The translations under genes and the position numbers were made by a program. Positions 1 to 64,000 of a stretch of DNA of 64,000 bases are shown in pieces (positions within the stretch are counted from its first letter, which is position 1; each line of letters opens with the position of its first letter). Source of the stretch: Nitrospirota bacterium (GTDB taxonomy: Bacteria; Nitrospirota; UBA9217); assembly GCA_963749655.1 (NCBI GenBank), contig CAVVOB010000015.1, positions 32,001 through 96,000 of the forward strand, written 5' to 3'. Under the pieces are notes generated by a model, which was not told the origin of the DNA, ran no database searches, and saw only the letters and a list, made by a program, of their open reading frames with translations.

Positions 1-279
1 TGGAGCGCCCCGTTCCCGTTGGTCGCGCGCGGATACTTGTCGTTGATGAATGTTACGCCGTGGCCGACGAAGACGTCGTCTTCGATGATGACGCCTTCGC
101 AGATGAACGTATGGCTCTGGATCTTGCAGTTCTTGCCGATCACTGCCTTCTTCTGGATCTCGACGAAGGTGCCGATCTTCGTGTTGTCGTCGATCGAGCA
201 CCCGTAGAGGTTCACGAAGTTGGCGAGCTTGACGTTCTGTCCGAGCCGGACGTCGTCTGCAAACGGAAAGATATTTCAT
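1..279 (-). CDS. Hexapeptide-repeat sugar N-acetyltransferase (WxcM/FdtC-like); truncated by window edge, frameshift near start
   Basis: Manual minus-strand translation MKYLSV/ADDVRLGQNVKLANFVNLYGCSIDDNTKIGTFVEIQKKAVIGKNCKIQSHTFICEGVIIEDDVFVGHGVTFINDKYPRA shows left-handed beta-helix repeats; the ATG overlaps the upstream stop (ATGA). Confidence 0.85.
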   Translation of the reverse strand, partial: MKYLSVCRRRPARTERQARQLREPLRVLDRRQHEDRHLRRDPEEGSDRQELQDPEPYVHLRRRHHRRRRLRRPRRNIHQRQVSARDQRERGAP

Positions 280-1280
280 AGCCTGATCTCTCTCCCCTGA
301 TGGAGGATCGATTCGTTGCAGGCATCGAGCATTTTGACGACCCTCAATCCCGGCATGGCCGTCGTTGATGGGCGTTGTGTTCTCGGCGATGCACCTGATG
401 AAATATTCGGTTTCCAGTTTTAAGCGCCTCGCTCGTTCGACCCGGGGGGCGTGCATGTCGCCGGAACGGTAGTTGACCAGCAGGTCGTAGGACGCCTCCT
501 TGCTCTTACATCCACGCCCTTGTCGTAGATCTTGATCTTTTCGTCCACCTCCAGGTCGTTCCAGACCAGCATCTTCTTCTCGCCGCCGATCAGGGTCGTC
601 CGCACCTTGACCGGCGAGAGCCAGTTGACGTTGAAGTGGGCGATCATGCTGTCGCTGAAATGGACGGTGACATAAGCCGTGTCCTCCAGGCCGTTGCACG
701 TGCGCCTTGCCGCAGGCCGCCACGGCAACCGGCTTTTCGTTGATGAGGATAGTCCATGACCGAAAAATCGTGGGGCGCGAGATCCCAAATGACGTTCACG
801 TCGCGCTGGAACAGACCCAGGTTCACCCTGATGGAATCATAGTAGTAGAGGTCGCCCAGGACCTTTTCGTCGACGAGCTGTTTGATCTTTCTCACCGCGC
901 CGGTAAAGATGAACGTGTGGTCCACCATGATCATCAGATTCTTTTTCTCCGCCAGTTCGATCAACTCTTCGGCCTGAGCGACCGTCGCGGTAAAGGGCTT
1001 TTCCACGAACACATGCTTTCCGTTGTCGAGCGCCTTCTTGGCCAGATCGAAGTGTGTCGATACGGGAGTGATCACCGCAACGGCGTCGATGTCCGGCGAG
1101 GTCAGGATTTCGCTGCAGTCGCTCGTCGTTGTGATCTGGGGATAGGACCGTTTCGCCCGACTGAGGGACGTCGGGCTTTGATCGCAGACCGACATGGACC
1201 CTGGCCCCTTCAATGGTGCTGAAATTCCTGACGATGTTCGGACCCCAGTATCCGTACCCTATGATGCCGATGTTGATCAT
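276..1280 (-). CDS. Gfo/Idh/MocA family NAD-dependent oxidoreductase (sugar-nucleotide pathway); several frameshifts
   Basis: Joined ORFs 837..1298, 644..1213, 420..788: MINIGIIGYGYWGPN Rossmann motif, HVFVEKP, DLAPHD. Confidence 0.88.
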
Positions 1281-1313
1281 GTTTCCTCCTCGCTGCATTG
1301 GTCGCGTCCGCGG

Positions 1314-2460
1314 TCAATACGCTCCTTTGCCTGATACCATGGCCCAGGGTGTCTTTAAAAGGATCTTGATGTCCATCCACAGTGTCCAGTTCCTTGCATA
1401 CTGCAGATCGAGACGGACCATCTCGTCGAAGGTCGTCGAACTCCTTCCGCTCACCTGCCAGAGTCCGGTGATGCCCGGCTTCACCTCCCGGACGCGCCGC
1501 CGGTGCCAGCTTTCGTATTTTTCGAGCTCATAGGGAATAGGGGGACGCGGTCCCACCAGCGACATCTCGCCTTTCAGCACGTTCACGAACTGGGGCAGCT
1601 CGTCAAGGCTCGTCTTCCGCAGGAACATTCCCACGGACGTGATCCGGTCATCTTTCGTGATCTTGTACACTTTTGTTTCTTTGTTGTTGCCTTCCGTGTC
1701 GCACCCGGTCTTGTTCTCGATGAGGTTGTAGACGAACTCTTTGTGCCGGTCCGCGCTCTGATTGGCGTACATGCTTCTGAACTTCAGAAACTGGAATTTC
1801 TTCTCATATTGCCCCACCCGCTCCTGACGGAAGATCACCGGCCCGCGCGAAGTGAGCTTGATGCACAGGGGAATCAGGAGAAAACAGGGGGAGAAGAGGA
1901 TCAGCCCTGTGAGGCTGCCGATGATGTCCATGGTGCGCTTCAGCCGGAGTGCGCCATTGCGGTCACGGCTTTTTTTCGGCAGGTCAGGATAAAAGGTAAA
2001 CCGCGGCGAATCGACCGTCTTCATCGACCGGCCTTCATCAGGATACCGGTGAAACGATACGATGATCATGCCTGCCTGTTCGGAATGCAGTTTATCGACC
2101 AGTTCACTGTGGATCTTTTTCTGCAGGGTGTTGGTCTCGAAACTGTTCATCTCCGTAAATATGACACCCAGCACGGAGCCGTAACGGAACCAGCCCTTTA
2201 CATCGGTAACGCGCGTAAGGATCGAGAGCGCCTCCAGGGTGCCTTTCACGGTTGCGAGCCTTTTTTGCGGGTTCTGCATGGGCGAAAAATCCAGGGTCAT
2301 TACAAGGAACGGCCGTCCCGAACGCTCGCTTCGTTTTCTCTCGAACGCGAGCATATCGAGAAAGGACTCCTCGCTGTAGCAGTCGTGCTGTTCCGGCGGA
2401 TAGTGACGACGTTCCTGATCCGGATGATTCCTGGTCCCTGTTTATCATTTCCAGTCTCAT
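1314..2460 (-). CDS. Polyprenyl-phosphate sugar phosphotransferase (priming glycosyltransferase, Bac_transf); N-terminus frameshifted
   Basis: [53 protein letters not shown] motifs in 1314..2354; 2104..2460 probably supplies the N-terminus. Confidence 0.9.
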
Positions 2461-2549
2461 TGTTGTTCCTCTTCCCGATCACTTCTCGGTCTGCAGTTGT
2501 CGCCGGCGACCTCGGCCCGGCGGCCGATTTCCGCCCGGAGGCCCTATTC

Positions 2550-3854
2550 CTAAAACTCCTTCGTGATCCTGATCGCTGCCCGGTTGTTCATATAATTGTT
2601 ATCGACCGCGACAGGAGATGCGGATCGAATGTATGAATAGTCGAGCGACAGAATCAGGTCTCTCGTGAGATAGTGCTTGAATGCACCTCCGTAGATCTGC
2701 GTCCTCGTGCGGACTGACGGGCTCAAGGTCCGGTCTTCGAGGTCCTGGTACTGGGCGGACAGGGCAAGAGACGTGCGGCCCGAGAACCGATGATTGAGCG
2801 ACGCCCGGTAATCCGTGCTCGAAGCCGTCGGAACGTTGCTTCTCGCGTCACGGTAATCGTTCCGCGTTGCGCTCACTGCAAAGTCCGAACGCGACAGGAT
2901 ATGGGAAAACGACACCGTATAGGTGTCCACCTGTGTGGAAATGGTGAGCGGGTCCTCGGGAAACGACCGCTTCCAGTCGAGGGACAGGGTCGTTGCAGAG
3001 ATCTTTTCGGATATCCCCGCGCTGCCGCTGACGTATTCCCGGCTCGGCGATTGGTCATAATCGAGATGACCCGTGCCTATGGTGGCGTAAAGGAAGGAGT
3101 CTTTATCGAATTCGTACCGGGGGCCGGCATAAACGTCTGTCTGCTCGTAATTTTCAACCTCGTTGCGGTCCCTGGTTTCCTGCACACCGACTGATATCGT
3201 GAGCCGTGACGACGGGGTCCACGTCGCTTCGGCGAACAGGGTCGCGTCCTTGCGGTCCACGGCCGACGCGCTCGCTGATGACGAAATATGCGTATAGGTT
3301 GTTTCACGGTACTGAAAGCCCGTGGTCACGGCCACCAGGTCAGACGGGCGCAGTACCGCGAACGGACGGACGGAAGCGATGTTTTGTTCGGCCTGATTGA
3401 CGACAAGGCTTTGCTGCGTGTAGTCCCGCTCGATATTGAGCGATACCCTGCTCAGATCATCGGCGGCCTCGAGAAACAGCAGGTTGTCGAAAAGGACCGT
3501 CCTGTTCTTCAATTTCAGCGTCTGTGCGGAGTCGTCCCCGACGGTGCCCCGCTCGAAGTGCCGGTAGTCCAGTGAATAATCGGCGTCCCAGGTCCAGAAT
3601 GGGGATTGGTAGTGGAATACGATTGCCGGGACAGCGTGCGTTATCGTGTCTTCCTTCCCGTTGACATGTTCCAGAAGGATATTGTCGTTATATTCTTCGC
3701 CGAGAGTAATGGACGGTTTCATGGTGAACTCCGCTGCGACCGCCGGTCCGGACCAGAACAGGACGGCCGCTGCAAACACTGCTGCGAGCGACGCGTACGG
3801 CCTGCCGGCGGAAGCAAAGCGCTTCAGACTACTGTCCTTCGCTTGACGTGACAT
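2550..3854 (-). CDS. PEP-CTERM/EPS-associated outer-membrane beta-barrel protein (TIGR03016-like)
   Basis: Signal peptide, EEYNDNI motif, amphipathic beta strands, C-terminal Phe; position in EPS locus. Confidence 0.75.
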   Translation of the reverse strand: MSRQAKDSSLKRFASAGRPYASLAAVFAAAVLFWSGPAVAAEFTMKPSITLGEEYNDNILLEHVNGKEDTITHAVPAIVFHYQSPFWTWDADYSLDYRHFERGTVGDDSAQTLKLKNRTVLFDNLLFLEAADDLSRVSLNIERDYTQQSLVVNQAEQNIASVRPFAVLRPSDLVAVTTGFQYRETTYTHISSSASASAVDRKDATLFAEATWTPSSRLTISVGVQETRDRNEVENYEQTDVYAGPRYEFDKDSFLYATIGTGHLDYDQSPSREYVSGSAGISEKISATTLSLDWKRSFPEDPLTISTQVDTYTVSFSHILSRSDFAVSATRNDYRDARSNVPTASSTDYRASLNHRFSGRTSLALSAQYQDLEDRTLSPSVRTRTQIYGGAFKHYLTRDLILSLDYSYIRSASPVAVDNNYMNNRAAIRITKEF

Positions 3855-4731
3855 TGAGAGCGTCGTCGCTGCTTCCGGATTTTGCGCCCGGCACCGTTCC
3901 GGACCGATAGTAATAGGGATAGCGGCTCTGTGACGGATACTTTTTCACATTGTTCAAAACCGATCCGAGAATATTGTAGTCCTGGATCAGCGACAGCGCC
4001 TGCGCGCCCGATTTGCGGTCCGATCGCCCCGCCTGCGCGACGAAAATAACGCCGTCGACGAAAGCGCAAAGGGAAAGACTGTCGGCCGCGGCCAGGAGCG
4101 GGGACGTGTCGAAAATAACATAGCGGTCGCGGTACCGTTCCTTGATCTCGAGAACCATCGATTTCATCCGTGACGAATTGATGAGCTCTGCGGGGTTCTC
4201 CGGCGGTTCACCGGCGGCAATAACGACGAGCTTGCCGATGCCGGACTTGATCATGAGCTTGGGCAATTCGACGCGCCCCGCCAGATAATCGCTCAATCCG
4301 AATTGCGGCTTCAGCCCCAGATAGGTATGCACCGACGGTTTTCTTAAATCGGCGTCCACGAGCAGCACGGTATGGTCCAGTTCATGGGAGATGGATACGG
4401 CGAGATTGATGGCCGTAACGCTCTTGCCTTCGCTCGGATGAGCGCTGGTGACCATGATCGTGTTGTGCCCGTCCTTCTTCGTGCCGGCGAGCACGCGGAC
4501 GCGGAGCTTCCGGTATTCCTCTGAGGCATAACTATAGGGATCGGTTATGGTGACGATATGGCTGTTCACGTTTGCGACGTCGACGCCGCCTTCGCCTGCG
4601 TCAAAGACCGAGGAAGGAAACGCATGGACAATGCCCCGCGCTGATGACGGGACGCCTGCGCTGACCGGCGCCGGAGCCTTGACCGATCTCATTTTTACGG
4701 CTTTTTCAAGTGCCCGTTCAATCCTGCTCAT
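3829..4731 (-). CDS. Polysaccharide-export tyrosine autokinase (CpsD/CapB, XrtA-associated)
   Basis: MSRIERALEKA start, SAHPSEGKS Walker A, LLVDADLRKP, IFDTSP, Tyr-rich tail YPYYY. Confidence 0.9.
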   Translation of the reverse strand: MSRIERALEKAVKMRSVKAPAPVSAGVPSSARGIVHAFPSSVFDAGEGGVDVANVNSHIVTITDPYSYASEEYRKLRVRVLAGTKKDGHNTIMVTSAHPSEGKSVTAINLAVSISHELDHTVLLVDADLRKPSVHTYLGLKPQFGLSDYLAGRVELPKLMIKSGIGKLVVIAAGEPPENPAELINSSRMKSMVLEIKERYRDRYVIFDTSPLLAAADSLSLCAFVDGVIFVAQAGRSDRKSGAQALSLIQDYNILGSVLNNVKKYPSQSRYPYYYRSGTVPGAKSGSSDDALNVTSSEGQ

Positions 4732-4742
4732 AGAGTGCCCCG

Positions 4743-6320
4743 TCAACCTCGAAAAATGCCGATTCCCAGATACCGGGATGCCGCCTCTCCGATCAGAACG
4801 AGTATGATCAGCAGGAGGTAGGCGCCGGAAGCGACAAAAACCTTCTTGTCGCGGGCCGCTTCGATCTGTATATCCTCTTCGGTGATAATAGCCGGGATCG
4901 ATGCCAGAACGGGGATCCGCAGCCCCTTCTCTACATCGTCCACATTCTTGAAAGACCTGTCAAAATAGTCGAGAGCTGCCGCCGCGGCTATTCCCGATGC
5001 GACGCCCAGGAACAATCCCATGAGAATCATTCGAATACGGTTGGGGCTGACGGGAACACGCGGCATGACCGGCGGATCGACGATGCGGAGACGCGTCGTC
5101 TTGTCGGCGAGCTCGAGATCTTTCGTAACCCGTGCGCTTTCCCGCTTCTGGATCAACTCGTCGTAGACCCGCTGATAGGCGTTCCGGTCCCGCTGGATCT
5201 TGGACCACTCTTCCTGCTCTTTCGGCATCCGCCCCAGGTCCGCCCGCCCCGTGTTCTGCAGTCTTGTCAGCTCGTCGAGCCGGGCTTTGAGCGACTCCAT
5301 CTCCGATTCGGTCTTGGAAAGCTCTTCCTTCATCTGGCGGTACACGGGATTCATGGCCTGCATTTCCCCGCCCCCTTCGCCCTTCTTTTTATCACTTTTG
5401 ATGCCGAGCTCCATCTGTCTCTGAAGCTGATCGATCTCGCTCTTGATCCGTATGACATCGGGATAATCTTCGGTATACTTGCTCAGAAGAAGCATGAGCT
5501 GGTTGTTCAGGTAATTCAGCCTGCCTGCCGGCGAATCGTCGTGAGAAACAAAGGCGACGGTCATTTCCTTTTCGCCCGACAGCTGCTTTCGAAGGCTCTC
5601 CCGTTTTCGCTGAAGCTCCTTCAGCCTGATCTCCGTATCGATCCGACCTGTCTGGTAATTCTCGATCCTTGCGAGAAGCGTGGCTTCACTCTGGGGAACC
5701 ATGGTGGGGTTCTTTTCGCGAAACTCGCGAATGGCCTTGTCGGAATCCTCCAGCTTTTTCTTATACTCATTGAGCTGTTCGTCGATGAAAGCATAGGCGC
5801 CGAGGGCATCGTTGATCTGGAGGCCCGTGCTTTCGGCGATGAACTCATTCACCAGCGCTTCCAGCATGGTGTACACCTCTTTGGGCTCCCTCCCCTGATA
5901 GGATATCTGGAACAGGTTCTGGGTCCGTCTGTCTCCCACGCTGCTGATGGCGGTCACCTTGAGATCCTTCTGGATCGAGGCAATCCTGCCGTCATATTCG
6001 ATGGTGTCCTTGGAGCTTTCGATCCGGTCAAGCTTTTTGAGGACACGCCCGATGATCGTCCTGCTCGTTATCGTGTTCCTCAGATCAATGAGGCTCTGAT
6101 CTCCCGGAGGAACGCCGACGCCCTGGATGAGGGGATTCAACAGCGCGCTTTTCTCTATGGTTACGGAAACCGATGCCTCGTAGGTCTTCGGGCACAGGTA
6201 GCTCCCCCAGGTGAACAGCGAGACCACGAGCAGAGCAGTGGCCAGGGCTATATACCGCCTCTTCCAGATCAGGTCCCGGTACCGGTTGATATCGAATCCG
6301 GTTGGTTCTTCTTCGTGCAT
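4743..6320 (-). CDS. Polysaccharide chain-length determinant (Wzz/GumC, XrtA system)
   Basis: Two TM segments flanking long coiled coil, YTEDYPDV, IVDPP..P..PVSPNR motifs. Confidence 0.88.
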   Translation of the reverse strand: MHEEEPTGFDINRYRDLIWKRRYIALATALLVVSLFTWGSYLCPKTYEASVSVTIEKSALLNPLIQGVGVPPGDQSLIDLRNTITSRTIIGRVLKKLDRIESSKDTIEYDGRIASIQKDLKVTAISSVGDRRTQNLFQISYQGREPKEVYTMLEALVNEFIAESTGLQINDALGAYAFIDEQLNEYKKKLEDSDKAIREFREKNPTMVPQSEATLLARIENYQTGRIDTEIRLKELQRKRESLRKQLSGEKEMTVAFVSHDDSPAGRLNYLNNQLMLLLSKYTEDYPDVIRIKSEIDQLQRQMELGIKSDKKKGEGGGEMQAMNPVYRQMKEELSKTESEMESLKARLDELTRLQNTGRADLGRMPKEQEEWSKIQRDRNAYQRVYDELIQKRESARVTKDLELADKTTRLRIVDPPVMPRVPVSPNRIRMILMGLFLGVASGIAAAAALDYFDRSFKNVDDVEKGLRIPVLASIPAIITEEDIQIEAARDKKVFVASGAYLLLIILVLIGEAASRYLGIGIFRG

Positions 6321-6329
6321 GGACTGCTC

Positions 6330-7182
6330 CTAAAAAAAGCTGCTGTTGACCCGTACGATATCGCCCGGTTTTAAAACGACATTCTTCGCGATCTTTCCGT
6401 TCATTACATCCTTAAGCGGCACCTTGATGTTCTTTACGACTTCATCTTCTTTACGGACGATGACGACCCCGTTCCGGCTGGCATATTCAGTAAAGCCGCC
6501 TGCGCTCAGTACGGCATCGAGCGCCGTCATGCCCTCGGCGAACGGGACGAGACCGGGCGTCTTTACTTCACCGACGACGCGAATCCGGGTGGTGATTCCG
6601 CCGGGAAGATAGATGATATCGTTGGGCTCCAACTTGACATCCTGGCTCAGATCGCCTTTCGTCATAAGTCTCAAAAAATCCACGGCAAGCCTTTTTCCGT
6701 CCCGTGATACGAAAGCGTCCTGCATCTGTACGCTGTCGAGGGACCCCAGCTGTGCAAGCATCTGGAGGAGCGTGGTGTCCCGCTTCAGCGTGTACTGACC
6801 GGTGGGAAACGATCCGTTTCCGGACGGGGCCGTCCGGGAAAGCCCTTCGCCGAAAATGTAGATTCTTGAAGCTGTTGACCGCCGTGACGAGAACGCTTAC
6901 GACGGGCGCTTTCATAAACTTCGCAAGATCCTTCTCCAACGCCACCTTGAGCTCTTGCGGCGTTTTGCCGGCCGCCCGTACATCGCCGACGAGCGGCATG
7001 GAAACCATGCCGTCAGGCCGAACAGGGACATGAACGCTCAGTTCTGCATTTCCCCAGACCGAAATCTGAAGCATGTCCTCTTCGCCGATGATATAGGCCC
7101 GGGCCGTGCCCGGTGCTGCAACGGCCGAGATGAGCACGAAGAGCAGTACGGAGAATCGGATGCTTGGGATTATTCTTTGCAT
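6330..7182 (-). CDS. Polysaccharide biosynthesis/export protein (Wza-like, SLBB domains); frameshifted
   Basis: YIIGEEDMLQISVW, VRPDGMVSMPLVGDV.AAG in 6568..7233; VVGEVKTPG, AGGFTEYA, LKPGDIV in 6330..6761. Confidence 0.88.
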
Positions 7183-7405
7183 AATGTCTCCCGTCCGGTT
7201 CTCAGTGGGAACCGGACTTTTATCTTTCACCAACCACCGTTTGCTCCGGAAGCGAGCGCCATGGACGGATGTTGTTCCTTTATGGCCGGATATAGCTTCG
7301 CCCCTTCAGTTACAGAGGCTTTCTGCAACATGATGCAAACACGCATTTCTTGTGGGAGGCGCGGCCCTGACATCGGACCCTTTCTACGAAGCCGACGATT
7401 GCTTT

Positions 7406-8092
7406 CTATACCGTTTCTATATCCTGGGGCGAAATAGCGACCGAAACCGACCGGCCGAGCAATTCGATATTCACCTGGAACAGATACCCGTCGTCCTTCC
7501 TGAAAAGGGTTCCCTCGGCTGTTTTCAAGGGACCGTTCTTTACCCGCACACGGCATCCCTGCAGAAATTCAGGATACAGGTTGATCGCGATACCGCTGTC
7601 GACGAGGAGCCGCAGAGACTCGACTTCTTCATTTGCGATCGCCGTCGGATGGCCGGGCTCCAGTGAGACGAAACAGGCGACCCCGCGCGTCTGAAGGACT
7701 TTGATGAACAATTCAGCGTGACGCGGTATTCGCACAAACAGATATCCCGGGAAAAGGGGCTGCTCGAGGTGTTTTTTTCTGTCCTGCCATTGCCTGACGC
7801 TGGTTACGGTCGGCAAGAATGACGTGATGCCTTTTTTCATCAATTCACAGGCCGCGACAAATTCATGCCTCGACTTTACCGCGACCGCATACCAGTTCTC
7901 CAGACAAGCATGGTCGTCCGTCCCGTCAAGGGACTCCCCGGCAGGCGCGGCAACGGCGGCCTCATCCGACTGTTCGAAAACATCCGGATCGCTCCCGCTC
8001 AGTTCCGCTGCCGGTGCAGCGCATTCTGCGCTGTTCGCAGCAGCCGGCTTGTCATCAACATCTGTCTGCATGAGCCCCGCCTTTCCTGTCAT
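7406..8092 (-). CDS. UpxY/LoaP-type NusG-family transcription antiterminator
   Basis: WYAVAVKSRHE, PLFPGYLFV NGN domain and KOW (RVRVKNGPL); precedes EPS genes; unusual ~65-aa acidic N-terminal extension. Confidence 0.85.
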   Translation of the reverse strand: MTGKAGLMQTDVDDKPAAANSAECAAPAAELSGSDPDVFEQSDEAAVAAPAGESLDGTDDHACLENWYAVAVKSRHEFVAACELMKKGITSFLPTVTSVRQWQDRKKHLEQPLFPGYLFVRIPRHAELFIKVLQTRGVACFVSLEPGHPTAIANEEVESLRLLVDSGIAINLYPEFLQGCRVRVKNGPLKTAEGTLFRKDDGYLFQVNIELLGRSVSVAISPQDIETV

Positions 8093-8099
8093 CAGCTGC

Positions 8100-8985
8100 C
8101 TAACTGGATTTGAGCGCGTTGATAAGCGCCGTGCAGTTCAATGATCGATCGGAACCGTTGTCTTTGCCCCAGAAATGTCCTTCAAAGTCCAGGTCGCCGG
8201 CGATTTCCTGCACCATGTCGATATCGACATCCCTCCGCTCTTCATTGAAGGCCGTGAGCAGAAGAAAATCACACAAGATGTTCAGGAGCCTCGGAATTCC
8301 GCGACTGTAGCGAAAAAGATGATCGATGCATCCTTCCCCGAAGGTTACCGCACCCCTGTTTCCGGCGATCTCCAGCCGGTGGAAGATATACTGTTCAGTC
8401 TCCTCCCGCGTAAGAGGATGGATACGGCAGCTGACGCTGATCCTCTGTCTCAGCTGTCTCAGCTCGGGAAGCGCCAGACTGTTCCGCAGTTCCGGCTGGC
8501 CGACCAGAATGATTCGAAGCAGCTTGGTCGTGGCGGTTTCGAGATTCGACAGCATTCTGATCTCCTCGAGGAGGTCGGGCTTGAAGTTCTGCGCCTCGTC
8601 GACGATCAGCAGGGACTGGTTGCCCTTTGCGTACTGCTCGATCAGGAAATCATAGAGTTCTTTCAGCAGCTTGACCTTGTCTTTTCCCTTGCTGTCGAGG
8701 CCGAAATCGTCGTTGATCATGGCAAAAAGCTGCTCCGAATTGACGTTCGTGTTGAAGATCTTCGCAAACACCACGTTCTCGTCAAGACGTTTTAACGAGA
8801 TCGCTGAGGAGCGTTGTCTTGCCCGAGCCGACGTCGCCGGTAAGAAGTATGAATCCCGCCTTTTCCCGTATGCCGTAGTTCAGGTATTGCATCGCCTTCT
8901 TATGCGTCTTGCTCATAAAAATAAAATCCGGATTCGGCACAAGCTCGAAGGGCTTTGTTCTTAAATTGAAGAAGGACTCGTACAT
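8100..8985 (-). CDS. ExeA-family AAA ATPase (XrtA/PEP-CTERM system-associated); frameshifted
   Basis: MYESFFNLRTKPF, GDVGSGKTT Walker A (8782..8985); IVDEAQN, ILVGQPEL, LRQRI, SRGIPRLLN (8100..8774). Confidence 0.88.
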
Positions 8986-9088
8986 GACGCCGGCGGTCTC
9001 CTTTTCGGCATCGTCATACCGGCGCTGCGCTGCCGCCGATGCTCCGATCTATCCGAATCGCCCTGACTTCCGTCCCCGGCGGGGACGG

Positions 9089-9461
9089 CTACTGAATCTC
9101 CTGAACAATGCCCCTCGACATCGCCTGGCCTACGAGTATTCTGAACTTGTGGTAGTCCAGCGGTTTGATGAGACAGTGCGACAAGGTCTTGTCAAAATCG
9201 TCGAGAGCTCTGGTAAGATCATGACAGACCTGGTCGGAAAGAATGATCGTGGGGATCCTCGATCGCTGAAGCTTGCCGAGGAGAGACGCGCAGTAAGGAT
9301 AGCTGGTAATGACCAGCCCCAATTCATCACTGGTTCCGGTCGAGGTCTACCTGGAACACGTCGGGAACTACGTTTATGCTGTATCCTTCTTTTTCGAGAA
9401 GCGCCGCGCAGATGCGACAGAAGATCGCATCGTCGACAATGAGTATCTTTTTCTTATGCAT
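9089..9461 (-). CDS. Small receiver-like (response regulator) protein, degenerate; frameshifted
   Basis: KILIVDDAIFCRICAALLEKEGY joined to GLVITSYPY...IILSD...CLIKPLDY; the phospho-acceptor Asp appears to be absent. Confidence 0.65.
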
Positions 9462-9481
9462 GTCCATCTCGCACAAAGAGT

Positions 9482-9497
9482 AGCAATTATGATGCCG
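9482..9497 (-). promoter_or_regulatory. Sigma-54 (-24/-12) promoter for the EPS locus
   Basis: Minus strand CGGCATCATAATTGCT = GG-N10-GC with TTGC, just upstream of the first EPS-locus gene. Confidence 0.65.
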
Positions 9498-9899
9498 CTG
9501 CTGATACGCTGTTTTTTCGTGACCTTGCGGCCCTCTGCATGAACGCAGGTTCCAGCCTGTGTCCCTGGGATACATATTTTCGAAATTGCGGGTTCCTTTC
9601 GATGTAGCCGCGGGATACACCATTCTTCATCCTCTGTAAAATCAACAATCTAAGTATTCCGATTGTACCCTGCCGGGGCACTATTCATCCCATGGTCAGC
9701 GGCTCGAAGCGGCATCATGCTCGCAGAAGTCGATGTGATCGCGCTCAACAGCGAAACGAGGGTGGCTTCTGACGACGCCGGGAATTCCGTCGTCATTGCC
9801 AGTAACTTCAAATGGTTTATCCGTGATGAATCGCCGGATAAAAACACAAAATTGCATTCGACCATGACAGGATTTTCGCACCAGCCCCGGATTTTGCGG

Positions 9900-9915
9900 C
9901 GGTATGCTTCTTGCA
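9900..9915 (+). promoter_or_regulatory. Sigma-54 (-24/-12) promoter for lipoprotein-glmS unit
   Basis: CGGTATGCTTCTTGCA = GG-N10-GC. Confidence 0.55.
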
Positions 9916-10105
9916 CTTTTCCGGGTGGATCATTTTCGGGTGCCCGTCACTTCGCGGTTACATCGAGCCGCAGCCTTAGATAGTAAGCATCAGTAAGGAC
10001 GCGGATGCCGCTCTGGCTGTCTTCGCGAACAGAAGACACGGTGCAGCTGAATTTTTTGCTGAACAAACAGGTATTGCTGTGTATTCCACCCATCCGGAGG
10101 AAAAC

Positions 10106-10648
10106 ATGAAAAGAGCGCTTCTGCAGTTCATACTCCCCTTTGCCGTTTTCACGGCGCTCGCATCCTGCAGCTCGAGCAGCCGGAGCACAAACGGAGGCAC
10201 TAACACAGCCCCCCCCACATCAGCCGTTATCGTTTTTGCAACGTCGGTGAGCGGAACGCTGCCGGCGAACACGGTTATCACGGGCTACGACCTGACGTTC
10301 ACCCTTCCGTCAGGGGTGACTGTAAAAAGCTCGGTCCCGCCGACAACGGATGACGGTGTTGTTCAGGCAACGGGAGCGGCATCGGGGTCCATGATCACCG
10401 CCGTCTATTCTCCCGCAACGGGCGCCGGCAACGGCACGGTCAGAATCATGCTGGCGGATGCAGAGGGATTCAATGCCGGTGAATTCAGCACCGTGGTCTG
10501 CGATATCGCCGACGGTCACCAGCCTGATCCATCGGATTTCTATCATGGCCAGATGTCGCTGGCAGTGAGCGGATACGATACGGCTACGGATACGACCGTA
10601 AACCTGACCGCTGAGCTGTCGCTTTCTGCATCGGTGACGATACAGTAA
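10106..10648 (+). CDS. Lipoprotein, beta-rich (cohesin-like) domain
   Basis: GGAGGA RBS, lipobox LASC, Ser/Thr-rich linker, LTFTLPSGVTV beta-sandwich pattern. Confidence 0.7.
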   Translation: MKRALLQFILPFAVFTALASCSSSSRSTNGGTNTAPPTSAVIVFATSVSGTLPANTVITGYDLTFTLPSGVTVKSSVPPTTDDGVVQATGAASGSMITAVYSPATGAGNGTVRIMLADAEGFNAGEFSTVVCDIADGHQPDPSDFYHGQMSLAVSGYDTATDTTVNLTAELSLSASVTIQ

Positions 10649-10741
10649 GGAAGAGCAGACGGATTCTGAAAGTCGAGAGCTTCCAGCCGACCGCTGAAAG
10701 CTCAAAGATTAGAAAACAGGAAGCAAAGGGGGACCCGAACC

Positions 10742-12571
10742 ATGTGCGGCATCGTCGGCTACGTGGGTAAGACCGGATCGCTCCAGGTGATTCTGGAAAG
10801 CCTCAAGAGACTGGAATACCGGGGATACGACTCGGCCGGTATTGCATTTCAGAATGGACACGGTCTCGAGATCTACAAGACGAGAGGAAAGCTGAAGGAC
10901 CTCCAGAAAATCCTTCCCGATCTTACTCGGGAGGTCCGGATCGGCATCGGCCATACGCGATGGGCCACGCACGGTGCGCCTTCCCTCAAGAACGCCCATC
11001 CGCACGTCGTCGATGGAATCGCCGTTGTGCACAACGGCATTATCGAAAATTACCGTGAGCTGAAGTCCGAACTTGAGCAGGAAGGCCGCCGGTTTCTTTC
11101 TGAAACCGACACCGAAGTCGTGCCTCAATTGATCGCGAAATACGTAACAGACGGGTATTCGATCAGGGATGCCATCCGGGAAGCTGCGGCGAAACTGCGC
11201 GGGACCTTTGCCCTGGGCATCATGAGCGCAAAGCATCCCCGCCTGCTCTTTGCGCTCAGAAGAGGCAGCCCCCTCGTCGTCGGCGTCGGCACGGACACGT
11301 ATTACTTTGCTTCGGATATTCCGGCCCTCCTTCCGTATACCCGGAAGTTCATCTTCCTGGAGGACGGCCAGATCTGCACCCTCAGCGATGATTCAATGGC
11401 ATTTCATCTCCTCGACTCCGATGCGGCAGTTCCCTGCCGGAGCGCAGCCGTGGACATCGACTGGTCGCCCGCCATGGCAGAAAAAGCGGGACATCCTCAT
11501 TTCATGCATAAGGAAATCTACGAACAGCCCGCTGCCGTCAGGGCCACGCTCGGTGAGCGGTTGGCTGATCCCCGGGGATTTCTCCTGAACTTGGGGATCC
11601 GGCATCAGCGAAAAACGGACCTTGCCCGACTGCACATTGTTTCCTGCGGAACGTCCTATCATGCCGGTCTCATCGGGAAGTATCTGATCGAACGGCTTTC
11701 CCGGATCCCCGTCAGCGTCGAGTTCGCATCGGAATACCGCTACCGGGACCCCGTCATCGGTGAGGGTACCCAATTCATCGCCATCACGCAGTCCGGCGAA
11801 ACAGCCGACACCCTTGCCGCCCAGCGCGAGGCAAAACAAAAGGGCGCGCGCATTTTGACGATCTGCAATGTCGTCGGCAGCACATCGACCCGGGAGGCCG
11901 ACGCGGTCCTCTATACGCGAGGCGGCCCCGAGATCGGCGTGGCCTCGACCAAGACCTTCACCACGCAGCTGGCTGCATTGTCGCTGATCGCTCTCGGCCT
12001 CGGCTACGGACGCAACTGCCTGGACCAGGAAGCACTGCACGCCTTGCAAAACAGCCTTGCGGCCATTCCCGACCTTATTGAAAAGACGCTGAAGCTCGAC
12101 GACAAGATCGCAGCGCTGGCCCGGATTCTGGCGCCGGCCCGTGATTTTCTCTATCTGGGCCGCGGCATCAATTATCCCATCGCGCTCGAGGGCGCGCTGA
12201 AACTCAAGGAGATATCATACATTCATGCCGAAGGGCATCCCGCCGGCGAGATGAAACATGGCCCCATCGCGCTCATAGAACAGGGACTTCCCGTGGTGGT
12301 CGTTGCCCACTCGAACGATCTCTTTGACAAGCTCTATTCTAATGTCGAAGAGGTCAAAGCACGGAACGGACGGATCATTGCAATAACGGACGCGCCGGAA
12401 GCTTTTGCGGGAAAAGCTGACGATATCATCGAAGTGCCGTCCGCGCATCCGCTTTTTGCTCCTTTCCTGTTTGCCGTTCCGCTTCAGCTCCTCGCCTATC
12501 ACATCGGGGTCCAGCGCGGGTGCGATGTCGACCAGCCGAGAAATCTTGCAAAAAGCGTGACCGTGGAATAG
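10742..12571 (+). CDS. glmS: Glutamine--fructose-6-phosphate transaminase (isomerizing)
   Basis: MCGIVG, LEYRGYDSAG, GHTRWATHG, SQ/TQSGETADT, EMKHGPIAL, PRNLAKSVTVE. Confidence 0.98.
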   Translation: MCGIVGYVGKTGSLQVILESLKRLEYRGYDSAGIAFQNGHGLEIYKTRGKLKDLQKILPDLTREVRIGIGHTRWATHGAPSLKNAHPHVVDGIAVVHNGIIENYRELKSELEQEGRRFLSETDTEVVPQLIAKYVTDGYSIRDAIREAAAKLRGTFALGIMSAKHPRLLFALRRGSPLVVGVGTDTYYFASDIPALLPYTRKFIFLEDGQICTLSDDSMAFHLLDSDAAVPCRSAAVDIDWSPAMAEKAGHPHFMHKEIYEQPAAVRATLGERLADPRGFLLNLGIRHQRKTDLARLHIVSCGTSYHAGLIGKYLIERLSRIPVSVEFASEYRYRDPVIGEGTQFIAITQSGETADTLAAQREAKQKGARILTICNVVGSTSTREADAVLYTRGGPEIGVASTKTFTTQLAALSLIALGLGYGRNCLDQEALHALQNSLAAIPDLIEKTLKLDDKIAALARILAPARDFLYLGRGINYPIALEGALKLKEISYIHAEGHPAGEMKHGPIALIEQGLPVVVVAHSNDLFDKLYSNVEEVKARNGRIIAITDAPEAFAGKADDIIEVPSAHPLFAPFLFAVPLQLLAYHIGVQRGCDVDQPRNLAKSVTVE

Positions 12572-12592
12572 AGCGGCCTGAGAGGGGGACCT

Positions 12593-12811
12593 ATGGACGG
12601 GATGTGGTTCAAACGGTGTCCTCAATGTAACAACTACATGCGGAAAACGGATCCGACGGAATCCTGCATGTGCTGCGCCTGTGGATGGGAGGAATATACT
12701 TCCGCGTTCTACTGCGAAGTAATCCACAACTACTGCACCAGTACGCACGCTGCCGCCGGAGGAAGAGCCATTCCTTCTTTTCCTGAAGGAATGTCAGCGG
12801 TCCGTTCCTGA
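12593..12811 (+). CDS. Small Cys-rich putative metal-binding protein
   Basis: GAGGGGG RBS; CPQC...CMCCACG...YC..HNYC. Confidence 0.45.
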   Translation: MDGMWFKRCPQCNNYMRKTDPTESCMCCACGWEEYTSAFYCEVIHNYCTSTHAAAGGRAIPSFPEGMSAVRS

Positions 12812-12943
12812 GAAGGTACTATCGGCGTCAAAGAATCCAAGGGCGGGCGCAGGACGCTGCGACGCCGCGATTCTGAAAGCAGGGTCATCCCCTTTTCTGA
12901 GGTTGCGGAACGTTTCGTCCTCACCGGGCCTCAAAGCCGTTGG

Positions 12944-15013
12944 ATGCATCATGATCGGAGCAGGACAAGGAAAGACGACGGAGGGTTTGTGTTGAACGAA
13001 ATGAAAGGCGACCGCCTGCCGGACCTCTTCAGGACCGCCACGCTGCAGGACTATTTCGCCACCTTGTCCGAAAGTCTCGGCTTCCATCTGAGCGTCTACT
13101 CTTCGAAGGGAGAGCGGATATTCGTCCCCCGGGGCAAGTATCACCTGTGCCAGCGGCTCCGCGACACAGCCCCGGGATTCCCGGACCACTGCGACAGCTA
13201 CTGCCGCCCGTTCCTGATGAAGACGCTCGCCACGGGCAAACCTGACGTGTTCACCTGTTACACAAAGATCGTGAGCTTCGCCCTTCCCATAGAATATCTC
13301 GACGAAAAGGCCGTGATCCTGGGACAGGGTTCCTTTGCCACGCAGCAGGACTATCATGACGGCATGAAAATAGCGATGGACGCAGGTCTCGACGCAGTGC
13401 AGACCGAGCCATACGTTTATACCACGCTCGCCAAAGCCTGGGACGTCTGCGGTTTTGTCGATGAATCCATCCGGACGGTCCTGAAAAGCTGCCGGGAGGC
13501 TTCCGCTCTGAGAAAAGAATTCGACACCATGAAGCGGGCCATCGGTTCATGGAGCACCGCGGCCGGAGAACGTCCGGAAACGCTTTATCGGCAGCTGGTT
13601 CAGGACCTTTCCACCCTGATCCACAGCGACGGCATCGCCGTATTCATGCTGGACAGGAAACAGGGCAGGTTCACGGCACTGTCCGATCATGCAAAAGGCA
13701 ACGGGACGTCGGGTGATATCAGCATCAGTGAAGACGGTGAGATCGCCCAGAGTTTGAGCTCCGGGAAGCCTTTCGTGTTCTCGCTGGGCCCCCTGCCGCT
13801 GCCGGACGCAAACCGCCAGGAACGCCAGGGAGGTCTCTATTTCTTCCCGGTCATCGCAAACAACAGGCTGGAAGGCATCCTGTGCATCGCCGCCCGGGAC
13901 CTGGCAGAAACGGAAACTCAGATCATCACGGTCTTCTGCCGCAAGACCGCTCTTTCCATGGAGAACCAGCGTCTGCACCAGGAGCTCTATCGCAAATTCG
14001 AACGGTTCGCCGCCATAGCGGACGTCACGAAGTCCATAACGCAGATCACGGATTTCAGCACGCTGCTCCGGACCATCCTCGATGAGTCGGCCAGTCTGCT
14101 CAAGGCCGAGCAGGGCTCCTTGATGCTCATTGACCGCGAGACCGACGATCTTCTCCTTTCGGCAAAGAAAGGCATCGTCGACGGGGTAACGGACAAACTC
14201 CGGATCATTCGGGGCGAAGGCATTGCGGGCAGGGTGGCGGAATACGGCGAGGCCATCCTGGTCGAGGACGTGGAGAACGACCCCCGGACCAGGCAGAAGA
14301 ACAGGAGCCACTACAAGACCCGTTCGTTCGTAAGCGTGCCGATCAAGATCGAGGACCAGATCATCGGCGTGCTCAATCTTTCCGACAAGACATCGGGAGA
14401 AGCGTTCGATGAGGAGGACCTGAAACTCATCCAGTCCTTCACGACCCATGCAGCTGTTGTCATGGACCGGAACATCTTTCAGAACAAGACCGAGGTGCTC
14501 GAGAAGCTGTCCATTACCGATCCTCTGACCGGCCTCATGAACCGGCGTTATCTCAACGAACGTTTGAAGCGCGAGCTGGCCAGGGCTGAACGCCATGGGC
14601 ACCATCTGAGCCTGCTGATGGTAGACATAGACGGATTCAAACAGTGCAACGACACCTTCGGCCATCCCTTCGGGGACACCGTGCTCAGGAACGTGGCCGA
14701 CATCCTCACCAACACCGTCCGCACCATGGATATCGTCGCGCGCTGCGGCGGCGACGAGTTCATTGTGATCCTGCCCGAGACCGCCGAGCCCGTAGCCGTC
14801 GATATTGCTACCCGATTACTGCACAGCCTGGAGAAGAGCATCGAGGTCGCGGCGGGAGTGGCCGAAGGCAGTCACTATACGCTCACGGCCAGCATCGGCG
14901 TGGCCTGCTATCCCCAGGATGGGGAGTCCATGGAGATCCTTCATGAGCATGTCGACCAGGCGCTCTACCGGGCGAAGAACAAGGGAAAAAACCGGGTGGA
15001 AGTGTTTCGGTAA
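12944..15013 (+). CDS. Diguanylate cyclase with PocR and two GAF sensor domains
   Basis: Cys-containing PocR-like N-terminus, GEGIAGRVAE and FDEEDLKL GAF motifs, TDPLTGL, RxxD I-site (RTMD) and intact GGDEF. Confidence 0.92.
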   Translation: MHHDRSRTRKDDGGFVLNEMKGDRLPDLFRTATLQDYFATLSESLGFHLSVYSSKGERIFVPRGKYHLCQRLRDTAPGFPDHCDSYCRPFLMKTLATGKPDVFTCYTKIVSFALPIEYLDEKAVILGQGSFATQQDYHDGMKIAMDAGLDAVQTEPYVYTTLAKAWDVCGFVDESIRTVLKSCREASALRKEFDTMKRAIGSWSTAAGERPETLYRQLVQDLSTLIHSDGIAVFMLDRKQGRFTALSDHAKGNGTSGDISISEDGEIAQSLSSGKPFVFSLGPLPLPDANRQERQGGLYFFPVIANNRLEGILCIAARDLAETETQIITVFCRKTALSMENQRLHQELYRKFERFAAIADVTKSITQITDFSTLLRTILDESASLLKAEQGSLMLIDRETDDLLLSAKKGIVDGVTDKLRIIRGEGIAGRVAEYGEAILVEDVENDPRTRQKNRSHYKTRSFVSVPIKIEDQIIGVLNLSDKTSGEAFDEEDLKLIQSFTTHAAVVMDRNIFQNKTEVLEKLSITDPLTGLMNRRYLNERLKRELARAERHGHHLSLLMVDIDGFKQCNDTFGHPFGDTVLRNVADILTNTVRTMDIVARCGGDEFIVILPETAEPVAVDIATRLLHSLEKSIEVAAGVAEGSHYTLTASIGVACYPQDGESMEILHEHVDQALYRAKNKGKNRVEVFR

Positions 15014-15077
15014 GGAATGAACCGCGGCGGAAAAAAAGGAGTGATTACGTTACGCAATCAAACGGCAACTTGCTCAT

Positions 15078-16460
15078 CTAGGCCTTTCTCATATAGTGGC
15101 AGTAAGGGCACCGCCAGGTTCTCGCCTCCTGGGCCCAATTCATCTTTTTATGGCAGACCGGGCACGGCTTCTTCTTGGTCGGAGGCTGGTGATGGGACGG
15201 TTTGGACGGATCGAAGACAGGATCTGAAACGGATGTGAATTCAGGCGCTCTCGTATGTTTGTTGTTCTCCTCGCTTTTGTCCTGAACTTCTTTGTCCTGG
15301 ACTTCGCCATTTGCCGACTCCTCGAATGCACAGACAAAGCATATCCACTTATTCTCACCACTGTAGAAGTCCATTCGTCCCCCGCACATGGAGCATTTCT
15401 TTTGAAATTCCGTGGACTGGGGCTCAATAGGCTCGGGGATTTCTATTTTCTGCTCGAAGACTCTCCGTTCTTCCTTTAATTCTTCGAATGCGCAGGAGAA
15501 GCACCTCCACTTGTTTTCACCACCGTAGAAGTCCATCCGCCCCCCGCACATGGGGCATTTCTTCTGAGAGTCCGCATACTGCGGCGCAGCAGGTTCCGGG
15601 ATTTCGATTTTCTGTTCGACGCTCCCTTGTTCGACGCTTTGCGGCTCGACGCTTCCCTTTTCCTCCTGTAATTCCTCGTGTGCACAGGAAAAACATCTCC
15701 ACATCCTCTCATTACTGTAGAAGACCATTCGGCCCCCGCACAGGGGGCATTTTTTCTGCAAGTCCGCATACTGCGGCGCAGAGGGCACGGGGCTTTCGCT
15801 CTTCGGCTCGACGCTGACCTTTTCCTGGACAGGAACATCACTTTTAACAGGCGCCCTGGGCGGAACCGGTTGAGAAGGTGCACTTTCAGCGTCGACTTCC
15901 GCAACTTTTTTATTGATATAGGTTATCTCTGCCGTAATCTCCGCGAAAAGCTGGCCCACTGCCCTCGAGACGAGGTCCACATCCTTTCCCCGTGTCGCCA
16001 TGCTGTTCAGGATCGCTTTTTCTTCGATCTCAAGCTGCCCTATCCTCTCCCGCAGTCTTGATATTTCGTCTTTTATCTCCCGCGATTTGGCTTCCATGAC
16101 CCTAAGATCATCCCGCCAGCCGGAAGAGGTGCCCATTAAGCCCTTTTCGAGTACTTTGAGCTCCGCCAGTTGATTGCTGACTGCCCTGACGATATCCTGC
16201 CGACTGAGCTTCACCGTCGTTGACAAGGCCTTGATTGCGGCATTATATCGCTGTTTTTCGTCAGGAATGATCTCCCGAAAAGATTCCACGAGTCCACGGA
16301 ATTTTCCGAATATCGTATCCTCACTATCAATCACCTTGTTTATTTCACCGCGGAGAAGGAGGATTTTGGCCTGTAGATCGTCGCCGTTCCTCGATGATGC
16401 AAAAAGGTCGGCGATTATCTGGGAAAGGATTACGTTCTGGTTTCTTTCTTCAGCGCACAT
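15078..16460 (-). CDS. Hypothetical coiled-coil protein with four C-terminal Zn-ribbon repeats
   Basis: 460-aa ORF; three near-identical KKC(P/S)xCGGRMxFYxxExxWxCFxCA(H/F)EE units plus a terminal CPVC..CPYC. Confidence 0.75.
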   Translation of the reverse strand: MCAEERNQNVILSQIIADLFASSRNGDDLQAKILLLRGEINKVIDSEDTIFGKFRGLVESFREIIPDEKQRYNAAIKALSTTVKLSRQDIVRAVSNQLAELKVLEKGLMGTSSGWRDDLRVMEAKSREIKDEISRLRERIGQLEIEEKAILNSMATRGKDVDLVSRAVGQLFAEITAEITYINKKVAEVDAESAPSQPVPPRAPVKSDVPVQEKVSVEPKSESPVPSAPQYADLQKKCPLCGGRMVFYSNERMWRCFSCAHEELQEEKGSVEPQSVEQGSVEQKIEIPEPAAPQYADSQKKCPMCGGRMDFYGGENKWRCFSCAFEELKEERRVFEQKIEIPEPIEPQSTEFQKKCSMCGGRMDFYSGENKWICFVCAFEESANGEVQDKEVQDKSEENNKHTRAPEFTSVSDPVFDPSKPSHHQPPTKKKPCPVCHKKMNWAQEARTWRCPYCHYMRKA

Positions 16461-17428
16461 TCATCTTCTCGCTTTAAAGCCTGATTTGATAATCCTCATT
16501 GGATCTTGAGGAATATGATAACATGGGATCCGGGTACGGTCAATGGTATAAGAAAAGGTCCTCTCTCTGCAAATCAGCTGCAAGTCCTGACAATTTGAAG
16601 CAGCCTAACCTTGCTCGCTCTGCCTTGTTCCAATCGGACTCACGGGATTATAAAATCGTACTTCTTCGTCAACTCTCTCTATCCATCGGCCCGCTTTCCG
16701 GGGACATGGCTAGGAAAAGGATTACCGATTTTTTCGGTTCTTCATTCTGCTTCTCATAGCATGAAAATACCACGTGATCAGCCCGATGTCCTTAAGTAAA
16801 AATTCGGCATGAAGTTTACAGCAATGCCAAATGCGATCGTTTGGCTTGAACGCTTCTGCCTCGTGTCGATTGGAAGGAAACCCTCCGGGAAAAACCAGAC
16901 TGCGGAATACGGAATGAACGCTGATCTGCTTCATGCAGGTCGATTATATTAGTTTGCAGCTTATTGTCAAGCAGCGTGTTTATACCCATCACGCAGGAAA
17001 CCAAATCGGAATGCAACCCGGGGATATCCCAGGCAAATGCAATTACAACAGCTTCAAGAAGTTGCAGCAATCGGCACTGCATTCATTTATACACGGTCTC
17101 TGTTAAAAACCTGTGGTTAACTCTGTGGGTAATAACCTATTGAATGCGGTTACAGTACCAATCATGAAAATTGCACAACATTTAGACAGCATTTCAATTT
17201 AATTTTCTGATTAATAAACTCAATAAGTTAGCCGCTGATGCAGAAACACGCGATTGTGCCTCTTAAGGTCTCCGAATGAAAAATTCAGCATGAACCATGA
17301 AGAAGTCTTACTGAAAAAAAACTTCAACCGATACAAGAAGTATTGCTGGTAAACGCATGATAATGGAAGTGGGATGCATTTCTCAATGACCATAAACCGC
17401 AGGATCCTGCTGCAAGCTAGAGCAACAT

Positions 17429-17469
17429 AAAAAAAAACAAAAAAGGCTGATAGATTCTCGTATCAGCCT
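17429..17469 (-). terminator. Rho-independent terminator after tRNA-Arg
   Basis: AGGCTGATA/TATCAGCCT stem followed on the minus strand by a long T tract. Confidence 0.75.
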
Positions 17470-17486
17470 CGAACTCTTTGATTTTA

Positions 17487-17563
17487 TGGTGCCCCTGGGG
17501 TGATTCGAACACCCGGCACGCGGTTTAGGAAACCGCTGCTCTATCCACCTGAGCTACAGGGGC
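17487..17563 (-). tRNA. tRNA-Arg(CCT)
   Basis: GCCCCTG acceptor stem, TAGCTCAG D arm, GCGGT-TTCCTAA-ACCGC anticodon arm, GTTCGAATC T loop, encoded CCA. Confidence 0.97.
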
Positions 17564-17726
17564 GTTGTAAATGCGGAATGTGGAATTCGGAATGCGGAAT
17601 TAGTGTCTGTAGGAAGTCGGTCCGGGAAAAATATGCTCCATAAAATTTTGAATTTCGGATTTGACTGCAGGAAAAACAAACAACAATAATTTCAGCACCT
17701 CAATTCGCAATCCGCAACTTAAAATT

Positions 17727-18696
17727 TTACAACATTCCTTCCAGATCGATCTTTTTCCGCTTCGTAATGGCCCGGAGCTTGTTGAGCGCCTGGGTCTCGA
17801 TCTGGCGGACGCGTTCGCGGGTGATGCCGAATTCCTTGCCGATGCTGTCCAGCGTCTTGGGCTCGCCGTCGGTCAAGCCCGAACCGCAGCTCGATGACCT
17901 TCCGCTCGCTGACCGAGAGCTGCTGGAGCCACTCGTCGATATGTTCGCGCCTGCGGATCTCGTCGGAGAAGCTGGCCGGCGACAGGGCATTGCTGTCCTG
18001 GAGGATGTCCTTGAGCGTGTCCTCTTCCTGGTCGCCGATGAGCATGTCGAGGGAGTAGGTCTCCCGCACGACCTGCGAGATGCTCCTCACCTTCTCCACG
18101 GTGACCTTCATCTTCTTGGCGATTTCCTCGATCTGCGGGTCGCGGCCGAGCGCCTGGGTGAGCTGGCGTGTCGCGCGCATGTAGGAATTGACGATCTCGG
18201 CGATGTGCACGGGCAGGCGGATGATGCGCGTCTGGTTGACGATCGCCCGTTCGATGGCCTGCTTGATCCACCACGACGCATAGGTGCTGAACTTGAACCC
18301 GCGCTGGTACTGGAACTTCTCCACTGCGCGGATCAGGCCGAGGTTGCCCTCTTCGATGACGTCGGAGAACTGAAGACCGCGGTTGATGTACTTTTTTCCG
18401 ATGGCGACGACGAGGCGCAGGTTCGCTTCGATCATCTTGGCGCGGGCTTCCTGGTCGCCCTGCTCGATCCGTTTGGCGAGTTCCTGTTCCTGCTCGAAGG
18501 TAAGAAGGGGGGTCTTCCGGATTTCCTTGAGGTAATACTTGATGGCATCGAGGCCCCTCTGGCCCGCGCCGCTGTCCGCTACGGATTCAGAGGATTCCCC
18601 GGTGGTTTCGGCCCTGCGCTCTTCCTTTTCTTCGCTTTCGTCTCCATAGGGCTCAGCGCCCATCAGATCATCAACGGACCGTTCGCGCTCACTCAT
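17727..18696 (-). CDS. Group 2 sigma-70 factor (RpoS-like); frameshift in region 4
   Basis: [43 protein letters not shown]; no region 1.1; C-terminus [10 protein letters not shown] in 17727..17990. Confidence 0.9.
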
Positions 18697-18893
18697 GGCC
18701 ACCTCGTGAAACGTCAACGTGAGGTCGCATAAAAGCCCCGATCCTGTGATCCTTCAGGATTGCGATTCTTGTTTTATCCGTATGTCCAAACCGGTTGACT
18801 ACCGTAATAACCTGCCCTCCCCTGCCCCGGCTCTCGATGATTGCTAATGAGCTGTTTACCATACCGGCGTGTTTCAGATGCGAGGGAAAATAA

Positions 18894-18971
<78 letters not shown>

Positions 18972-19007
18972 CGAGTCCTCATACTATACTAAAACTTTCA
19001 CTTCCTG

Positions 19008-20099
19008 TCAACGGACATTCTTCCGTTTCGCAGCCGCGATAAAGTTGTCGAAGGCCTCCTGATAGTAGTCCTTTTTCTTTTTAATGACGGCAGGTACGCG
19101 CTTTTCGTACAGCTCCCGGCCTTCATCGATATCGGCCTTGAGCAGCTCGAAAAAGGTCCCGTTTTTGATACCTTCGATCACCGTTTCCTGGTTGTAGAGC
19201 GCCACGTCGGAAACGATGATGCGGGCGAAGCGGCGCGCCTTTTCCACGGCATCGGGGTCCGCTTCGTCGACGCGCGGTATGTCGCATTCCTCTTTCTGGA
19301 AGATCGAGCCGTCCAGACTGATGGATTCCGGCATGACCGCCGTGCTTTCTGCCGGCTCGGGTGCAGCCGCGCGCTGGGCCGCGCCGCGTTGGGGGCGCGG
19401 TCCCGCTGCTTCACGCTCCGGGGCGGGGGCCGGCGCATCGTGGCTGAGCAGCGATGACTCGAATTCGCGGGCCGGCGGCCGGGACATCTCGGGCAAGTCG
19501 GGCTGGAACAGATCCTTGGCTTTCGGAGCCGGCTCGACGTGCGATTCGGGAGAAATGAGCCTGCGCAGCTTGACCGTCAGATAGTCCGGGATATGATGTT
19601 TTTCGATGTAATCGTCGGCGCCGTATAGACTTGCGGGCGTCCTCTTGTAGCGCCGTGAATCGTAGACGGATGAAAGAAGGATGATCTTGACTCCTTTGGT
19701 CTGAGGATCGTTCTTCAATCGTTCGCAGAGCTCGAATCCGTATATTCCCGGCAGGCCGACGTCGACCACAATCGCCTGGGGTTTGCGTTCTGTCGCGATT
19801 TTCAAGGCTGTGACGCCGTCGGCGGCTTCCGCCACGTCAAAGCCCGCTTCGAACAGGACACTGGTAACCATGTTCCTGACAACCTCGCTGTCATGGGCGA
19901 TCAGGACAAGGTGGGCGGGCTTGCCCTTGACCGAAGGCGCGGGTTTTGGTGCAGCGGGCGCAGGCGCCGGGGTCGGGATCGGCGCGCTGGGCAGGGGCAG
20001 CACATTGCCGCAACGGGGACAGCGCACCTTTACCCGTTTGCCCGCGAGCTTGGCTTCATCGATCTTGAGTTTTGCGCCGCATTCACACGAAAGAATCAT
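19008..20099 (-). CDS. Response regulator with N-terminal MJ0042-type Zn finger, Pro-rich linker and helical C-terminal domain
   Basis: CECG..KVRCPRC; receiver VVDVGLPG..DDYIEK; C-terminal ARRFARIIVSDVALYN. Confidence 0.82.
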   Translation of the reverse strand: MILSCECGAKLKIDEAKLAGKRVKVRCPRCGNVLPLPSAPIPTPAPAPAAPKPAPSVKGKPAHLVLIAHDSEVVRNMVTSVLFEAGFDVAEAADGVTALKIATERKPQAIVVDVGLPGIYGFELCERLKNDPQTKGVKIILLSSVYDSRRYKRTPASLYGADDYIEKHHIPDYLTVKLRRLISPESHVEPAPKAKDLFQPDLPEMSRPPAREFESSLLSHDAPAPAPEREAAGPRPQRGAAQRAAAPEPAESTAVMPESISLDGSIFQKEECDIPRVDEADPDAVEKARRFARIIVSDVALYNQETVIEGIKNGTFFELLKADIDEGRELYEKRVPAVIKKKKDYYQEAFDNFIAAAKRKNVR

Positions 20100-20797
20100 A
20101 GATTGGTCGAACTCCTCCCTCCCCCGAAGGGAACGGTCCTGCGTTTAAATATCCCCACCAGTATGAGGCCGGCTACAAACCCGCCCACATGAGCGGCCCA
20201 CGCCACGCCGCCCTGGGACCCGCTTTCCACAAGTGCGTTCAGGAACTGAAGCACGAACCAGAACCCCAGCACGAACATGGCGGGGATCGGAACGGTCCGG
20301 ATGTAAAATCCGAACCAGATCAGCGTAACGACCCTCGCCCGGGGATACAGAAGCAAGATAGGCGCCGAGCACGCCGGAAATCGCGCCGCTCGCCCCGATC
20401 ATGGGAATGAGCGACGTCCGGTTCAGGAAAGCATGAGACATATGCCGCGGCCAGACCGCAGAGCACGTAGAATACGATGAACCGCAGCCTGCCCATGGCG
20501 TCTTCAATGTTGTTTCCGAATATCCACAGGTAAAGCATGTTGCCGGCGATATGAAGGATCCCGCCGTGCAGGAACATGGACGTGATCATCGTTATTGCCG
20601 GGGGAAGCGGTCCCGCAGACATGGCGACCGGCAGCGAAAAGCTTCGCGGGAACCAGCGCAAATGCCGCGACAAACCGGTCCCCGCCTGCCTGTCCCAGGC
20701 TCATCTCATATCCGAAAACCGCGACGTTCAGAGCGATAAGCGCCAGCGTGACTATCGGGAAGCGTTCTGTCGGATTGATGTCTCTTAAAGGGATCAC
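20096..20797 (-). CDS. Rhomboid intramembrane serine protease; several frameshifts
   Basis: Joined fragments give MIPLRD, SMFLHGG..HIAGNMLYLWIFGNNIED, GASGAISG, AHVGGF. Confidence 0.88.
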
Positions 20798-21028
20798 GCC
20801 TTGTCTCCCGGTACTTCCGCATTCCTGCTCCCTCACCGGCGCCTATCGGGTGCTCAGCACCGAATTATCCGGGGAGAAACCAAAGCGCTGCATCTGTCTT
20901 TCGGGCAGCGCTCTCAAGATACAAGAAAAAGCAGGATTTGTCAATAAAATGAAGGACTCGGAGGGCCTTTTCAGCGCCGCCGAGAAACAGCGGAGGGAGC
21001 TGCAGCGCAGTACTATTTCCCGTTTTTT

Positions 21029-21694
21029 TTACCGGCTGCGGAGCGATTCCGCGGCCTTGCCTGCCTCTCCGGCACGGACATCGTCTCCACTCTTCCGGTA
21101 CGCCTCGGCAAGGTGGGCATAGGCTTCGGCAAGGAACCCGGCCTGATCAGCGGGGATGAGGTTGATGGCTTCGCGCAGCGCTGCTATCGACTCATCCAGC
21201 CGGTTCAGTTTCAGCAGGACCATGCCTTTTGTATCGAGGTAATATCCCCGGTGTTCCGGCGTCGCGGCCAGGGCCTTCTGTATCAGGCCCTCGGCCCGGT
21301 CGATGCGGCGGTCTTGTTTCAGATAGACCCAGCACAGGTTGTTGTAAATGTCGCCGTTCTCAGGCTGCAGTAAAGCGGCCTTTTTGTAGGCGCCTTCGGC
21401 AGTTTCATAATTTCCCATTTGAAAAGAAAGATCAGCTAGAAGAATAAGGGATGAAACGGACTTTGGGTCACTTTTGACCGCGGCTTCGTACTGCTGCGCC
21501 GCGAGGTCGGCCTTTCCCTGGGCTTCGTAGATCTTGCCGAGCTTGACATGCTCCTCGGCGCTCAGCGGATCATTCAGAATGACGATCCTTGGAAGCGAAC
21601 AGGCGCCTGTAAAAGCCGCCAGAAAGGCGATGAAGCATGCGTAAAACGCACCTCTTATGAATAGTCTGTCAGTATTCACGGCTGGTTCCGTCAC
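21029..21694 (-). CDS. TPR-repeat lipoprotein
   Basis: Lipobox TGAC; DPLSAEEH; TPR helices (YNNL, YLDTKG). Confidence 0.82.
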   Translation of the reverse strand: MTEPAVNTDRLFIRGAFYACFIAFLAAFTGACSLPRIVILNDPLSAEEHVKLGKIYEAQGKADLAAQQYEAAVKSDPKSVSSLILLADLSFQMGNYETAEGAYKKAALLQPENGDIYNNLCWVYLKQDRRIDRAEGLIQKALAATPEHRGYYLDTKGMVLLKLNRLDESIAALREAINLIPADQAGFLAEAYAHLAEAYRKSGDDVRAGEAGKAAESLRSR

Positions 21695-22253
21695 CTTTCG
21701 GACGAATTATGAGCATCCATTGCCCCGCTCGCTTCCATGCCTTGGCAAAAGCGTCGTAGGCCATGACGCTGTTCGCCTGCAGGCCGTCATGCTCGATGAG
21801 AACGGCGTTCCTGTCATCAAATCCCACAGCGATAACGTAATGGGGCCTGCGGTAGAGTCCGAAGCCGAGATCAAGGAGGCAGATGACCGGCAGGTTCCTG
21901 CGGAGGGCGGTCTTCAGATCATCAAGAGTGCCTGCCGAGGATGCAGTCTCGAATCCCGCATTTCGCGCATAATTCTCCATGTCCATGGGCAAGGTGCCGC
22001 GGAGCTTCGGAACGTAGACCGCGGCGGTAATATCGTCCAGGGCAGCCGGTCTGCCCCAGAAAGCAAGGACGCCGGCAAGAGCAGCCGGTCCGCAGGTGTC
22101 CTCGCTCTGTCTGTAGAACGGGACCCCCTCTACGTAATGGCCCCGGGCCTCGATGCCTTTCCGAAGTTCGGAAAAGTCCCTCTGTGCGCAGGCTGCGAGG
22201 AACGCTGTGAACAGCAGAATGGCTAAATAAGGGAGTTTCATGGCTTGGTGCAA
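21669..22253 (-). CDS. C39-like cysteine peptidase lipoprotein (PA2778-like)
   Basis: LAAC lipobox; VPFYRQ..TCGPAAL catalytic Cys, PHYV..VG His, HDG Asp. Confidence 0.85.
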   Translation of the reverse strand: MHQAMKLPYLAILLFTAFLAACAQRDFSELRKGIEARGHYVEGVPFYRQSEDTCGPAALAGVLAFWGRPAALDDITAAVYVPKLRGTLPMDMENYARNAGFETASSAGTLDDLKTALRRNLPVICLLDLGFGLYRRPHYVIAVGFDDRNAVLIEHDGLQANSVMAYDAFAKAWKRAGQWMLIIRPKGDGTSREY

Positions 22254-22341
22254 AAAGCTTAGAGAGCGGCCTGTTCAGGATAAACAAAAAGGCCGAAAAC
22301 ATGTTGTGCATGTTAACGGCCCTGTAAAGAGAGTTGTCGCA

Positions 22342-22774
22342 TCACCTGATCACAATCCGGCCCTCTACCAGATAGATGATCAGCACCACGAGCAGCGCAA
22401 TAACGACAATGCTTGCGAGAAATCCGACCGCGTCGCCTCCGGCCTGGAGCGAATCAGTGTGTGTCGCAAGCTGGTGGACCTGGTCGTCGGAAAGCTCTGC
22501 TTACACGGGTCATGGCCTCTTCGGGAGAGAGCCCGTAATCCATGAGCCTCTGGCCCACGACTTTGGACTCGAGCGCCGTACGGATCTTGATCAGATCAGC
22601 CGCCCTCGCGGAGACATCGGGTAAAATCCCTGCATTATTTCCCGGTGGGGCAACGGGAAGGAACATCGCCTCAGCCGGACCCGTAAAGGTTGAAATGGAA
22701 AGCAGCGCAATAACCAGGTAAATGGTCAGCGGTTTTGCATAGACGGAATCAAGTATTTTTCTCATGGATGTCAC
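22342..22774 (-). CDS. PA2779-family protein (copy 2); frameshifted
   Basis: AEAM signal, LESKVVGQRLMDYGLSPEEA; the second frame gives DQVHQLA..LQAGGD plus C-terminal TM. Confidence 0.75.
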
Positions 22775-22794
22775 TCCGCTTCAGGAACCTTCCG

Positions 22795-23184
22795 TCACTT
22801 ATCGGACAATAACGCGATGTCCCGTGGCTTGCGAGTATCACGTATGACCAGAAGGACGACAAGGAGAAGGAAGATCAGCCCGTCCACGCCGTCGGCCCCG
22901 GCCTGCAGGGAGTCCAGGTTCGAGGCGAATTGATGAACCTGCTGATCGGAAAGCGTGTTCATCCGCGCCATTACCTCTTCCGAAGATAGTCCGTAATCCG
23001 CGAGCCGCTGTTTGATCATCGTTGATTCCAGCGTTCTCTGGATGTTCGACATTTCGGCTTCCCTTACCGGAGCGGTCCCTGTCGAAGGCAGGAACATGGC
23101 CCAGCCCTGGGCCGGAAGAGTCATGAAGAACGTTGCAGTTACCAGATAGACTGCAATACTCTTGAAAATCTTCGAGTTGTGCAT
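22795..23184 (-). CDS. PA2779-family protein (copy 1)
   Basis: GWAM signal, QRLADYGLSSEEVMARMNTLSDQQVHQFA..LQAGADG plus hydrophobic tail. Confidence 0.78.
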   Translation of the reverse strand: MHNSKIFKSIAVYLVTATFFMTLPAQGWAMFLPSTGTAPVREAEMSNIQRTLESTMIKQRLADYGLSSEEVMARMNTLSDQQVHQFASNLDSLQAGADGVDGLIFLLLVVLLVIRDTRKPRDIALLSDK

Positions 23185-23281
23185 GACCGTGGCCTCCTCA
23201 AAGAGGTTGGAGCTCCAAGGAATTCCAAGCTGTCCCGACCTGATGATCCGGAACGGTCCGGATAGCGTTCCGATAATCCAA

Positions 23282-23929
23282 TTATATCGCTTTCACCTGA
23301 TGATTTTTCCCGCTGCGTAAATATCCGACCACGCTGTCGGCGAACGACGGAATGTCCTTGTAGGCTTCCGACAGCGATTTGATTTTAGCCACCGTCGTTG
23401 CGCGCTGCTCGGGATTTATTTCGAGAAGTTTCAGAAGAGAAGCGAGATACTCGCCGTCTCCAGCAGCCAGTTCCTTAAACAGGTTGCTGTAGCTCAGGAT
23501 GACAAATTCCTTGATCTTCGTTTTTCCCTCCGTAATGCTGTCCACCGGCGCACTTTCGGGAGGAAGCGTGATGAAATATCTGTTCGGCGCATATTCGTGC
23601 ACTGCACCGGAAAGTCCGTCCGTGGTCGATCCGAAAAGACCGCCGATGAGTATGTTCCCGAAGAACCAGGGGTTGACCGACGTGGCCATTGGCATGGTCA
23701 GCGTTTTATACCCGTCCTTCGAAAACGACAGTGACTGGCTGCTCTTTCTCTCGATAGTGGTGGTCAACGGCGTTTTACCGAGTATCTTTTCGTTCAGCAT
23801 TACCGTTGCACCTTCGGGCACGGTCTGGAACGACACCTCCTGAGAGCCGCCTTTTATGATGGTGGCACACCCGCTCGACATGACGATACAACACAAAACT
23901 GCAAAAACCGATACAATCCTGTTCTTCAT
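23282..23929 (-). CDS. PEGA-domain lipoprotein with C-terminal DUF3015-like domain
   Basis: SGCATII lipobox, PEGATV..GKTPL, LFKELAAGDGEYLASL matches the DUF3015 tail of 27046..27516. Confidence 0.72.
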   Translation of the reverse strand: MKNRIVSVFAVLCCIVMSSGCATIIKGGSQEVSFQTVPEGATVMLNEKILGKTPLTTTIERKSSQSLSFSKDGYKTLTMPMATSVNPWFFGNILIGGLFGSTTDGLSGAVHEYAPNRYFITLPPESAPVDSITEGKTKIKEFVILSYSNLFKELAAGDGEYLASLLKLLEINPEQRATTVAKIKSLSEAYKDIPSFADSVVGYLRSGKNHQVKAI

Positions 23930-24128
23930 AAAGCCCCCCTTTATGTCAGTGATCGGCAAACCGCTGCAGACAGGTATGAACGAATCTTCGGACAAGTATA
24001 TAAAATTCAGCAAATGTGTCAAGCATAATCACCTGAAGGAGAACGTTTTTCAAAAGACAAATATCGTGCAGACACTTGACAACCATCAACCTCACAGATT
24101 ATCATGATGAAAATCCGATTTTCGAGGT

Positions 24129-25004
24129 ATGCAGATGATTTCGATCCGTCGAATGTCCGCCGCAGCCGCCTTTTTTCTGTTTGTCTTTTTTATCGCAGTC
24201 TCCCCTGCCCGTGCCGACTTCAAAAAGGCCAAGATCGCTGTGCTCGATTTCCAGATGCAGGGCGACCAAAAGACGGCCCAGGACATGGGAAAGATCGTTG
24301 CCGAGTGGCTCATCACCGGACTGGTCGAGACGGGGCGGTTCGATGTGATCGAGCGACGGCTTCTCGAAAAGGTCTTCGCCGAACAGAAGCTCGGGGCCAC
24401 AGGGGCCATTGACCCGGGCAGCGCAGCCCAGCTCGGCAAGATCCTCGGTGTAAAGATCATCGTCGCAGGCACCGTCACCAGCCTCGAGGGTATGAACGAG
24501 ATCAACGCGCGGTTGATCAATGTGGACACTGCTTCCATCGTTGCCGCCGAAAAGGTCAGATCCGGCAGCGCCGAACGGCTCAGCGACCTCGTCGTAAAGA
24601 TCACCGCGAAGATCGTCGCGGCCTTCCCCCTGGAAGGATATATCGTTCAGCGTGAGGGCGATAAGGTGATAATCGATCTGGGAAAGAACCTTGGGGTAAA
24701 GCCGGGAATGAAGTTCGCTTCCTTCAAGGAAGGCAAGGTCATCAAGCACCCCAAGACAGGAGAAGTGCTCGACGTGGAGACGATAGAGACGGGATTGATC
24801 GAGATCAGGGAAGTGCGCGAAAAAACCGCAACAGGCCGGATCATCCGCGAAGCCGCTCCGGACAGCATCCTTTACGGCAGCATGGTGCGGAGCTCGACAA
24901 AGGACGGCAGCGAGACCGAGGAGCAGGAATCCGTTCAACAGGAATCGGGCGAACGTCGCGGCGTCATACCGATCCCGGGCTTCTTCAGGAAAAAGTCGGA
25001 GTAG
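24129..25004 (+). CDS. CsgG/TolB_N-like periplasmic protein with FlgT-like C-terminal domain
   Basis: Signal peptide, KIAVLDF, RFDVIERR, LGKILGV, VIIDLG..GVKPG, IKHPKTGEVL. Confidence 0.75.
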   Translation: MQMISIRRMSAAAAFFLFVFFIAVSPARADFKKAKIAVLDFQMQGDQKTAQDMGKIVAEWLITGLVETGRFDVIERRLLEKVFAEQKLGATGAIDPGSAAQLGKILGVKIIVAGTVTSLEGMNEINARLINVDTASIVAAEKVRSGSAERLSDLVVKITAKIVAAFPLEGYIVQREGDKVIIDLGKNLGVKPGMKFASFKEGKVIKHPKTGEVLDVETIETGLIEIREVREKTATGRIIREAAPDSILYGSMVRSSTKDGSETEEQESVQQESGERRGVIPIPGFFRKKSE

Positions 25005-25026
25005 GCGTTTTTGCGGCCGGCATGAT

Positions 25027-25054
25027 GTAGGGGCAATTCATGAATTGCCCCTAC
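25027..25054. repeat. GTAG-type REP palindrome between convergent genes
   Basis: Perfect 28-bp palindrome GTAGGGGCAATTCATGAATTGCCCCTAC. Confidence 0.8.
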
Positions 25055-25087
25055 TGAAAAAACATGCATTTCGGTTGTTAAAACGTT

Positions 25088-27046
25088 TTAATAGTACCAG
25101 TTTCCACGAAGCACAATGTCCGTTTTATAGATATCGAAGGACTGTTCCCTCGTCGCATCGAGGGAAAGGGTGGTGTTCGTCGTTATACGCAGGTTCTGCT
25201 GCAGGGCAGCGGTGAGCTTCTGGTGCCGGTCCCCGATGTCGTAGAAGAGTCCCTGCGCCCAGAGGTTCACTTTCCAGTCCCTGGTCATATTCATCATGAG
25301 TCCGGCCGTTCCGCCGAGGCCGAGAGCATACCCCTTCTTCAGGCGGTCGCTCGCGTTCGAGTCTGCCTCTGCAAGCAGGTAGGCCATGCCGTTTCCCAGC
25401 TTCCCTGACAGTCCGCCCCCAGCATTCAATTTCAGCGCCGGATGGTCCTTGCCGTCCCGCATCATCATGTCCTCTGCGCCCGCATTGACTTTCCACGATA
25501 TAGGCCTGAATATGCCGTTCCACGGAGAAAGCGAAAGTATGTCGATGACGTGCAGCCGGTGCAGATGCCAGGTCTCGTCATCGAAATAATAACGCAGGGA
25601 CACATCCATGAAATTGATCTGGGCGCCCCGCACGTATCCCTCGTCAAAATCCGTGATTTCGTGATAAGCCGCCCGCCATTCGGCCTCGCCGAACCACGTT
25701 CCCGTACGGTACCCCCCGCCGGTCCTGATACGGCCGGAAAGATGTCCCTGGTCCGGAGGCGTGGGCGTCACGATTACAGGGGAATTCGCGACAGGCATCC
25801 CGAGCGTGCTGCGCGAAGCGAGAATATCGAGGAACTGTTTCTTATAACGGTCCTCGTCCAGTTTCCTGCTGGAAAAACGGTACTGGATGAGCTCTGCGGA
25901 CAGGTCCAGGACTTCCTGTTTCTGCTTGACCGTGAGGTCCGTATTCAGCACGCTCTGTGGCGTTTGCCTGCCGTCAATTACGGAATAAGTCATGTCCCGA
26001 AGCCCGCTGTCCATGTCCGAGGCTATGTTGATGATCTTCGTTGCAGACGACGGCCGGAAGGTCACGCGCTCCACGATGCCGAACTTTTGCGCTGCGCGGA
26101 CGGTGTCCACGGGGATGACCCAGAACCTCGACTTGCCGTAGAATTCGTCAGTCAGCCGCAGGGACGGTCTGCCTGCTTCGATCAGGAAGAGGAGATTGAA
26201 CGAGCAGTTCTGGTCGAAAAAATAATAGTTCGCGTAAAAATCCTTCATCTCCCAGATGTGCAGAAACACCCGGTATGCCTCGTCGGCTGTCAAATTGAGA
26301 TGGTATTCCCAGATGTCGCGGTGCTCGATGTCGCTGTACTCCTGCACCTTCTGGTAATAAGGCAGGTTGGAGTAGCGGCCGTGGTAGAACCCGAAGATCC
26401 CCTTGAAAACATAAAAGAGGCCGATGTTGTCGCCGGTAATCGCCGCGTAGTTGACGGCATGGGACAGCAGGTCGCTCTCGTAGGCGGTATTGATCCTGAG
26501 AAGCGTATGGCCGAACATGGACGACGGCAGATTCAAGAGTGTGTTGGGGAAAACGAGAACAACTGATCGCGGATTTACCTCGGAGAGGGCCTTCTTGAAC
26601 TTAGAACAGTCCGCGGGCGGCATGCGTTGCTCGTCGATGCCGAGCTGCTCCTTAAGCCAGGTGTAGCGGCCGATGAATTTGCACTGCGGGTGCTCCTCGT
26701 CGCTCTTCACCTCGGTCTGGAAAAAGCTCGCGAGCGTCGCATCAAGCTCCGCCTCGGGATTGCGTTTGCCGTCCGGGGCGTTGAAGAAGCGCGGATCGTC
26801 CACAAGGCTCTTGGTCCCCGAGCCTGCGGGCTTGTAATGGAGCAGCACCTCCCACACCCGGGTCCTCGCCAGTCCTTTATCCCGGGCCTGCTGCTGCAGA
26901 TCGGCAAGATAGCTTTCCGCGGCCGATCCGGTCTTTGCCGCAAGCAGCGCCAGAATACAGAGGCAAAACAAAAGGCATGCGGAGCGAAATGCTCCGCATG
27001 CCCTGGTGTAACGCTGATTGCGGCACGTCAGAATACGACGCACCAT
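25088..27046 (-). CDS. DUF4105 (Lnb-like acyltransferase N-terminal) domain outer-membrane protein
   Basis: SMFGHTLL, EYSDIEHRDIWEY, YYFFDQNCS; beta-strand C-terminus ending in aromatic residues. Confidence 0.85.
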   Translation of the reverse strand: MVRRILTCRNQRYTRACGAFRSACLLFCLCILALLAAKTGSAAESYLADLQQQARDKGLARTRVWEVLLHYKPAGSGTKSLVDDPRFFNAPDGKRNPEAELDATLASFFQTEVKSDEEHPQCKFIGRYTWLKEQLGIDEQRMPPADCSKFKKALSEVNPRSVVLVFPNTLLNLPSSMFGHTLLRINTAYESDLLSHAVNYAAITGDNIGLFYVFKGIFGFYHGRYSNLPYYQKVQEYSDIEHRDIWEYHLNLTADEAYRVFLHIWEMKDFYANYYFFDQNCSFNLLFLIEAGRPSLRLTDEFYGKSRFWVIPVDTVRAAQKFGIVERVTFRPSSATKIINIASDMDSGLRDMTYSVIDGRQTPQSVLNTDLTVKQKQEVLDLSAELIQYRFSSRKLDEDRYKKQFLDILASRSTLGMPVANSPVIVTPTPPDQGHLSGRIRTGGGYRTGTWFGEAEWRAAYHEITDFDEGYVRGAQINFMDVSLRYYFDDETWHLHRLHVIDILSLSPWNGIFRPISWKVNAGAEDMMMRDGKDHPALKLNAGGGLSGKLGNGMAYLLAEADSNASDRLKKGYALGLGGTAGLMMNMTRDWKVNLWAQGLFYDIGDRHQKLTAALQQNLRITTNTTLSLDATREQSFDIYKTDIVLRGNWYY

Positions 27047-27516
27047 TATTTCGCGGAAACGGCCGCGACGTTGTCCATCACGCTCGCCATCTGTACGTTG
27101 GGGGTCGAGAAGATCTTGGCAAAGCCGGACTGCATGCGCTGATAGAATGCCGTACGCTGGTCGGTGGGAACGCCGAGGAGTTCTGCGAAGGCCTCAAGCG
27201 TCTCACCGCGGCCCTGGGCGATGTCACGGGCCAGGTTGTCCATGTTGGCAAGCACGAATTCGTTCATGCGCTCGTTGCTCACGAAATTAGCAGGCTGTTT
27301 GCAATCCGACGTTCCCGTCGTAATACCGAAGGTCTGGTTGCCGTAAATGCCGTTGGTTGTTGCCTGGAAGGTCTGGAGGATGACTGAGTTGTCTGCATTG
27401 TTCTTGAACAGCATGGTACCGAGACCGCAACCGGTGTTCTGCGCTGCCGTGCCGGCAAATGCCGTAGCCGCCAGCATCAACGATAGTGCCACTGCGATAA
27501 CGACTGCTTTCTTCAT
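27046..27516 (-). CDS. DUF3015 family secreted protein
   Basis: NTGCGLG, ATTNG..GNQTFGITTGTSDC, LARDIAQGRGETL. Confidence 0.88.
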   Translation of the reverse strand: MKKAVVIAVALSLMLAATAFAGTAAQNTGCGLGTMLFKNNADNSVILQTFQATTNGIYGNQTFGITTGTSDCKQPANFVSNERMNEFVLANMDNLARDIAQGRGETLEAFAELLGVPTDQRTAFYQRMQSGFAKIFSTPNVQMASVMDNVAAVSAK

Positions 27517-27755
27517 GGTGCCCTCCTTGGGATGATGGAATGTTGAAACCAATGTTGCGTAAGGTATAATTAATCATACTTTTAACAGAAAGTCAACCCG
27601 AATATGGCCGGTTCAGAATTTTTTGTCTCTTCAGAATAAAATTCGTGACTATACATGTCGAGAATTCTTTACCGCCAGGTCGCGAAGGACGCGAGGAAAA
27701 CGGAAACTCTGCGAAAAAAGCTGTGCCTTCCCGACGATCTTTGCGCCCTCGCGGT

Positions 27756-28649
27756 TCAATTCTTTCCTGTCCCTGTCTGTCCTGGCCAGAGATTTATGAT
27801 TCTGCTGTTCAGGTAATCGACAAACCTTTTCCGGACATCTTCCTCAGCAAAGGACATGACATGCCCCGGCGTCGAGGTCTCCCGGAACTCCTTGGGTTCA
27901 GCCGCTGCATCGTAGAGCATTTTGCCGTGATGATTCGGGACAATCGGGTCCTTTTCCCCGTAGAGGATAAGGACCGGAACGGGCGAAACCTTGTTTATCC
28001 ACCGGACAGGACTGTACGAATCACCAACGAGAAAGGACAAAGGATACTGGAACAACCAGGTAAGCCAGAAGCCGGATAACTTCTCCCGGGCAATGAGCCG
28101 GTAGCTTGCGAAGGGACTGTCGAGGACGAGCGCCGCGATACGGCGCTTGTCAGGCGCGTTCGCCACGGTGTAAACGGAGATAGCGCCACCTATGCTCTGG
28201 CCGAGGACAACAACGGGCAAAGACTGTGTCCCGGGCAGGTTCAACGCCGTTGCGAGCGCGGCAGCGCCGTCACGGTGGACGCCCGCAATACCGGGGCTGC
28301 CTTCGGACAGCCCGTATCCCCGGTAATCGAAGATGAAAACATTGAATCCTTCCCGAACCAGCCACAACACGCTGTTCACGTGGGTGCTGAGGTTCTGCGC
28401 ATTGCCGTGGAACACAAGAATGGTGGCCCTGGGTTCGCCGAGGGCCTGAAAGAACCAGCCGTGCAGGGTGACGTTGTCGGAGGTCTTGAACGAAACGTCC
28501 TGGGGACGGAACAACTGCGCAACGGGATTACTATAAAGCTCCTTCTGCGGATAGAAAAAGAGCGAGCCGCACCCTGCCGGGAAAAGCAAAAGCAGCGACA
28601 GGAAAAAAGCGGCAAACAAACGCCTCTTATTATGCATGCTGACGGTCAT
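27756..28649 (-). CDS. Alpha/beta hydrolase lipoprotein
   Basis: FHGNAQN, DYRGYG, GQSIGG nucleophile, D(PIVP) and GH catalytic residues. Confidence 0.9.
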   Translation of the reverse strand: MTVSMHNKRRLFAAFFLSLLLLFPAGCGSLFFYPQKELYSNPVAQLFRPQDVSFKTSDNVTLHGWFFQALGEPRATILVFHGNAQNLSTHVNSVLWLVREGFNVFIFDYRGYGLSEGSPGIAGVHRDGAAALATALNLPGTQSLPVVVLGQSIGGAISVYTVANAPDKRRIAALVLDSPFASYRLIAREKLSGFWLTWLFQYPLSFLVGDSYSPVRWINKVSPVPVLILYGEKDPIVPNHHGKMLYDAAAEPKEFRETSTPGHVMSFAEEDVRKRFVDYLNSRIINLWPGQTGTGKN

Positions 28650-28730
28650 ATCGTCCTTTTGAGTTCACGATGACAAGCGAGGATTTTCGATGAGACATCG
28701 ACTCATTCCGCGGGATAGTATAGCACGGTG

Positions 28731-29821
28731 TTAAACTTTTCTCAAAAGAAACGCATGGGCGGACAAACCTGCGCCATAGGCGAGCATGATGCACCAGTCG
28801 CCGGAGGCAATGCCCTGTTCCTGCAGTTCTCCCAGGGCGAACCAGACCGTAGGCGAGGACATGTTCCCGTATTCGGCAAGGACCTTGCGCGAGGCCCGGA
28901 CTTTCTCCTCGGGAATACCGATCTCGTCGCGGACCGCGTTGATGATCTTCTCACCTCCCGTATGAACCGCCCAGTGGCGCACATCCGTCGCAGTCAGCCC
29001 CTGGCTCGAAAGGACGTCATCCGTCACCTCGGCTGCGGCCTTCCCTACAAGGCCGGGCAGTTTGAGCGACAGCTGGTTGTGCAGCTGGCCGTTCTTGTGA
29101 ACGAACCGGATCGTTTCCCGCTCTTCCGGTACATACCGTGCTGCTGATGCGACCAGCCTGAAGCCTGACGGTTTGTCCAGGAGAACGCGGCCGCTGCGCC
29201 GTCTCCGAACAAGGCGTTCGAAAGAATGAGGCTGAGATCGTTATCCATCTGGAAAGTGGTCGTGCAGATCTCAACCGACACGCTGACAACGGCGCCGCCT
29301 TTTGTCCTGACAAGCGATTCAGCAACCTGAAGGTTGGGGATGGCGCCGCCGCAGCCGCTCCCGACCATGTCGTAGACCGGAGTATTTCGTTTCAGTCCGA
29401 GACGCTCGATGAGGTAGGTTGAGATGCCGGGGCAGATGTATCCTGTGCAGGTGTTCACTACCAGCCCGGATACGTCCTGAGCGCCCAGGGACGCCCGGCT
29501 CAGCGCTTCCGTGATCGCCCGGGCAGCCAGATCGATCGATTTATCCGTGAACCGGGCGATGCGCTGGTCAGGCGATTCATCGACGATGCATGCCGGGTCA
29601 TCAAAGGCAAAATGCCGTTTTCTGATGCTGGGATGGGAAAAAACCGCATGGACCAGCCCCATACTCCGGGAGTTCAGCTTCTTTCCGAAATTCTGCTTCA
29701 TAAAATTCTCGGCAAAGGCCTGATCAGCGCTGTAGGGCGGCACGACGGTCGAAAAGGACGCAATGTACGCCGAGCCGGTACCGTTATTACGGATTGGATT
29801 TCCCTGTTCTACAGCACCCAT
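28731..29821 (-). CDS. Type III polyketide synthase (chalcone-synthase family); frameshifted
   Basis: TCTG, GSGCGG (Cys), ALFGDGAAA, WAVHTGG (His), YGNMSS (Asn), YGAGL. Confidence 0.88.
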
Positions 29822-29982
29822 GGTTCTGGCTCCTCGAATAAGAGTTATGAAACTTGCAACGGCAACTCCATCTTTCTCTCTTTATGAAAATCTACCGGGC
29901 ATATCTTTTTCTGCGCCCTCTGCGTCCTCTGCGGTTAAATACTTTTCTTGAGTCTGTTTCCGTCTTTTCACGAACGTTCTTC

Positions 29983-31409
29983 TCAAACATCCAGTCCCGC
30001 AAGCCGCAATCCCCTTCGCAAATAGCGTGTATATTTCCAGAGGGGCGGCCGCACTCCCAGCGCCCCGCCTATCCGATTGAGCCTCGGGAGAAAGGACAGT
30101 CCGAACGCGTCGTTGGTTATAAAATTCATATTAGTGTTCAGAAATTTTTCGAGCTCCCGCTCCATCCAGCTGAGATCCACGTCCGGGGACACATAAAAGA
30201 CCGGGGAAAGCATCTCCCTGCGATCAGAGGAAAGCACTCCCTGCTCCCGCGCGATGGTTTCCAACTCCGTCCCGGGATAGATCCGGACCCCGATGTTGAA
30301 AAATGCCACGTCCCGGGGCCGAACGGCGGCCTGCGCGAACAGCAGCGTTTCCCTGACTGTTTCCGCTGTTTCTCCCGGCCCGCCGAGCAGAAAGATCCAG
30401 GCGCAGGGCAGATCATGGCGTCGGACGACCTCGACAGCCCGGTGCACCTCGCGGCTCGAAAAGCCTTTCCTGAGACGCCGAAGGACCGGGTCTGAAGCGC
30501 TCTCCACGGTAATGCCCATGCTGACGAAACCCGCCTTCTCCATTGCAACAACGAGGTTGTCATCGAAGGACCGGGGATTCAGCTCCACGCTTTGAAGCCG
30601 CGCCTTGCTGCCTGCACGGGCCAGGGCCTCGCATACGGCCATGGCATGATCAAGGGGTTCATTGAATACGCTGTCCACGAATTCGATGTCGCGCATTCCT
30701 TCAGTTGCGAGCCGCGAAACGATTTCTACGACGAGATCGGGTTCCGCGAACCGATAGACGTCGCCATCGATCTTGCGATAAGTGCAGTAGACGCAGCGAA
30801 AAGGGCATCCGATCTTGGTCTGGACCGGAGCCGTGGCCATTTGCGACCGGTAGGCGGCAATATCGAGCCACCTTTTGTAATCGGGCGCCACCCAGCCGTC
30901 GCCAAACCGGGACGCGGCGCGGGCCGCATGCGAAATGCGCCGTCTTCCAGAACCGCGGTGCCGGCAAGATCGTTCATGGTCCTTTGCCGGCCAAGGCGTT
31001 CGAGCAGCTCCGGAAATATCGATTCCCCGTCCCCGATGACGCCGTGCGACACTCCGGCAAACTTCAGGATATCTTCCGGCATGACGCCGAGCGCTGCGCC
31101 GCCCAGGATGATCGGCGCAGCCGTGCAGTTCCGGACAGCCGTTACCACTTCCCTCAGTTCGTCCAGAAAAAACACCGGCTGATGCATGTCGTTGTTGTCG
31201 ATATTCCTGATAGAGAGTCCGACCACATCGGGCTGCGCGGCGGCAACGGCGGATTCTATCGCTGCCCGGAGATCGCCGCTGAACATCAGGTCCAATAGTC
31301 TTACCCGGTGACCTGCACGCAATGCGGCATCGGCTACCATGCAGGCGCCGACGGGCATGACAGGCGTCGGTGCGGTATTGCGGTTTGTGCTTATGAGAAG
31401 AACGTTCAA
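29983..31409 (-). CDS. B12-binding radical SAM enzyme (lipid-biosynthesis-associated type); frameshifted
   Basis: MNVLLISTNR..PVMPVG, VGLSIRNIDN, GGAA B12 domain (30726..31409); QTKIGCPFRCVYC, FVDSVFN, LLGGPGET, RIYPGT (29983 frame). Confidence 0.88.
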
Positions 31410-31772
31410 GTGCTGGTGCTGATTCCTTTCCTGTTCTAGACCGGTTCGCTCCTCTTTTCAGCATAGCTGCCGAAAAAGGAGATGTCAAGGCAGCGGCGCT
31501 CCCGAAAATCACCACCGAAAGCACCGAGGACGCCTGGAAGACCGGAGAAAAGTGCGGATTAATTTTCGATTTCTCTTTCCCGAGCTCTCGGTGGCAAAGA
31601 ATCTTGTCAGAGTTGGTATTCGTATCCCATCAGGACGCTCTCAGGAAGCGTCTGAATCAAGACATTTCGGAGAGTGACATTCACGAAGAAGCTTGCTATA
31701 ATCAGTCCCTGTGCGCACCGGCAGCCGATGCTGTCGCATACGGACTTTTTCAACCTACAGAGGAGGTTTTTC

Positions 31773-32697
31773 ATGACGCAAATTCTAAGGTTAGGTTTGG
31801 CTGTTGCTGTACTGCTGTCCCTGTTCGGTTGTGTCACCACCAAGGAGTACAATGCACGGCTTGGCGATATCGGCGGATTGAAAAAAGACGTTGCCTCGCT
31901 TGAGGAAAAGCTGAAACAGACGGAAGCCGAAAAAGCGGCTGTCAGCGCCGATCTGGCCAAGCTGCAGAAAGAATACGATGATCTGAAGGAAGCAGAACAA
32001 GGCTCTCGAGGCCGACAATGCGACGCTGAATGACCTCCTCAAAGCGAAGAAGGGTGAATTGAGCGCGAAAATCAACGAACTTCTGGGCAGGCTGTCGGAG
32101 CGGGAGACGGCGCTCAATCAAAAGGACGCACAGATCGATGCTCTTTCAAGGCAGATTGCGGTCCTGAACCAGGAAAAGGAACAGGCGATCAAGGAGAAGG
32201 AAAAATCGATCGCCGAAATGAAAAAGACCTACGACAGCCTGATGGGTGAAATGAACGAGGAAATCAAGAAAGGCGAGATAACCATCACCCAGCTGAAGGA
32301 CAAGCTTTCCGTCAACCTTGTGGAAAAGATCCTCTTTGATTCGGGAAGCGCCGAGATCAAGAAGGAAGGGAAAAAAGTCCTTGACCGCGTTGCCGAGATC
32401 CTGGCAAAGGTGCTGGACAAGCAGATCAGGGTGGAGGGTTACACGGATAATGTGCCGATCAGTTCGAGGCTTGCCGCCAAGTTCCCGACGAACTGGGAGC
32501 TCTCAACTGCAAGGGCCACGACCGTGGCGCGTTATCTCCAGGACAAAGGCATCGACCCGAAGATCCTGAGCGCCTGCGGATATTCCGAGTACCGGCCCGT
32601 GGCCTTGAATGACAGTGACGAAGGAAGGGCGAAAAACAGAAGGATCGAGATCAGCCTGATACCGAAGGAGATTGACAGTGCGGGACCAAAGCAGTAA
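31773..32697 (+). CDS. OmpA/MotB-family peptidoglycan-binding lipoprotein with coiled coil; frameshifted
   Basis: GAGGAGG RBS, LFGC lipobox, coiled coil, ILFDSGSA, GYTDNVPI, NWELSTARA, NRRIEI. Confidence 0.85.
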
Positions 32698-32799
32698 GTG
32701 ATGAGTCGGGAGTCACGGAGGAACGGCTGAACGCGACCATGAGGCGGCTTTCCTTCGTGACTCTTTATCCTAACCCAGACAAGCCGGAAAAACTGCTTA

Positions 32800-32885
32800 G
32801 CCACAAAAATCACAAAAAACACGAAAGAAGACCAAAGTCAAAATCGTTTTGGGATTACTTCTGTGACTTATGTGCTTTTTGTGGC
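32800..32885. repeat. Short tandem inverted-repeat element (CACAAA units)
   Basis: GCCACAAAAATCACAAAAAACACGAAAG ... CTGTGACTTATGTGCTTTTTGTGGC. Confidence 0.6.
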
Positions 32886-32939
32886 AAAATATTCTTGCCT
32901 GTTTGAGAAGAATTGGATTTGCAACTGACTAAAGCGGCA

Positions 32940-33113
32940 ATTGGAACCGCAGATGATGATTTCGTAAAAAGGCTTAATCGCCAATGGGCAGTCATTCCGG
33001 CTTGTCCGGAATCGTTTTAGCCGCTCCCGTCAGGTGGTTCAGGGCTTTTGATATAAATCTCTGATGTATCCGTGTTCATCCGTGTTCATCAGTGGTTAAC
33101 TGCTTTATTCAGA
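32940..33113. repeat. Dispersed inverted-repeat element, paralogous to 39264..39416
   Basis: Shared ATTGGAACC.CAGAT left end, GGCTTTTGAT core and TATCCGTGTT.ATCCGTGTTCATCAGTGGTTAACTGCTTT right end. Confidence 0.7.
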
Positions 33114-33117
33114 TTTA

Positions 33118-34807
33118 TTAAACTTTCTTCACGATCCTGTTCAGCGTTATTTCAAAGGCCGCGCAGGGCATGGTTATCTGCGTGCGCTCCAGCACCTCGG
33201 GCCGCACTTCCCCGATGATTCCCAGTTCCGAACCGGACATCTTGATCCTGCCGCACCGTCCCGCAACAAAGAGCGGGTGGTCTGCCGGTTCGAGGGTGTA
33301 TTCGAGGCCGAGATAGTAGAGCAGAATATCGAGTGTCGAATGCATCTCCGAGAAATTCGCCGCCGGATGGGCGATCAGCGCGCCCAGATTCAGCTCGGTG
33401 CGCGACCCCATGTTCGCCTGTCGCGTCGAATATGGCCACGTCGCCCACCTCGAAGATACGATGGGGATAGAAAGCCTTCGAGCTTGCCGCTTCCACGCCC
33501 AGGAGCGACGGAATGATCCTGTTCCTGAGCACTGAATAGGCGAGGGACATGATATTGTCCACCTCGACCAGTCTTTCCCCTTCCCCCATTGCGTAGTCCA
33601 GTTCCTCGCGGGAGCAGAGGATGTTGGACATGATCTCCTGGAACCCCGAACCGATCAGGGTGTCCCGCACCGAGTCCGAAAGCAGCTCAATGTCCGAGAT
33701 CGCGCCGACCGTGGACTGCCGCGGCATCACCGGCTTGAAGGAGTCGTATCCCCTGCTGATCGCGTAATCCTCGACCAGGTCCACGGGATGCATGATGTCG
33801 TCCCGGTAGGGCGGCGACACGACGGTTACCGAGCCGCGCGACGTCGTCACCACGTGGCCGTAGGCCGTGAGCCTTGCCTTCACATCGTCGGGCGTCACTT
33901 CCTCGCCCAGGCCGGCTGAAAAACCGGAAAGCGGCACCTTGAACTTCCCTGACGTGTCTGCAGGGAACGCAACCCGCTTGCCGAATTCGGTGTCATAGGG
34001 ATAGCTCACGAGAACAGGCTCGATCTCGGCGCCGCGGTCGTAAAAACTCGCAGCCAGAATGTTGAGGGTCAGCACCGTCATGCGCATGTCCGTGCCCGTC
34101 ACCTCGATCAGCACGTTTCTGGTCTCGGGCTTCACCTCGCCGATCTCCCTGCTGTTGATGATCGGGGGGAACGAAAGCACCCGGTCCATGCTGTCGGTCA
34201 GGACAGGATACTCGGCAAAGGGTTTGACGATGCCCCCGTAGGCGATGCCTTTGGGATGACGCTCGAGAATCTCGGCCAGTGTCAGCTTCTCCTCCATCCC
34301 GAGGGGAGTAAACGATACGGAAGCAGGGGCGGCCAGCCGGTAATGGACGGGGAACATGATGCGGTCGAGTTCATAGATGCCGATCGACACGGTGGAGCGT
34401 TTCCTGCCGAAGATTTCCGCAAGCTTGTCCTGGCTCTGGATCATCTGGGTCAGGGTGTCTTCATTCATGCGGATGCCGCTGGCCGTGCACGCCGCGATAA
34501 AGGGGCGCACCGCCTTCATCCCCTTCGCGACGACGATCTCGCGCGTCGCCTTCCTGCCGTGGTCGAAGAACGGGTAGGTCTCGGGCTTCCCGGTCAGGGC
34601 GATCCGGATCTGGCGCGCAACGCCTTCGGCAGACCAGAGATCGGGCCGGTTGCTGTCCGACAGCTCGACCTTCATGTCGTCCGTCTCGGCGTTGTATTCC
34701 TTGAGCTCGGCCTTCGCCAGCATGAGCTTCTTCTCAAGTGCGTCGATGGTGAGCTTTTTGCCGATCAGGCCGTCGAGGTCGCGTTTTTTAATGTCTATTG
34801 TAGGCAT
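33118..34807 (-). CDS. pheT: Phenylalanine--tRNA ligase beta subunit, archaeal/eukaryotic type; frameshift near C-terminus
   Basis: MPTIDI start, NRPDLWSAEG, LSFPPIINS, PPYRDDIMHPVDLVEDYAI; C-terminus GEVRPEVL..AAFEI in 33118..33411. Confidence 0.93.
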
Positions 34808-34816
34808 TGTTTTTTA

Positions 34817-34971
34817 GCCACGAATTAACACGAATTTTCACGAATAGATCTAAACCTGACGTCAATTCATGCAATTCGTTACTCGTTATTAGATCAGATA
34901 CTTTTCCCGGATAACTATCTCATTACTGTCTTTTATGTTTTAAATTCGTGTCAATTCGTGAAATTCGTGGC
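34817..34971. repeat. Short tandem inverted-repeat element between pheS and pheT
   Basis: 3x CACGAAT on left arm and 3x ATTCGTG on right arm, ~9-10 bp period. Confidence 0.75.
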
Positions 34972-34998
34972 AAAACATTTTGAACTACCCGCTGCGAA

Positions 34999-36564
34999 TC
35001 ACCCCAGCTGGATCTTTTTCGTTCGGATAAAGTCCAAATCCCTCGAGAACAGATCGCGGATATCCTGGATCCCCAGCGCCACCATGGCCATGCGGTCGAG
35101 GCCCAGGCCCCAGGCTATCACCGGGACGTTCACGCCGAGCGGCACCGTAACTTCCGGCCGGAAAAGGCCCGCTCCGCCCAGTTCCATCCAGCCCAGCTTG
35201 GAGTGCTTCACGTGCAGCTCCACCGAAGGTTCGGTGAACGGAAAGTAGGCGGGCCGGAACTGGAACTCTCCCGCCTTTGCGATCTCCTGGCCGAAGAGCT
35301 TCAACAGCCCGAGGAGCGCCGTAAAATTAATGTCTTCGCCGAGGACGATGCCTTCCACCTGATAGAAGTCCGGGGCATGGGTGGCATCCACGGCGTCGTA
35401 GCGGAAGCACCGGGCGATGGAAAAATACTTCCCCGGGATCTTCGGACCCGACGCGAGCGTGCGCGCTGACACGGCGGTGCCCTGGCTCCTCAGGATGAGG
35501 CGCTTGGCCCGCTCCAGGTCGAAGGCGTAGCGCCAGCCCGTGGACCCCGTCTGGCCGCCGTCCTTGTGCGCTGCGGCGACCTTCTTTCCGAACGGCGCCT
35601 CGATCTCTTTGCTCCGGGAAGGCTCCTTGACGAAATAGACGTCATGGATGTTCCGCGCAGGATGGAACTGGGGCATGAAAAGTGCGTCCATGTCCCAGAA
35701 TTCGTTTTCCACGAGCGGGCCCCGCATTTCCTCGAATCCCATGCCGACGAACTTGTACTTCACGAAGTCGAGGAACTCACGGTACGGATGCTTCCGGCCG
35801 ATGCTCTGGCGCGGCGGCTTGAGGGCGATATTGTAGGCCCGGAACTTTTTGTTCTTCCACGAACCCTGCTTCAGCATCTCCGGGGTGAGCACCGACAGCT
35901 CCTCGCCGGTTTCGCCCCGCTCCTTCAGCTGCGCCAGGAGCGCCTTGCCCGCTGCAGACAGGGAATAGGACCGGTTCTTCTTGTCGGTGATGCGGAAGAT
36001 GCCTTTCGACTTCCCCCGCTTGTGGAAATTGGATTGAATGGCAGGCTGTTCCAGGTTGGAAAAAGAGGAAAGATCGGAGGATTGTTTCCCACCGACGCTC
36101 CTGATGAGTGTTGACAGGAATTCATAGGCTGAGAGGTCGGCTCCGGCGGAGAGTTCCAGAATGCCGCCCTGAACGATCTGCACGGTCTTCGCTTCCTTGA
36201 GCGCGCCGACCGCGGAGCTCACTTCGGACGGATCCATTCCCCAGGTCTGGATGATGTCCTTGACGGTAAGCTTCCTGCCCTCGCGGAGCGCATTGATGAT
36301 CCGAATTTCAGGAGTTCCTTTTTCAAGGTACTCCTTTCCTGTTTCCGTGAGACTGACGAGGGAGGTCGTGGATATTTCCTGGACCTCGAGCAGCCCTTTG
36401 GTCTGGAGCCAGCCTGAAGCCATGTCGAGGCGCGATTCATCGAGGCCGGCGGCGCTCAGGAGGCCGGGCGAGGTCAGGGTTTGTTCCTTCTGAAACGCGA
36501 GAATGACCTTGATTTCCAGCGGATGGAGACTTTCGATGAGTGACTTCTGCTCAGAATCGTTCAT
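34999..36564 (-). CDS. pheS: Phenylalanine--tRNA ligase alpha subunit, archaeal/eukaryotic type
   Basis: DALFMPQFHPAR, RCFRYDAVDATH, YFPFTEPS, GAGLFRPEV, AWGLGLDR; 521 aa with long N-terminal extension. Confidence 0.95.
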   Translation of the reverse strand: MNDSEQKSLIESLHPLEIKVILAFQKEQTLTSPGLLSAAGLDESRLDMASGWLQTKGLLEVQEISTTSLVSLTETGKEYLEKGTPEIRIINALREGRKLTVKDIIQTWGMDPSEVSSAVGALKEAKTVQIVQGGILELSAGADLSAYEFLSTLIRSVGGKQSSDLSSFSNLEQPAIQSNFHKRGKSKGIFRITDKKNRSYSLSAAGKALLAQLKERGETGEELSVLTPEMLKQGSWKNKKFRAYNIALKPPRQSIGRKHPYREFLDFVKYKFVGMGFEEMRGPLVENEFWDMDALFMPQFHPARNIHDVYFVKEPSRSKEIEAPFGKKVAAAHKDGGQTGSTGWRYAFDLERAKRLILRSQGTAVSARTLASGPKIPGKYFSIARCFRYDAVDATHAPDFYQVEGIVLGEDINFTALLGLLKLFGQEIAKAGEFQFRPAYFPFTEPSVELHVKHSKLGWMELGGAGLFRPEVTVPLGVNVPVIAWGLGLDRMAMVALGIQDIRDLFSRDLDFIRTKKIQLG

Positions 36565-36652
36565 AAGATGCGGATAAGATTACGTTGATTGCCGATTTTT
36601 GTCAAGAAAAAACAGATTGACGGGCGTCGGAACGGTGTGCTAAGGTACGCTC

Positions 36653-37063
36653 ATGACGAACCACAAGACCAGACCGAGGCTGAGCTACACGCTGCTCTGC
36701 GACGACGTGCGCCAGGAGCTGGGCGGAAAATTCAGCCTCATGGGGCTGTTCGAAAGCATCTCGGCCGGGGTCTTCCCCGCCACCCATCACCGCTTCGCCA
36801 TCATAAACGAATGGACAGGGGGACGGGGAGAGTTCACGACCAGCATCAGACTGCTCGCGCCGGACCGCGAGCAGGTACTCTCGGATACCACGTCGCGCTT
36901 TCAACTCTTCAATGAAGGGCAGCGGCACCGGGATATTTCAGTCCGCTTCAATACGACGTTCAAGGTCCCCGGGACATACTGGATCGAAGTGCTGATTGAC
37001 GGCGAGCAGGCGGGCATGGTCGCCCTCCCGGTCCAGATGATCACCGAACAGACGGTCCACTAA
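36653..37063 (+). CDS. DUF6941-like hypothetical protein
   Basis: LLCDDVRQE.GGKFSLMGLF, F..PGTY beta-sandwich pattern. Confidence 0.7.
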   Translation: MTNHKTRPRLSYTLLCDDVRQELGGKFSLMGLFESISAGVFPATHHRFAIINEWTGGRGEFTTSIRLLAPDREQVLSDTTSRFQLFNEGQRHRDISVRFNTTFKVPGTYWIEVLIDGEQAGMVALPVQMITEQTVH

Positions 37064-37205
37064 CAGGCTGTTGAAAAATATTTTGAAGACCTCAGCCGTC
37101 ATTCCTGCGCAGGCAGGAATCCAGTGTTCTTAATATGATTCTGCTGGATGCCAGCCTTCACTGGCATGACGAAACTTGTCGCGCTTGAGCTTTTTCAACA
37201 ACCTG
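37064..37205. mobile_element. MITE with IS5-like ends carrying a REP-like doublet
   Basis: TIRs CAGGCTGTTGAAAAA / TTTTTCAACAACCTG (14/15 match) flanked by CTAA direct repeats; internal GTCATTCCTGCGCAGGCAGGAATCCAG..CTGGATGCC..GGCATGAC. Confidence 0.75.
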
Positions 37206-37264
37206 CTAAGCCCTTCCGATGGCAGCTGCTCGTCTGCCCTGAAATCGCGCTATCCCCCGTAACG

Positions 37265-37954
37265 TCACTCCAGCGTAACGATCGTTTCGCTCCCGAGCTT
37301 TGCCCGAATGTCTTTCTGAAGTTTTTCCGCAGACTCCTTGTTCGTGAAGCTGCCCACCCGCACCCGGAACCATTTCCCCTTGCCCGACACTTCCGATGCA
37401 ACGACAAAGGCCGCGAAACCGTCCTGCTTCAATCTTTTCACATCCTGTTCCGCGGAATCCCGGTCCTGGTGCGAGGACACCTGGATCGTGTAGCGTATTT
37501 TCGAGGACGCGGGCTTTGCCAGAGCTACTTTCTTCTCCTGTGCAACCTGTGTTTTTACGGTCTTTTGCTTCGCAGGCTCCGATGGCGCGGCCTTCTTCTC
37601 GATTCCTGCTTCCCTGTTCTTTTCCGCAGGATGTTGGGCCTTTGTCGATTCCGCTTCAACTGCCTGTTTCTTCTCCGCCTTGGCGTCTGAATCCGGGGTC
37701 TTAGGCTTGAGATCGATAGATACGGTTTTGTTGTCTTTTCCCGTCAGCGTTTTATAAAACGTGAAATCTTCCGGCTTGGGCAGATTCTTCGACACCACGT
37801 CGGGCAACGGCGGCAGATTTTCCCCCGGTGTCGCCTGCTTGGCCTGATAGCGCCCCACGTAGTAGCCCAGGAGGAAAAAACCCGCCATCAGGGCCACGCC
37901 TGCCGGGATAAGGATCAGATTAGATATAATGCCGCCGCGCTCGTTCTTCTTCAT
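37265..37954 (-). CDS. SPOR domain-containing cell division protein (FtsN/DedD-like)
   Basis: N-terminal TM, FTFYKTL, Lys/Pro linker, YTIQVSS..WFRVRVGSF. Confidence 0.88.
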   Translation of the reverse strand: MKKNERGGIISNLILIPAGVALMAGFFLLGYYVGRYQAKQATPGENLPPLPDVVSKNLPKPEDFTFYKTLTGKDNKTVSIDLKPKTPDSDAKAEKKQAVEAESTKAQHPAEKNREAGIEKKAAPSEPAKQKTVKTQVAQEKKVALAKPASSKIRYTIQVSSHQDRDSAEQDVKRLKQDGFAAFVVASEVSGKGKWFRVRVGSFTNKESAEKLQKDIRAKLGSETIVTLE

Positions 37955-38072
37955 GGTCCTCCCTCGTGTCAGTTAACAGTTTTGAGTTAATAGTGTTTAG
38001 TTGCAACCCGAAACTCAAAACTAAGGACTCAAAACTCTTGTCCTCTTTGCCCTATGCCCTTTGCTCTATGCT

Positions 38073-39114
38073 CTATGCTATAAACATCGCATCGCCGTAA
38101 CTATAGAACCGGTAGCGTTCCCCTATGGCCGCCCGGTAAGCCGACAGGATCCGTTCCCTGCCGCCGAATGCCGACACCAGCATGAGCAGCGTCGACTTGG
38201 GAAGATGAAAATTCGTGATCAACCCGTCCGTTGCGCGAAACCGGTATCCGGGATAGATGAACAATTCCGACTGCCCTGCGCCGGCAGCGACGCCTTCGGG
38301 CGTGAATGCCGATTCGATCGTCCGCACGCTCGTGGTCCCCACGGCAATGACGCGTCTGCCCTCGTGTTTCGCGCGGTTGAGGGCCGCAGCCGCTTCCGGG
38401 GACACCTCGTATTGTTCGGCCAGCATCCGGTGCTCCGTGATCCGCTCCACCCGGACAGGCTGAAACGTTCCCGGCCCCACATGGAGCGTGACGGTAATGA
38501 CTTCGACGCCCTTGCGCGCCAGCGAAGAAAGAAGCTCGCTGCTGAAATGAAGCCCCGCCGTGGGCGCAGCAACGGCGCCTTCCTGGGAAGCGTAGACGGT
38601 CTGATACCGCTCGCGGTCGGCCTCCGAAGCCTCACGGGTTATATAGGGAGGAAGGGGGACCTTCCCCACCTGCTGCAGCAGCGAGCGGATATCGTCGCTG
38701 CCGTGAAAACGCACTCTCCGCGTGCCTTCCCGCTGTTCTCCGGCGATTTCCGCCTCCACCCCCGGCGAGATCTGGAGCCTTGTACCCGGCTTCAGGCGGC
38801 CCTTGACCAGGGCGTCCCAGAGATTGCGCTCCCGTTCTGCAAGAAGGAAGACTCTCGGCTTTCCCGCCTCCCGGCTTGATTGCTGCCAGCCTGCAGGGAA
38901 AAACCTTTGTGTTGTTCAGAACAAGCAGGTCCCCTGAATTGAGATAGGAAGGAATGTCTGAAAAGACCCTGTGCTCCAGGGAGTCTGATCCGCGCTGCAC
39001 GACCATCAGCCGGGACGCGTCCCGTTTTGCCGATGGTTCCTGCGCTATCAGTTCCTGGGGGAGATCGAAGTCAAAATCGGAAAGCCGGAGATGTTCCTGG
39101 GCAAGAACGGTCAT
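38073..39114 (-). CDS. queA: S-adenosylmethionine:tRNA ribosyltransferase-isomerase; frameshifted
   Basis: DFDFDLPQELIAQ, LNNTKV, PLPPYI, AAPTAGLHF, TLHVG, AVGTT, TNFHLPKSTL, YSYGDAM. Confidence 0.95.
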
Positions 39115-39263
39115 GGCCGGATATTACCATACTGCGGCCTCGCGCCGCAACTGAACAAATACGCTGCCGGTCCGGGGCGAAGAACGGCAAGGACCGGGTG
39201 ATGCATCGGCCTCAACCTTTGGACAACGTTGACGACTATTCGGCCTATCATCCTCAGTACCGC

Positions 39264-39416
39264 ATTGGAACCACAGATTAACACAGATGAAAAACAAAAT
39301 CAGGAACATACATCATTTCGGTGTCGCACCCGCCTGGTGAATCAGGCTTTTGATTTAACTTTCGGATTTATCCGTGTTTATCCGTGTTCATCAGTGGTTA
39401 ACTGCTTTTTTCAGGA
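39264..39416. repeat. Dispersed inverted-repeat element (CACAGAT/ATCCGTG units)
   Basis: AACCACAGATTAACACAGATGAA ... ATCCGTGTTTATCCGTGTTCATCAGTGGTT. Confidence 0.72.
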
Positions 39417-39456
39417 TAAGCGGCAATAGTGAATCGCTGACGTCCTGCTTGTGACG

Positions 39457-40641
39457 TTATTCCAGCGATTGCCGCCATTCCCGCTGAAATTCGTCGTAGG
39501 AAATGAGGAACGAGTCGTTCACCGCCTTGCCGGTATTCGCGCCTGCGGCGAGGCTGTCCAGCATGGCCTTGACCCGGTACATGCCGAAGGAATCGACCGC
39601 ATACCGTACCGACGATAGACTCAGGAGATAGGCGTACATGGCCTGATTCGCTTCCAGCTTTGCGAAGGAGCCTTCGAGGGCCGAGAGAGGGGGGACCTTA
39701 CCCGACTGCATGAGCCTCTTCAGCATCCCCTGCTGATGGCCGTCGATTTCACGGCCTTCGAAATACTGGGCAAGACCTTCGTTGAGCCAGGTGGGGCATC
39801 GCGGTGTTATGGCGCGCACAACGGCATGGGTATATTCGTGGTAAAGCAGGCCCTTCAGTCCCGGCGTTTCTTCGTTGATTCCGCCGACAGGGATGCGGAT
39901 CTTGCCGTCGTAGATTCCTCCGCTCCATCCCGGAGCGTCAGTCACTTCCTGGAACTGCTTGCCCGTATACAGGATCACCTGGATTTCACGGTCGGGATAG
40001 TATGACAGCGCTTTTCCAATCTCGCCGTATGCGTCTTCGAGGATCCGGAGCACGATCCTTCCTGCTTCTATCTTTTCTCTGCCCTCGTACTTCGTCAGGA
40101 AATGACTGGTCACGTCGCGGTTGAAGTCCTTTTCCGCACCGTGCTCTTTTCTGATGCGGTCGAGCCGCGCCTTTATCTGCCCGTCCGAAGGATTCAGCGC
40201 GAGCGCTTTTTCCCAATACGCCGCCGCGGTTTCAAGATCGTCCTTGCGATAATAAAGCTCGCCGAGCACCTGATAGGCCGTTCCCTCCTTCGGGCTGAGC
40301 TCGATCACGCGGTTGAGTTCCTGCTCCGCGTACCGGTCGTCATGCAAATGAAAGTACACCATCCCGAGTCCGAGGTGGGCGGCAAAATCGGCATCATAAT
40401 ACCGGAGCGCCTCCTCGAATAAGTCCCGTGCGGTCTCATAACTGCCGTTCTTCAGCTGCTCCATGCCGTCGCGGACGTGGCGGGAATAGGTGTTCTGTTC
40501 GGCAGTTCCGGCGGACACCGATACGGGAGCTACCAGCAGAGTAAAAATAAGTCCGATTAAATGTGCTTTCACGCGCTGATGAGCAAGCATTCGCATATTT
40601 TCCGGTATATCCCTTCTCACTTCCGGCTTCTGACCACTCAA
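39457..40641 (-). CDS. TPR protein with peptidase MA-like metallopeptidase domain
   Basis: TPR helices, HEYTH zinc motif, WLNEGLAQY. Confidence 0.85.
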   Translation of the reverse strand: MSGQKPEVRRDIPENMRMLAHQRVKAHLIGLIFTLLVAPVSVSAGTAEQNTYSRHVRDGMEQLKNGSYETARDLFEEALRYYDADFAAHLGLGMVYFHLHDDRYAEQELNRVIELSPKEGTAYQVLGELYYRKDDLETAAAYWEKALALNPSDGQIKARLDRIRKEHGAEKDFNRDVTSHFLTKYEGREKIEAGRIVLRILEDAYGEIGKALSYYPDREIQVILYTGKQFQEVTDAPGWSGGIYDGKIRIPVGGINEETPGLKGLLYHEYTHAVVRAITPRCPTWLNEGLAQYFEGREIDGHQQGMLKRLMQSGKVPPLSALEGSFAKLEANQAMYAYLLSLSSVRYAVDSFGMYRVKAMLDSLAAGANTGKAVNDSFLISYDEFQREWRQSLE

Positions 40642-41036
40642 TCTTTCATGACCTTCACCATCACCCGCCGGTCCCGCGGGCCGTCGAATTCGCAGAAGAA
40701 CACCGCCTGCCAGGTCCCCAGAGCGAGACGTCCCTCTTCTACCAGAACGGTCTGCGAAATCCCCACCAGGCTCGACTTGATGTGAGCAGCCGAATTGCCT
40801 TCCGTATGGCCGTAATGGTCTTCAAAAGGGATGATCTTGTTCAGCTCCTTCAGCATGTCGCGTCCGACATTGGGGTCGGAATTCTCATTGATCGTGACAG
40901 CCGCCGTCGTATGGGGAACGTAAATGTGACATGCACCTGACCGGATGCCGCTCTCGGCAACGAGCCGCTGCACCCCCTGTGTGATGTCCACCAGTTCCGT
41001 TCTGGAATTCGTCTTCACCCTGAGCTGTTTGATCAT
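40638..41036 (-). CDS. yjbQ: YjbQ/UPF0047 family protein (secondary thiamine-phosphate synthase)
   Basis: PHTTAAVTINEN.DP, NSAAHIK, LGTWQ, EFDGPR. Confidence 0.92.
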   Translation of the reverse strand: MIKQLRVKTNSRTELVDITQGVQRLVAESGIRSGACHIYVPHTTAAVTINENSDPNVGRDMLKELNKIIPFEDHYGHTEGNSAAHIKSSLVGISQTVLVEEGRLALGTWQAVFFCEFDGPRDRRVMVKVMKD

Positions 41037-41082
41037 GCAAACCCTCCGATTTCAATTCCACATTCCGCAATCCGTAATTTTG

Positions 41083-42720
41083 CTACGGTTCAATTCCCAC
41101 GTCTTCGCGTCCTCTCCCCCGCTTCTCCTCGACGATCGGGAAGATAATATGGGTAATGAGGGAATTGATGCGCGCCAGGTTCCCGATGAGGTCCAGGTGG
41201 ATATGGCTTGTTTCGATGGATTCACGCAGTCCCTTGCGAAGCCGGTCGAAATGGGCCTGCACCAGTTCGCGCTCCATGATTGCCAGGTCCTCTTTGTTGC
41301 GGAGCACACGGTCTGCAAGATCACGGTCATTGCCTGCAAAGGCCGACACGGCGACATCGAAATTTTCGACCGTTTTTTTGTGGAATGAGATCATCTCGTC
41401 CATCCCCTCCGTGGAGAAGGTGATCCCCTTGTTGATCCGCTTGAGGGCGAGGGGCATGATGTTGCGGTCGATGATGTCGCCGATGCTTTCCATGTTCCGG
41501 GCCATTTCGAGAACGGCCATGGCCCTCCGCGACTGGGATTCCGTCAGACGGGAAGACGACAGCCTTGTGATATAAAGCCGGATGTGGCGGTCAAGCAAAT
41601 CGATGAGATTGTCCTTGTTCTTGATTCTGTCAATGATGCCGGATTCGTCGCTTTGAAAAGCGTTGAGGGAATCGACGAGCATCTCCCGCACAATGTCGGA
41701 TTCGCGCAAGGCCTCCCGCGAAGCCTGTCCAAGCGCGAGGGCAGGCGTGCCGAGCACGTGATCGTCCAGGTACATGGGACCGAACTTCTTTTCCTCCGCT
41801 TTTTCCGGCACCAGTTTCACGATCAGGCGGGAGAACAGCCCGGTGAAGGGAAGGAAGACGAGCGCCATGATGACGTTGAACAGCGTATGGGCATTCGCGA
41901 TCTGTCGGCTCAGGTCAGATGCTGTGAACGAAACGAGGTGGGTGAAGGGTCCGAGGAACGGCAAAAAGAGAATGACGCCGAAGGTCTTGAACAGCACATG
42001 CGCCCAGGCGACGCGGCGTGCTTCGGACGGGGAACGGAGGCTTGCGAGAAACGCCGTGGCGCAGGTGCCGATGTTCGCACCGAGAATGATGTTGATCGAG
42101 GCGTCGAGCGGGATCAGGCCCGCTGATGCAAGAACGAGGGCGATGCTCATGGTCGCCGCGCTGCTGTGGATGAGGGCGGTGATCCCGGCCGACAGAACGA
42201 TCCCCGGAACGGGCGATCCGGTCAGGGCGATGATGACCTGCCGGAACAGCTCATTTCCCTGAAGCGGGGCCATGGCCTCGGTCATGATCTTGAGCGACAG
42301 GATGACGAACCCGAAACCCAGCACCCCCTGCCCCGCGTTCCTGACCAGCTGCTTCTTCGTAAACAGCGTGAAGACCAGGCCTATGCCGATCAGCAGGACT
42401 GCGTAGTCCGTGACGTGAAAGGCGATGAGCTGGACCGTGAGCGTGGCGCCTATGTCGGCGCCGAGGATGACGGCCAGGGTCTGGCGAAAGTTCATGAGCC
42501 CCGCGCTCACGAATCCCACCAGCATGACCGAGGTTGCGCTGCTCGACTGGATCAGACCGGTGATAAACGCGCCGCTGCCCACGGCGGCCAGCCGGTTGCT
42601 CGTGAGGGAGCGGAGAAGCGAGCGGATCCTCGATCCGGCGGCATTCTGGAGCCCGTCGTTCAGAAGCTTGATGCCGTACAGGAGCAGGAGGACTCCGCCG
42701 AAGAGACTGAACAGGATCAT
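41083..42720 (-). CDS. Na/Pi cotransporter family protein with PhoU domains
   Basis: IQSSSAT, GADIG/GANIGT repeats, ANAHTLFN, E.IGD PhoU-like tail. Confidence 0.92.
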   Translation of the reverse strand: MILFSLFGGVLLLLYGIKLLNDGLQNAAGSRIRSLLRSLTSNRLAAVGSGAFITGLIQSSSATSVMLVGFVSAGLMNFRQTLAVILGADIGATLTVQLIAFHVTDYAVLLIGIGLVFTLFTKKQLVRNAGQGVLGFGFVILSLKIMTEAMAPLQGNELFRQVIIALTGSPVPGIVLSAGITALIHSSAATMSIALVLASAGLIPLDASINIILGANIGTCATAFLASLRSPSEARRVAWAHVLFKTFGVILFLPFLGPFTHLVSFTASDLSRQIANAHTLFNVIMALVFLPFTGLFSRLIVKLVPEKAEEKKFGPMYLDDHVLGTPALALGQASREALRESDIVREMLVDSLNAFQSDESGIIDRIKNKDNLIDLLDRHIRLYITRLSSSRLTESQSRRAMAVLEMARNMESIGDIIDRNIMPLALKRINKGITFSTEGMDEMISFHKKTVENFDVAVSAFAGNDRDLADRVLRNKEDLAIMERELVQAHFDRLRKGLRESIETSHIHLDLIGNLARINSLITHIIFPIVEEKRGRGREDVGIEP

Positions 42721-42763
42721 GGACGTACTATGCCCAATTTTGCGCCGCCCGTCAAGTCAATCT

Positions 42764-45385
42764 TCATGCGACACCCCGCCGCTGCCTCACGAATTCCAGC
42801 TCCTCCGTGTCGTTCGTCACCTTGCCGTCAAGTCTGGCGATCAGCAGTTCTGCCATGATCTGCCGGTACCGCGGCCCCGGCGGGATACCGAGGTGTTTGA
42901 GGTCGTCCCCCGTGAGCGATATACGGATCGTGCGGAGGCGGGTGAGGTACAACGATATGTATTTTCTGGCACGTTCCTGACGCGCTTTGGCCATCATCAG
43001 GAGTATGGCCTCGATGTCCAGCGCCGAGAGCAGTTCATAAATCCTGCTGGGCGGCAGCTCCGACTCTTTGTAGAATATGTACAGAATGTCACGGGTGCGG
43101 ATCCTCGCCTGTCGCACCCGTTCCCGGGTGCGGACCGGAACCGCAAGGCGTTCAAGCGCCTCGGCTGCCGACGCATCCTTCATCCTGTCCATCAGCCCGA
43201 GCAAATACACGAACCACCGGTCGACTTTCAGGTCAAGGTAGAGCAACCTGAACCAGGTCAGGGTCTCGCCGATGCCGGAAAACAGCCGTTCGAGCTCCGT
43301 CGATCCCTTCAAGTTGGGGTGAAAGAACTTGAGGAGGTCCAGCTCTTTCATCCGCTTTAAAACTTTGAGCGGCTCCGCCTCGGAAAACATCAGAACAAGC
43401 TCCGTGTAGATCCGCTCGCCTGTCAGGCGGTCGAACAGCTTCATGGCCACCGCCGTCTTGATCAGGTTCTGGGTATGCTTGCTCAGGTGGAAGTCGAAGC
43501 GCTGTTCGAACCTGATGGCCCGCAGCACCCTCGTCGGGTCCTCGACAAAAGACAGGCTGTGCAGCACCCGTATTGTCCTGTCCTTGATGTCGCGCAGCCC
43601 GCCGAAAAAGTCTATGAGGTCTCCATACCGCTGATGATTGAGACGGACTGCAAGGGTGTTGATTGTGAAATCCCTGCGATAGAGGTCTTTTTTTATGGAA
43701 GACAATTCAACCGTGGGTAGGGCTGCCGGTGACTGATAGTATTCAAGCCGCGCCGTTGCAATATCGAGTTTGAGCCCGTTGGGAAGCACGACGACCGCAG
43801 TACCGAACTTCTGGTGTGTTTTCATGCGGCCCCCCGCCTTTTGCACCAGCATGCCGGCGAAGGTGATGCCGTCTCCTTCTACGACGATATCGACGTCACG
43901 GTTCACGACGCGCAGAAAGAGATCACGCACGATGCCGCCCACCAGGTAGACCGGAAATCCGATCTCGTCTCCGATGTCACCGACGACATGGAGGGCATCG
44001 CGCACGTCCGGCGGAACGCGCTCCTCGATCAGGCCCCGGATGTTCCTCATCGACCGAAGCGATGCGTCGTCCGATTCGGGCACGTCGGCGAGCCGTTCCT
44101 CGTGAAGCGAACGAAGCAGATCAGTGCGGGTAATGGCGCCCACGAGCGTCCCCGTCCGGTTGAGAACGGGAAGGAACCGCTGGTGTTCTTCGATCATTAT
44201 CCGCTCAACCTGGCCGAGCGGCGTGTCCGGAGATACCAGGGGACCGCCGCTGGTCATGAAATCATCCACCCGCTGCTTCCCCAAGCCGTGAAAGAGGGCC
44301 TTTTGAACCACCTCGCGCGTGATGATTCCCCGGTAGGACTCTCCATCCAGCACCGGGAGGACATTGACACTGAACCGTGTCATGGCTTCACCGGCGTCGG
44401 CTATGGTGCTGTCGAGGGGTATCGTCTTCACCGGTGAGGTCATGATCTCACCGGCGTCGGGACCGGGTTTAATGTGCTTCTTCAGGATATCGATGAGGCG
44501 TTCGCGGGTCTGAAGATAGGTCATGTCCCTGACCACGGCGGAAGCGGCGGTGGCATGGCCGCCGCCGCCCAGCTGCTCAAGCACCAGCCCCGCGTTCACC
44601 TGAGGGATGCGGCAGCGTGCGATGACGTGGGTCTTGTCGCCCATCTGTACGACAAGGAAGAGCACGTCAACGCTCTCCATGTCCCGGATTTTATGCGCAA
44701 GGTTCGCAAGATCGGGGACAAAATGAGGAATTGCCAGTGAGGAGATAATAACGGGCACGCCGTTGATATCGTAGCTCTTCGCGGTCTCGATCAGATTGTT
44801 CAGGATCGAGATCTGCTCCGCAGTCGGCTCACGTGAAATGAAGTCGGCGATGATGTTCAGCTGTGCCCCCTGGGAAACAAGAAAGGCCGCGGCCAGGATA
44901 TCCCGCTCGGTGGTCGAAATAAAGGTAAGAGATCCCGTTTCCTCGTAGATGCCGAGCGCCATGATCGTTGCTTCAAGCGCAGTCAGGGGGATGTTCCGCT
45001 TCCGGAGCTGCTCGACCATGATGGTGGTCGTGGCTCCGATCTCCTCGATCGCCTCATACTCCCCTCGGATGTCTCCTTCCGCATGAGGGTGGTGGTCATA
45101 GATGTGCACCGACACATCGGGACGCTTCAAGGCGGCGGCGAGCTTCCCGAGCCGCATCGGATTCCGGTTGTCGACGATGATGAGACGGGTTACGGCGTCG
45201 ACATCGACATTCTTCAGGCGCTCGAATTCGAGCGCATAAAACATGGATTCCAGGAAAAAATCCCGCATGCTCTTTTCCTGAGAACCGGGAAAAACGAGTT
45301 TTGCGTCGGGATAAAGCTTCTTCGCCGCGACCATTGAAGCCAGAGCGTCGAAGTCGGCATTCGTATGGCTGGTTATGACTTCCAT
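42764..45385 (-). CDS. DHH-CBS tRNA nucleotidyltransferase (probably A-adding type)
   Basis: H.NADFD, DHH, GGGGH, CBS pair, VGGIVRD, DVDIVV, DLYRRDFTIN, EDPTRVLRA. Confidence 0.92.
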   Translation of the reverse strand: MEVITSHTNADFDALASMVAAKKLYPDAKLVFPGSQEKSMRDFFLESMFYALEFERLKNVDVDAVTRLIIVDNRNPMRLGKLAAALKRPDVSVHIYDHHPHAEGDIRGEYEAIEEIGATTTIMVEQLRKRNIPLTALEATIMALGIYEETGSLTFISTTERDILAAAFLVSQGAQLNIIADFISREPTAEQISILNNLIETAKSYDINGVPVIISSLAIPHFVPDLANLAHKIRDMESVDVLFLVVQMGDKTHVIARCRIPQVNAGLVLEQLGGGGHATAASAVVRDMTYLQTRERLIDILKKHIKPGPDAGEIMTSPVKTIPLDSTIADAGEAMTRFSVNVLPVLDGESYRGIITREVVQKALFHGLGKQRVDDFMTSGGPLVSPDTPLGQVERIMIEEHQRFLPVLNRTGTLVGAITRTDLLRSLHEERLADVPESDDASLRSMRNIRGLIEERVPPDVRDALHVVGDIGDEIGFPVYLVGGIVRDLFLRVVNRDVDIVVEGDGITFAGMLVQKAGGRMKTHQKFGTAVVVLPNGLKLDIATARLEYYQSPAALPTVELSSIKKDLYRRDFTINTLAVRLNHQRYGDLIDFFGGLRDIKDRTIRVLHSLSFVEDPTRVLRAIRFEQRFDFHLSKHTQNLIKTAVAMKLFDRLTGERIYTELVLMFSEAEPLKVLKRMKELDLLKFFHPNLKGSTELERLFSGIGETLTWFRLLYLDLKVDRWFVYLLGLMDRMKDASAAEALERLAVPVRTRERVRQARIRTRDILYIFYKESELPPSRIYELLSALDIEAILLMMAKARQERARKYISLYLTRLRTIRISLTGDDLKHLGIPPGPRYRQIMAELLIARLDGKVTNDTEELEFVRQRRGVA

Positions 45386-45474
45386 AGTTATATTGGAAAA
45401 TTGCGGAAATTGCGGATTTTAATCTCTGAAATTTGCATGTAGCATTCCGAAATCCGCATTCACATTCGTTTGCA

Positions 45475-46356
45475 TCATCCCCTCGGATGATATTTTTCAT
45501 GTATTCGCCGGAGCCGCTCCTTTGATACATGGGTATAGATCTGCGTTGTTGATATGTCAGAATGTCCCAGCATGGCCTGGACCGACCGCAGGTCCGCGCC
45601 GTTGTCCAGCAGGTGGGTGGCAAAGGAATGCCTGAGCGTATGGGGCGATACGTTTCTTTCAATGCCCCCCTTCCTGGCATAGAACTTGATGCGTTCCCAG
45701 AACATCTGTCGCGTGATTCTCATCCGCTTTGAGCTGATGAACAAATAGTCGGAGTCGGCGGTCTTCAAGAGAGCACGCCGCCCGTGGTCCAGATAATTCT
45801 GCAGATGAACAGACGCAGCCTCGCCGATCGGAACGGCTCTTTCTTTGGATCCCTTTCCGATGACCATGAGAAATCCGCGTTCCAGATTCACGTCGTTGAG
45901 CCTTAGTTCGACAAGCTCGCTCACACGGAGACCTGTTGCGTAGAGCAGCTCCAGCATGGCCTTGTCGCGCATTCCGATATTGGTTGCACGATCTGGCTGA
46001 TCGAGAAGCACATCGACATCGGCTGCAGAGATCGTCCGGGGAAGGCGCTGCCACCCCCGGGGAGTGTCGAGATTGGACGTCGGATCGCGGTCGGACAGGC
46101 CGTCGATCTGCAGGTACTTATGAAATCCTTTGATTGCGGCAAGACACCGGGCAAGCGAAGCGGGGGCTATCCCGGAGGAGGAACGGAACGCTAAAAAAGT
46201 GGCCACATCATCCTGAGAGATTTCGTCCGGCGCCGCAGCGCCGACGAATTCGAAATAGCCGCGGAGGTCCCGCTCATAGGACAAAATCGTGTTGCGGGCA
46301 AGTCCTTTTTCAACGGCGAGATAATTCAAGTATTTCCCGATGATCAAGTAGTCCAT
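45475..46356 (-). CDS. xerD: Site-specific tyrosine recombinase XerD
   Basis: EKGLARNT, LYATGLRVSEL, GKGSKER, HTLRHSFATH, LRSVQAMLGH.DISTTQIY. Confidence 0.93.
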   Translation of the reverse strand: MDYLIIGKYLNYLAVEKGLARNTILSYERDLRGYFEFVGAAAPDEISQDDVATFLAFRSSSGIAPASLARCLAAIKGFHKYLQIDGLSDRDPTSNLDTPRGWQRLPRTISAADVDVLLDQPDRATNIGMRDKAMLELLYATGLRVSELVELRLNDVNLERGFLMVIGKGSKERAVPIGEAASVHLQNYLDHGRRALLKTADSDYLFISSKRMRITRQMFWERIKFYARKGGIERNVSPHTLRHSFATHLLDNGADLRSVQAMLGHSDISTTQIYTHVSKERLRRIHEKYHPRG

Positions 46357-46555
46357 GGCATTCCGTGCACCGGTTGATCCTGATGTCTGATTTTATGTCA
46401 TTGCACGGGAAAAAGCAAGGATATGGCGGGATAACGCAGATTGAAGCCCCTGGCACCGCTGTCGGACTTGACGGCGCTGCCGGCGGAGTGCGGAACTGCG
46501 AGATTGCAGCACTCGGTGCAGTGCGGTGAATGCCTTCGGGAAGAGCGGAGGACAA

Positions 46556-47557
46556 TCAGGGGGCTTTCAGGTACTGAAAGACCTCGATCCTTTTATTAAT
46601 CTGGTCGGCAACGTAAATACGGTCGTTTTCGTCTATGGCGATGGCAGCAGGCAGATGGAATTGGCCCGCCCGGGGGCCGAGCCCGCCGATGAACATCAGG
46701 GTATTTCCTTCCTGGTCGAAAATCTGGAAATTGCTGAAGGCCCCATCAGTCACATAGATGTGGCCGTCGGAATCAACGGCGATCCCTTTTGGATTTGCGA
46801 ATTGCCCCGGCTGGTCCCCGACGCTCCCGAACTTTCTCAGGAACTTGCCGTCCGCCGTGAATATCTGCACTCTGAAATTACCGCTGTCGAGAACATATAC
46901 GGTTCCCGCATGATCGACCGTAATGGACAGCGGGAGATTGAATTTTCCGTCATCCCTTCCCAGGCCGCCGAAGGTAAACAGGGTTTTGCCTGCAAGGTCG
47001 AGAACCCGCACTTTGTGACTGTTCCGTTCGACTACATACAACCTTCCCAGCGAATCGTTGATGGCGACGGCCACCGGCCTGTTCTCCACGGGAAAGCTGG
47101 TTTTATAGGTGCGATTAGCGCCATATACCATAATTTTCGATAAACCCGCATCTGCAATATACACGTTGCCCTTTGCATCAGCTGCTATCGAAGCCGGACT
47201 TCGCAACCCTTCTCTGAAGCCCAGCAGGAACATCCGTTTTTCCGAGAAAGCGAAGATCATTGCGTTTTTCAAGATGAGGTCGGTAACATAGAGCTTGCCG
47301 CCCTGTGAAAAAACGCCGTATGGTCTCTCCATTGTGTCGATATAGTCCTTGCCGAAAAGCTTTTCTTTGAACGAATAGACTCTGTCGATATCGTCTTCTG
47401 AATAAATGGACTCGACGTACTTGATTCGCGGTTGATCGGGCGGCAAGGGCCAGAGCAGGTTGGTGGGCTCAACACGCCTGTTCGCGGGATTGCAGGCAAA
47501 AACAGGCAGCAACAAAAGCATTGAAACGGCAATAAGGGAGCTACGACGAAATGTCAT
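46556..47557 (-). CDS. NHL-repeat beta-propeller lipoprotein
   Basis: VFAC lipobox, WPLPPDQPRI, repeated F..P.GIAVD..G.IYV.D. Confidence 0.88.
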   Translation of the reverse strand: MTFRRSSLIAVSMLLLLPVFACNPANRRVEPTNLLWPLPPDQPRIKYVESIYSEDDIDRVYSFKEKLFGKDYIDTMERPYGVFSQGGKLYVTDLILKNAMIFAFSEKRMFLLGFREGLRSPASIAADAKGNVYIADAGLSKIMVYGANRTYKTSFPVENRPVAVAINDSLGRLYVVERNSHKVRVLDLAGKTLFTFGGLGRDDGKFNLPLSITVDHAGTVYVLDSGNFRVQIFTADGKFLRKFGSVGDQPGQFANPKGIAVDSDGHIYVTDGAFSNFQIFDQEGNTLMFIGGLGPRAGQFHLPAAIAIDENDRIYVADQINKRIEVFQYLKAP

Positions 47558-47567
47558 CGGGAAAAAC

Positions 47568-48608
47568 TCATTTCACATATTGGAAGGTCTGCACACGGCC
47601 GTTTGTTTGATCGGCGATGTAGATACGATTTTGCTCATCAATGTAGATGCCCGCCGGCATCCAAAAATCTCCGGAAAGACTCCCTGTTCTTCCCCAAGTC
47701 AGCAGGAAAATGCCTTCCGGATCGAACACAAGGATATTATTGCTTACCGAATCGGTAACGTATAAGTGTCCGTCGGCATCCACCGCTATGCCTTTCGGCT
47801 GAATGGCATACCCGGGCATTGTACCAGAAAGACTGAAGGACTTCAAGAATTTACCCTCGGAATCGTACTCATACACGCTCCTGCGAAGGGTATCGAGTAC
47901 GAAAACGTTCCCCTTGGAATCAAGGGCGACCGCGCCGGGAAACTTGAAATCCTCGGACTTTTTCCCCGTGGCACCGATATCGAACAGATGATCGCCGTTC
48001 GTACTGAACACTTTCACCTGATGGGTGTGAGTGTCAGCGACATAGAGTCTGTTGCGAAAATTATCGACAGCGAGGCCTCCTGGTCTGGAGAGGGAGTTTA
48101 TCTGCCTGGATATGGGCCCGAGGGTGCCGCCGAGGACTAAGCTGACATTTCCATTTCTGTCAAAGCCGAATACTTTTCCCTGCTGCGCATCAGAGACAAA
48201 AACGACGCCTGCAGAGTCCACAGCGATGCCGGAAGGAGAGAGCAATTTCAGCTGACTTCCCGCGGTCGGAGCCGCATTGTTCAGGATCGTAACGTTGCGG
48301 TTCCCTCTGTCGAATATGAACACCCGGGCGGGCGATGCATCGGTCACATAAACGCGGAAAGCATCGGCGTAGACGGAATTAGGCGCCTGAAGGGTAGTAG
48401 CGCGGTCGGTGTTGTATGCAATGTCCTTGAAGCTTTCCCCGCGAAGGCTCGCTTCGTTCCGGAGGGTTTCCACATAGAGAAACGAAAGGCCTTTCTGCGC
48501 GGCTGCATCCTCTTTTCCGATGATGACGCTGCAGCCGGCAGCGCAAAGAGCGACAATGAAAAGTCCTGTGTATAAGGTTCGTGAGATCATAGGTAATTTT
48601 GCCTGCAT
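47568..48608 (-). CDS. NHL-repeat beta-propeller lipoprotein
   Basis: AAGC lipobox; repeated P.GIAVD..G..YV.D units. Confidence 0.88.
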   Translation of the reverse strand: MQAKLPMISRTLYTGLFIVALCAAGCSVIIGKEDAAAQKGLSFLYVETLRNEASLRGESFKDIAYNTDRATTLQAPNSVYADAFRVYVTDASPARVFIFDRGNRNVTILNNAAPTAGSQLKLLSPSGIAVDSAGVVFVSDAQQGKVFGFDRNGNVSLVLGGTLGPISRQINSLSRPGGLAVDNFRNRLYVADTHTHQVKVFSTNGDHLFDIGATGKKSEDFKFPGAVALDSKGNVFVLDTLRRSVYEYDSEGKFLKSFSLSGTMPGYAIQPKGIAVDADGHLYVTDSVSNNILVFDPEGIFLLTWGRTGSLSGDFWMPAGIYIDEQNRIYIADQTNGRVQTFQYVK

Positions 48609-48659
48609 TCAAACTGGGACAATTATAGCATATATTTTCTTCCAGATGAAACCAGAAAA

Positions 48660-50549
48660 TCATTTCTTCCGATGGCAAATAGTGCACAATTCATTGCGAT
48701 TTCTGATATCGTAGGCAAACAGATCCTTGGATTCTGCGCTGTGTGGATCATGACAACTGGAACAGGTCAGGCGCCGTCCCGGACGCAGCGGATCGGATTT
48801 GAGCCTGGTAGGATGCGTGATCCCCGTCAGGAGGCCGGTGATGACATGGACACCCGATGCTTTTTCCGAGTGGCAGGTGGTGCACACATCCCACGTTGAC
48901 TTTCTGAGCCAGAAACGCTGGTTGCTGGCGTGCGGATCATGACAGAGAGTGCAGTAACCAGCCTCGGTTGGCCCGTGTTTAAAGGTTTTAGCGAGCACTT
49001 CGCCGTGGCATTTAAGACAGACTTCCTTCACGGTCAGGTTGTTTGTTGTGGCGGCATCCTGATCGAAAACCCTTGCATACTGTTTGGACCCGAGAACATA
49101 GGTTATTTTCGTCTGGGCCGGAAGCTGAGCGCCCTTTGCGTCTTTTTTTACGACATAGGAGAGGGTTTCGGAGAAATTCCCGTCCATATTTCCAAGGTCC
49201 CAAACCAGATCGGAATCCTTTGCCCTGGGTTCCTTGGCGCTTCCCTGGAAATGCCCGCTCCCCTTCAAATAATGGACACCGGAAGGAATCCTTTCTGTGA
49301 GAGTAATTTTTTCAACCCTTGGCCCCTTAGTATAGGACATACTGATGAGCACCCTTTCCCGGTCCGTGAGAAGGGGTAGGTTCCGGCTGTTCGTTATCGC
49401 AACGTCGGCAGGATATACGACTACCTCGACGCGGTTGTTGAGTTCTCTGCCCTCCTGTGTACCATTGTCGGCCTTGGGCAGTGTGTCGCCCATGCCGACC
49501 GCAGTGATGTTTCTCGCCGGCGCGATCTTCGCTTCCTCCAATAATGCCGCGACGGCCTTTGCACGTTCCGCGGACAAAGCTTCGTTACTGACGAAGCCCT
49601 TCCCTTTTTTCGGCCCATTGTCCGTATGCCCTTCAATGCGTACACGGTCTCCCGGACTCGCTTTCACGTAAGCAATAACGTCTTTCAGTATTTCCAGGGC
49701 TTTATTCCGCGAAACGAGGACCGCGCTGGACGGCATGAACAGCTCCGTGCTCGAAAGCGTGTAGAGTACCGGTTCGACCGGCTGCACGGTTTTGGCGACC
49801 CTCCAGGGATCAAAGGACAAGAATTGATATTTCACAGGGTAGATGGCCGGGTCGTGACAACCGAGACAGTTCCAGACGGCCGCGGGACCATGCACATGGA
49901 TGCCTGTCGGTATGCTGTTGTGACAGGTGAAGCAGAGAACATCTTCAGGCTTTTTATGGGCGTAATCTTCGCTCGTCGCCTCCATCCGGTGACAGCCCGA
50001 GCATTCCGCTTCGTGTTCTCGTGAATGAAAAAGAGCCTGAGTAAAACCGGCCGGCGGCGCCCCTTTGAACGACGCCTCCCGGTTATATACGCGAAGATCG
50101 CGAGTTGCGTAGGTCTTCAAGACAGTCAGGTTCTTTTCATTCTTTACCTGAATGATGAACCTGACGGTGATCGTGTTTGCCCCCGGCTGGAGTGCAAGCC
50201 CCTGGGAAGCATGCTTTCCCGTAGAGCTGTCGATGACGGGATATTCTGTTTTATTGTTTACGACGGCCTGGAAAAACGGGGTTTTCGACCAGTCGGCGGC
50301 GGGGTCGAGGACGAGATTCACCCTGCTGTTGACCAGCGAATCCGGTCTGGGATAGAGGATTTTTACAGGCGGAGCATCCGCAGCCAGAACGTATGTTTCT
50401 GCACACAGGCAAGCAAGAACCAACGGAACTATGCAAACAAATAATCTGGTCAAAAGATGCCCCTGGTCATCGTTCCCGGTCAACGATTTGAAATGAGAGA
50501 CGCTTCTTCCGTGAGAGACGGGCTCAGCGGGAGTAGGTCTTTTGTTCAT
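48660..50549 (-). CDS. Octaheme cytochrome c with inserted OmpA-like and DUF11-like domains
   Basis: 8 CxxCH (3 N-terminal, 5 C-terminal); IEGHTDN..LSAERA..NNRVEV OmpA domain; LTERIPSGVHY..LVWDLG. Confidence 0.85.
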   Translation of the reverse strand: MNKRPTPAEPVSHGRSVSHFKSLTGNDDQGHLLTRLFVCIVPLVLACLCAETYVLAADAPPVKILYPRPDSLVNSRVNLVLDPAADWSKTPFFQAVVNNKTEYPVIDSSTGKHASQGLALQPGANTITVRFIIQVKNEKNLTVLKTYATRDLRVYNREASFKGAPPAGFTQALFHSREHEAECSGCHRMEATSEDYAHKKPEDVLCFTCHNSIPTGIHVHGPAAVWNCLGCHDPAIYPVKYQFLSFDPWRVAKTVQPVEPVLYTLSSTELFMPSSAVLVSRNKALEILKDVIAYVKASPGDRVRIEGHTDNGPKKGKGFVSNEALSAERAKAVAALLEEAKIAPARNITAVGMGDTLPKADNGTQEGRELNNRVEVVVYPADVAITNSRNLPLLTDRERVLISMSYTKGPRVEKITLTERIPSGVHYLKGSGHFQGSAKEPRAKDSDLVWDLGNMDGNFSETLSYVVKKDAKGAQLPAQTKITYVLGSKQYARVFDQDAATTNNLTVKEVCLKCHGEVLAKTFKHGPTEAGYCTLCHDPHASNQRFWLRKSTWDVCTTCHSEKASGVHVITGLLTGITHPTRLKSDPLRPGRRLTCSSCHDPHSAESKDLFAYDIRNRNELCTICHRKK

Positions 50550-51858
50550 GGCACCCCGGCGCGCATGATCCTCCGGTCTTGCTCGGGCTGTAATTCATCG
50601 GCATGAGCCAGCCGTTGAACCCCACCGTCTGCCGAACATGATGCAATGACCCGCTGTCGGCGTGGACTTCATGACAGGCCCTGCAGGTCCTCCCTTTTGC
50701 CGCCTTGTTTACATGAAAATAATGAAGATTCTTTCGCCCGTTCCTGAAAGCGGTAGCGTCGTCCGTTCGTGGCTCCTGGAAGGCCGTTTTGTCATGACAG
50801 GAGAAACAGAGCGCATACTTGCCGTCGGAATAGGACGTGTAGAAATCTGCCGGATAATAGCGCGTCAAAATGCGCCAATAGTCCGATCCATGGGGATTGT
50901 GACAGGAGGTGCAGTCCTTGTTCTGTACTGGGCCATGACTGTTCTTCTGGGTTGCAAGCCAAGTTTTCATGTCCATGATCCTGCCGCGTTCCGTATCGAA
51001 TTGTTTGTTATGGCAGCGCAGACAAAGGTCCATCTCAGGCTCGGGCAGGAGGCGTGCGTTGTCGGAGTAGTGCGGATCGTGGCAATTCAAGCACGTTTTG
51101 GCGTCGATCATGGGACCATGCTTGACTGCGGCTTTTTCCATCAGCGACGTTTCGCCCGGATGGCACTTGGAGCACAAGGCCGGGACCGGAGCCGACATCA
51201 TCGCTTTGTTCGCAGATCCGTGCGGGTTGTGGCATTGCACGCACGATTGCCGGACAGGCTGATGAGATGACTTCTTTATTTTCAGACCGTCTTCTTTGTC
51301 AGGATGGCAGGTAAAACACAGCTTATTCCCCTCCGCAATCAGTCTGTGCGGAAAATCACTTTGATGGTTGTCATGACAGCCGGAACAGTCGCCTCCGGCC
51401 ACGGGAGGGTGCATGACCTTCTGCTTCATCATGCTGTCAGGATGGCACTGGAAGCAAAGGCTGGGTACGGTGTCCTTCAGCATGCCTTTATTCGGAGAAC
51501 CGTGGGGATTATGGCACGTAGTACAGTCTTTCCCCATGATCGGAGCATGAACCGTCTTTTTCGTGTTTTTCGGCTCATGGCACATATAGCAGAGGTCTGA
51601 ATCTGATTGGACCAGGGAAATCGTCAGGTTACCCGGATGCTTCGCATTCTTTTTTGCAGGTTCCTGCGTCACCTGGTGACAAGTGGAGCATCCATCCTTG
51701 ACAGGAGCATGAACAAACTTGAATTTCGTGAATTTAGAGTGGCAGGAGCCCGAGATGCAGGATTCGGTTTGAGAGAAGGACGGAGAAACGAGCATGGTGT
51801 TCATCGTGACGATCAACAAGGAGAACAATAAAATGTCCCTTATAGGTTCTTTATTCAT
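50524..51858 (-). CDS. Multiheme cytochrome c (~15 hemes, doubled-CxxCH repeats)
   Basis: Signal peptide; 13 CxxCH plus CISGSCH and CAPGCH; H.P..C..CH.PH repeats. Confidence 0.9.
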   Translation of the reverse strand: MNKEPIRDILLFSLLIVTMNTMLVSPSFSQTESCISGSCHSKFTKFKFVHAPVKDGCSTCHQVTQEPAKKNAKHPGNLTISLVQSDSDLCYMCHEPKNTKKTVHAPIMGKDCTTCHNPHGSPNKGMLKDTVPSLCFQCHPDSMMKQKVMHPPVAGGDCSGCHDNHQSDFPHRLIAEGNKLCFTCHPDKEDGLKIKKSSHQPVRQSCVQCHNPHGSANKAMMSAPVPALCSKCHPGETSLMEKAAVKHGPMIDAKTCLNCHDPHYSDNARLLPEPEMDLCLRCHNKQFDTERGRIMDMKTWLATQKNSHGPVQNKDCTSCHNPHGSDYWRILTRYYPADFYTSYSDGKYALCFSCHDKTAFQEPRTDDATAFRNGRKNLHYFHVNKAAKGRTCRACHEVHADSGSLHHVRQTVGFNGWLMPMNYSPSKTGGSCAPGCHEQKTYSR

Positions 51859-51937
51859 ATTCGTAAAACTCCCTGTTGTTTGTAAATGATTGGCGAGATG
51901 ATGATTGATAAATATTCTTTTTATCCAAGGTAAAAAC

Positions 51938-51953
51938 TGCAAATTATGTGCCC
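51938..51953 (-). promoter_or_regulatory. Sigma-54 promoter of cytochrome/NHL operon
   Basis: Minus strand GGGCACATAATTTGCA = GG-N10-GC. Confidence 0.72.
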
Positions 51954-52035
51954 GTAAAAAGAAATCAGAAATACTAGCAAGACTATGATTTTATGAAGAT
52001 AATTAATCTACTATCTAATATGAATTAACATCTTT

Positions 52036-52051
52036 TGAGCAAATATGCTCA
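52036..52051. promoter_or_regulatory. Palindromic putative enhancer (bEBP site)
   Basis: TGAGCAAATATGCTCA, ~83 bp upstream of the -24 element; near-identical copy at 60535. Confidence 0.6.
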
Positions 52052-52248
52052 TAACAATTAATTATCGCTCTAGAGGAAAAGGACCGCCGAGAAAAAAGAA
52101 TTACCCTTAATTACGTACGGCCGGCAAAAACCGCTTTTCCGGCAACGTAAAATACCAATCCCTACAATCGATCTGTAGTCCGGATCACGGGAAAAAAGGG
52201 GCGCGTACGCTCAGTGCGGGGAAAACGGACAAGGGGGGACCAAGCCCA

Positions 52249-53010
52249 TTATTCAAGATCGGGATGACAGCGCTTACAATCCTGAATCGGGAAAGCAACA
52301 GTCAGATGGCAGGCTCCGCAGAACATTCCTTTATTGATGTAGTCCATGCGGAAATGCTTTGTGCCTTTTTTCTGGATATTAAAGATATCAGGATGACAGT
52401 CTGCGCAATCAAGCCACTCTGTATGCTTCAGATGAGGAAAAACGGCTCTGGTCTTTATCATGTTCCATTCCGGTTCAAGACGCAGGTTTTTGTCGAAGGG
52501 AATCGGCTCATAATTATCCGTAAGGCTCTGATGCGGTTTTATCATTTTTTTCCTGAGAGCCTTCACCCAGTTCACTTGATCGCCGTATCTCGCCCGGGGA
52601 AGGTTGTCCAGTTCCGAGTACCTGGCGTCTGTGGATCCGATGTTTCCGGTATGGCAGAGCAGACAGGTCTCTTCGGTGACTGCGAACGCAATGGTTCCGT
52701 TATGGCAGGCGCCGCAATACTCGCCCTTTTTGATCTTTGCGTCGGTGATGTCGGTTGCATTCGCTTTCATTGCGAAATTAAGCTCAAAGTGACAGACACG
52801 GCACGTATAATACCGCCGATGGACCCAATGGGAAAAAGACACTGGCGGATGCGTGCTGCTGGCGGTCAATCTGCTGATGAGGACATTGCCGTACCGTGCA
52901 GGCGGAGGGAGTTGCGGAAGGTTAAAAACGTCGTCGAACTGGGTGCCGGCAGCCATTGCGGCATGACTCACGGCACCCAGCAGAACGAAGAAAAAAACTA
53001 CTACTCGCAT
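52249..53010 (-). CDS. Hexaheme cytochrome, two c(7)-type triheme domains
   Basis: FSHWVH..CRVCH, YCGACH, CLLCH; FPH..H..CADCH, FCGACH, CKRCH. Confidence 0.9.
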   Translation of the reverse strand: MRVVVFFFVLLGAVSHAAMAAGTQFDDVFNLPQLPPPARYGNVLISRLTASSTHPPVSFSHWVHRRYYTCRVCHFELNFAMKANATDITDAKIKKGEYCGACHNGTIAFAVTEETCLLCHTGNIGSTDARYSELDNLPRARYGDQVNWVKALRKKMIKPHQSLTDNYEPIPFDKNLRLEPEWNMIKTRAVFPHLKHTEWLDCADCHPDIFNIQKKGTKHFRMDYINKGMFCGACHLTVAFPIQDCKRCHPDLE

Positions 53011-53062
53011 AAATTACCTGGCTTTGCCATCTGCCAATCGTGAAGTTCCTGCATGAAACCGA

Positions 53063-53848
53063 CTAATAGACTTCTTTCAAATGACAAAGTTGACAATCAT
53101 AGAACGGGAACGCAACCTTTGCATGACAGGCGCCGCAATACTTTCCGGCGAAGATATCCTGCATGTTGTATTTCGTCGATCCCTTTTTTGCTCCGAAAAT
53201 TTCAGGATGACACAATTCGCAGCCGTTGATTTCGGCGTGGATCTTGTGAGAAAAGATGATGTCCGGCATACCCAGGATCGTTGACTTGATGTCAAAGTCC
53301 TTCGGATTGGGGATGGCCTGTCGCTTGATGGAAATCCCCTCGACCAGGTCCTTGAGCTTGATCTGCCCGGCGGCCTCGGCTTTCATCCAGTCAACCCTGT
53401 TTCCAAACCGAGCCTGAGGGTAGTTCTTTAAATATTCGTTGAAATCATATTTGAACTTTACGTCCTTGCCGTAGGAATGGCAGCGGTCGCAGTTCTGCGT
53501 CTCGGACACAACCTTGTCGCGCGAGGTAGGACCGAAGGCCTCTTTCCCGTTGTGGCAGGAGCCGCAGTAAAGATTGTTCTTGTTGTCAGCTTCCCTGATG
53601 TCGCTGCCGCCGGCCTCCATGGCGAAACCAAGGTCCACGTGGCAGACCCTGCAGGTATACTTCGATCGGTGGAGCCAATGTTTGAACACTACCGGAGCTA
53701 TATTGCTTTTCTCCGAATAGTTGTTTATGACTACGTTACCGAACTCCTCGGGTCGCGGCATTCTTTTCTTGGTGCCGAAGTTGGCTGCAACCGCAAGGGA
53801 TGCAAACACCAGCACAAACACGGCAATGATCAGAACTTTGAATTTCAT
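53063..53848 (-). CDS. Hexaheme cytochrome, two c(7)-type triheme domains
   Basis: FKHWLH..CRVCH, CGSCH, CDRCH; FSH.IH..CELCH, CGACH, CQLCH. Confidence 0.9.
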   Translation of the reverse strand: MKFKVLIIAVFVLVFASLAVAANFGTKKRMPRPEEFGNVVINNYSEKSNIAPVVFKHWLHRSKYTCRVCHVDLGFAMEAGGSDIREADNKNNLYCGSCHNGKEAFGPTSRDKVVSETQNCDRCHSYGKDVKFKYDFNEYLKNYPQARFGNRVDWMKAEAAGQIKLKDLVEGISIKRQAIPNPKDFDIKSTILGMPDIIFSHKIHAEINGCELCHPEIFGAKKGSTKYNMQDIFAGKYCGACHAKVAFPFYDCQLCHLKEVY

Positions 53849-53936
53849 AATACCTTCTCCTTCCTCAGTTTATCATCTGCTGCAAGGCGTCCTTATTGAC
53901 GCGAACTCACTCGGACCATGATGGACCACCGGTGCT

Positions 53937-55390
53937 CTACCGGTGGCAGCTCAGGCACAAATCCGCCGGTTTCTCCGCTTTATAGCGGAAGAGATCCGAC
54001 CAGTCGGAGCTGTGCGGATTATGACAGCTGACGCAGGCCATCTTTCTCCCCGGCCGCCTCGGATCGTCCGCGCTGTCGAGAGGATGTCCGGCCTGTGATC
54101 CCTTTGCCTTGAGCCCCGGCAGCGTCGTTTTCGGGTGGGGATTGTTAAAGATGCCTTTGTGGCACTTCCTGCATGATTCATTTCCTTCGAACTTCGACAA
54201 ATTTTTGTACGGTGATGTGTGGTTGCCGTGGCAATCGTAGCACTTCCCGTCAGCGACAGGCTTATGCACGTTCTTGCCGGTGAATCCCTCGGTATTGTGG
54301 CAGGTGTAGCACAGGTCAGGCACTTTTCCGCTCAGGAGCTTGGGATTCTGGCTCTGATGCACGGTGTGGCATCCATTGCACATGCCGATCTTGAAGGGAC
54401 CGTGTTTTTCCTTGCCCCCCAGCTCCTCATTCATATGGCAATCAAAGCAGAGGGCCGGTGTCGATTTCGTCAGCAAATATTTCGACTTTGCAACATGAGC
54501 ATTGTGGCACGTCGTGCACCTCCCGCCCGCTACCGGCTTGTGTCCGTACTTCGCGCCTGTAAAGGATTTCTTATCATGGCACTTGTAGCACAGGTCCGGC
54601 TGCTTTGCCTGCAGAAGCTTCTCTGTTTTTGATTGATGCGAGGTATGACAGGACGAGGCAGTTGCCTTCCTCAACGGGAGCGTGCACGATCCCCCCGGTG
54701 TAGGCGCTCTTGTCGTGGCAGGAGTAGCAGAGGCCGGGTGAATCCGCTACAAGCAGATTTCTTGCGTTCTCGGAGTGCGGGTTATGGCAAGAATTGCATT
54801 TGCCGGAGATTACCGGTTGATGCTGCATCGCGCCTCTTGTCGGCAACGCTCGCCTTATCATGACACCGGAAACAAAGTTCAGGCATGCTGAAGGTCAGCA
54901 GTTTTTCGCTGTTGTCCGAACTGTGGGCCTCATGACAAAACATGCAGAGACCGGCGGCAGTGGGGAAATGAACGTTTTTCTTGGCAGCGATCTTCTTATC
55001 GTGGCACTTGTAGCACAGGTCCGGCATGGCCGTAGTCAGCAGCTTGACGTTGTTGGATGAATGCGGGTTGTGGCAGGATGTGCATTTGCTCGTGCCGATC
55101 GGCTTGTGCTGATACTGCTTTAAAAAAAGACCTCTGCTGTGGCAGTCATAACACAGATCAGGCTGATCGGCCTTAAGGCTCAAAGTGGCCTTGTCCTTGC
55201 TGGCATGAGGATTTTCGTGGCAGGCGCTGCACCCCTTCTTCATTGCTGCATGGAGCACCTTCCCCTTGCTCATTGCCTCATGACATTTATTGCAGTCCTG
55301 GTCCTGCGCCGCGGCCGAAGGACGCGCAAAAACGAGAAGAGATGCACAGAAGCATGCCATACAGAATGCGAGTAGGTTCTTACGTTTCAT
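53937..55390 (-). CDS. Multiheme cytochrome c (~19 hemes, doubled-CxxCH repeats); two frameshifts
   Basis: Joined ORFs 54782..55390 (7 CxxCH), 54574..54861 (2, plus 1 at the junction), 53937..54674 (9); signal peptide. Confidence 0.85.
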
Positions 55391-55453
55391 GTCCCTTTCC
55401 AGTCTTGCCCGAAGAAGCTCAGAATAGGATCGCTGCTCCAGCCACTGCGGAGT

Positions 55454-56751
55454 TTACTTGATCTGCCGTATAAATTGTTTGAGTTCGGAGTCATCGGGGG
55501 CGATCTTGAGAGCCCGTTCCCAGGTATCTTTCGCCCTGTCCTTCTTCCCGATTGCGTAATACCCCGATCCGAGCCTCTTCCAGGCAAGGATATTCTTCGG
55601 CTGCAGTTCAATGACGATGGTGCACTCCTGGATGGCCAGGTCGTAACGCCCGTCGTAAATATGATTCAATGCGGCGAAGAGGTATTGATCAACGATATTC
55701 ATGTCGCCCACCGGGGCTTCCATGGTCGTCAGGATGGAGACATACTTGAGCTCAAGGAATCCCTTGACCGCAATGGTCAGCGACGTCGGGTTCAGTTGAA
55801 ACGCATACCAGGCTGCGGCCATGGAGGCTTTGCGGTTGCCGTCGACGGCGATGTAGTGCGCCATCGCCGTTCTCATCATGTCGCCTGCCAGGTTCGCGTC
55901 GTCAATGCGAAGCGCCACTTTGGCGACATCTTCGAGCCGCGAGATCATGGTCTTGACGTCGATGTCGGTCGGGTTGTCGGCAAGGATCTTGCTGTAATAG
56001 TCGCGCGCGGTTATGTAGTCGCCCCGTTCATAGGCCTGTTTCGCATCGGCGTAGATGGTCTTCATTTTCTCACGAACTGCCGACGCTATGTACCGGGAAG
56101 CGGCTTCCTGCTTGTCGTCGATATCGAGGATCTTCTTCCATTCGGCAATCGCCAGATCGTACTGTTTGTCCTTCATGTAGGCGTCGGCCTGGTCGTAGTG
56201 TTTCTTGGTCCGGACATCGACGACATTGCTTTTTGCCTTGTTCAGGAGGCTCAGGGCTTTACGGTCGTAAGGTCTTACCGCGAGGATCTTCTCCAACTCG
56301 TTGACCGCGGACGATAGTCGTTTTCCTGGATGAACTTCTCGGCCTGCTCGTGCATCTCGTTGGTGGTCTTATCGGTAATGAGATTTTTCGTTGTGTCTAT
56401 CAGGGTCGCGAACCTGCGGTCGTCGGGGTTCATCTTCAGCAGCTTGTCCCACGTCTCGATCGCCTTGGCGTAATCCTCGTTCAGGAACGCGTCGGTCGCT
56501 TCCTTGCAGAACGGCTCCATCGACTGCTGTCTGGCCAGCGCCAGATAGCGGGATGCGGTCTTGTCGAAAGGATCGATGGAGAGGATCTCGTTCAACAGAG
56601 GCGCCGCCTGCTCGAATTTCCCCTCTCGGAGGAGAGCGACGACGTCCTTCTTGAGCTGATCGATCCGCTCGACCTGCTTCGGCGTTACGGCTTCAGCGCC
56701 GGCTGCAATGCAGAACAGAAGCAACAGAATAAGAGCAAAAGACTTTTTCAC
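55454..56751 (-). CDS. Secreted TPR-repeat protein; frameshifted
   Basis: Signal peptide MKKSFALILLLLFCIAAGAEA; tandem TPR helices across 56275..56751 and 55454..56296. Confidence 0.8.
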
Positions 56752-57417
56752 CCTTTGACTCCTCTGACCACGGTGATTTCGATGCGCCGGTTTTTTGCCC
56801 GTCCGGCGTCATCTTCGTTTGAAGAGGCGGGCCGATACTCGCCGAAACCGTGGGCTACCAGCCGCTCGGGGGGGATCCCCTTGTTGATGAAAAAATAAAT
56901 GACGCTGAAGGCCCGCGCCGACGACAGTTCCCAGTTCGACTGGTACTGCTGGGTGTGAATGGGAACATTGTCGGTGTGACCTTCTGCAATGATGCTGTTG
57001 CCCATGGGCTTCAGCTGACTCTCCAGATAGTCCAGGAAAAACAGGATGTCCTTCTTGAGGTCGGCGCTGCCGCTGTCGAAAAGGGCGAAGGCTCTCCATG
57101 TTGATCTCGATGTTGTGCGGGGTCATCTTGATGCGGATTTTGTCTTCCAATCCGTTTTTCTTGATGAAGTCCCGTACATTCTGGGCCAGCGCGATCTCCA
57201 GTTTCATCTGCTTGACCCGCGGATCGTTCGGGTTGGTCGATGCAAGATCGGAAAGCGCTGTTTCATATTCCACGGAATTGACCGAGGAAAAGGCGTAGAA
57301 CATGATGAAGAGAATGACGAGGGTGAGCATCAGGGTGCTGTAGGGCAGCATCCAGAGCTCGGTCTCCTCCATCTGTTCTTCGGTATAATGTACGAATTTC
57401 TGAAGAACCGATATCAC
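56748..57417 (-). CDS. MotB-like stator subunit 2 (TM lacks conserved Asp); frameshifted
   Basis: TM WMLPYSTLMLTLVILFIMFYA; LFDSGSA, GHTDNVPI, NWELSSARA, NRRIEI OmpA domain. Confidence 0.82.
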
Positions 57418-58084
57418 AGCGTGCTCCTGGGCTGACGCACGATCGTCAGCTCGATTCGCCTGTTCCGTGCGCGATGTTCTTCCGAATCATTCGGAAACGC
57501 CGGATGGAATTCGCCGTAGCCCGCGGCAACAAGCTGTTTCGGATCCATTCCTGATGAGGTGAAAAAGTTGACGACGCCGACTGCCCTGGCAATGGATAAT
57601 TCCCAGTTGGACCGGTAGGCTCCCCCGCGCACGGGTGTCGGGTCAGTATGGCCTTCGATGATAATGTCGTTCGGAAAGGGCTCGAACATACCCTACCAGA
57701 CTCTCCAGGACGTTGACTGTTCCGGGGTTCAGCTTGGCGCTGCCTATGGAAAAGAACGATTCGGGATTCAAAGCTATCTTAACGGACTTCTCGCCGACCT
57801 CTATGGTCGCTTTGCCGGCCAGCTTGCCCTCGGTCACCGCCTGCTGGAGCATGCGGATGGCTTCTTCTTCCCGCTGCAGCTTTGCCTGACGCTCGAGTTC
57901 CACCTGGTCGCGCGCCGATCTGTTGATGACCGTACTTTCCATGCCCGAAACGACCATCTGCTTATCTGCTGCGGTCATGCGGGTCATGGCAAAGAGCATG
58001 AGGAAAGAAAAGCATGAGGTTCGTGGTAATATCGGAGAAGATAATGAGCCAGATATTCCCTATTTCTTTTCGTTTTTCCGTCAT
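57414..58084 (-). CDS. motB: MotB-like stator subunit 1; frameshifted
   Basis: Manual translation from 58084: MTEKRKEIGNIWLIIFSDITTNLMLFFLMLFAM (W..F/Y.D motif); GHTD, NWELSIARA, NRRIEL. Confidence 0.8.
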
Positions 58085-58124
58085 GTCGTCGTCAGCCTTA
58101 CAGTTCTTCCTCGGGTCTCAACGG

Positions 58125-58896
58125 TTATTTCTGCCGCATATGAGCCATGATGAATGCAGTCAGTTTCTTCCGCAGAATGAGCGGCACATCGCCCTGCTGG
58201 ATCGACATGATGCCTTCAGCGATCATCTCTTTGTTGATGATGTCGCGTTCGCTGTGGTCCGTGAGCTTCGTGGCGATCGGGATGAAGACATTCGCGGAAA
58301 AGATCCCGTAAAAGGTCGCCGTGACGGCGTTCGACATGGCGGCGCCCATGCTCGAGGGATTGGACAGGTTGCGCAGCATGTCCACGATGCCCATGAGTGT
58401 GCCGAGCAGTCCGAAAATGGGGGCGACCGTGGCCATCGTCCTGAATGCTCCGGAGACCTTCTGCTGGTTATGACGCGTGTAGAATATCTCCCGGCCGAGG
58501 TTGTCCTTGATCACGTCATGATCGAGGCCGTCCACGAGCATCTGCACTCCATGAATGAGAAATTTGTCGGTCTGGTTGGGCAGTTCCGACGGAAGACTCT
58601 CGATGCCCTCCCGCCGTGCCTTTCTCGGCAAGAGTGGAAAGATGATCGATCATGTTTTCCATGTCCTTGTCGCTGTGCTTGCTCGGGAACAGGAGGATGC
58701 GAAGCGACGGGACGATTTCCTTGATCACCGGCCAGGGATAGGCGATCAGGGTCGCGCTGAACGTACCCCCGTAAACGATGATCAGGGCCAGGGGATTGAA
58801 AAGCATATGCAGGATGTTGCCTGCAGCGAGAACATACAGGATCGTCAGCAGTATCGCGACGAGCCCGATTACGGTCATTTTATCGATTTTTTCCAT
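58125..58896 (-). CDS. motA: MotA/PomA-like stator subunit; frameshifted
   Basis: LIIVYGGT, KARREG, FLIHGVQMLVDG, APIFGLLGTLMG, AVTATFYGIFSANVFIPIATKL, EGIMSIQQG. Confidence 0.9.
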
Positions 58897-58898
58897 GG

Positions 58899-60330
58899 TT
58901 AGCTGTTTTCAACCTCCACGAGTCCTTCGCTGATCAGCCGCCTTACCAGAACCATCACATTCTGCTTCTCCCGGCGCAGCCGCGTCGCTGAGAGAGGACG
59001 ACTGAGGTCCATTTCTTCCTTGAGCCGTTCCGATGCTCCGGCGCTCAGGGAGGTAATGACTTTCTGCTGGATCTCGACAGGAAGGGATTTCAAAACCTGG
59101 GCAAAGAGCGTGGCGTCGATGTTCCGGTACAGCGTCTGAACGCCCTGCACGGGCAGATCCCGGATGATGTTCTCCAGGCTCTTCACTTTCTGTTTCAGGC
59201 GCGTCGCGGTCTGGGCGTCTTTCGTCTCGAGTGTTTTTACGATCTTGTCGCGGACGTCGTCGCTCGTCATATCGAGCAGCGTGACCAGCTTTGCTCTCGC
59301 CTCCTACGACGTACGCCAGCTTGCTTTTGACCATCTCTTCGAGGGCCGCGACCTTTTCCGTGTTGATTTCTTCCTTGCCGAGCGCGAGTGCAACTTCGAC
59401 CTGCCGCTCCTTCGGGAAAAGTTCAAGGAGCCTCATGGCGATCGCGGGGTCGAGATAATTCGCCACAACTGCTATATCCTGGGGGGTCTTGTCCTTCATC
59501 AGGAACGCCAGACTCTGGATGTCACGCTCCCGGATGAAGGAAAACGGAAGAGACTGGTCGGCAGCCGGCGCACCTGCTCCGGAGCGGTCCGCTTTGCCGG
59601 AAAGGACCTCCCGCTCGTAGCTGGACGTACGTTCGACCGTATTGACATTAACGGAAGTCGAAGATGCCCCCCCGCGAATGTGATTCCAGTCGATGTCCTT
59701 GAGCGCCGGGGCGATTTTTTTCAACGGGTCCATGAAGAACATCCCGACGGCGACGAGCATGAAGCCGCCGATGATCGTCAGGAGAAGCCAGAAGAGGTTC
59801 GGCGGGAAAAACAGGGATGACCAGTAAAAACCCTTGGATTCGAAGTCTACCTTCTTTATGTTGATCTGGTCGCCGCGATTCTGGTTGTAGCCGATGACGT
59901 TCTTTGCGATGTCCTCGATAAGAGTCGCGATCGACCCCGGAACGCTTTTGTCGATCCATATCGACAGGACGATCTTGTTGACCTTGTACTTGCTGCTCCC
60001 GGCGCCGAACAGCATTTCCGATTGCCCCGCGCCGAATTCCTTCTTTTCCGGAACTCCGGGAAGTACGAGGGCGTTCGTTTTTTTCTTTTCAAGAAGCTTA
60101 TCGCTGTCCCCCCGTGCCGACGCCAGCTCGGCATTCACGAAAATGACGACCCGGTCGGTGCCGGTGATTTCCATGATAACCTGCTTCAGCTTTCTTTCGA
60201 GCTGGTTCTCAAGGGAAATCTTGAGTGCATAGTCATCGTTGACCTCGGCGTGGGCCCGATGAACGGTTGCAGCAAATGTCAATGACAGCAGCAGAAGGCA
60301 GAGCACGAAGCGATTCAGTTTATGAACCAT
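58899..60330 (-). CDS. FliF(RBM3)-TM-FliG(middle+C-terminal) fusion protein; one frameshift
   Basis: Signal peptide; LENQLERK..G..V.V..EL, LPGVP, IGYNQNRGDQINI (FliF C-terminal ring motif); TM; PFSFI..PQDIAVVANYL (FliG-M); ERLKEEM..VRRLISEGLV (FliG-C, 58899..59270). Confidence 0.8.
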
Positions 60331-60445
60331 TTTTCCCGATCCCCTATGTCTATAAGTTTTGGATTAAATTGATGCGGCCTTTGCAGCAACGAAAAGAATC
60401 ATGCCGTTCTGTTCAGGCACATTTTTTTCATAACCTGCTAATGAA

Positions 60446-60461
60446 TGCAAATAGCATACCC
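60446..60461 (-). promoter_or_regulatory. Sigma-54 promoter of motor/cytochrome operon
   Basis: Minus strand GGGTATGCTATTTGCA = GG-N10-GC. Confidence 0.65.
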
Positions 60462-60534
60462 TTCACAAGGGGGAAAATTCACAGTTAATAAACCGATTTT
60501 ATTGGTAATTATGGAATGTACTACTACGACTCAA

Positions 60535-60550
60535 TGAGCGTATATGCTCA
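60535..60550. promoter_or_regulatory. Palindromic putative enhancer (bEBP site)
   Basis: TGAGCGTATATGCTCA, 14/16 identical to 52036..52051. Confidence 0.6.
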
Positions 60551-60753
60551 AACATTGTTGATTAGCGCTCTATCACTGCCGTCATATGTTCGATAGCGCG
60601 ACACAATAACATATTGATTCAACATTTGTAAAGTGGAATCTTGTCTTTTAATTGAATTGCGTGTATGATACCCCCCGCAGATTTTTACGGGACCATTCAC
60701 CAAAAAAAATTCCCAAAATATTGGGTGCTGAGACCCGAAAAAAGGACGGTACT

Positions 60754-62397
60754 ATGCGTAACGTAGCGGTTGGAATATTGGTTTGTTTCATGATGGTAAA
60801 CATTGTCGGTACAGAAGCGTCGGCCGCCAAAAAAGACTCCAAAAAAACGACAAAACAAACGACCGCAACGCCTGCACAAACCGGGCAGGAGGCGGCCGCA
60901 AAGCCGGAAAAGTCGGAACCGATCAATGCACGGTACACCGACAAAAGCGACGGCACGATCCTGGACAAGAATACCGGGCTTGTCTGGTTGAAAGACGCAA
61001 ATACCGGAAGTCTCCCTTTGCCGTACGAGGGGGCAAAACAGTACCTCCAGGAAATGAACAGCGGCAGGAAGCCCAATTTCGGCTTTACCGACTGGCGCCT
61101 GCCTACCATCAATGAAATTGAGACCCTCGTCGAAAAAACCAGGTTCTATCCGGCGCTTCCTGCGGGCCATCCCTTTACGAACGTGCAGAATAATTATTAC
61201 TGGTCTTCTTCAACGGGCAGAGATGTCATTGACTATGTATGGATCGTCGACATCGCCTCGGGCGAAATGACCATGGACTATGTGTCGGCATGCAGCTACA
61301 AATTCCTCTGGCCGGTGAGAAGCGGCTGGATGCCGACTACTGCGAAAGCCAGCACGGTCATGACCGGAGGTTTGAACGAATTCGGACAGCTCGGCGACGG
61401 TTCAACGGGAGACCGGGACGCCCTTCTGCCCGTCAGCGGGCTTGACAATGTCGTCCGGGTCTCCGCAGGACTTGAACATGCCGTAGCGCTCAAATCCGAC
61501 GGCTCGGTGTGGGCGTGGGGAAGAAACAACGGCGGCCAGCTCGGAAACGGCTCCAGTGAAGACAGCCGCGTTCCTGTCGCAGTCAAGGACCTCTGGAAGA
61601 TCACCGATGTGGCGGCCGGCATGTTCCATACGGTCGCACTCGCTTCAGACGGCGCCGTCTGGACCTGGGGAAGGAACTCCTACGGCCAGCTCGGAAACGG
61701 CTCGAACACCGACTCCAACACTCCCGTAAAGGTTAAGGGCCTGTCGGGCGTCGTCAAAATCTCTGCAGGGATGTATCATACCGTCGCGGTCAAATCGGAT
61801 GGAACCGTCTGGACCTGGGGGAGAAATGTCTACGGTCAGCTCGGGAACGGCTCGAATAAGGACGAAAACAGCCCGGTGCAGGCTTCCGGACTTTCCGGCG
61901 TGATCAACGCAGCAGCCGGTCTGCATCATACCATTGCCCTGAAATCGGATAAAACCGTCTGGGCATGGGGCTGGAACATCAACGGGATGCTGGGGGACGG
62001 GACAAGCACTGACCAGATGAAGCCGGTGAAGGTGCTGGGACTTTCCGACATCACAGACATCGAGGCCGGGCTCCATCATTCTATCGCACTCAAGACGGAC
62101 GGGACGGTCTGGGCATGGGGCGGCAACGAATACAGCCAGCTCGGGAACAAAACGGCGAATGGGGCCACTGCCGTGAAAATCGAGGGGTTGGGGAACATCA
62201 AGAAAGTTTCCGCAGGGACCTACCATTCCATTGCGGTGATGTCCGATGGGACGATCTGGGTGTGGGGCAAGGACCTGAAAACACAGCCCGCGAAGCCCTA
62301 TCCCGTGAGGATCTGGGATGTGGCCGGGATCAACGATGTGGCCGCAGGAAGGTTTTATACGGTCGTGCTGAGCGGGGGCAAAACAACGGCGCCATGA
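60754..62397 (+). CDS. Secreted DUF1566 (Lcl C-terminal-like) + RCC1-repeat protein
   Basis: Signal peptide, DGTILDKNTGLVW, DWRLPTINE, YWSS; ~7 RCC1 repeats (HxVALKSDGTVWxWGxNxxGQLG). Confidence 0.88.
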   Translation: MRNVAVGILVCFMMVNIVGTEASAAKKDSKKTTKQTTATPAQTGQEAAAKPEKSEPINARYTDKSDGTILDKNTGLVWLKDANTGSLPLPYEGAKQYLQEMNSGRKPNFGFTDWRLPTINEIETLVEKTRFYPALPAGHPFTNVQNNYYWSSSTGRDVIDYVWIVDIASGEMTMDYVSACSYKFLWPVRSGWMPTTAKASTVMTGGLNEFGQLGDGSTGDRDALLPVSGLDNVVRVSAGLEHAVALKSDGSVWAWGRNNGGQLGNGSSEDSRVPVAVKDLWKITDVAAGMFHTVALASDGAVWTWGRNSYGQLGNGSNTDSNTPVKVKGLSGVVKISAGMYHTVAVKSDGTVWTWGRNVYGQLGNGSNKDENSPVQASGLSGVINAAAGLHHTIALKSDKTVWAWGWNINGMLGDGTSTDQMKPVKVLGLSDITDIEAGLHHSIALKTDGTVWAWGGNEYSQLGNKTANGATAVKIEGLGNIKKVSAGTYHSIAVMSDGTIWVWGKDLKTQPAKPYPVRIWDVAGINDVAAGRFYTVVLSGGKTTAP

Positions 62398-62418
62398 ACG
62401 GAGGTTACTGCTGCCTCT

Positions 62419-62736
62419 CTACTTGTTTTTGTTCGTTTCGATCATGAATTCGTACATGGCGCGGCAGTTCTTTAACCGCCGCAGATAAACTTTCTTTGCC
62501 GGATCGTTCGATGCCTGGATCTCCGGCGCGAGTTTGTCCGCCCGTTCAACAAGGGCCGACAGCTCCTTTGCGCTGAGAGAGCCCGAAGCATCCACCTTGG
62601 AGCAGATTTCTTCGAACGCCGCCTGCCATGCTTCTGCGGCGATGGCAGGACTGCCGGAGACGAGCGTGAACATGCCGGCCAGAATGAGGAGCGTGATGCC
62701 TTCTTTTATGGGTGAGAGGAGTCGATGATTTTTCAT
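62419..62736 (-). CDS. Small secreted helical hypothetical protein (Cys pair)
   Basis: Signal peptide; WQAAFEEICS...KVYLRRLKNCR. Confidence 0.65.
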   Translation of the reverse strand: MKNHRLLSPIKEGITLLILAGMFTLVSGSPAIAAEAWQAAFEEICSKVDASGSLSAKELSALVERADKLAPEIQASNDPAKKVYLRRLKNCRAMYEFMIETNKNK

Positions 62737-62975
62737 ACGTCTATTTAATCGGAAAATAATTATTCTGTCAAGAATAATATTTTTCTTTTTCCTCCTGAGC
62801 TTTCTTGGCCGGTATACTTCTCCGGCCGAAATTATGTGCCGGTTCGCGCCGTATCGGGCACACGGAATTTCACCACTGCGGCCTTCCGCCTCCTGAAACG
62901 CAAAAAGTGCACAGCCCTCACCTGACGTCTGTTTTCATCGCCCCGCCTTTCCGCGGTCCGACCTTCTTTGCAGGA

Positions 62976-64000
62976 TCAAAGGATCCCAAATCGTTTCATT
63001 CTCCGTCTGAACGCGTCTCGGGGCATCTTCAGCAGCTGGGCTGCTTTCGTCTGGTTGCCGCTTGTCATATCGAGCGCTTTTCGTACCAGTGCGTTTTCGA
63101 CATCCTCGAGGGCCAACCCCGTCTCGGGAATGACGAATCCATCAAGGGAAACAGGGGTGCTCATCGATGATACTTCAGGAGAACGCCCTTCGAGAATTTC
63201 GGGAGAAAGATGTTCCGGTCGGAGCTCGTCGTCGATCTCCAGGATCATCGCCCGTTCGATGACGTTCTTCAACTCCCTCACATTCCCGGGCCAGGAATAG
63301 GTCAGAAGGATCTGTTCCGCCTCCTGCGATATGCCGCGCACATGCTTGTGACACTCCTGGTTGAAATACTCGATGAAATGGTGCGCCAGAAGCAGAATAT
63401 CCCGCCCGCGATCCCTGAGCGGCGGAAGGTTGATCGGCACGACCTGAAGGCGGTAGTAGAGGTCTTTCCGGAAAGTTCCGTCGGTCATGGCCTTTGAAAG
63501 CTCATGGTTCGTAGCCGACACCATCCGGACATCTACTTTGATGTCCTTGACCCCTCCGACCCGCTTAAAGGTCTTCTCCTCCAGCAGCCGGAGCAGTTTG
63601 GCCTGCATGCTCAGGTGCATGTCGCCGATCTCGTCGAGGAATACCGTTCCGCCGTCGGCCAGCTCGAAAAGTCCCTTCTTTGCGTTTTTCGCGTCGGTGA
63701 AAGCGCCTTTTTCGTGGCCCATCAGCTCGCTCTCGAGGAGGTTCACGGGTAAAGCCGCGCAGTTGATCGCCATGAAAGGCTGGTCGCCCCGGGCGCTGCT
63801 GAAATGAATAGCCTTGGCCACCAGCTCCTTGCCCGTTCCGCTTTCTCCCTGGATAAGGACCGTCGTAGCATCGCTCTTTGCTATCTTCAGGATAAGGTTC
63901 TTGATCCGCACCATTTCTTCACATTCGCCGAATATGGCATCTACCCTGCTCCTGCATTCCTGGCGAAGCTGCTTCACCTGAATGCGGAGTGAGCCGGCCT
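62976..64000 (-). CDS. Sigma-54-dependent transcriptional activator (NtrC family), 5'-truncated by window
   Basis: GESGTGKE, GAFTDA, FLDEIG, FRKDLYYRL, WPGNVREL, Fis-type HTH. Confidence 0.93.
   Translation of the reverse strand, partial: AGSLRIQVKQLRQECRSRVDAIFGECEEMVRIKNLILKIAKSDATTVLIQGESGTGKELVAKAIHFSSARGDQPFMAINCAALPVNLLESELMGHEKGAFTDAKNAKKGLFELADGGTVFLDEIGDMHLSMQAKLLRLLEEKTFKRVGGVKDIKVDVRMVSATNHELSKAMTDGTFRKDLYYRLQVVPINLPPLRDRGRDILLLAHHFIEYFNQECHKHVRGISQEAEQILLTYSWPGNVRELKNVIERAMILEIDDELRPEHLSPEILEGRSPEVSSMSTPVSLDGFVIPETGLALEDVENALVRKALDMTSGNQTKAAQLLKMPRDAFRRRMKRFGIL

Follow-up and report, generated by a model that had tools for sequence, protein, structure and literature searches.

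The analyzed stretch of 64,000 nucleotides (the window) carries a region that we interpret, on balance, as a self-contained five-gene module derived from the flagellar motor, which would probably operate as an axle-less, ion-driven rotor-stator machine; the cytochrome genes that follow it are regarded as accessory to this machine and the frameshifts in the window copy as assembly errors. Only passing mentions of such a module were found in the literature. Pfam models give the minus-strand order FliF(RBM3)-TM-FliG(M+C) fusion, flagellar-type MotA, two MotB paralogues, a secreted TPR protein and three multihaem cytochromes (Table 1). When the MotB1 start is taken at 58084, the genes from the fusion through MotA, MotB1 and MotB2 to the TPR protein are spaced by 2, 40, −4 and −4 nt, and those from the TPR protein through cytA and cytB to cytC by 63, 88 and 52 nt. 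Both this spacing and the anatomy of the cassette, with a FliF part reduced to RBM3, are as an earlier note on this DNA had described them.

Table 1. Genes of the cassette and its surroundings, with window positions, strand and basis of assignment.
Feature	Positions	Strand	Basis
FliF(RBM3)-TM-FliG(M+C) fusion	58899..60330	-	Pfam YscJ_FliF_C, FliG_M, FliG_C; AF2; Foldseek
MotA, flagellar-type, A subunit of stator	58125..58896	-	Pfam MotA_N + MotA_ExbB; solved-structure matches
MotB1, TM helix with conserved Asp + OmpA-like domain	57414..58084	-	Pfam; alignment to solved MotB
MotB2, plug + TM helix with Thr for Asp + OmpA-like domain	56748..57417	-	Pfam MotB_plug, OmpA
TPR protein, secreted, ~432 aa when intact	55454..56751	-	Pfam TPR families
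cytA, multihaem, repeated paired-CXXCH units	53937..55390	-	Pfam Paired_CXXCH_1; NCBIfam
cytB, hexahaem, two c7-type trihaem domains, intact	53063..53848	-	Pfam Cytochrome_C7; NCBIfam
cytC, cytB paralogue, six CXXCH, intact	52249..53010	-	Pfam; CXXCH counts
Lcl_C + RCC1 beta-propeller secreted protein, divergent	60652..62397	+	Pfam
NtrC-type sigma-54 activator, runs off window end	62976..64000	-	Pfam Sigma54_activat, AAA_lid, HTH_8

In flagella, FliF assembles into a ring of ~33-35 subunits, RBM3 forms the S-ring and FliG-C is the torque receiver of MotA (in MotA5B2). In the fusion protein, YscJ_FliF_C was found at residues 113-163 and FliG_M at residues 272-341, both in ORF 58909-60330, while FliG_C lies in the shifted frame 58899-59270. 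The RBM3 model PF08345, which also matched in loci L041 and L042, scored 25.3 bits (cut-off 23.8), and FliG_M (33 bits) and FliG_C (58 bits) each exceeded their own cut-offs. No Pfam match to YscJ_FliF (RBM1/2, PF01514) was obtained with either the protein or its own genome, and none to FliG_N in the Nitrospirota fusion proteins, so the earlier claim that the fusion lacks RBM1/2 and FliG-N holds. In the AF2 model one domain of alpha-beta-beta-alpha-beta topology precedes a single TM helix, and a disordered linker leads on to FliG M and FliG C. The periplasmic part is one domain of ~145 residues, and the RBM3-like domain contains a ~40-residue insertion (73-113) that is disordered in the monomer model. 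Foldseek matched the fusion to FliG MC (E 6e-9) and to the FliF S-ring/RBM3-collar chains 6sd3_Q, 8z5v_A and 8z4g_1 (E 2e-4 to 6e-4, TMt 0.55-0.58), the latter in agreement with the RBM3-like N-terminal domain previously proposed; by profile search the FliG part matched solved FliG 1lkv at E 1e-23. A cleavable signal peptide is predicted from the hydrophobic N-terminus and the AHA preceding EV. As modelled, the covalent link through TM helix and linker fits a direct replacement of the FliF C-tail/FliG-N joint, and the topology would be periplasmic domain-TM-cytoplasmic FliG.

The sequence motifs of the FliG part are kept unevenly. The Gly-Gly hinge (VGGE) is invariant in the family. The FliM-binding EHPQ motif is replaced and reads DKTAQ in the fusion; therefore, C-ring-like behaviour of FliG cannot be assumed here. 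The torque helix is kept with a changed charge pattern, its first Arg being Gly and DE being EE. This Gly and the MotA motif ARRxxxES are both kept in Nitrospirota and Elusimicrobiota, a pattern compatible with a co-adapted MotA-FliG contact.

The Pfam domains of MotA (256 aa) are split over ORFs 58516-58896 and 58125-58631. At E<=1e-3 it has ten matches to solved structures, every one a MotA or PomA matched over the full length (E 1e-41 to 2e-22), as befits a flagellar-type MotA with a cytoplasmic torque-generating region. Assignment as a TolQ/ExbB-type A subunit was rejected: the TolQ model gave 20 bits (cut-off 221), and the solved structures matched include neither ExbB nor TolQ chains. 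Pfam placed an OmpA-like peptidoglycan-binding domain in both MotB1 and MotB2 (ORFs 57414-57689 and 56748-57005), which aligned to the periplasmic domains of MotB and PomB, and MotB_plug in ORF 56809-57417. Like MotA, the MotBs matched solved flagellar stators only. The TM helix of MotB1 carries the conserved Asp (IWLIIFSDITT). Its motif is FSD or FAD, with the Asp aligned to that of 6ysf and 6ysl, and in the L002 orthologue residues 9-219 align to MotB of 6ysf/8ucs, Asp on Asp. In MotB2, aligned to the same 6ysf and 6ysl, the channel-Asp site is occupied by Thr (WMLPYSTLML), as in every readable Nitrospirota MotB2: the motif YST was read in six of seven loci (L006 is frameshifted there), and L042 has HST. 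Both MotBs of Elusimicrobiota keep the channel Asp. A B1-B2 heterodimer would hold only one protonatable site, since MotB2 lacks the Asp; we know of no characterized 5:2 motor with a single such site.

The repeats of the TPR protein were found in ORFs 56275-56751 and 55454-56296. It has a homologue in the cassette of Elusimicrobiota, the TPR protein there being 26% identical across 242 aa (E 2e-24). Its best NCBIfam TPR matches are all far under their cut-offs, and its match to tol_pal_ybgF is weak (39.7 bits, cut-off 90.1). On the other side of the cassette, the divergent Lcl_C/RCC1 gene adjoins the fusion gene not only in the window but in 12 further loci (L002, L003, L005-L008 and L036-L041; the sequences of L004 and L043 do not reach upstream), with no match upstream of the cassette in L042, and is a conserved cassette neighbour in Nitrospirota. 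From such parts, namely a MotA/TolQ-like channel with its B subunit, an Asp-less OmpA-like MotB2, a periplasmic TPR protein with a weak match to tol_pal_ybgF, and a beta-propeller neighbour, one might picture a Tol-Pal/TonB-type envelope energizer, in which the stator passes force to the TPR protein or MotB2, while the FliG fusion would not rotate but serve as a static anchor or regulator. It seems improbable, however, because MotA matches only flagellar MotA/PomA among the solved structures, with TolQ so far below its cut-off, and because the part that receives torque from MotA, FliG-C, has been conserved and is joined to a ring-building domain.

The hosts of the module appear to be devoid of flagella. 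The window's own genome (86.6% complete) gave no match to FHIPEP (FlhA), flagellin (Flagellin_N), Flg_bb_rod, YscJ_FliF, FliM or FliMN_C, and contains exactly one FliG_C. FHIPEP was absent from all seven related Nitrospirota genomes tested, two of which are the single-contig G261, 96% complete, and G143, 99% complete, while the same search matched in four flagellated reference genomes used as controls. The other five relatives had exactly one FliG_C each. The earlier statement that the host is flagellum-free is thus sustained, and together with the anatomy of the cassette it supports the idea of a rotor-stator unit that does not serve swimming.

The module is not confined to the window. There are 78 intact homologues of the fusion (458-483 aa) and two shorter ones, and a profile search returned 177 clusters at E<=1e-30. 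The homologues that were examined proved uninterrupted without exception, at 471-475 aa. The same gene order occurs in 15 further Nitrospirota loci, and in Elusimicrobiota the same five components are present, with two MotBs and the homologous TPR protein. For all five core genes dN/dS was 0.06-0.17 in two pairs of Nitrospirota loci; the five-gene core is under purifying selection in Nitrospirota.

The window copy itself is interrupted by eight frameshifts in six of its eight genes, near 59295 (FliFG), 58620 (MotA), 58040 and 57683 (MotB1), 57030 (MotB2), 56290 (TPR), and 54850 and 54640 (cytA). They are probably assembly errors, since near-identical independent contigs are one base shorter at all three of the sites they cover (57683, 58619/58621 and 59295). 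Similar frameshifts are seen in L006, which lies on a 2.35-Mb contig of another MAG of very long contigs. On the other hand, all eight fall within 6.4 kb, while the seven flanking genes with orthologues (8.6 kb) are intact; the chance of such clustering under a uniform rate is ~0.001, so that real decay of the window copy is possible. In addition, none of the 14 other genomes of the window's genus carries the cassette, and the window block is inverted relative to all relatives. These observations could be taken to mean that the cassette is what a lost flagellum has left behind and is now decaying, without function in the whole family or at least in its own genome. We consider this highly improbable in view of the low dN/dS, the intact homologues and the gene order kept across two phyla, besides the intact contigs and the similarly affected L006 MAG mentioned above.

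The most likely way for the five proteins to work together would be the following. The fusion protein would oligomerize through RBM3 into an inner-membrane ring, with the torque helices of FliG-C on its cytoplasmic face and an S-ring- or collar-like structure in the periplasm. Peptidoglycan-anchored MotA5-MotB1-MotB2 units would turn this ring by ion flow, and the TPR protein may be a periplasmic scaffold or output adaptor. Since rod, export gate and switch are all missing, the machine would act inside the envelope instead of driving a filament. Some of the Nitrospirota, the window's own genome among them, have probably added dedicated periplasmic multihaem cytochromes to the module, namely a DmsE/MtrA-like protein with 19 haems and two c7-type proteins with six haems each.

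The earlier note had linked the motor to these cytochromes, and the link proved to be real within Nitrospirota but outside the conserved core. cytA matched the NCBIfam DmsE-family decahaem model (274 bits, cut-off 192), its intact L002 orthologue having 19 CXXCH motifs, and cytB matched nanowire_3heme (118 bits, cut-off 40). In a survey of neighbourhoods, 12 of 16 Nitrospirota loci had a cytochrome gene immediately behind the TPR gene, and these 12 loci span 44-94% fusion-protein identity. In L041 there is a 4-nt overlap between the cytochrome gene and the TPR stop codon, and no terminator-like site was predicted in the three window gaps from the TPR gene through cytC. A cytB orthologue (>=80% identity) was found in 12 of 64 genomes of the family sample, every one of which carries the cassette, whereas the 50 cassette-negative genomes of the sample have only cytB paralogues (<=57% identity). 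The association exceeds chance within Nitrospirota. It is nevertheless limited to part of that phylum: L042 and L043 have no cytochrome gene, L005 and L006 have the sigma-54 activator directly after the TPR gene with no cytochrome there, and none of six five-gene loci of Elusimicrobiota has any ORF with at least two CXXCH motifs. The tie is therefore lineage-specific, and the cytochromes are accessory to the module and not part of its core function.

These data bear on the possibility that the module exists to serve the cytochromes, a proton-driven ring assembling, positioning, gating or moving a periplasmic multihaem conduit, or coupling electron transfer to ion flux. The position of the cytochrome genes over that range of fusion identity, the overlap in L041, the lack of a predicted terminator in the gaps and the restriction of cytB orthologues to cassette-bearing genomes all speak for it. 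Against it stand the Nitrospirota and Elusimicrobiota loci that lack cytochromes, and the fact that shared descent or joint transfer of physically linked genes would by itself predict the co-occurrence of cytB with the cassette. We therefore hold it to be unlikely as an account of the module. A narrower version keeps the free-standing axle-less rotary engine and lets its S-ring/TPR output act, in the cytochrome-linked Nitrospirota, on the 19-haem and hexahaem proteins, for example by inserting, positioning or gating a periplasm-spanning electron conduit. This is quite unlikely and is offered as speculation; if true, it would be the first mechanical coupling of an ion-driven rotary motor to extracellular or periplasmic electron transfer.

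Regulatory genes also accompany the module. The sigma-54 activator flanks the cassette in Nitrospirota relatives too; its full-length orthologue in L005 is a REC-AAA-HTH protein, and in L006 a HAMP histidine kinase lies beside it. In all seven Elusimicrobiota loci that reach far enough (L044, L045, L046, L050, L052, L053 and L054), a REC-GGDEF gene follows the cassette. It is conceivable that the module is a signalling device, in which stator-FliG engagement or load is read out by these response regulators, and in Pseudomonas flagellar stators were reported, in the part of a preprint considered here, to stimulate c-di-GMP production (10.1101/483339). However, the regulators differ between the phyla and may merely control transcription of the cassette; that no sigma-54 promoter-like site was predicted upstream of the fusion gene also counts against the signalling function. 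A sensor, moreover, would hardly call for so much structure as a ring-building domain, a pair of peptidoglycan anchors and a TPR scaffold. The signalling function thus seems doubtful, and a rotor-stator machine working in the envelope is preferred.

Compared with the flagellar motor core, the module shares an RBM3-like domain, FliG M and C with the Gly-Gly hinge, a flagellar-type MotA, and the MotB plug, TM Asp (in MotB1) and peptidoglycan-binding domain. It differs in that RBM1/2, FliG-N, FliM/N, export gate, rod, hook and filament are missing from its own genome; that FliF and FliG are one polypeptide, with EHPQ lost and the first torque-helix Arg changed to Gly; that there are two MotB paralogues, one Asp-less, and an obligatory TPR partner; and that its proteins do not reach the NCBIfam equivalog cut-offs (fliG 62 against 226.7; MotA, whose best NCBIfam match is flagellar MotA, 184.5 bits against 340). 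The gliding motor AglRQS of Myxococcus likewise combines one MotA/TolQ-like A subunit with two different B subunits for a non-flagellar task. It is, however, one of the TolQR/ExbBD-like systems and is not known to have a FliG partner, whereas the MotA of the cassette is flagellar-type. Campylobacter PflA/PflB and CpoB/YbgF of Tol-Pal are periplasmic TPR scaffolds of stator systems, and the cassette resembles them in encoding, alongside a peptidoglycan-anchored ion-driven stator, a secreted TPR protein that presumably organizes it, though its best NCBIfam TPR matches are, as noted, far below cut-off. Zorya (ZorAB) also has a MotAB-like pair outside the flagellum, and the cassette MotBs match ZorB models through general MotB similarity. 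Membership of Zorya, which would call for a long-tailed ZorA together with ZorC/D or ZorE, was rejected: the MotBs gave these generic ZorB matches only, and neither the MotA of 256 aa nor the fusion had a PADLOC match. The only other PADLOC match in the five core proteins was a marginal one of the TPR protein to PDC-M71B (E 3e-4).

Fusions of FliF to FliG have been described in two other settings. In Chlamydiaceae, which have no flagella, a shortened FliF is naturally fused to a FliG domain; as far as the cited portion of that work goes, the chlamydial protein has RBM2 and another RBM, no SpoIIIAG-like (RBM3) domain, and FliG-M only (Bergeron 2016, PMC4768692). The cassette family differs from it, on that description, in having RBM3 only and FliG M plus C, and in being always accompanied by MotA, two MotBs and a TPR protein. 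Engineered full-length FliF-FliG fusions of Salmonella and Vibrio still build MS-ring-like rings, according to the passages cited (PMC6079021, PMC11481574, PMC10941966). Those proteins, as presented there, are laboratory-made, complete and in a flagellar context, whereas the fusion of the cassette is natural, truncated and flagellum-free.

Eight minus-strand genes span 52249-60330 of the window (table below). The earlier note had described them as a tightly packed cassette for a FliF-FliG fusion (FliFG), MotA, two MotB proteins and a TPR protein, running on into three multihaem cytochrome genes, and this description is correct, since the Pfam calls and the measured spacing both agree with it. 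The gaps within the cassette are 2, 40, −4 and −4 nt; those between the TPR gene and cytA, cytA and cytB, and cytB and cytC are 63, 88 and 52 nt, and 306 nt separate cytC from the next cytochrome gene. No terminator-like site was predicted in the gaps between the TPR and cytochrome genes.

Genes of the cassette and of the adjoining cytochromes (window coordinates)
Gene	Position	Strand	Pfam domains and remarks
FliFG fusion	58899-60330	-	YscJ_FliF_C (residues 113-163), FliG_M (272-341); FliG_C in shifted frame (58899-59270)
MotA	58125-58896	-	MotA_N + MotA_ExbB, two frames
MotB1	57414-58084	-	OmpA domain
MotB2	56748-57417	-	MotB_plug + OmpA domain
TPR protein	55454-56751	-	TPR repeats
cytA	53937-55390	-	Paired CXXCH, three frames
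cytB	53063-53848	-	c7-type cytochrome, six CXXCH
cytC	52249-53010	-	c7-type cytochrome, six CXXCH

As assembled, eight single-base frameshifts break six of these eight genes. Three public DNA runs hold parts of the stretch in small shares (0.05-0.09), and their contigs, some of them at least 99% alike, cover three of the eight sites; at each one (57683, 58619/58621 and 59295) the contig is one base shorter and the frame is restored. All 78 full-length fusion homologues are intact, and the cassette of the related locus L006, which lies on a 2.35-Mb contig of a MAG, is likewise broken by several frameshifts. For these reasons the frameshifts of the window are read as probable assembly errors. 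However, all eight fall within 6.4 kb, and no frameshift breaks the seven neighbouring genes that have orthologues (8.6 kb), which argues the other way; under a uniform error rate the chance of such clustering is about 0.001 by our own arithmetic. This particular copy may be in decay. The identity of the family is unaffected by the status of these frameshifts.

An alignment of 28 intact homologues (A1) was used to fold the fusion with AF2, giving a mean pLDDT of 69.5. The model starts with an N-terminal hydrophobic helix, followed by one alpha-beta-beta-alpha-beta domain (residues 32-161), whose disordered insertion (73-113) holds the invariant motif LPGVP, then a single TM helix (residues 176-211) and, after a disordered linker (219-258), the middle and C-terminal domains of FliG (267-466), which are helical. 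When compared with the PDB by Foldseek, the model matched FliG MC structures (E 6e-9 to 1e-7) as well as chains of the FliF MS-ring, S-ring and RBM3 collar (E 2e-4 to 2e-3); for the RBM3-only chains the TM-scores were 0.55-0.58. In a profile search of solved sequences, residues 257-467 aligned to Thermotoga FliG (E 1e-23). It can be seen from this alignment that, first, the Gly-Gly hinge is retained; secondly, DKTAQ stands at the FliM-binding EHPQ motif; and thirdly, Gly takes the place of the first torque-helix Arg and the acidic pair is retained as EE. Pfam found neither RBM1/2 nor FliG-N in the fusion, and the proposal of an RBM3-only FliF part joined to FliG M and C domains is supported by Pfam and Foldseek alike. 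The modelled topology, with a periplasmic ring domain, the membrane and cytoplasmic FliG, is what one would get if a peptide bond replaced the non-covalent joint between the FliF tail and FliG-N. A four-copy complex prediction of the RBM3 domain (A1 residues 29-176) scored 0.30 and 0.08 against a mark of 0.42, which is evidence neither way.

Stator comparisons were made with the intact orthologues of L002, another related Nitrospirota locus. All ten solved-structure matches of MotA are flagellar MotA or PomA over the full length (E 1e-41 to 2e-22). By NCBIfam, MotA is nearest to flagellar MotA, yet none of the equivalog cut-offs is reached; the score against TolQ is 20 bits. Beside these matches, it seems quite unlikely that the module transmits force in the manner of Tol-Pal, with FliG as a static anchor. 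The MotA motif ARRxxxES and the torque-helix Gly are common to Nitrospirota and Elusimicrobiota. A Zorya defence system was rejected as a reading of these genes, as PADLOC gives no ZorA. The TM helix, plug and peptidoglycan-binding domain of MotB1 align to Clostridium and Bacillus MotB, Asp on Asp. MotB2 aligns in the same way, but has Thr at the channel Asp position, as do all Nitrospirota MotB2 proteins that could be read; its motif is YST in six readable loci of one set and HST in the Nitrospirota locus L042. The Asp is kept in both Elusimicrobiota MotB paralogues, and the Thr of MotB2 is a lineage-specific loss, in Nitrospirota, that affects one of the two subunits of the presumed B dimer. 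Such an Asp-less MotB2 would put the current two-site model of 5:2 motors to the test.

The preferred reading of these parts is an axle-less rotor-stator mechanism. The RBM3 domain would let the fusion protein assemble into a ring; stators anchored in peptidoglycan, each a MotA pentamer surrounding one MotB1 and one MotB2, would turn this ring via FliG-C, and the TPR protein would scaffold the stators or carry the output. Taken as a whole, we rate this mechanism at a little better than even chances.

The order FliFG-MotA-MotB1-MotB2-TPR is identical in all 15 further Nitrospirota loci (L002-L008, L036-L043), and in two locus pairs every one of the five core genes has a dN/dS of 0.06-0.17, the comparison of L037 with L038 being left out. 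That the module is a relic is very improbable beside these values; the clustered frameshifts of the window are what such a reading could draw on. Twenty genomes of a 401-genome phylum sample match at E≤1e-20, 17 with fusions and 3 with the FliG part only. In the family sample the cassette occurs in 14 of 64 genomes, patchily by genus, and in none of the 14 other genomes of the window's genus. A profile search of 1.84 billion representatives returned 177 clusters with E≤1e-30, and many of these are full length. Relatives of a distant fusion homologue (P0079) fall in Elusimicrobiota, and both single-protein locus scans gave Elusimicrobiota matches only; related orphan cassettes, which the earlier note had thought possible in other lineages, are found there. 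Atlas cluster labels suggest further members of the family in Cloacimonadota, Bdellovibrionota, Bacteroidota and Thermodesulfobacteriota. The Elusimicrobiota order is TPR-FliFG-MotA-MotBa-MotBb-REC/GGDEF, and a second Elusimicrobiota lineage (L056) has the Nitrospirota order. It seems unlikely that the module is a signalling device read out by neighbouring response regulators, which differ between the two phyla (REC/GGDEF in Elusimicrobiota, a sigma-54 activator in Nitrospirota). The TPR protein of Elusimicrobiota is a homologue of that in Nitrospirota (E 2e-24). From gene order, dN/dS, two-phylum spread and TPR homology, it follows that the core consists of five components and is old and constrained.

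The source genome of the window (86.6% complete, 39 contigs) has one FliG_C match only, and a Pfam search of it, at that completeness, found no FHIPEP, flagellin, rod, YscJ_FliF, FliMN_C or FliM. Five related genomes have exactly one FliG_C each, and FHIPEP is absent from all five, as well as from two other Nitrospirota genomes, G261 (single contig, 96% complete) and G143 (99% complete). The flagellum-free character of the hosts is therefore seen, as far as FHIPEP is concerned, in the source genome and all seven tested Nitrospirota relatives. Among three Elusimicrobiota genomes, FHIPEP is absent from two and present in one. The module is real, conserved and independent of a flagellum; its rotor and stator parts are known ones in a new arrangement.

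The window and 10 other loci have the triplet cytA-cytB-cytC after the TPR gene. At L041, in genome G261, a small cytA-like gene (14683-15087, with 100 bases inside masked as N) overlaps the TPR stop codon by 4 nt, which brings the Nitrospirota loci with a cytochrome gene behind the TPR gene to 12 of 16. At L005 and L006 a sigma-54 activator comes next after the TPR gene and multihaem genes lie upstream only; L042 and L043 hold no multihaem cytochrome gene, and ORFs with at least two CXXCH were found in none of six Elusimicrobiota loci. A cytB orthologue (≥80% identity) is present in 12 of the 64 family-sample genomes, each of which also carries the cassette; the two remaining genomes with a cassette and the 50 without one have at most paralogues of ≤57% identity to cytB. 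By NCBIfam, cytA exceeds the DmsE-family decahaem cut-off and cytB that of the c7 trihaem domain model. In part of Nitrospirota, cassette and cytochromes are genuinely associated, yet the cytochromes are accessory to the module; kinship and physical linkage alone would also give rise to such co-occurrence. A machine dedicated to cytochromes is accordingly given only a small chance. The Nitrospirota linkage offers a concrete hypothesis, open to testing, for an output of the module. Further cytB-like hexahaem paralogues (50-54% identity) lie elsewhere in the source genome, at G000:C14:219712-220509 and G000:C19:19203-19946, and those of other family genomes are often tandem pairs without a cassette.

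The block at 52249-62397, from cytC through to RCC1 (the gene of a secreted beta-propeller protein), has the opposite orientation in the window to that in every relative compared (L002-L008, L036-L040); therefore the genes found downstream of cytC are cytD, the OmpA-cytochrome gene and the NHL genes, and the sigma-54 activator is on the far side of RCC1. Inverted repeats of note are absent at the borders of the block. Upstream of the fusion gene, a motif scan of the minus strand found no sigma-54 promoter, and sigma-54-like sites with up to two mismatches are not enriched in the whole window, as 42 matches were obtained against 57.9 expected. One promoter-like site, GGGCACATAATTTGC (51939-51953, minus strand), stands at the annotated cytD start with one mismatch to the consensus, although such matches are not enriched; it could put the cytD, OmpA-cytochrome and NHL genes under the neighbouring sigma-54 activator. 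The OmpA-cytochrome gene (48660-50549, minus strand) encodes a 629-aa protein with an OmpA-like peptidoglycan-binding domain (residues 270-371) and a multihaem part with 8 CXXCH, an unusual combination which is kept beside the cassette in relatives. Just past the two NHL genes that end the cytochrome/motor region lies a XerC/D-like tyrosine recombinase gene (45475-46356, minus strand), which may be a housekeeping enzyme or an island mark in a genus otherwise without the cassette. Elsewhere in the window, several same-strand ORF pairs overlap by 4-86 nt (2550-4746, 21029-22253, 39457-41036) and might include further frameshifts.

No published description of the module was found in the full-text literature searched, supplements lying outside that search; Supplementary Fig. 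S2 of a preprint on magnetotactic Elusimicrobiota (10.1101/2022.07.08.499144) and the data sets of a MotAB phylogeny paper (PMC12505986) may include the genes of the module. The sections consulted of the latter do not mention such a cassette; those of the former report fliG and motAB without flagellar structural genes in free-living Elusimicrobiota and call their role unclear. According to the corresponding sections of a motility-loss preprint (bioRxiv 10.1101/2024.12.05.626484), rotor proteins occur in 11% of non-motile species, and the module bears on their purpose, a question raised in both preprints. It also bears on how the flagellar motor may have evolved from, or decayed into, simpler working units. 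If the module is a working motor, no smaller derivative of the flagellar rotor and stator would be known, its rotor being one protein and its axle, export gate and switch absent; FliG-MotA torque generation would have been put to non-swimming use in at least two phyla, and the module would offer a tractable minimal system for studying it. Among natural proteins, the nearest parallel is the FliF-FliG fusion of chlamydiae (PMC4768692), which, in the sections consulted, keeps other domains than the cassette fusion and has no adjoining stator genes. Engineered full-length FliF-FliG fusions are described in the sections consulted as forming rings (PMC6079021, PMC11481574, PMC10941966).

Follow-up and report, generated by a model that had tools for sequence, protein, structure and literature searches.

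Current models of the MotAB, PomAB, ExbBD and TolQR motors place two identical axle helices at the centre of the unit, with their Asp residues taking turns. To our knowledge, nobody has demonstrated rotation by a stator unit that carries only one such Asp. For the flagellar stator, a stator-structure preprint gives a model in which both Asp residues alternate, describes MotB D32 as invariant with both copies lying inside the ring of MotA T209, and reports a second Thr at the MotA ring as conserved in Na+-dependent stators. Two different B-type subunits are described for the gliding motor of Myxococcus xanthus, where, in two articles (PMC11761067, PMC9389320), modelling predicts the heterodimeric insertion AglR5-AglQ-AglS. 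The conserved Asp is reported for both AglQ and AglS, and the review among these sources states that whether they form hetero- or homodimers is not known.

Here, we analyzed a tandem pair of motB genes in a 64,000-nucleotide stretch of DNA from a Nitrospirota bacterium (the whole stretch is referred to as the window). The pair, with the MotA gene directly upstream, belongs to a six-gene operon (Table 1), the core of which is a module ordered FliF-C/FliG fusion, MotA, MotB1, MotB2 and TPR protein. The fusion protein has a helix that serves as signal or anchor, a part in the periplasm, a TM helix and FliG-like domains in the cytoplasm, and the TPR-repeat protein has a signal-like helix at its N-terminus. 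MotB1 starts at ATG 58084 and MotB2 at GTG 57417. The MotB2 stop and the GTG start of the TPR-protein gene share a 4-base overlap (56751..56748), and the same overlap occurs in the related genome G020, whose module is intact (471, 261, 225, 222 and 431 aa). The three Pfam families that match the window pieces of the fusion also match its 471-aa ortholog there. No outer-membrane barrel gene was seen in the operon of the window.

Table 1 Features of the operon in the window, from the first gene to the last.
Feature	Coordinates	Strand	Basis
FliF C-terminal / FliG_M / FliG_C fusion	58899..60330	minus	Pfam YscJ_FliF_C, FliG_M, FliG_C on window pieces
MotA/PomA-type stator A subunit	58125..58896	minus	Pfam MotA_N + MotA_ExbB
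MotB1, MotB-type B subunit with TM Asp	57414..58084	minus	Pfam, alignment to solved MotB
MotB2, MotB-type B subunit with Thr at the Asp position	56748..57417	minus	Pfam, alignment to solved MotB
TPR-repeat protein, conserved downstream partner	55454..56751	minus	Pfam TPR families
Multihaem cytochrome c (paired CXXCH)	53937..55390	minus	Pfam Paired_CXXCH_1 on G020 ortholog

The two MotBs differ at the ion-binding position. Read on the minus strand, MotB1 gives ...NIWLIIFSDITTNL, with the Asp codon GAT at 58033..58031, and MotB2 gives ...ELWMLPYSTLMLTL, with the Thr codon ACC at 57336..57334. Alignment to solved stator B chains placed the MotB1 Asp with the Asp of the 6YSF and 6YSL MotBs and the MotB2 Thr opposite that same residue. 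An Asp in the MotB1 TM and a Thr in the MotB2 TM, as reported in the earlier note, were thus confirmed. Its remarks that ACC is not one base from Asp (two base changes are needed to give GAC or GAT) and that the genes overlap by 4 bp also held, the overlap being GTGA at 57417..57414, made up of the MotB1 stop TGA (57416..57414) and the MotB2 start GTG (57417..57415). A TM Asp equivalent to E. coli MotB D32 is therefore present in MotB1 and absent from MotB2. The TM regions of the two proteins are clearly different (WLIIFSDITTNLMLFF versus WMLPYSTLMLTLVILF).

Comparison with solved structures and family models indicated the type of these proteins. Both MotBs match solved MotB chains (E ~1e-34), and the MotA ortholog of G020 can be aligned over its whole length with flagellar MotA/PomA chains of solved structure (E 1e-41 to 1e-23). 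Against NCBIfam, MotA matches the flagellar MotA models with an E of 2.5e-55, yet stays below their cut-off, whereas TolQ reaches merely 7e-4; likewise, the best scores against the MotB/MotD/MotS/PomB equivalogs were 143.5 bits for MotB1 and 155.8 bits for MotB2, short of the cut-off of 283. By PDB and NCBIfam comparison, the MotA of the module is of the flagellar type. Its TM4 keeps the Thr of 'ATFYG', which aligns with the same Thr of solved MotAs, and its TM3 has a Thr in 'GLLGT', where the MotAs of C. sporogenes and Paenibacillus TCA20 also have Thr and the H+-type MotA of B. subtilis has Ala.

The earlier note had further credited both MotBs with full OmpA domains, which is true of the intact G020 orthologs (profile positions 1-98 of 98 in each). 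Since neither window MotB gene is one open frame, the remark holds there only when reading continues across the frameshifts. Pieces from the window cover Pfam OmpA positions 32-98 of 98 in MotB1 (51.3 bits) and 1-98 of 98 in MotB2 (62.2 bits). MotB_plug is matched by the MotB2 piece at 34.8 bits (cut-off 24) and by a 27-aa MotB1 fragment at 22 bits, below the cut-off, and by the two intact G020 MotB orthologs at 36.8 and 30.8 bits.

All six operon genes are in fact frameshifted in the window, with eight frame changes in ~6.4 kb (53.9-60.4 kb). The fusion gene has one (near 59289-59295, residue 342), the MotA gene one (near 58606-58631), MotB1 two (near 58003 and near 57683-57694), MotB2 one (near 57089), the TPR gene one (near 56315) and the cytochrome c gene two (near 54840 and 54655-54692). 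In a noisy alignment against G020, about seven of the eight appeared as surplus bases in the window. Near-identical contigs lack one base at 59295 (run X1), 58619 (run X2) and 57683 (runs X1 and X3); the surplus base is therefore missing at all three sites covered by the three public runs, whose contigs do not extend over 58003 and 57089. Because related genomes carry the operon intact and the surplus base is absent from the near-identical contigs at the sites they cover, the frameshifts of the window are more likely to be errors of assembly than real.

Were they real, the window copy would be a decaying remnant and its host organism would have no working MotB pair, which we consider rather unlikely. 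Decay would agree with the crowding of the frame changes into the operon, between intact flanks (an RCC1-repeat gene of 581 aa and two cytochrome genes), and with frameshifts that appear far sparser elsewhere in the window, where most suspicious overlaps are separate genes. It would also agree with our failure to find MotB2 or the operon in 14 further species of the genus (genomes 74-100% complete). A decaying operon, however, fits poorly with the predominance of surplus bases and their absence from the public contigs, and the copy contains neither in-frame stops nor larger deletions. Moreover, with the frames read across the shifts, third codon positions account for 33 of the 40 differences listed relative to related contigs, and similarly broken genes recur in other MAGs of the family that consist of few contigs (L095, L097). 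A uniform error rate across the window, suspected from overlapping open frames, is not supported, as Pfam shows most of these pairs to be separate neighbouring genes.

The pair had been taken for part of a flagellar stator. This premise turned out to be wrong: it sits in a module built around the FliF-C/FliG fusion. FHIPEP (FlhA) was found in none of three genomes searched, G000 (86.6% complete), G020 (100%) and G022 (90%), and the one FliG_C match in each of them is the fusion. Flagellin_N and YscJ_FliF were not found in four of the five module-bearing genomes tested (G000, G020, G022, G256); the fifth, G041, has both on a contig other than that of the module. The operon of FliF_C+FliG_M+FliG_C fusion, MotA, MotB and TPR genes recurs in G020, G022, G152, G256, G273, G041 and G231 as well as in the Elusimicrobiota loci L012, L016 and L021, and the gene order of the window is shared with three further Nitrospirota families and with Elusimicrobiota.

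We then considered how widely the pair itself is distributed. MotB2 orthologs were present in 17 of 401 Nitrospirota genomes, adjoined by MotB1 in all 17, and MotA-B1-B2 was present in 29 of 30 Elusimicrobiota loci. Each such locus has a single MotA beside the MotB pair within the stretch examined, and the MotB1 stop and the nearest MotB2 start overlap or are separated by no more than 30 nt in 25 of 36 pairs. A TPR protein follows MotB2 in loci of both phyla. The cytochrome c neighbour is conserved in some Nitrospirota loci (L010, L011, L096 and partly L093). A contig locus search with generic OmpA-type motifs returned, among the matches listed, mostly ordinary MotAB loci, which served as the control set; three Elusimicrobiota loci also came from this search. 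An apparent MotB1-MotB2 fusion at L107 (one 590-aa open frame) was rejected, as a run of N lies between the two genes.

Across these relatives, the Asp behaves differently in the two subunits. The upstream MotB of tandem pairs has Asp in 36 of 36 informative cases (37 pairs), as do all 73 single MotBs beside a MotA, and MotB1 residues W15, D21, T24, N25, L26, F29, F30 and L31 are invariant across 22 orthologs. The downstream MotBs of the 37 tandem pairs have D in 14, N in 15, T in 7 and S in 1. Of 120 MotB2 homologs listed, 118 cover the position (two are incomplete), with T in 115, N in 3 and D in none, so the Thr of the window is no chance substitution. Asp-less sequences total 45, comprising 23 downstream paralogs (N 15, T 7, S 1) and 22 database proteins (T 19, N 3). 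Clustering at 50% identity gave 128 representatives, of which 18 are without D (N 14, T 3, S 1), and all 18 have a MotB2-like motif. In the sequences compared, Asp loss is limited to the downstream paralog, and the replacement is always polar (T, N, S), never hydrophobic. Whether the loss is conserved among MotB2 orthologs was a point on which the idea of an asymmetric stator in the earlier note depended. It is conserved in the Nitrospirota-type clade, with D in 0 of 118 homologs and 0 of 7 intact loci, but not in the Elusimicrobiota orthologs, with D in 14 of 37 pairs. Since the Nitrospirota-type clade lacks the Asp throughout and the deeper Elusimicrobiota sequences partly retain it, the loss is derived and repeated.

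Phylogenetic analysis, made with FastTree only and leaving several basal forks of the B2 groups open, placed all paired MotBs in a single clade (support 99) that excludes 23 of the 24 single MotBs. MotB1 formed one group, allowing for swapped upstream and downstream labels at L021, and the tree needs at least four changes between D and non-D. TM identity (36 pairs) was 0.63 for B1 and 0.54 for B2, compared with 0.50 for single MotBs, and Asp-less B2 (0.59) hardly differed from Asp-bearing B2 (0.61). By this measure, the MotB2 membrane helix is as conserved as that of ordinary MotBs. Within it, D+2 and D+9 do not vary and D-1 and D+13 hardly do; these correspond to four of the five MotB-MotB coiled-coil contacts named for E. 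coli MotB in a preprint, a match that is not significant alone because about half of the B2 TM positions are conserved. Judged by conservation, these data show the Asp to be indispensable in MotB1, and the TM helix, the following segment and the OmpA-like domain of MotB2 to be under constraint, with the Asp there dispensable and repeatedly replaced by T, N or S.

We propose that MotB1 and MotB2 are old paralogs serving one MotA, that they form a B1-B2 axle in the MotA ring, and that MotB1 alone couples ions, a reading to which we give an even chance. The upstream/downstream asymmetry of the Asp is consistent with a MotA5-B1-B2 unit that has a single ion site, as the earlier note had suggested. 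In such a unit, the MotB1 and MotB2 helices would lie together within one MotA pentamer as a heterodimeric axle, and the coupling ion would be taken up and released by MotB1 only. With MotB1 as the sole ion coupler, ion-driven steps would occur once per MotA subunit (72 degrees) rather than at 36 degrees, as when two equivalent Asp residues alternate, and MotB2 would act as the second axle helix and second peptidoglycan anchor. More tentatively, we regard as possible, though short of probable, a natural 'half-site' 5:2 motor, in which a MotA pentamer round a single-carboxylate MotB1-MotB2 pair would drive the FliF/FliG-fusion ring of a non-flagellar envelope machine.

An alternative, unlikely in our view, is that two homodimers share one MotA. 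A5(B1)2 would be ion-driven and A5(B2)2 would carry a different periplasmic tether, as in Aquifex; where B2 has lost the Asp, it would no longer conduct and would act as a placeholder, brake or anchor in competition for MotA and FliG-ring sites. The motA/motB1/motB2 operon of Aquifex aeolicus, each MotB of which works with MotA as a chimera according to the published report (PMC4525482), offers a precedent, and the Asp persists in 14 of 37 downstream paralogs. For those lineages, two alternative active stators would explain the pair as well as a heterodimer does. Elsewhere, however, a 'dead' unit would have to arise independently at least four times under TM constraint equal to that of Asp-bearing B2. 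The overlaps or short gaps in 25 of 36 pairs point to equimolar synthesis, and the very different TMs of the module contrast with the 97% identity reported for the Aquifex TM regions (PMC4525482).

It is improbable that MotB2 stands outside the stator as a membrane-anchored, peptidoglycan-binding scaffold that binds either the TPR protein or the fusion's periplasmic part, with its own helix outside MotA. Dispensability of the Asp and the overlap of the MotB2 stop with the TPR start, in the window and in G020, would be expected of a scaffold. A lipid-exposed anchor helix, however, has no need of the constraint observed: the TM is conserved as in ordinary MotBs, the MotB_plug match is still above the cut-off, and the position remains polar in all 45 Asp-less sequences and 18 Asp-less cluster representatives. 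Finally, it is highly improbable that the Thr, Asn or Ser of MotB2 belongs to an ion site of another kind, such as one in which hydroxyl or amide groups hold Na+, and that both helices thereby conduct. In favour of such a site, the replacements are always oxygen-bearing, and the TM3 Thr of MotA, Ala in the H+-type B. subtilis protein, may be the preprint's second ring Thr of Na+-dependent stators, to which we infer that it corresponds, but known stators all need the carboxylate (stator-structure preprint), and interchange of T, N, S and D in close relatives suggests a tolerant position, not a tuned site.

In the literature outside subscription-only journals, our searches turned up no account of a MotB paralog without the Asp, of a MotB heterodimer or of the module. 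The conservation of this difference throughout a family, with one axle subunit free to lose its Asp and the other always retaining it, provides material for testing whether a single ion site is enough, how large the resulting steps are and what role the second helix has. It further assigns roles to the subunits of a FliG-MotA module that is independent of the flagellum and occurs in two phyla, Nitrospirota and Elusimicrobiota. If the half-site reading is true, alternation between two equivalent Asp residues would not be obligatory for rotation, and evolution would have run the one-Asp experiment at least four times.

Compared with known systems, the module resembles the MotA5MotB2/PomA5PomB2 stators (6YSF, 6YSL, 6YKM, 8BRI) in a MotA that aligns end to end and a MotB1 that has the Asp. 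As in flagellar B subunits, both MotBs combine an N-terminal TM segment (MotB_plug) with an OmpA-like domain at the C-terminus. The gene next to the stator genes encodes a FliG-like C-terminal domain. Unlike the flagellar stator, the module has B subunits of two kinds, and one of them lacks the Asp described as invariant in the stator-structure preprint; the FliG part of the module forms a fusion with a C-terminal piece of FliF, and the module's proteins score below the cut-off for all NCBIfam flagellar equivalogs. The Aquifex aeolicus operon likewise has one motA followed by two motB genes (PMC4525482). That system, however, is flagellar and each of its MotBs works as a chimera, whereas the TMs of the module are strongly different, without the near-identity of the Aquifex pair, and one of them is Asp-less in many lineages. 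With AglR-AglQ-AglS of Myxococcus xanthus, as described in PMC11761067 and PMC9389320, the module shares the pairing of one A subunit, in that motor a pentamer-forming one, with two different B-type subunits, but the Agl proteins are TolQ/TolR-type, not MotA/MotB-type.

The two MotB paralogs lie in an operon of six co-oriented genes that runs along the minus strand from 60330 to 53937 of the window, the upstream MotB1 keeping the transmembrane (TM) Asp and the downstream MotB2 carrying Thr at that site. The pair occupies 56748-58084, exactly the interval from the MotB2 stop through the MotB1 start. The earlier note had described a 4-bp overlap between them, and this was confirmed: stop and start have GTGA in common (57417..57414), and the TPR gene overlaps MotB2 in the same manner. 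The divergent neighbour of the fusion gene encodes a 581-aa RCC1-repeat protein (60652-62397, plus strand) that is also present in G020, G256, G243, G041 and G231, five further genomes, several of which keep the downstream multihaem cytochrome. By Pfam, an open frame elsewhere on the minus strand (48663-50594) carries paired-CXXCH multihaem cytochrome motifs as well as an OmpA-like peptidoglycan-binding domain; it adjoins another multihaem cytochrome with MtrC/MtrF-like domains (50527-51990).

Genes of the operon in the window, with frame changes and the products of the intact ortholog genome G020
Gene	Strand	Features in the window	Frame changes	G020 product
FliF/FliG fusion (first gene)	minus	Pfam YscJ_FliF_C + FliG_M + FliG_C	near 59290	471 aa
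MotA	minus	Pfam MotA_N + MotA_ExbB	58606-58631	about 261 aa
MotB1	minus	ATG start 58084; reads MTEKRKEIGNIWLIIFSDITTNL; Asp codon GAT 58033..58031	about 58004; 57679-57689	225 aa; IWLIIFSDITTNLMLFF
MotB2	minus	GTG start 57417; reads ...EETELWMLPYSTLMLTL; Thr codon ACC 57336..57334	57079-57092	222 aa; LWMLPYSTLMLTLVILF
TPR protein	minus	start overlaps MotB2 at 56751..56748	56311-56350	431 aa
Multihaem cytochrome c	minus	extends to 53937	about 54840; 54655-54692	491 aa

Frame changes were mapped by three-frame translation and tblastn with intact orthologs. The residues reported for the MotB pair in the earlier note are real, but they had been read across these frameshifts. A noisy DNA alignment against G020 attributed about seven of the eight changes to a surplus base in the window and one to a missing base. 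Since the flanking genes are intact (RCC1-repeat gene, 60652..62397; cytochrome genes, 52249..53848) and further suspect overlaps between frames in the window mostly represent separate genes, the frameshifts cluster in the operon (53937-60330). All eight that were found are confined to this interval, an unusually tight local grouping of single-base indels, and long genes outside it, up to 884 aa, stay open. Searches of 14 other species in the same genus did not recover the operon. True decay of the operon in this genome would account for the broken frames, but the operon contains neither in-frame stops nor larger deletions. We also compared it with contigs of four other public sequencing runs (85-100% alike), which spanned the sites at 57683, 58619 and 59295, with 58003 and 57089 outside coverage. 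Against decay, exactly one base was absent at 57683 in runs X1 and X3, at 58619 in X2 and at 59295 in X1, and third codon positions, with frames read across the shifts, held 33 of the 40 differences listed, 145 more lying beyond these. In two few-contig genomes of the same family, genes likewise lie in several pieces (fusion, MotA and TPR genes in L095, from G243; the RCC1 gene in L097, from G231), which suggests indel errors in the long-read assemblies of this group. Assembly error is thus the probable source of the frameshifts, ahead of real decay.

In G020, which is 100% complete, all six operon genes are open, and both MotBs match MotB_plug and the entire OmpA profile. In phmmer alignments to the solved MotB structures from C. 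sporogenes (6YSF) and B. subtilis (6YSL), the MotB2 Thr falls opposite the Asp of both, and so does the MotB1 Asp. Conservation of the Asp loss, on which the proposal in the earlier note turned, held among the best homologs: the top 120 among 5.8 billion proteins, extending down to 48% identity, carried Thr (115) or Asn (3), with two truncated and none bearing Asp. It did not extend to all downstream paralogs. In a single alignment of 147 MotBs from loci and 22 database proteins, the downstream member of 37 pairs had Asp in 14, Asn in 15, Thr in 7 and Ser in 1; the upstream member had Asp in 36 and was truncated in 1. All 73 single MotBs adjoining a MotA had Asp, and the 22 database MotB2s had Thr (19) or Asn (3). 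Cluster representatives at 50% identity, sampled independently (128 of 150 examined, ≤300 aa), gave 107 Asp, 14 Asn, 3 Thr, 1 Ser and 3 gaps, and every Asp-less sequence (18/18) carried the MotB2-type motif W-x-x-P-Y/F-x-(N/T/S).

A FastTree phylogeny was built from 119 rows that included a random 24 of the 73 singles and left out one truncated row. One branch (support 99) had every paired MotB on one side and 23 of the 24 singles apart, MotB1 formed one group once the swapped upstream and downstream labels of locus L021 were allowed for, and at least four changes between Asp and non-Asp were required. These features indicate that the duplication is old and, together with the residue counts, that the Asp was lost several times in MotB2 and never in MotB1.

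The two paralogs co-occur and are tightly linked, and in the stretches examined one MotA stands beside each pair. MotB2 orthologs (E 1e-55 or better) were present in 17 of the 401 Nitrospirota genomes sampled, from four families, and MotB1 adjoined MotB2 in all 17; among the 30 best Elusimicrobiota loci, 29 had MotA-MotB1-MotB2 and one had MotB1 only. Across 36 pairs, the MotB1 stop and nearest MotB2 start overlapped by 4 or 1 bases in ten and by 8 bases in one, and lay within 30 nt in 14 more. One Elusimicrobiota lineage has an extra TPR gene between MotA and MotB1, besides that after MotB2 (L012, 2563-3537 and 5091-5981). A Candidatus Termititenax record (L014, 3718-7615) combines MotA with a FliF/FliG-like fusion and only one MotB, which bears the Asp; the cassette therefore exists with one MotB outside Nitrospirota and Elusimicrobiota.

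The Asp position is unequally constrained in the two paralogs; MotB2 keeps a conserved TM helix and a polar residue at that site, its substitutes there being always polar. Mean pairwise identity in the 22-residue TM window was 0.63 for MotB1 and 0.54 for MotB2 (36 pairs), against 0.50 for the 73 single MotBs; Asp-less MotB2s were no less conserved than Asp-bearing ones (0.59 vs 0.61). In its constraint, MotB2 still resembles a ring-embedded helix. In 22 MotB2s, W22, M23, P25, M30, L33 and F37 are invariant, as are Y51, E52 and A54 just past the helix. A preprint lists A31, M34, M38, F41 and W45 as E. coli MotB-MotB contacts; counterparts in MotB2 (S27, M30, F37, Y41) are invariant or nearly so, a match that is no more than suggestive. 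A distinct set of residues is invariant in MotB1 (W15, D21, T24, N25, L26, F29, F30 and L31; 22/22). Its Asn, one turn (four residues) after the Asp in D-x-x-T-N-L (22/22 orthologs, including L010:7373-8047), places an extra polar side chain on the face of the helix that carries the ion-binding Asp; ordinary MotBs lack it, with Leu commonest there (62/73).

A preprint on stator structures terms MotB D32 invariant and proposes that ion binding alternates between two MotB chains, MotA turning ~36 degrees each time. The best reading, a plausible one, is that MotB1 and MotB2 together would make up the axle, with ion coupling by MotB1 only and MotB2 acting as the passive partner helix of the axle and a further anchor to the cell wall. 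That both MotBs assemble together, the stoichiometry (MotA5-B1-B2) and the stepping are inferred. A review of 5:2 motors notes that broken symmetry could yield 72-degree steps or 'limping' step pairs. Alternatively, homodimeric units may form, A5(B2)2 having turned brake or placeholder. MotB2 might instead be a scaffold outside the ring, or its Thr, Asn or Ser might serve a different ion chemistry.

The MotB pair is not part of a flagellar stator. FHIPEP/FlhA matches were absent from all three genomes searched (G000, G020 and G022), in each of which the one FliG_C match is the fusion; FHIPEP was also not found in three Elusimicrobiota carriers, genomes for which completeness is not given. Flagellin_N and YscJ_FliF occurred in one of five module-bearing genomes (G041), on a contig other than the module's. 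The module MotA is nevertheless, judged by sequence, of flagellar type: its alignment with solved MotA/PomA chains runs over the full length, its top NCBIfam models are flagellar MotA, MotP and PomA (E 1e-55 to 1e-48, all below cut-off), and the TolQ model reaches only 7e-4. Its TM3 reads GLLGT (L010:6558-7340), the Thr being Ala in B. subtilis MotA and Thr in those of C. sporogenes and Paenibacillus TCA20. This residue, a putative counterpart of the 'second Thr' in Na+-type stators, may give a clue to the coupling ion.

A literature search, with subscription-only journals outside its scope, found no published Asp-less MotB paralog, MotB heterodimer or module of this kind; the pair would represent a new MotAB stator variant inside a non-flagellar module for which no published description was found. 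The heterodimer interpretation of the earlier note is plausible and is sharpened by the comparative data. Aquifex likewise has motA/motB1/motB2, but its two MotB TM regions are 97% identical and it has a flagellum (PMC4525482). Myxococcus AglR5QS, as described in PMC11761067 and PMC9389320, is a predicted heteromeric 5:1:1 motor like the unit proposed here, but is of the Tol type, and both its B subunits keep the Asp.
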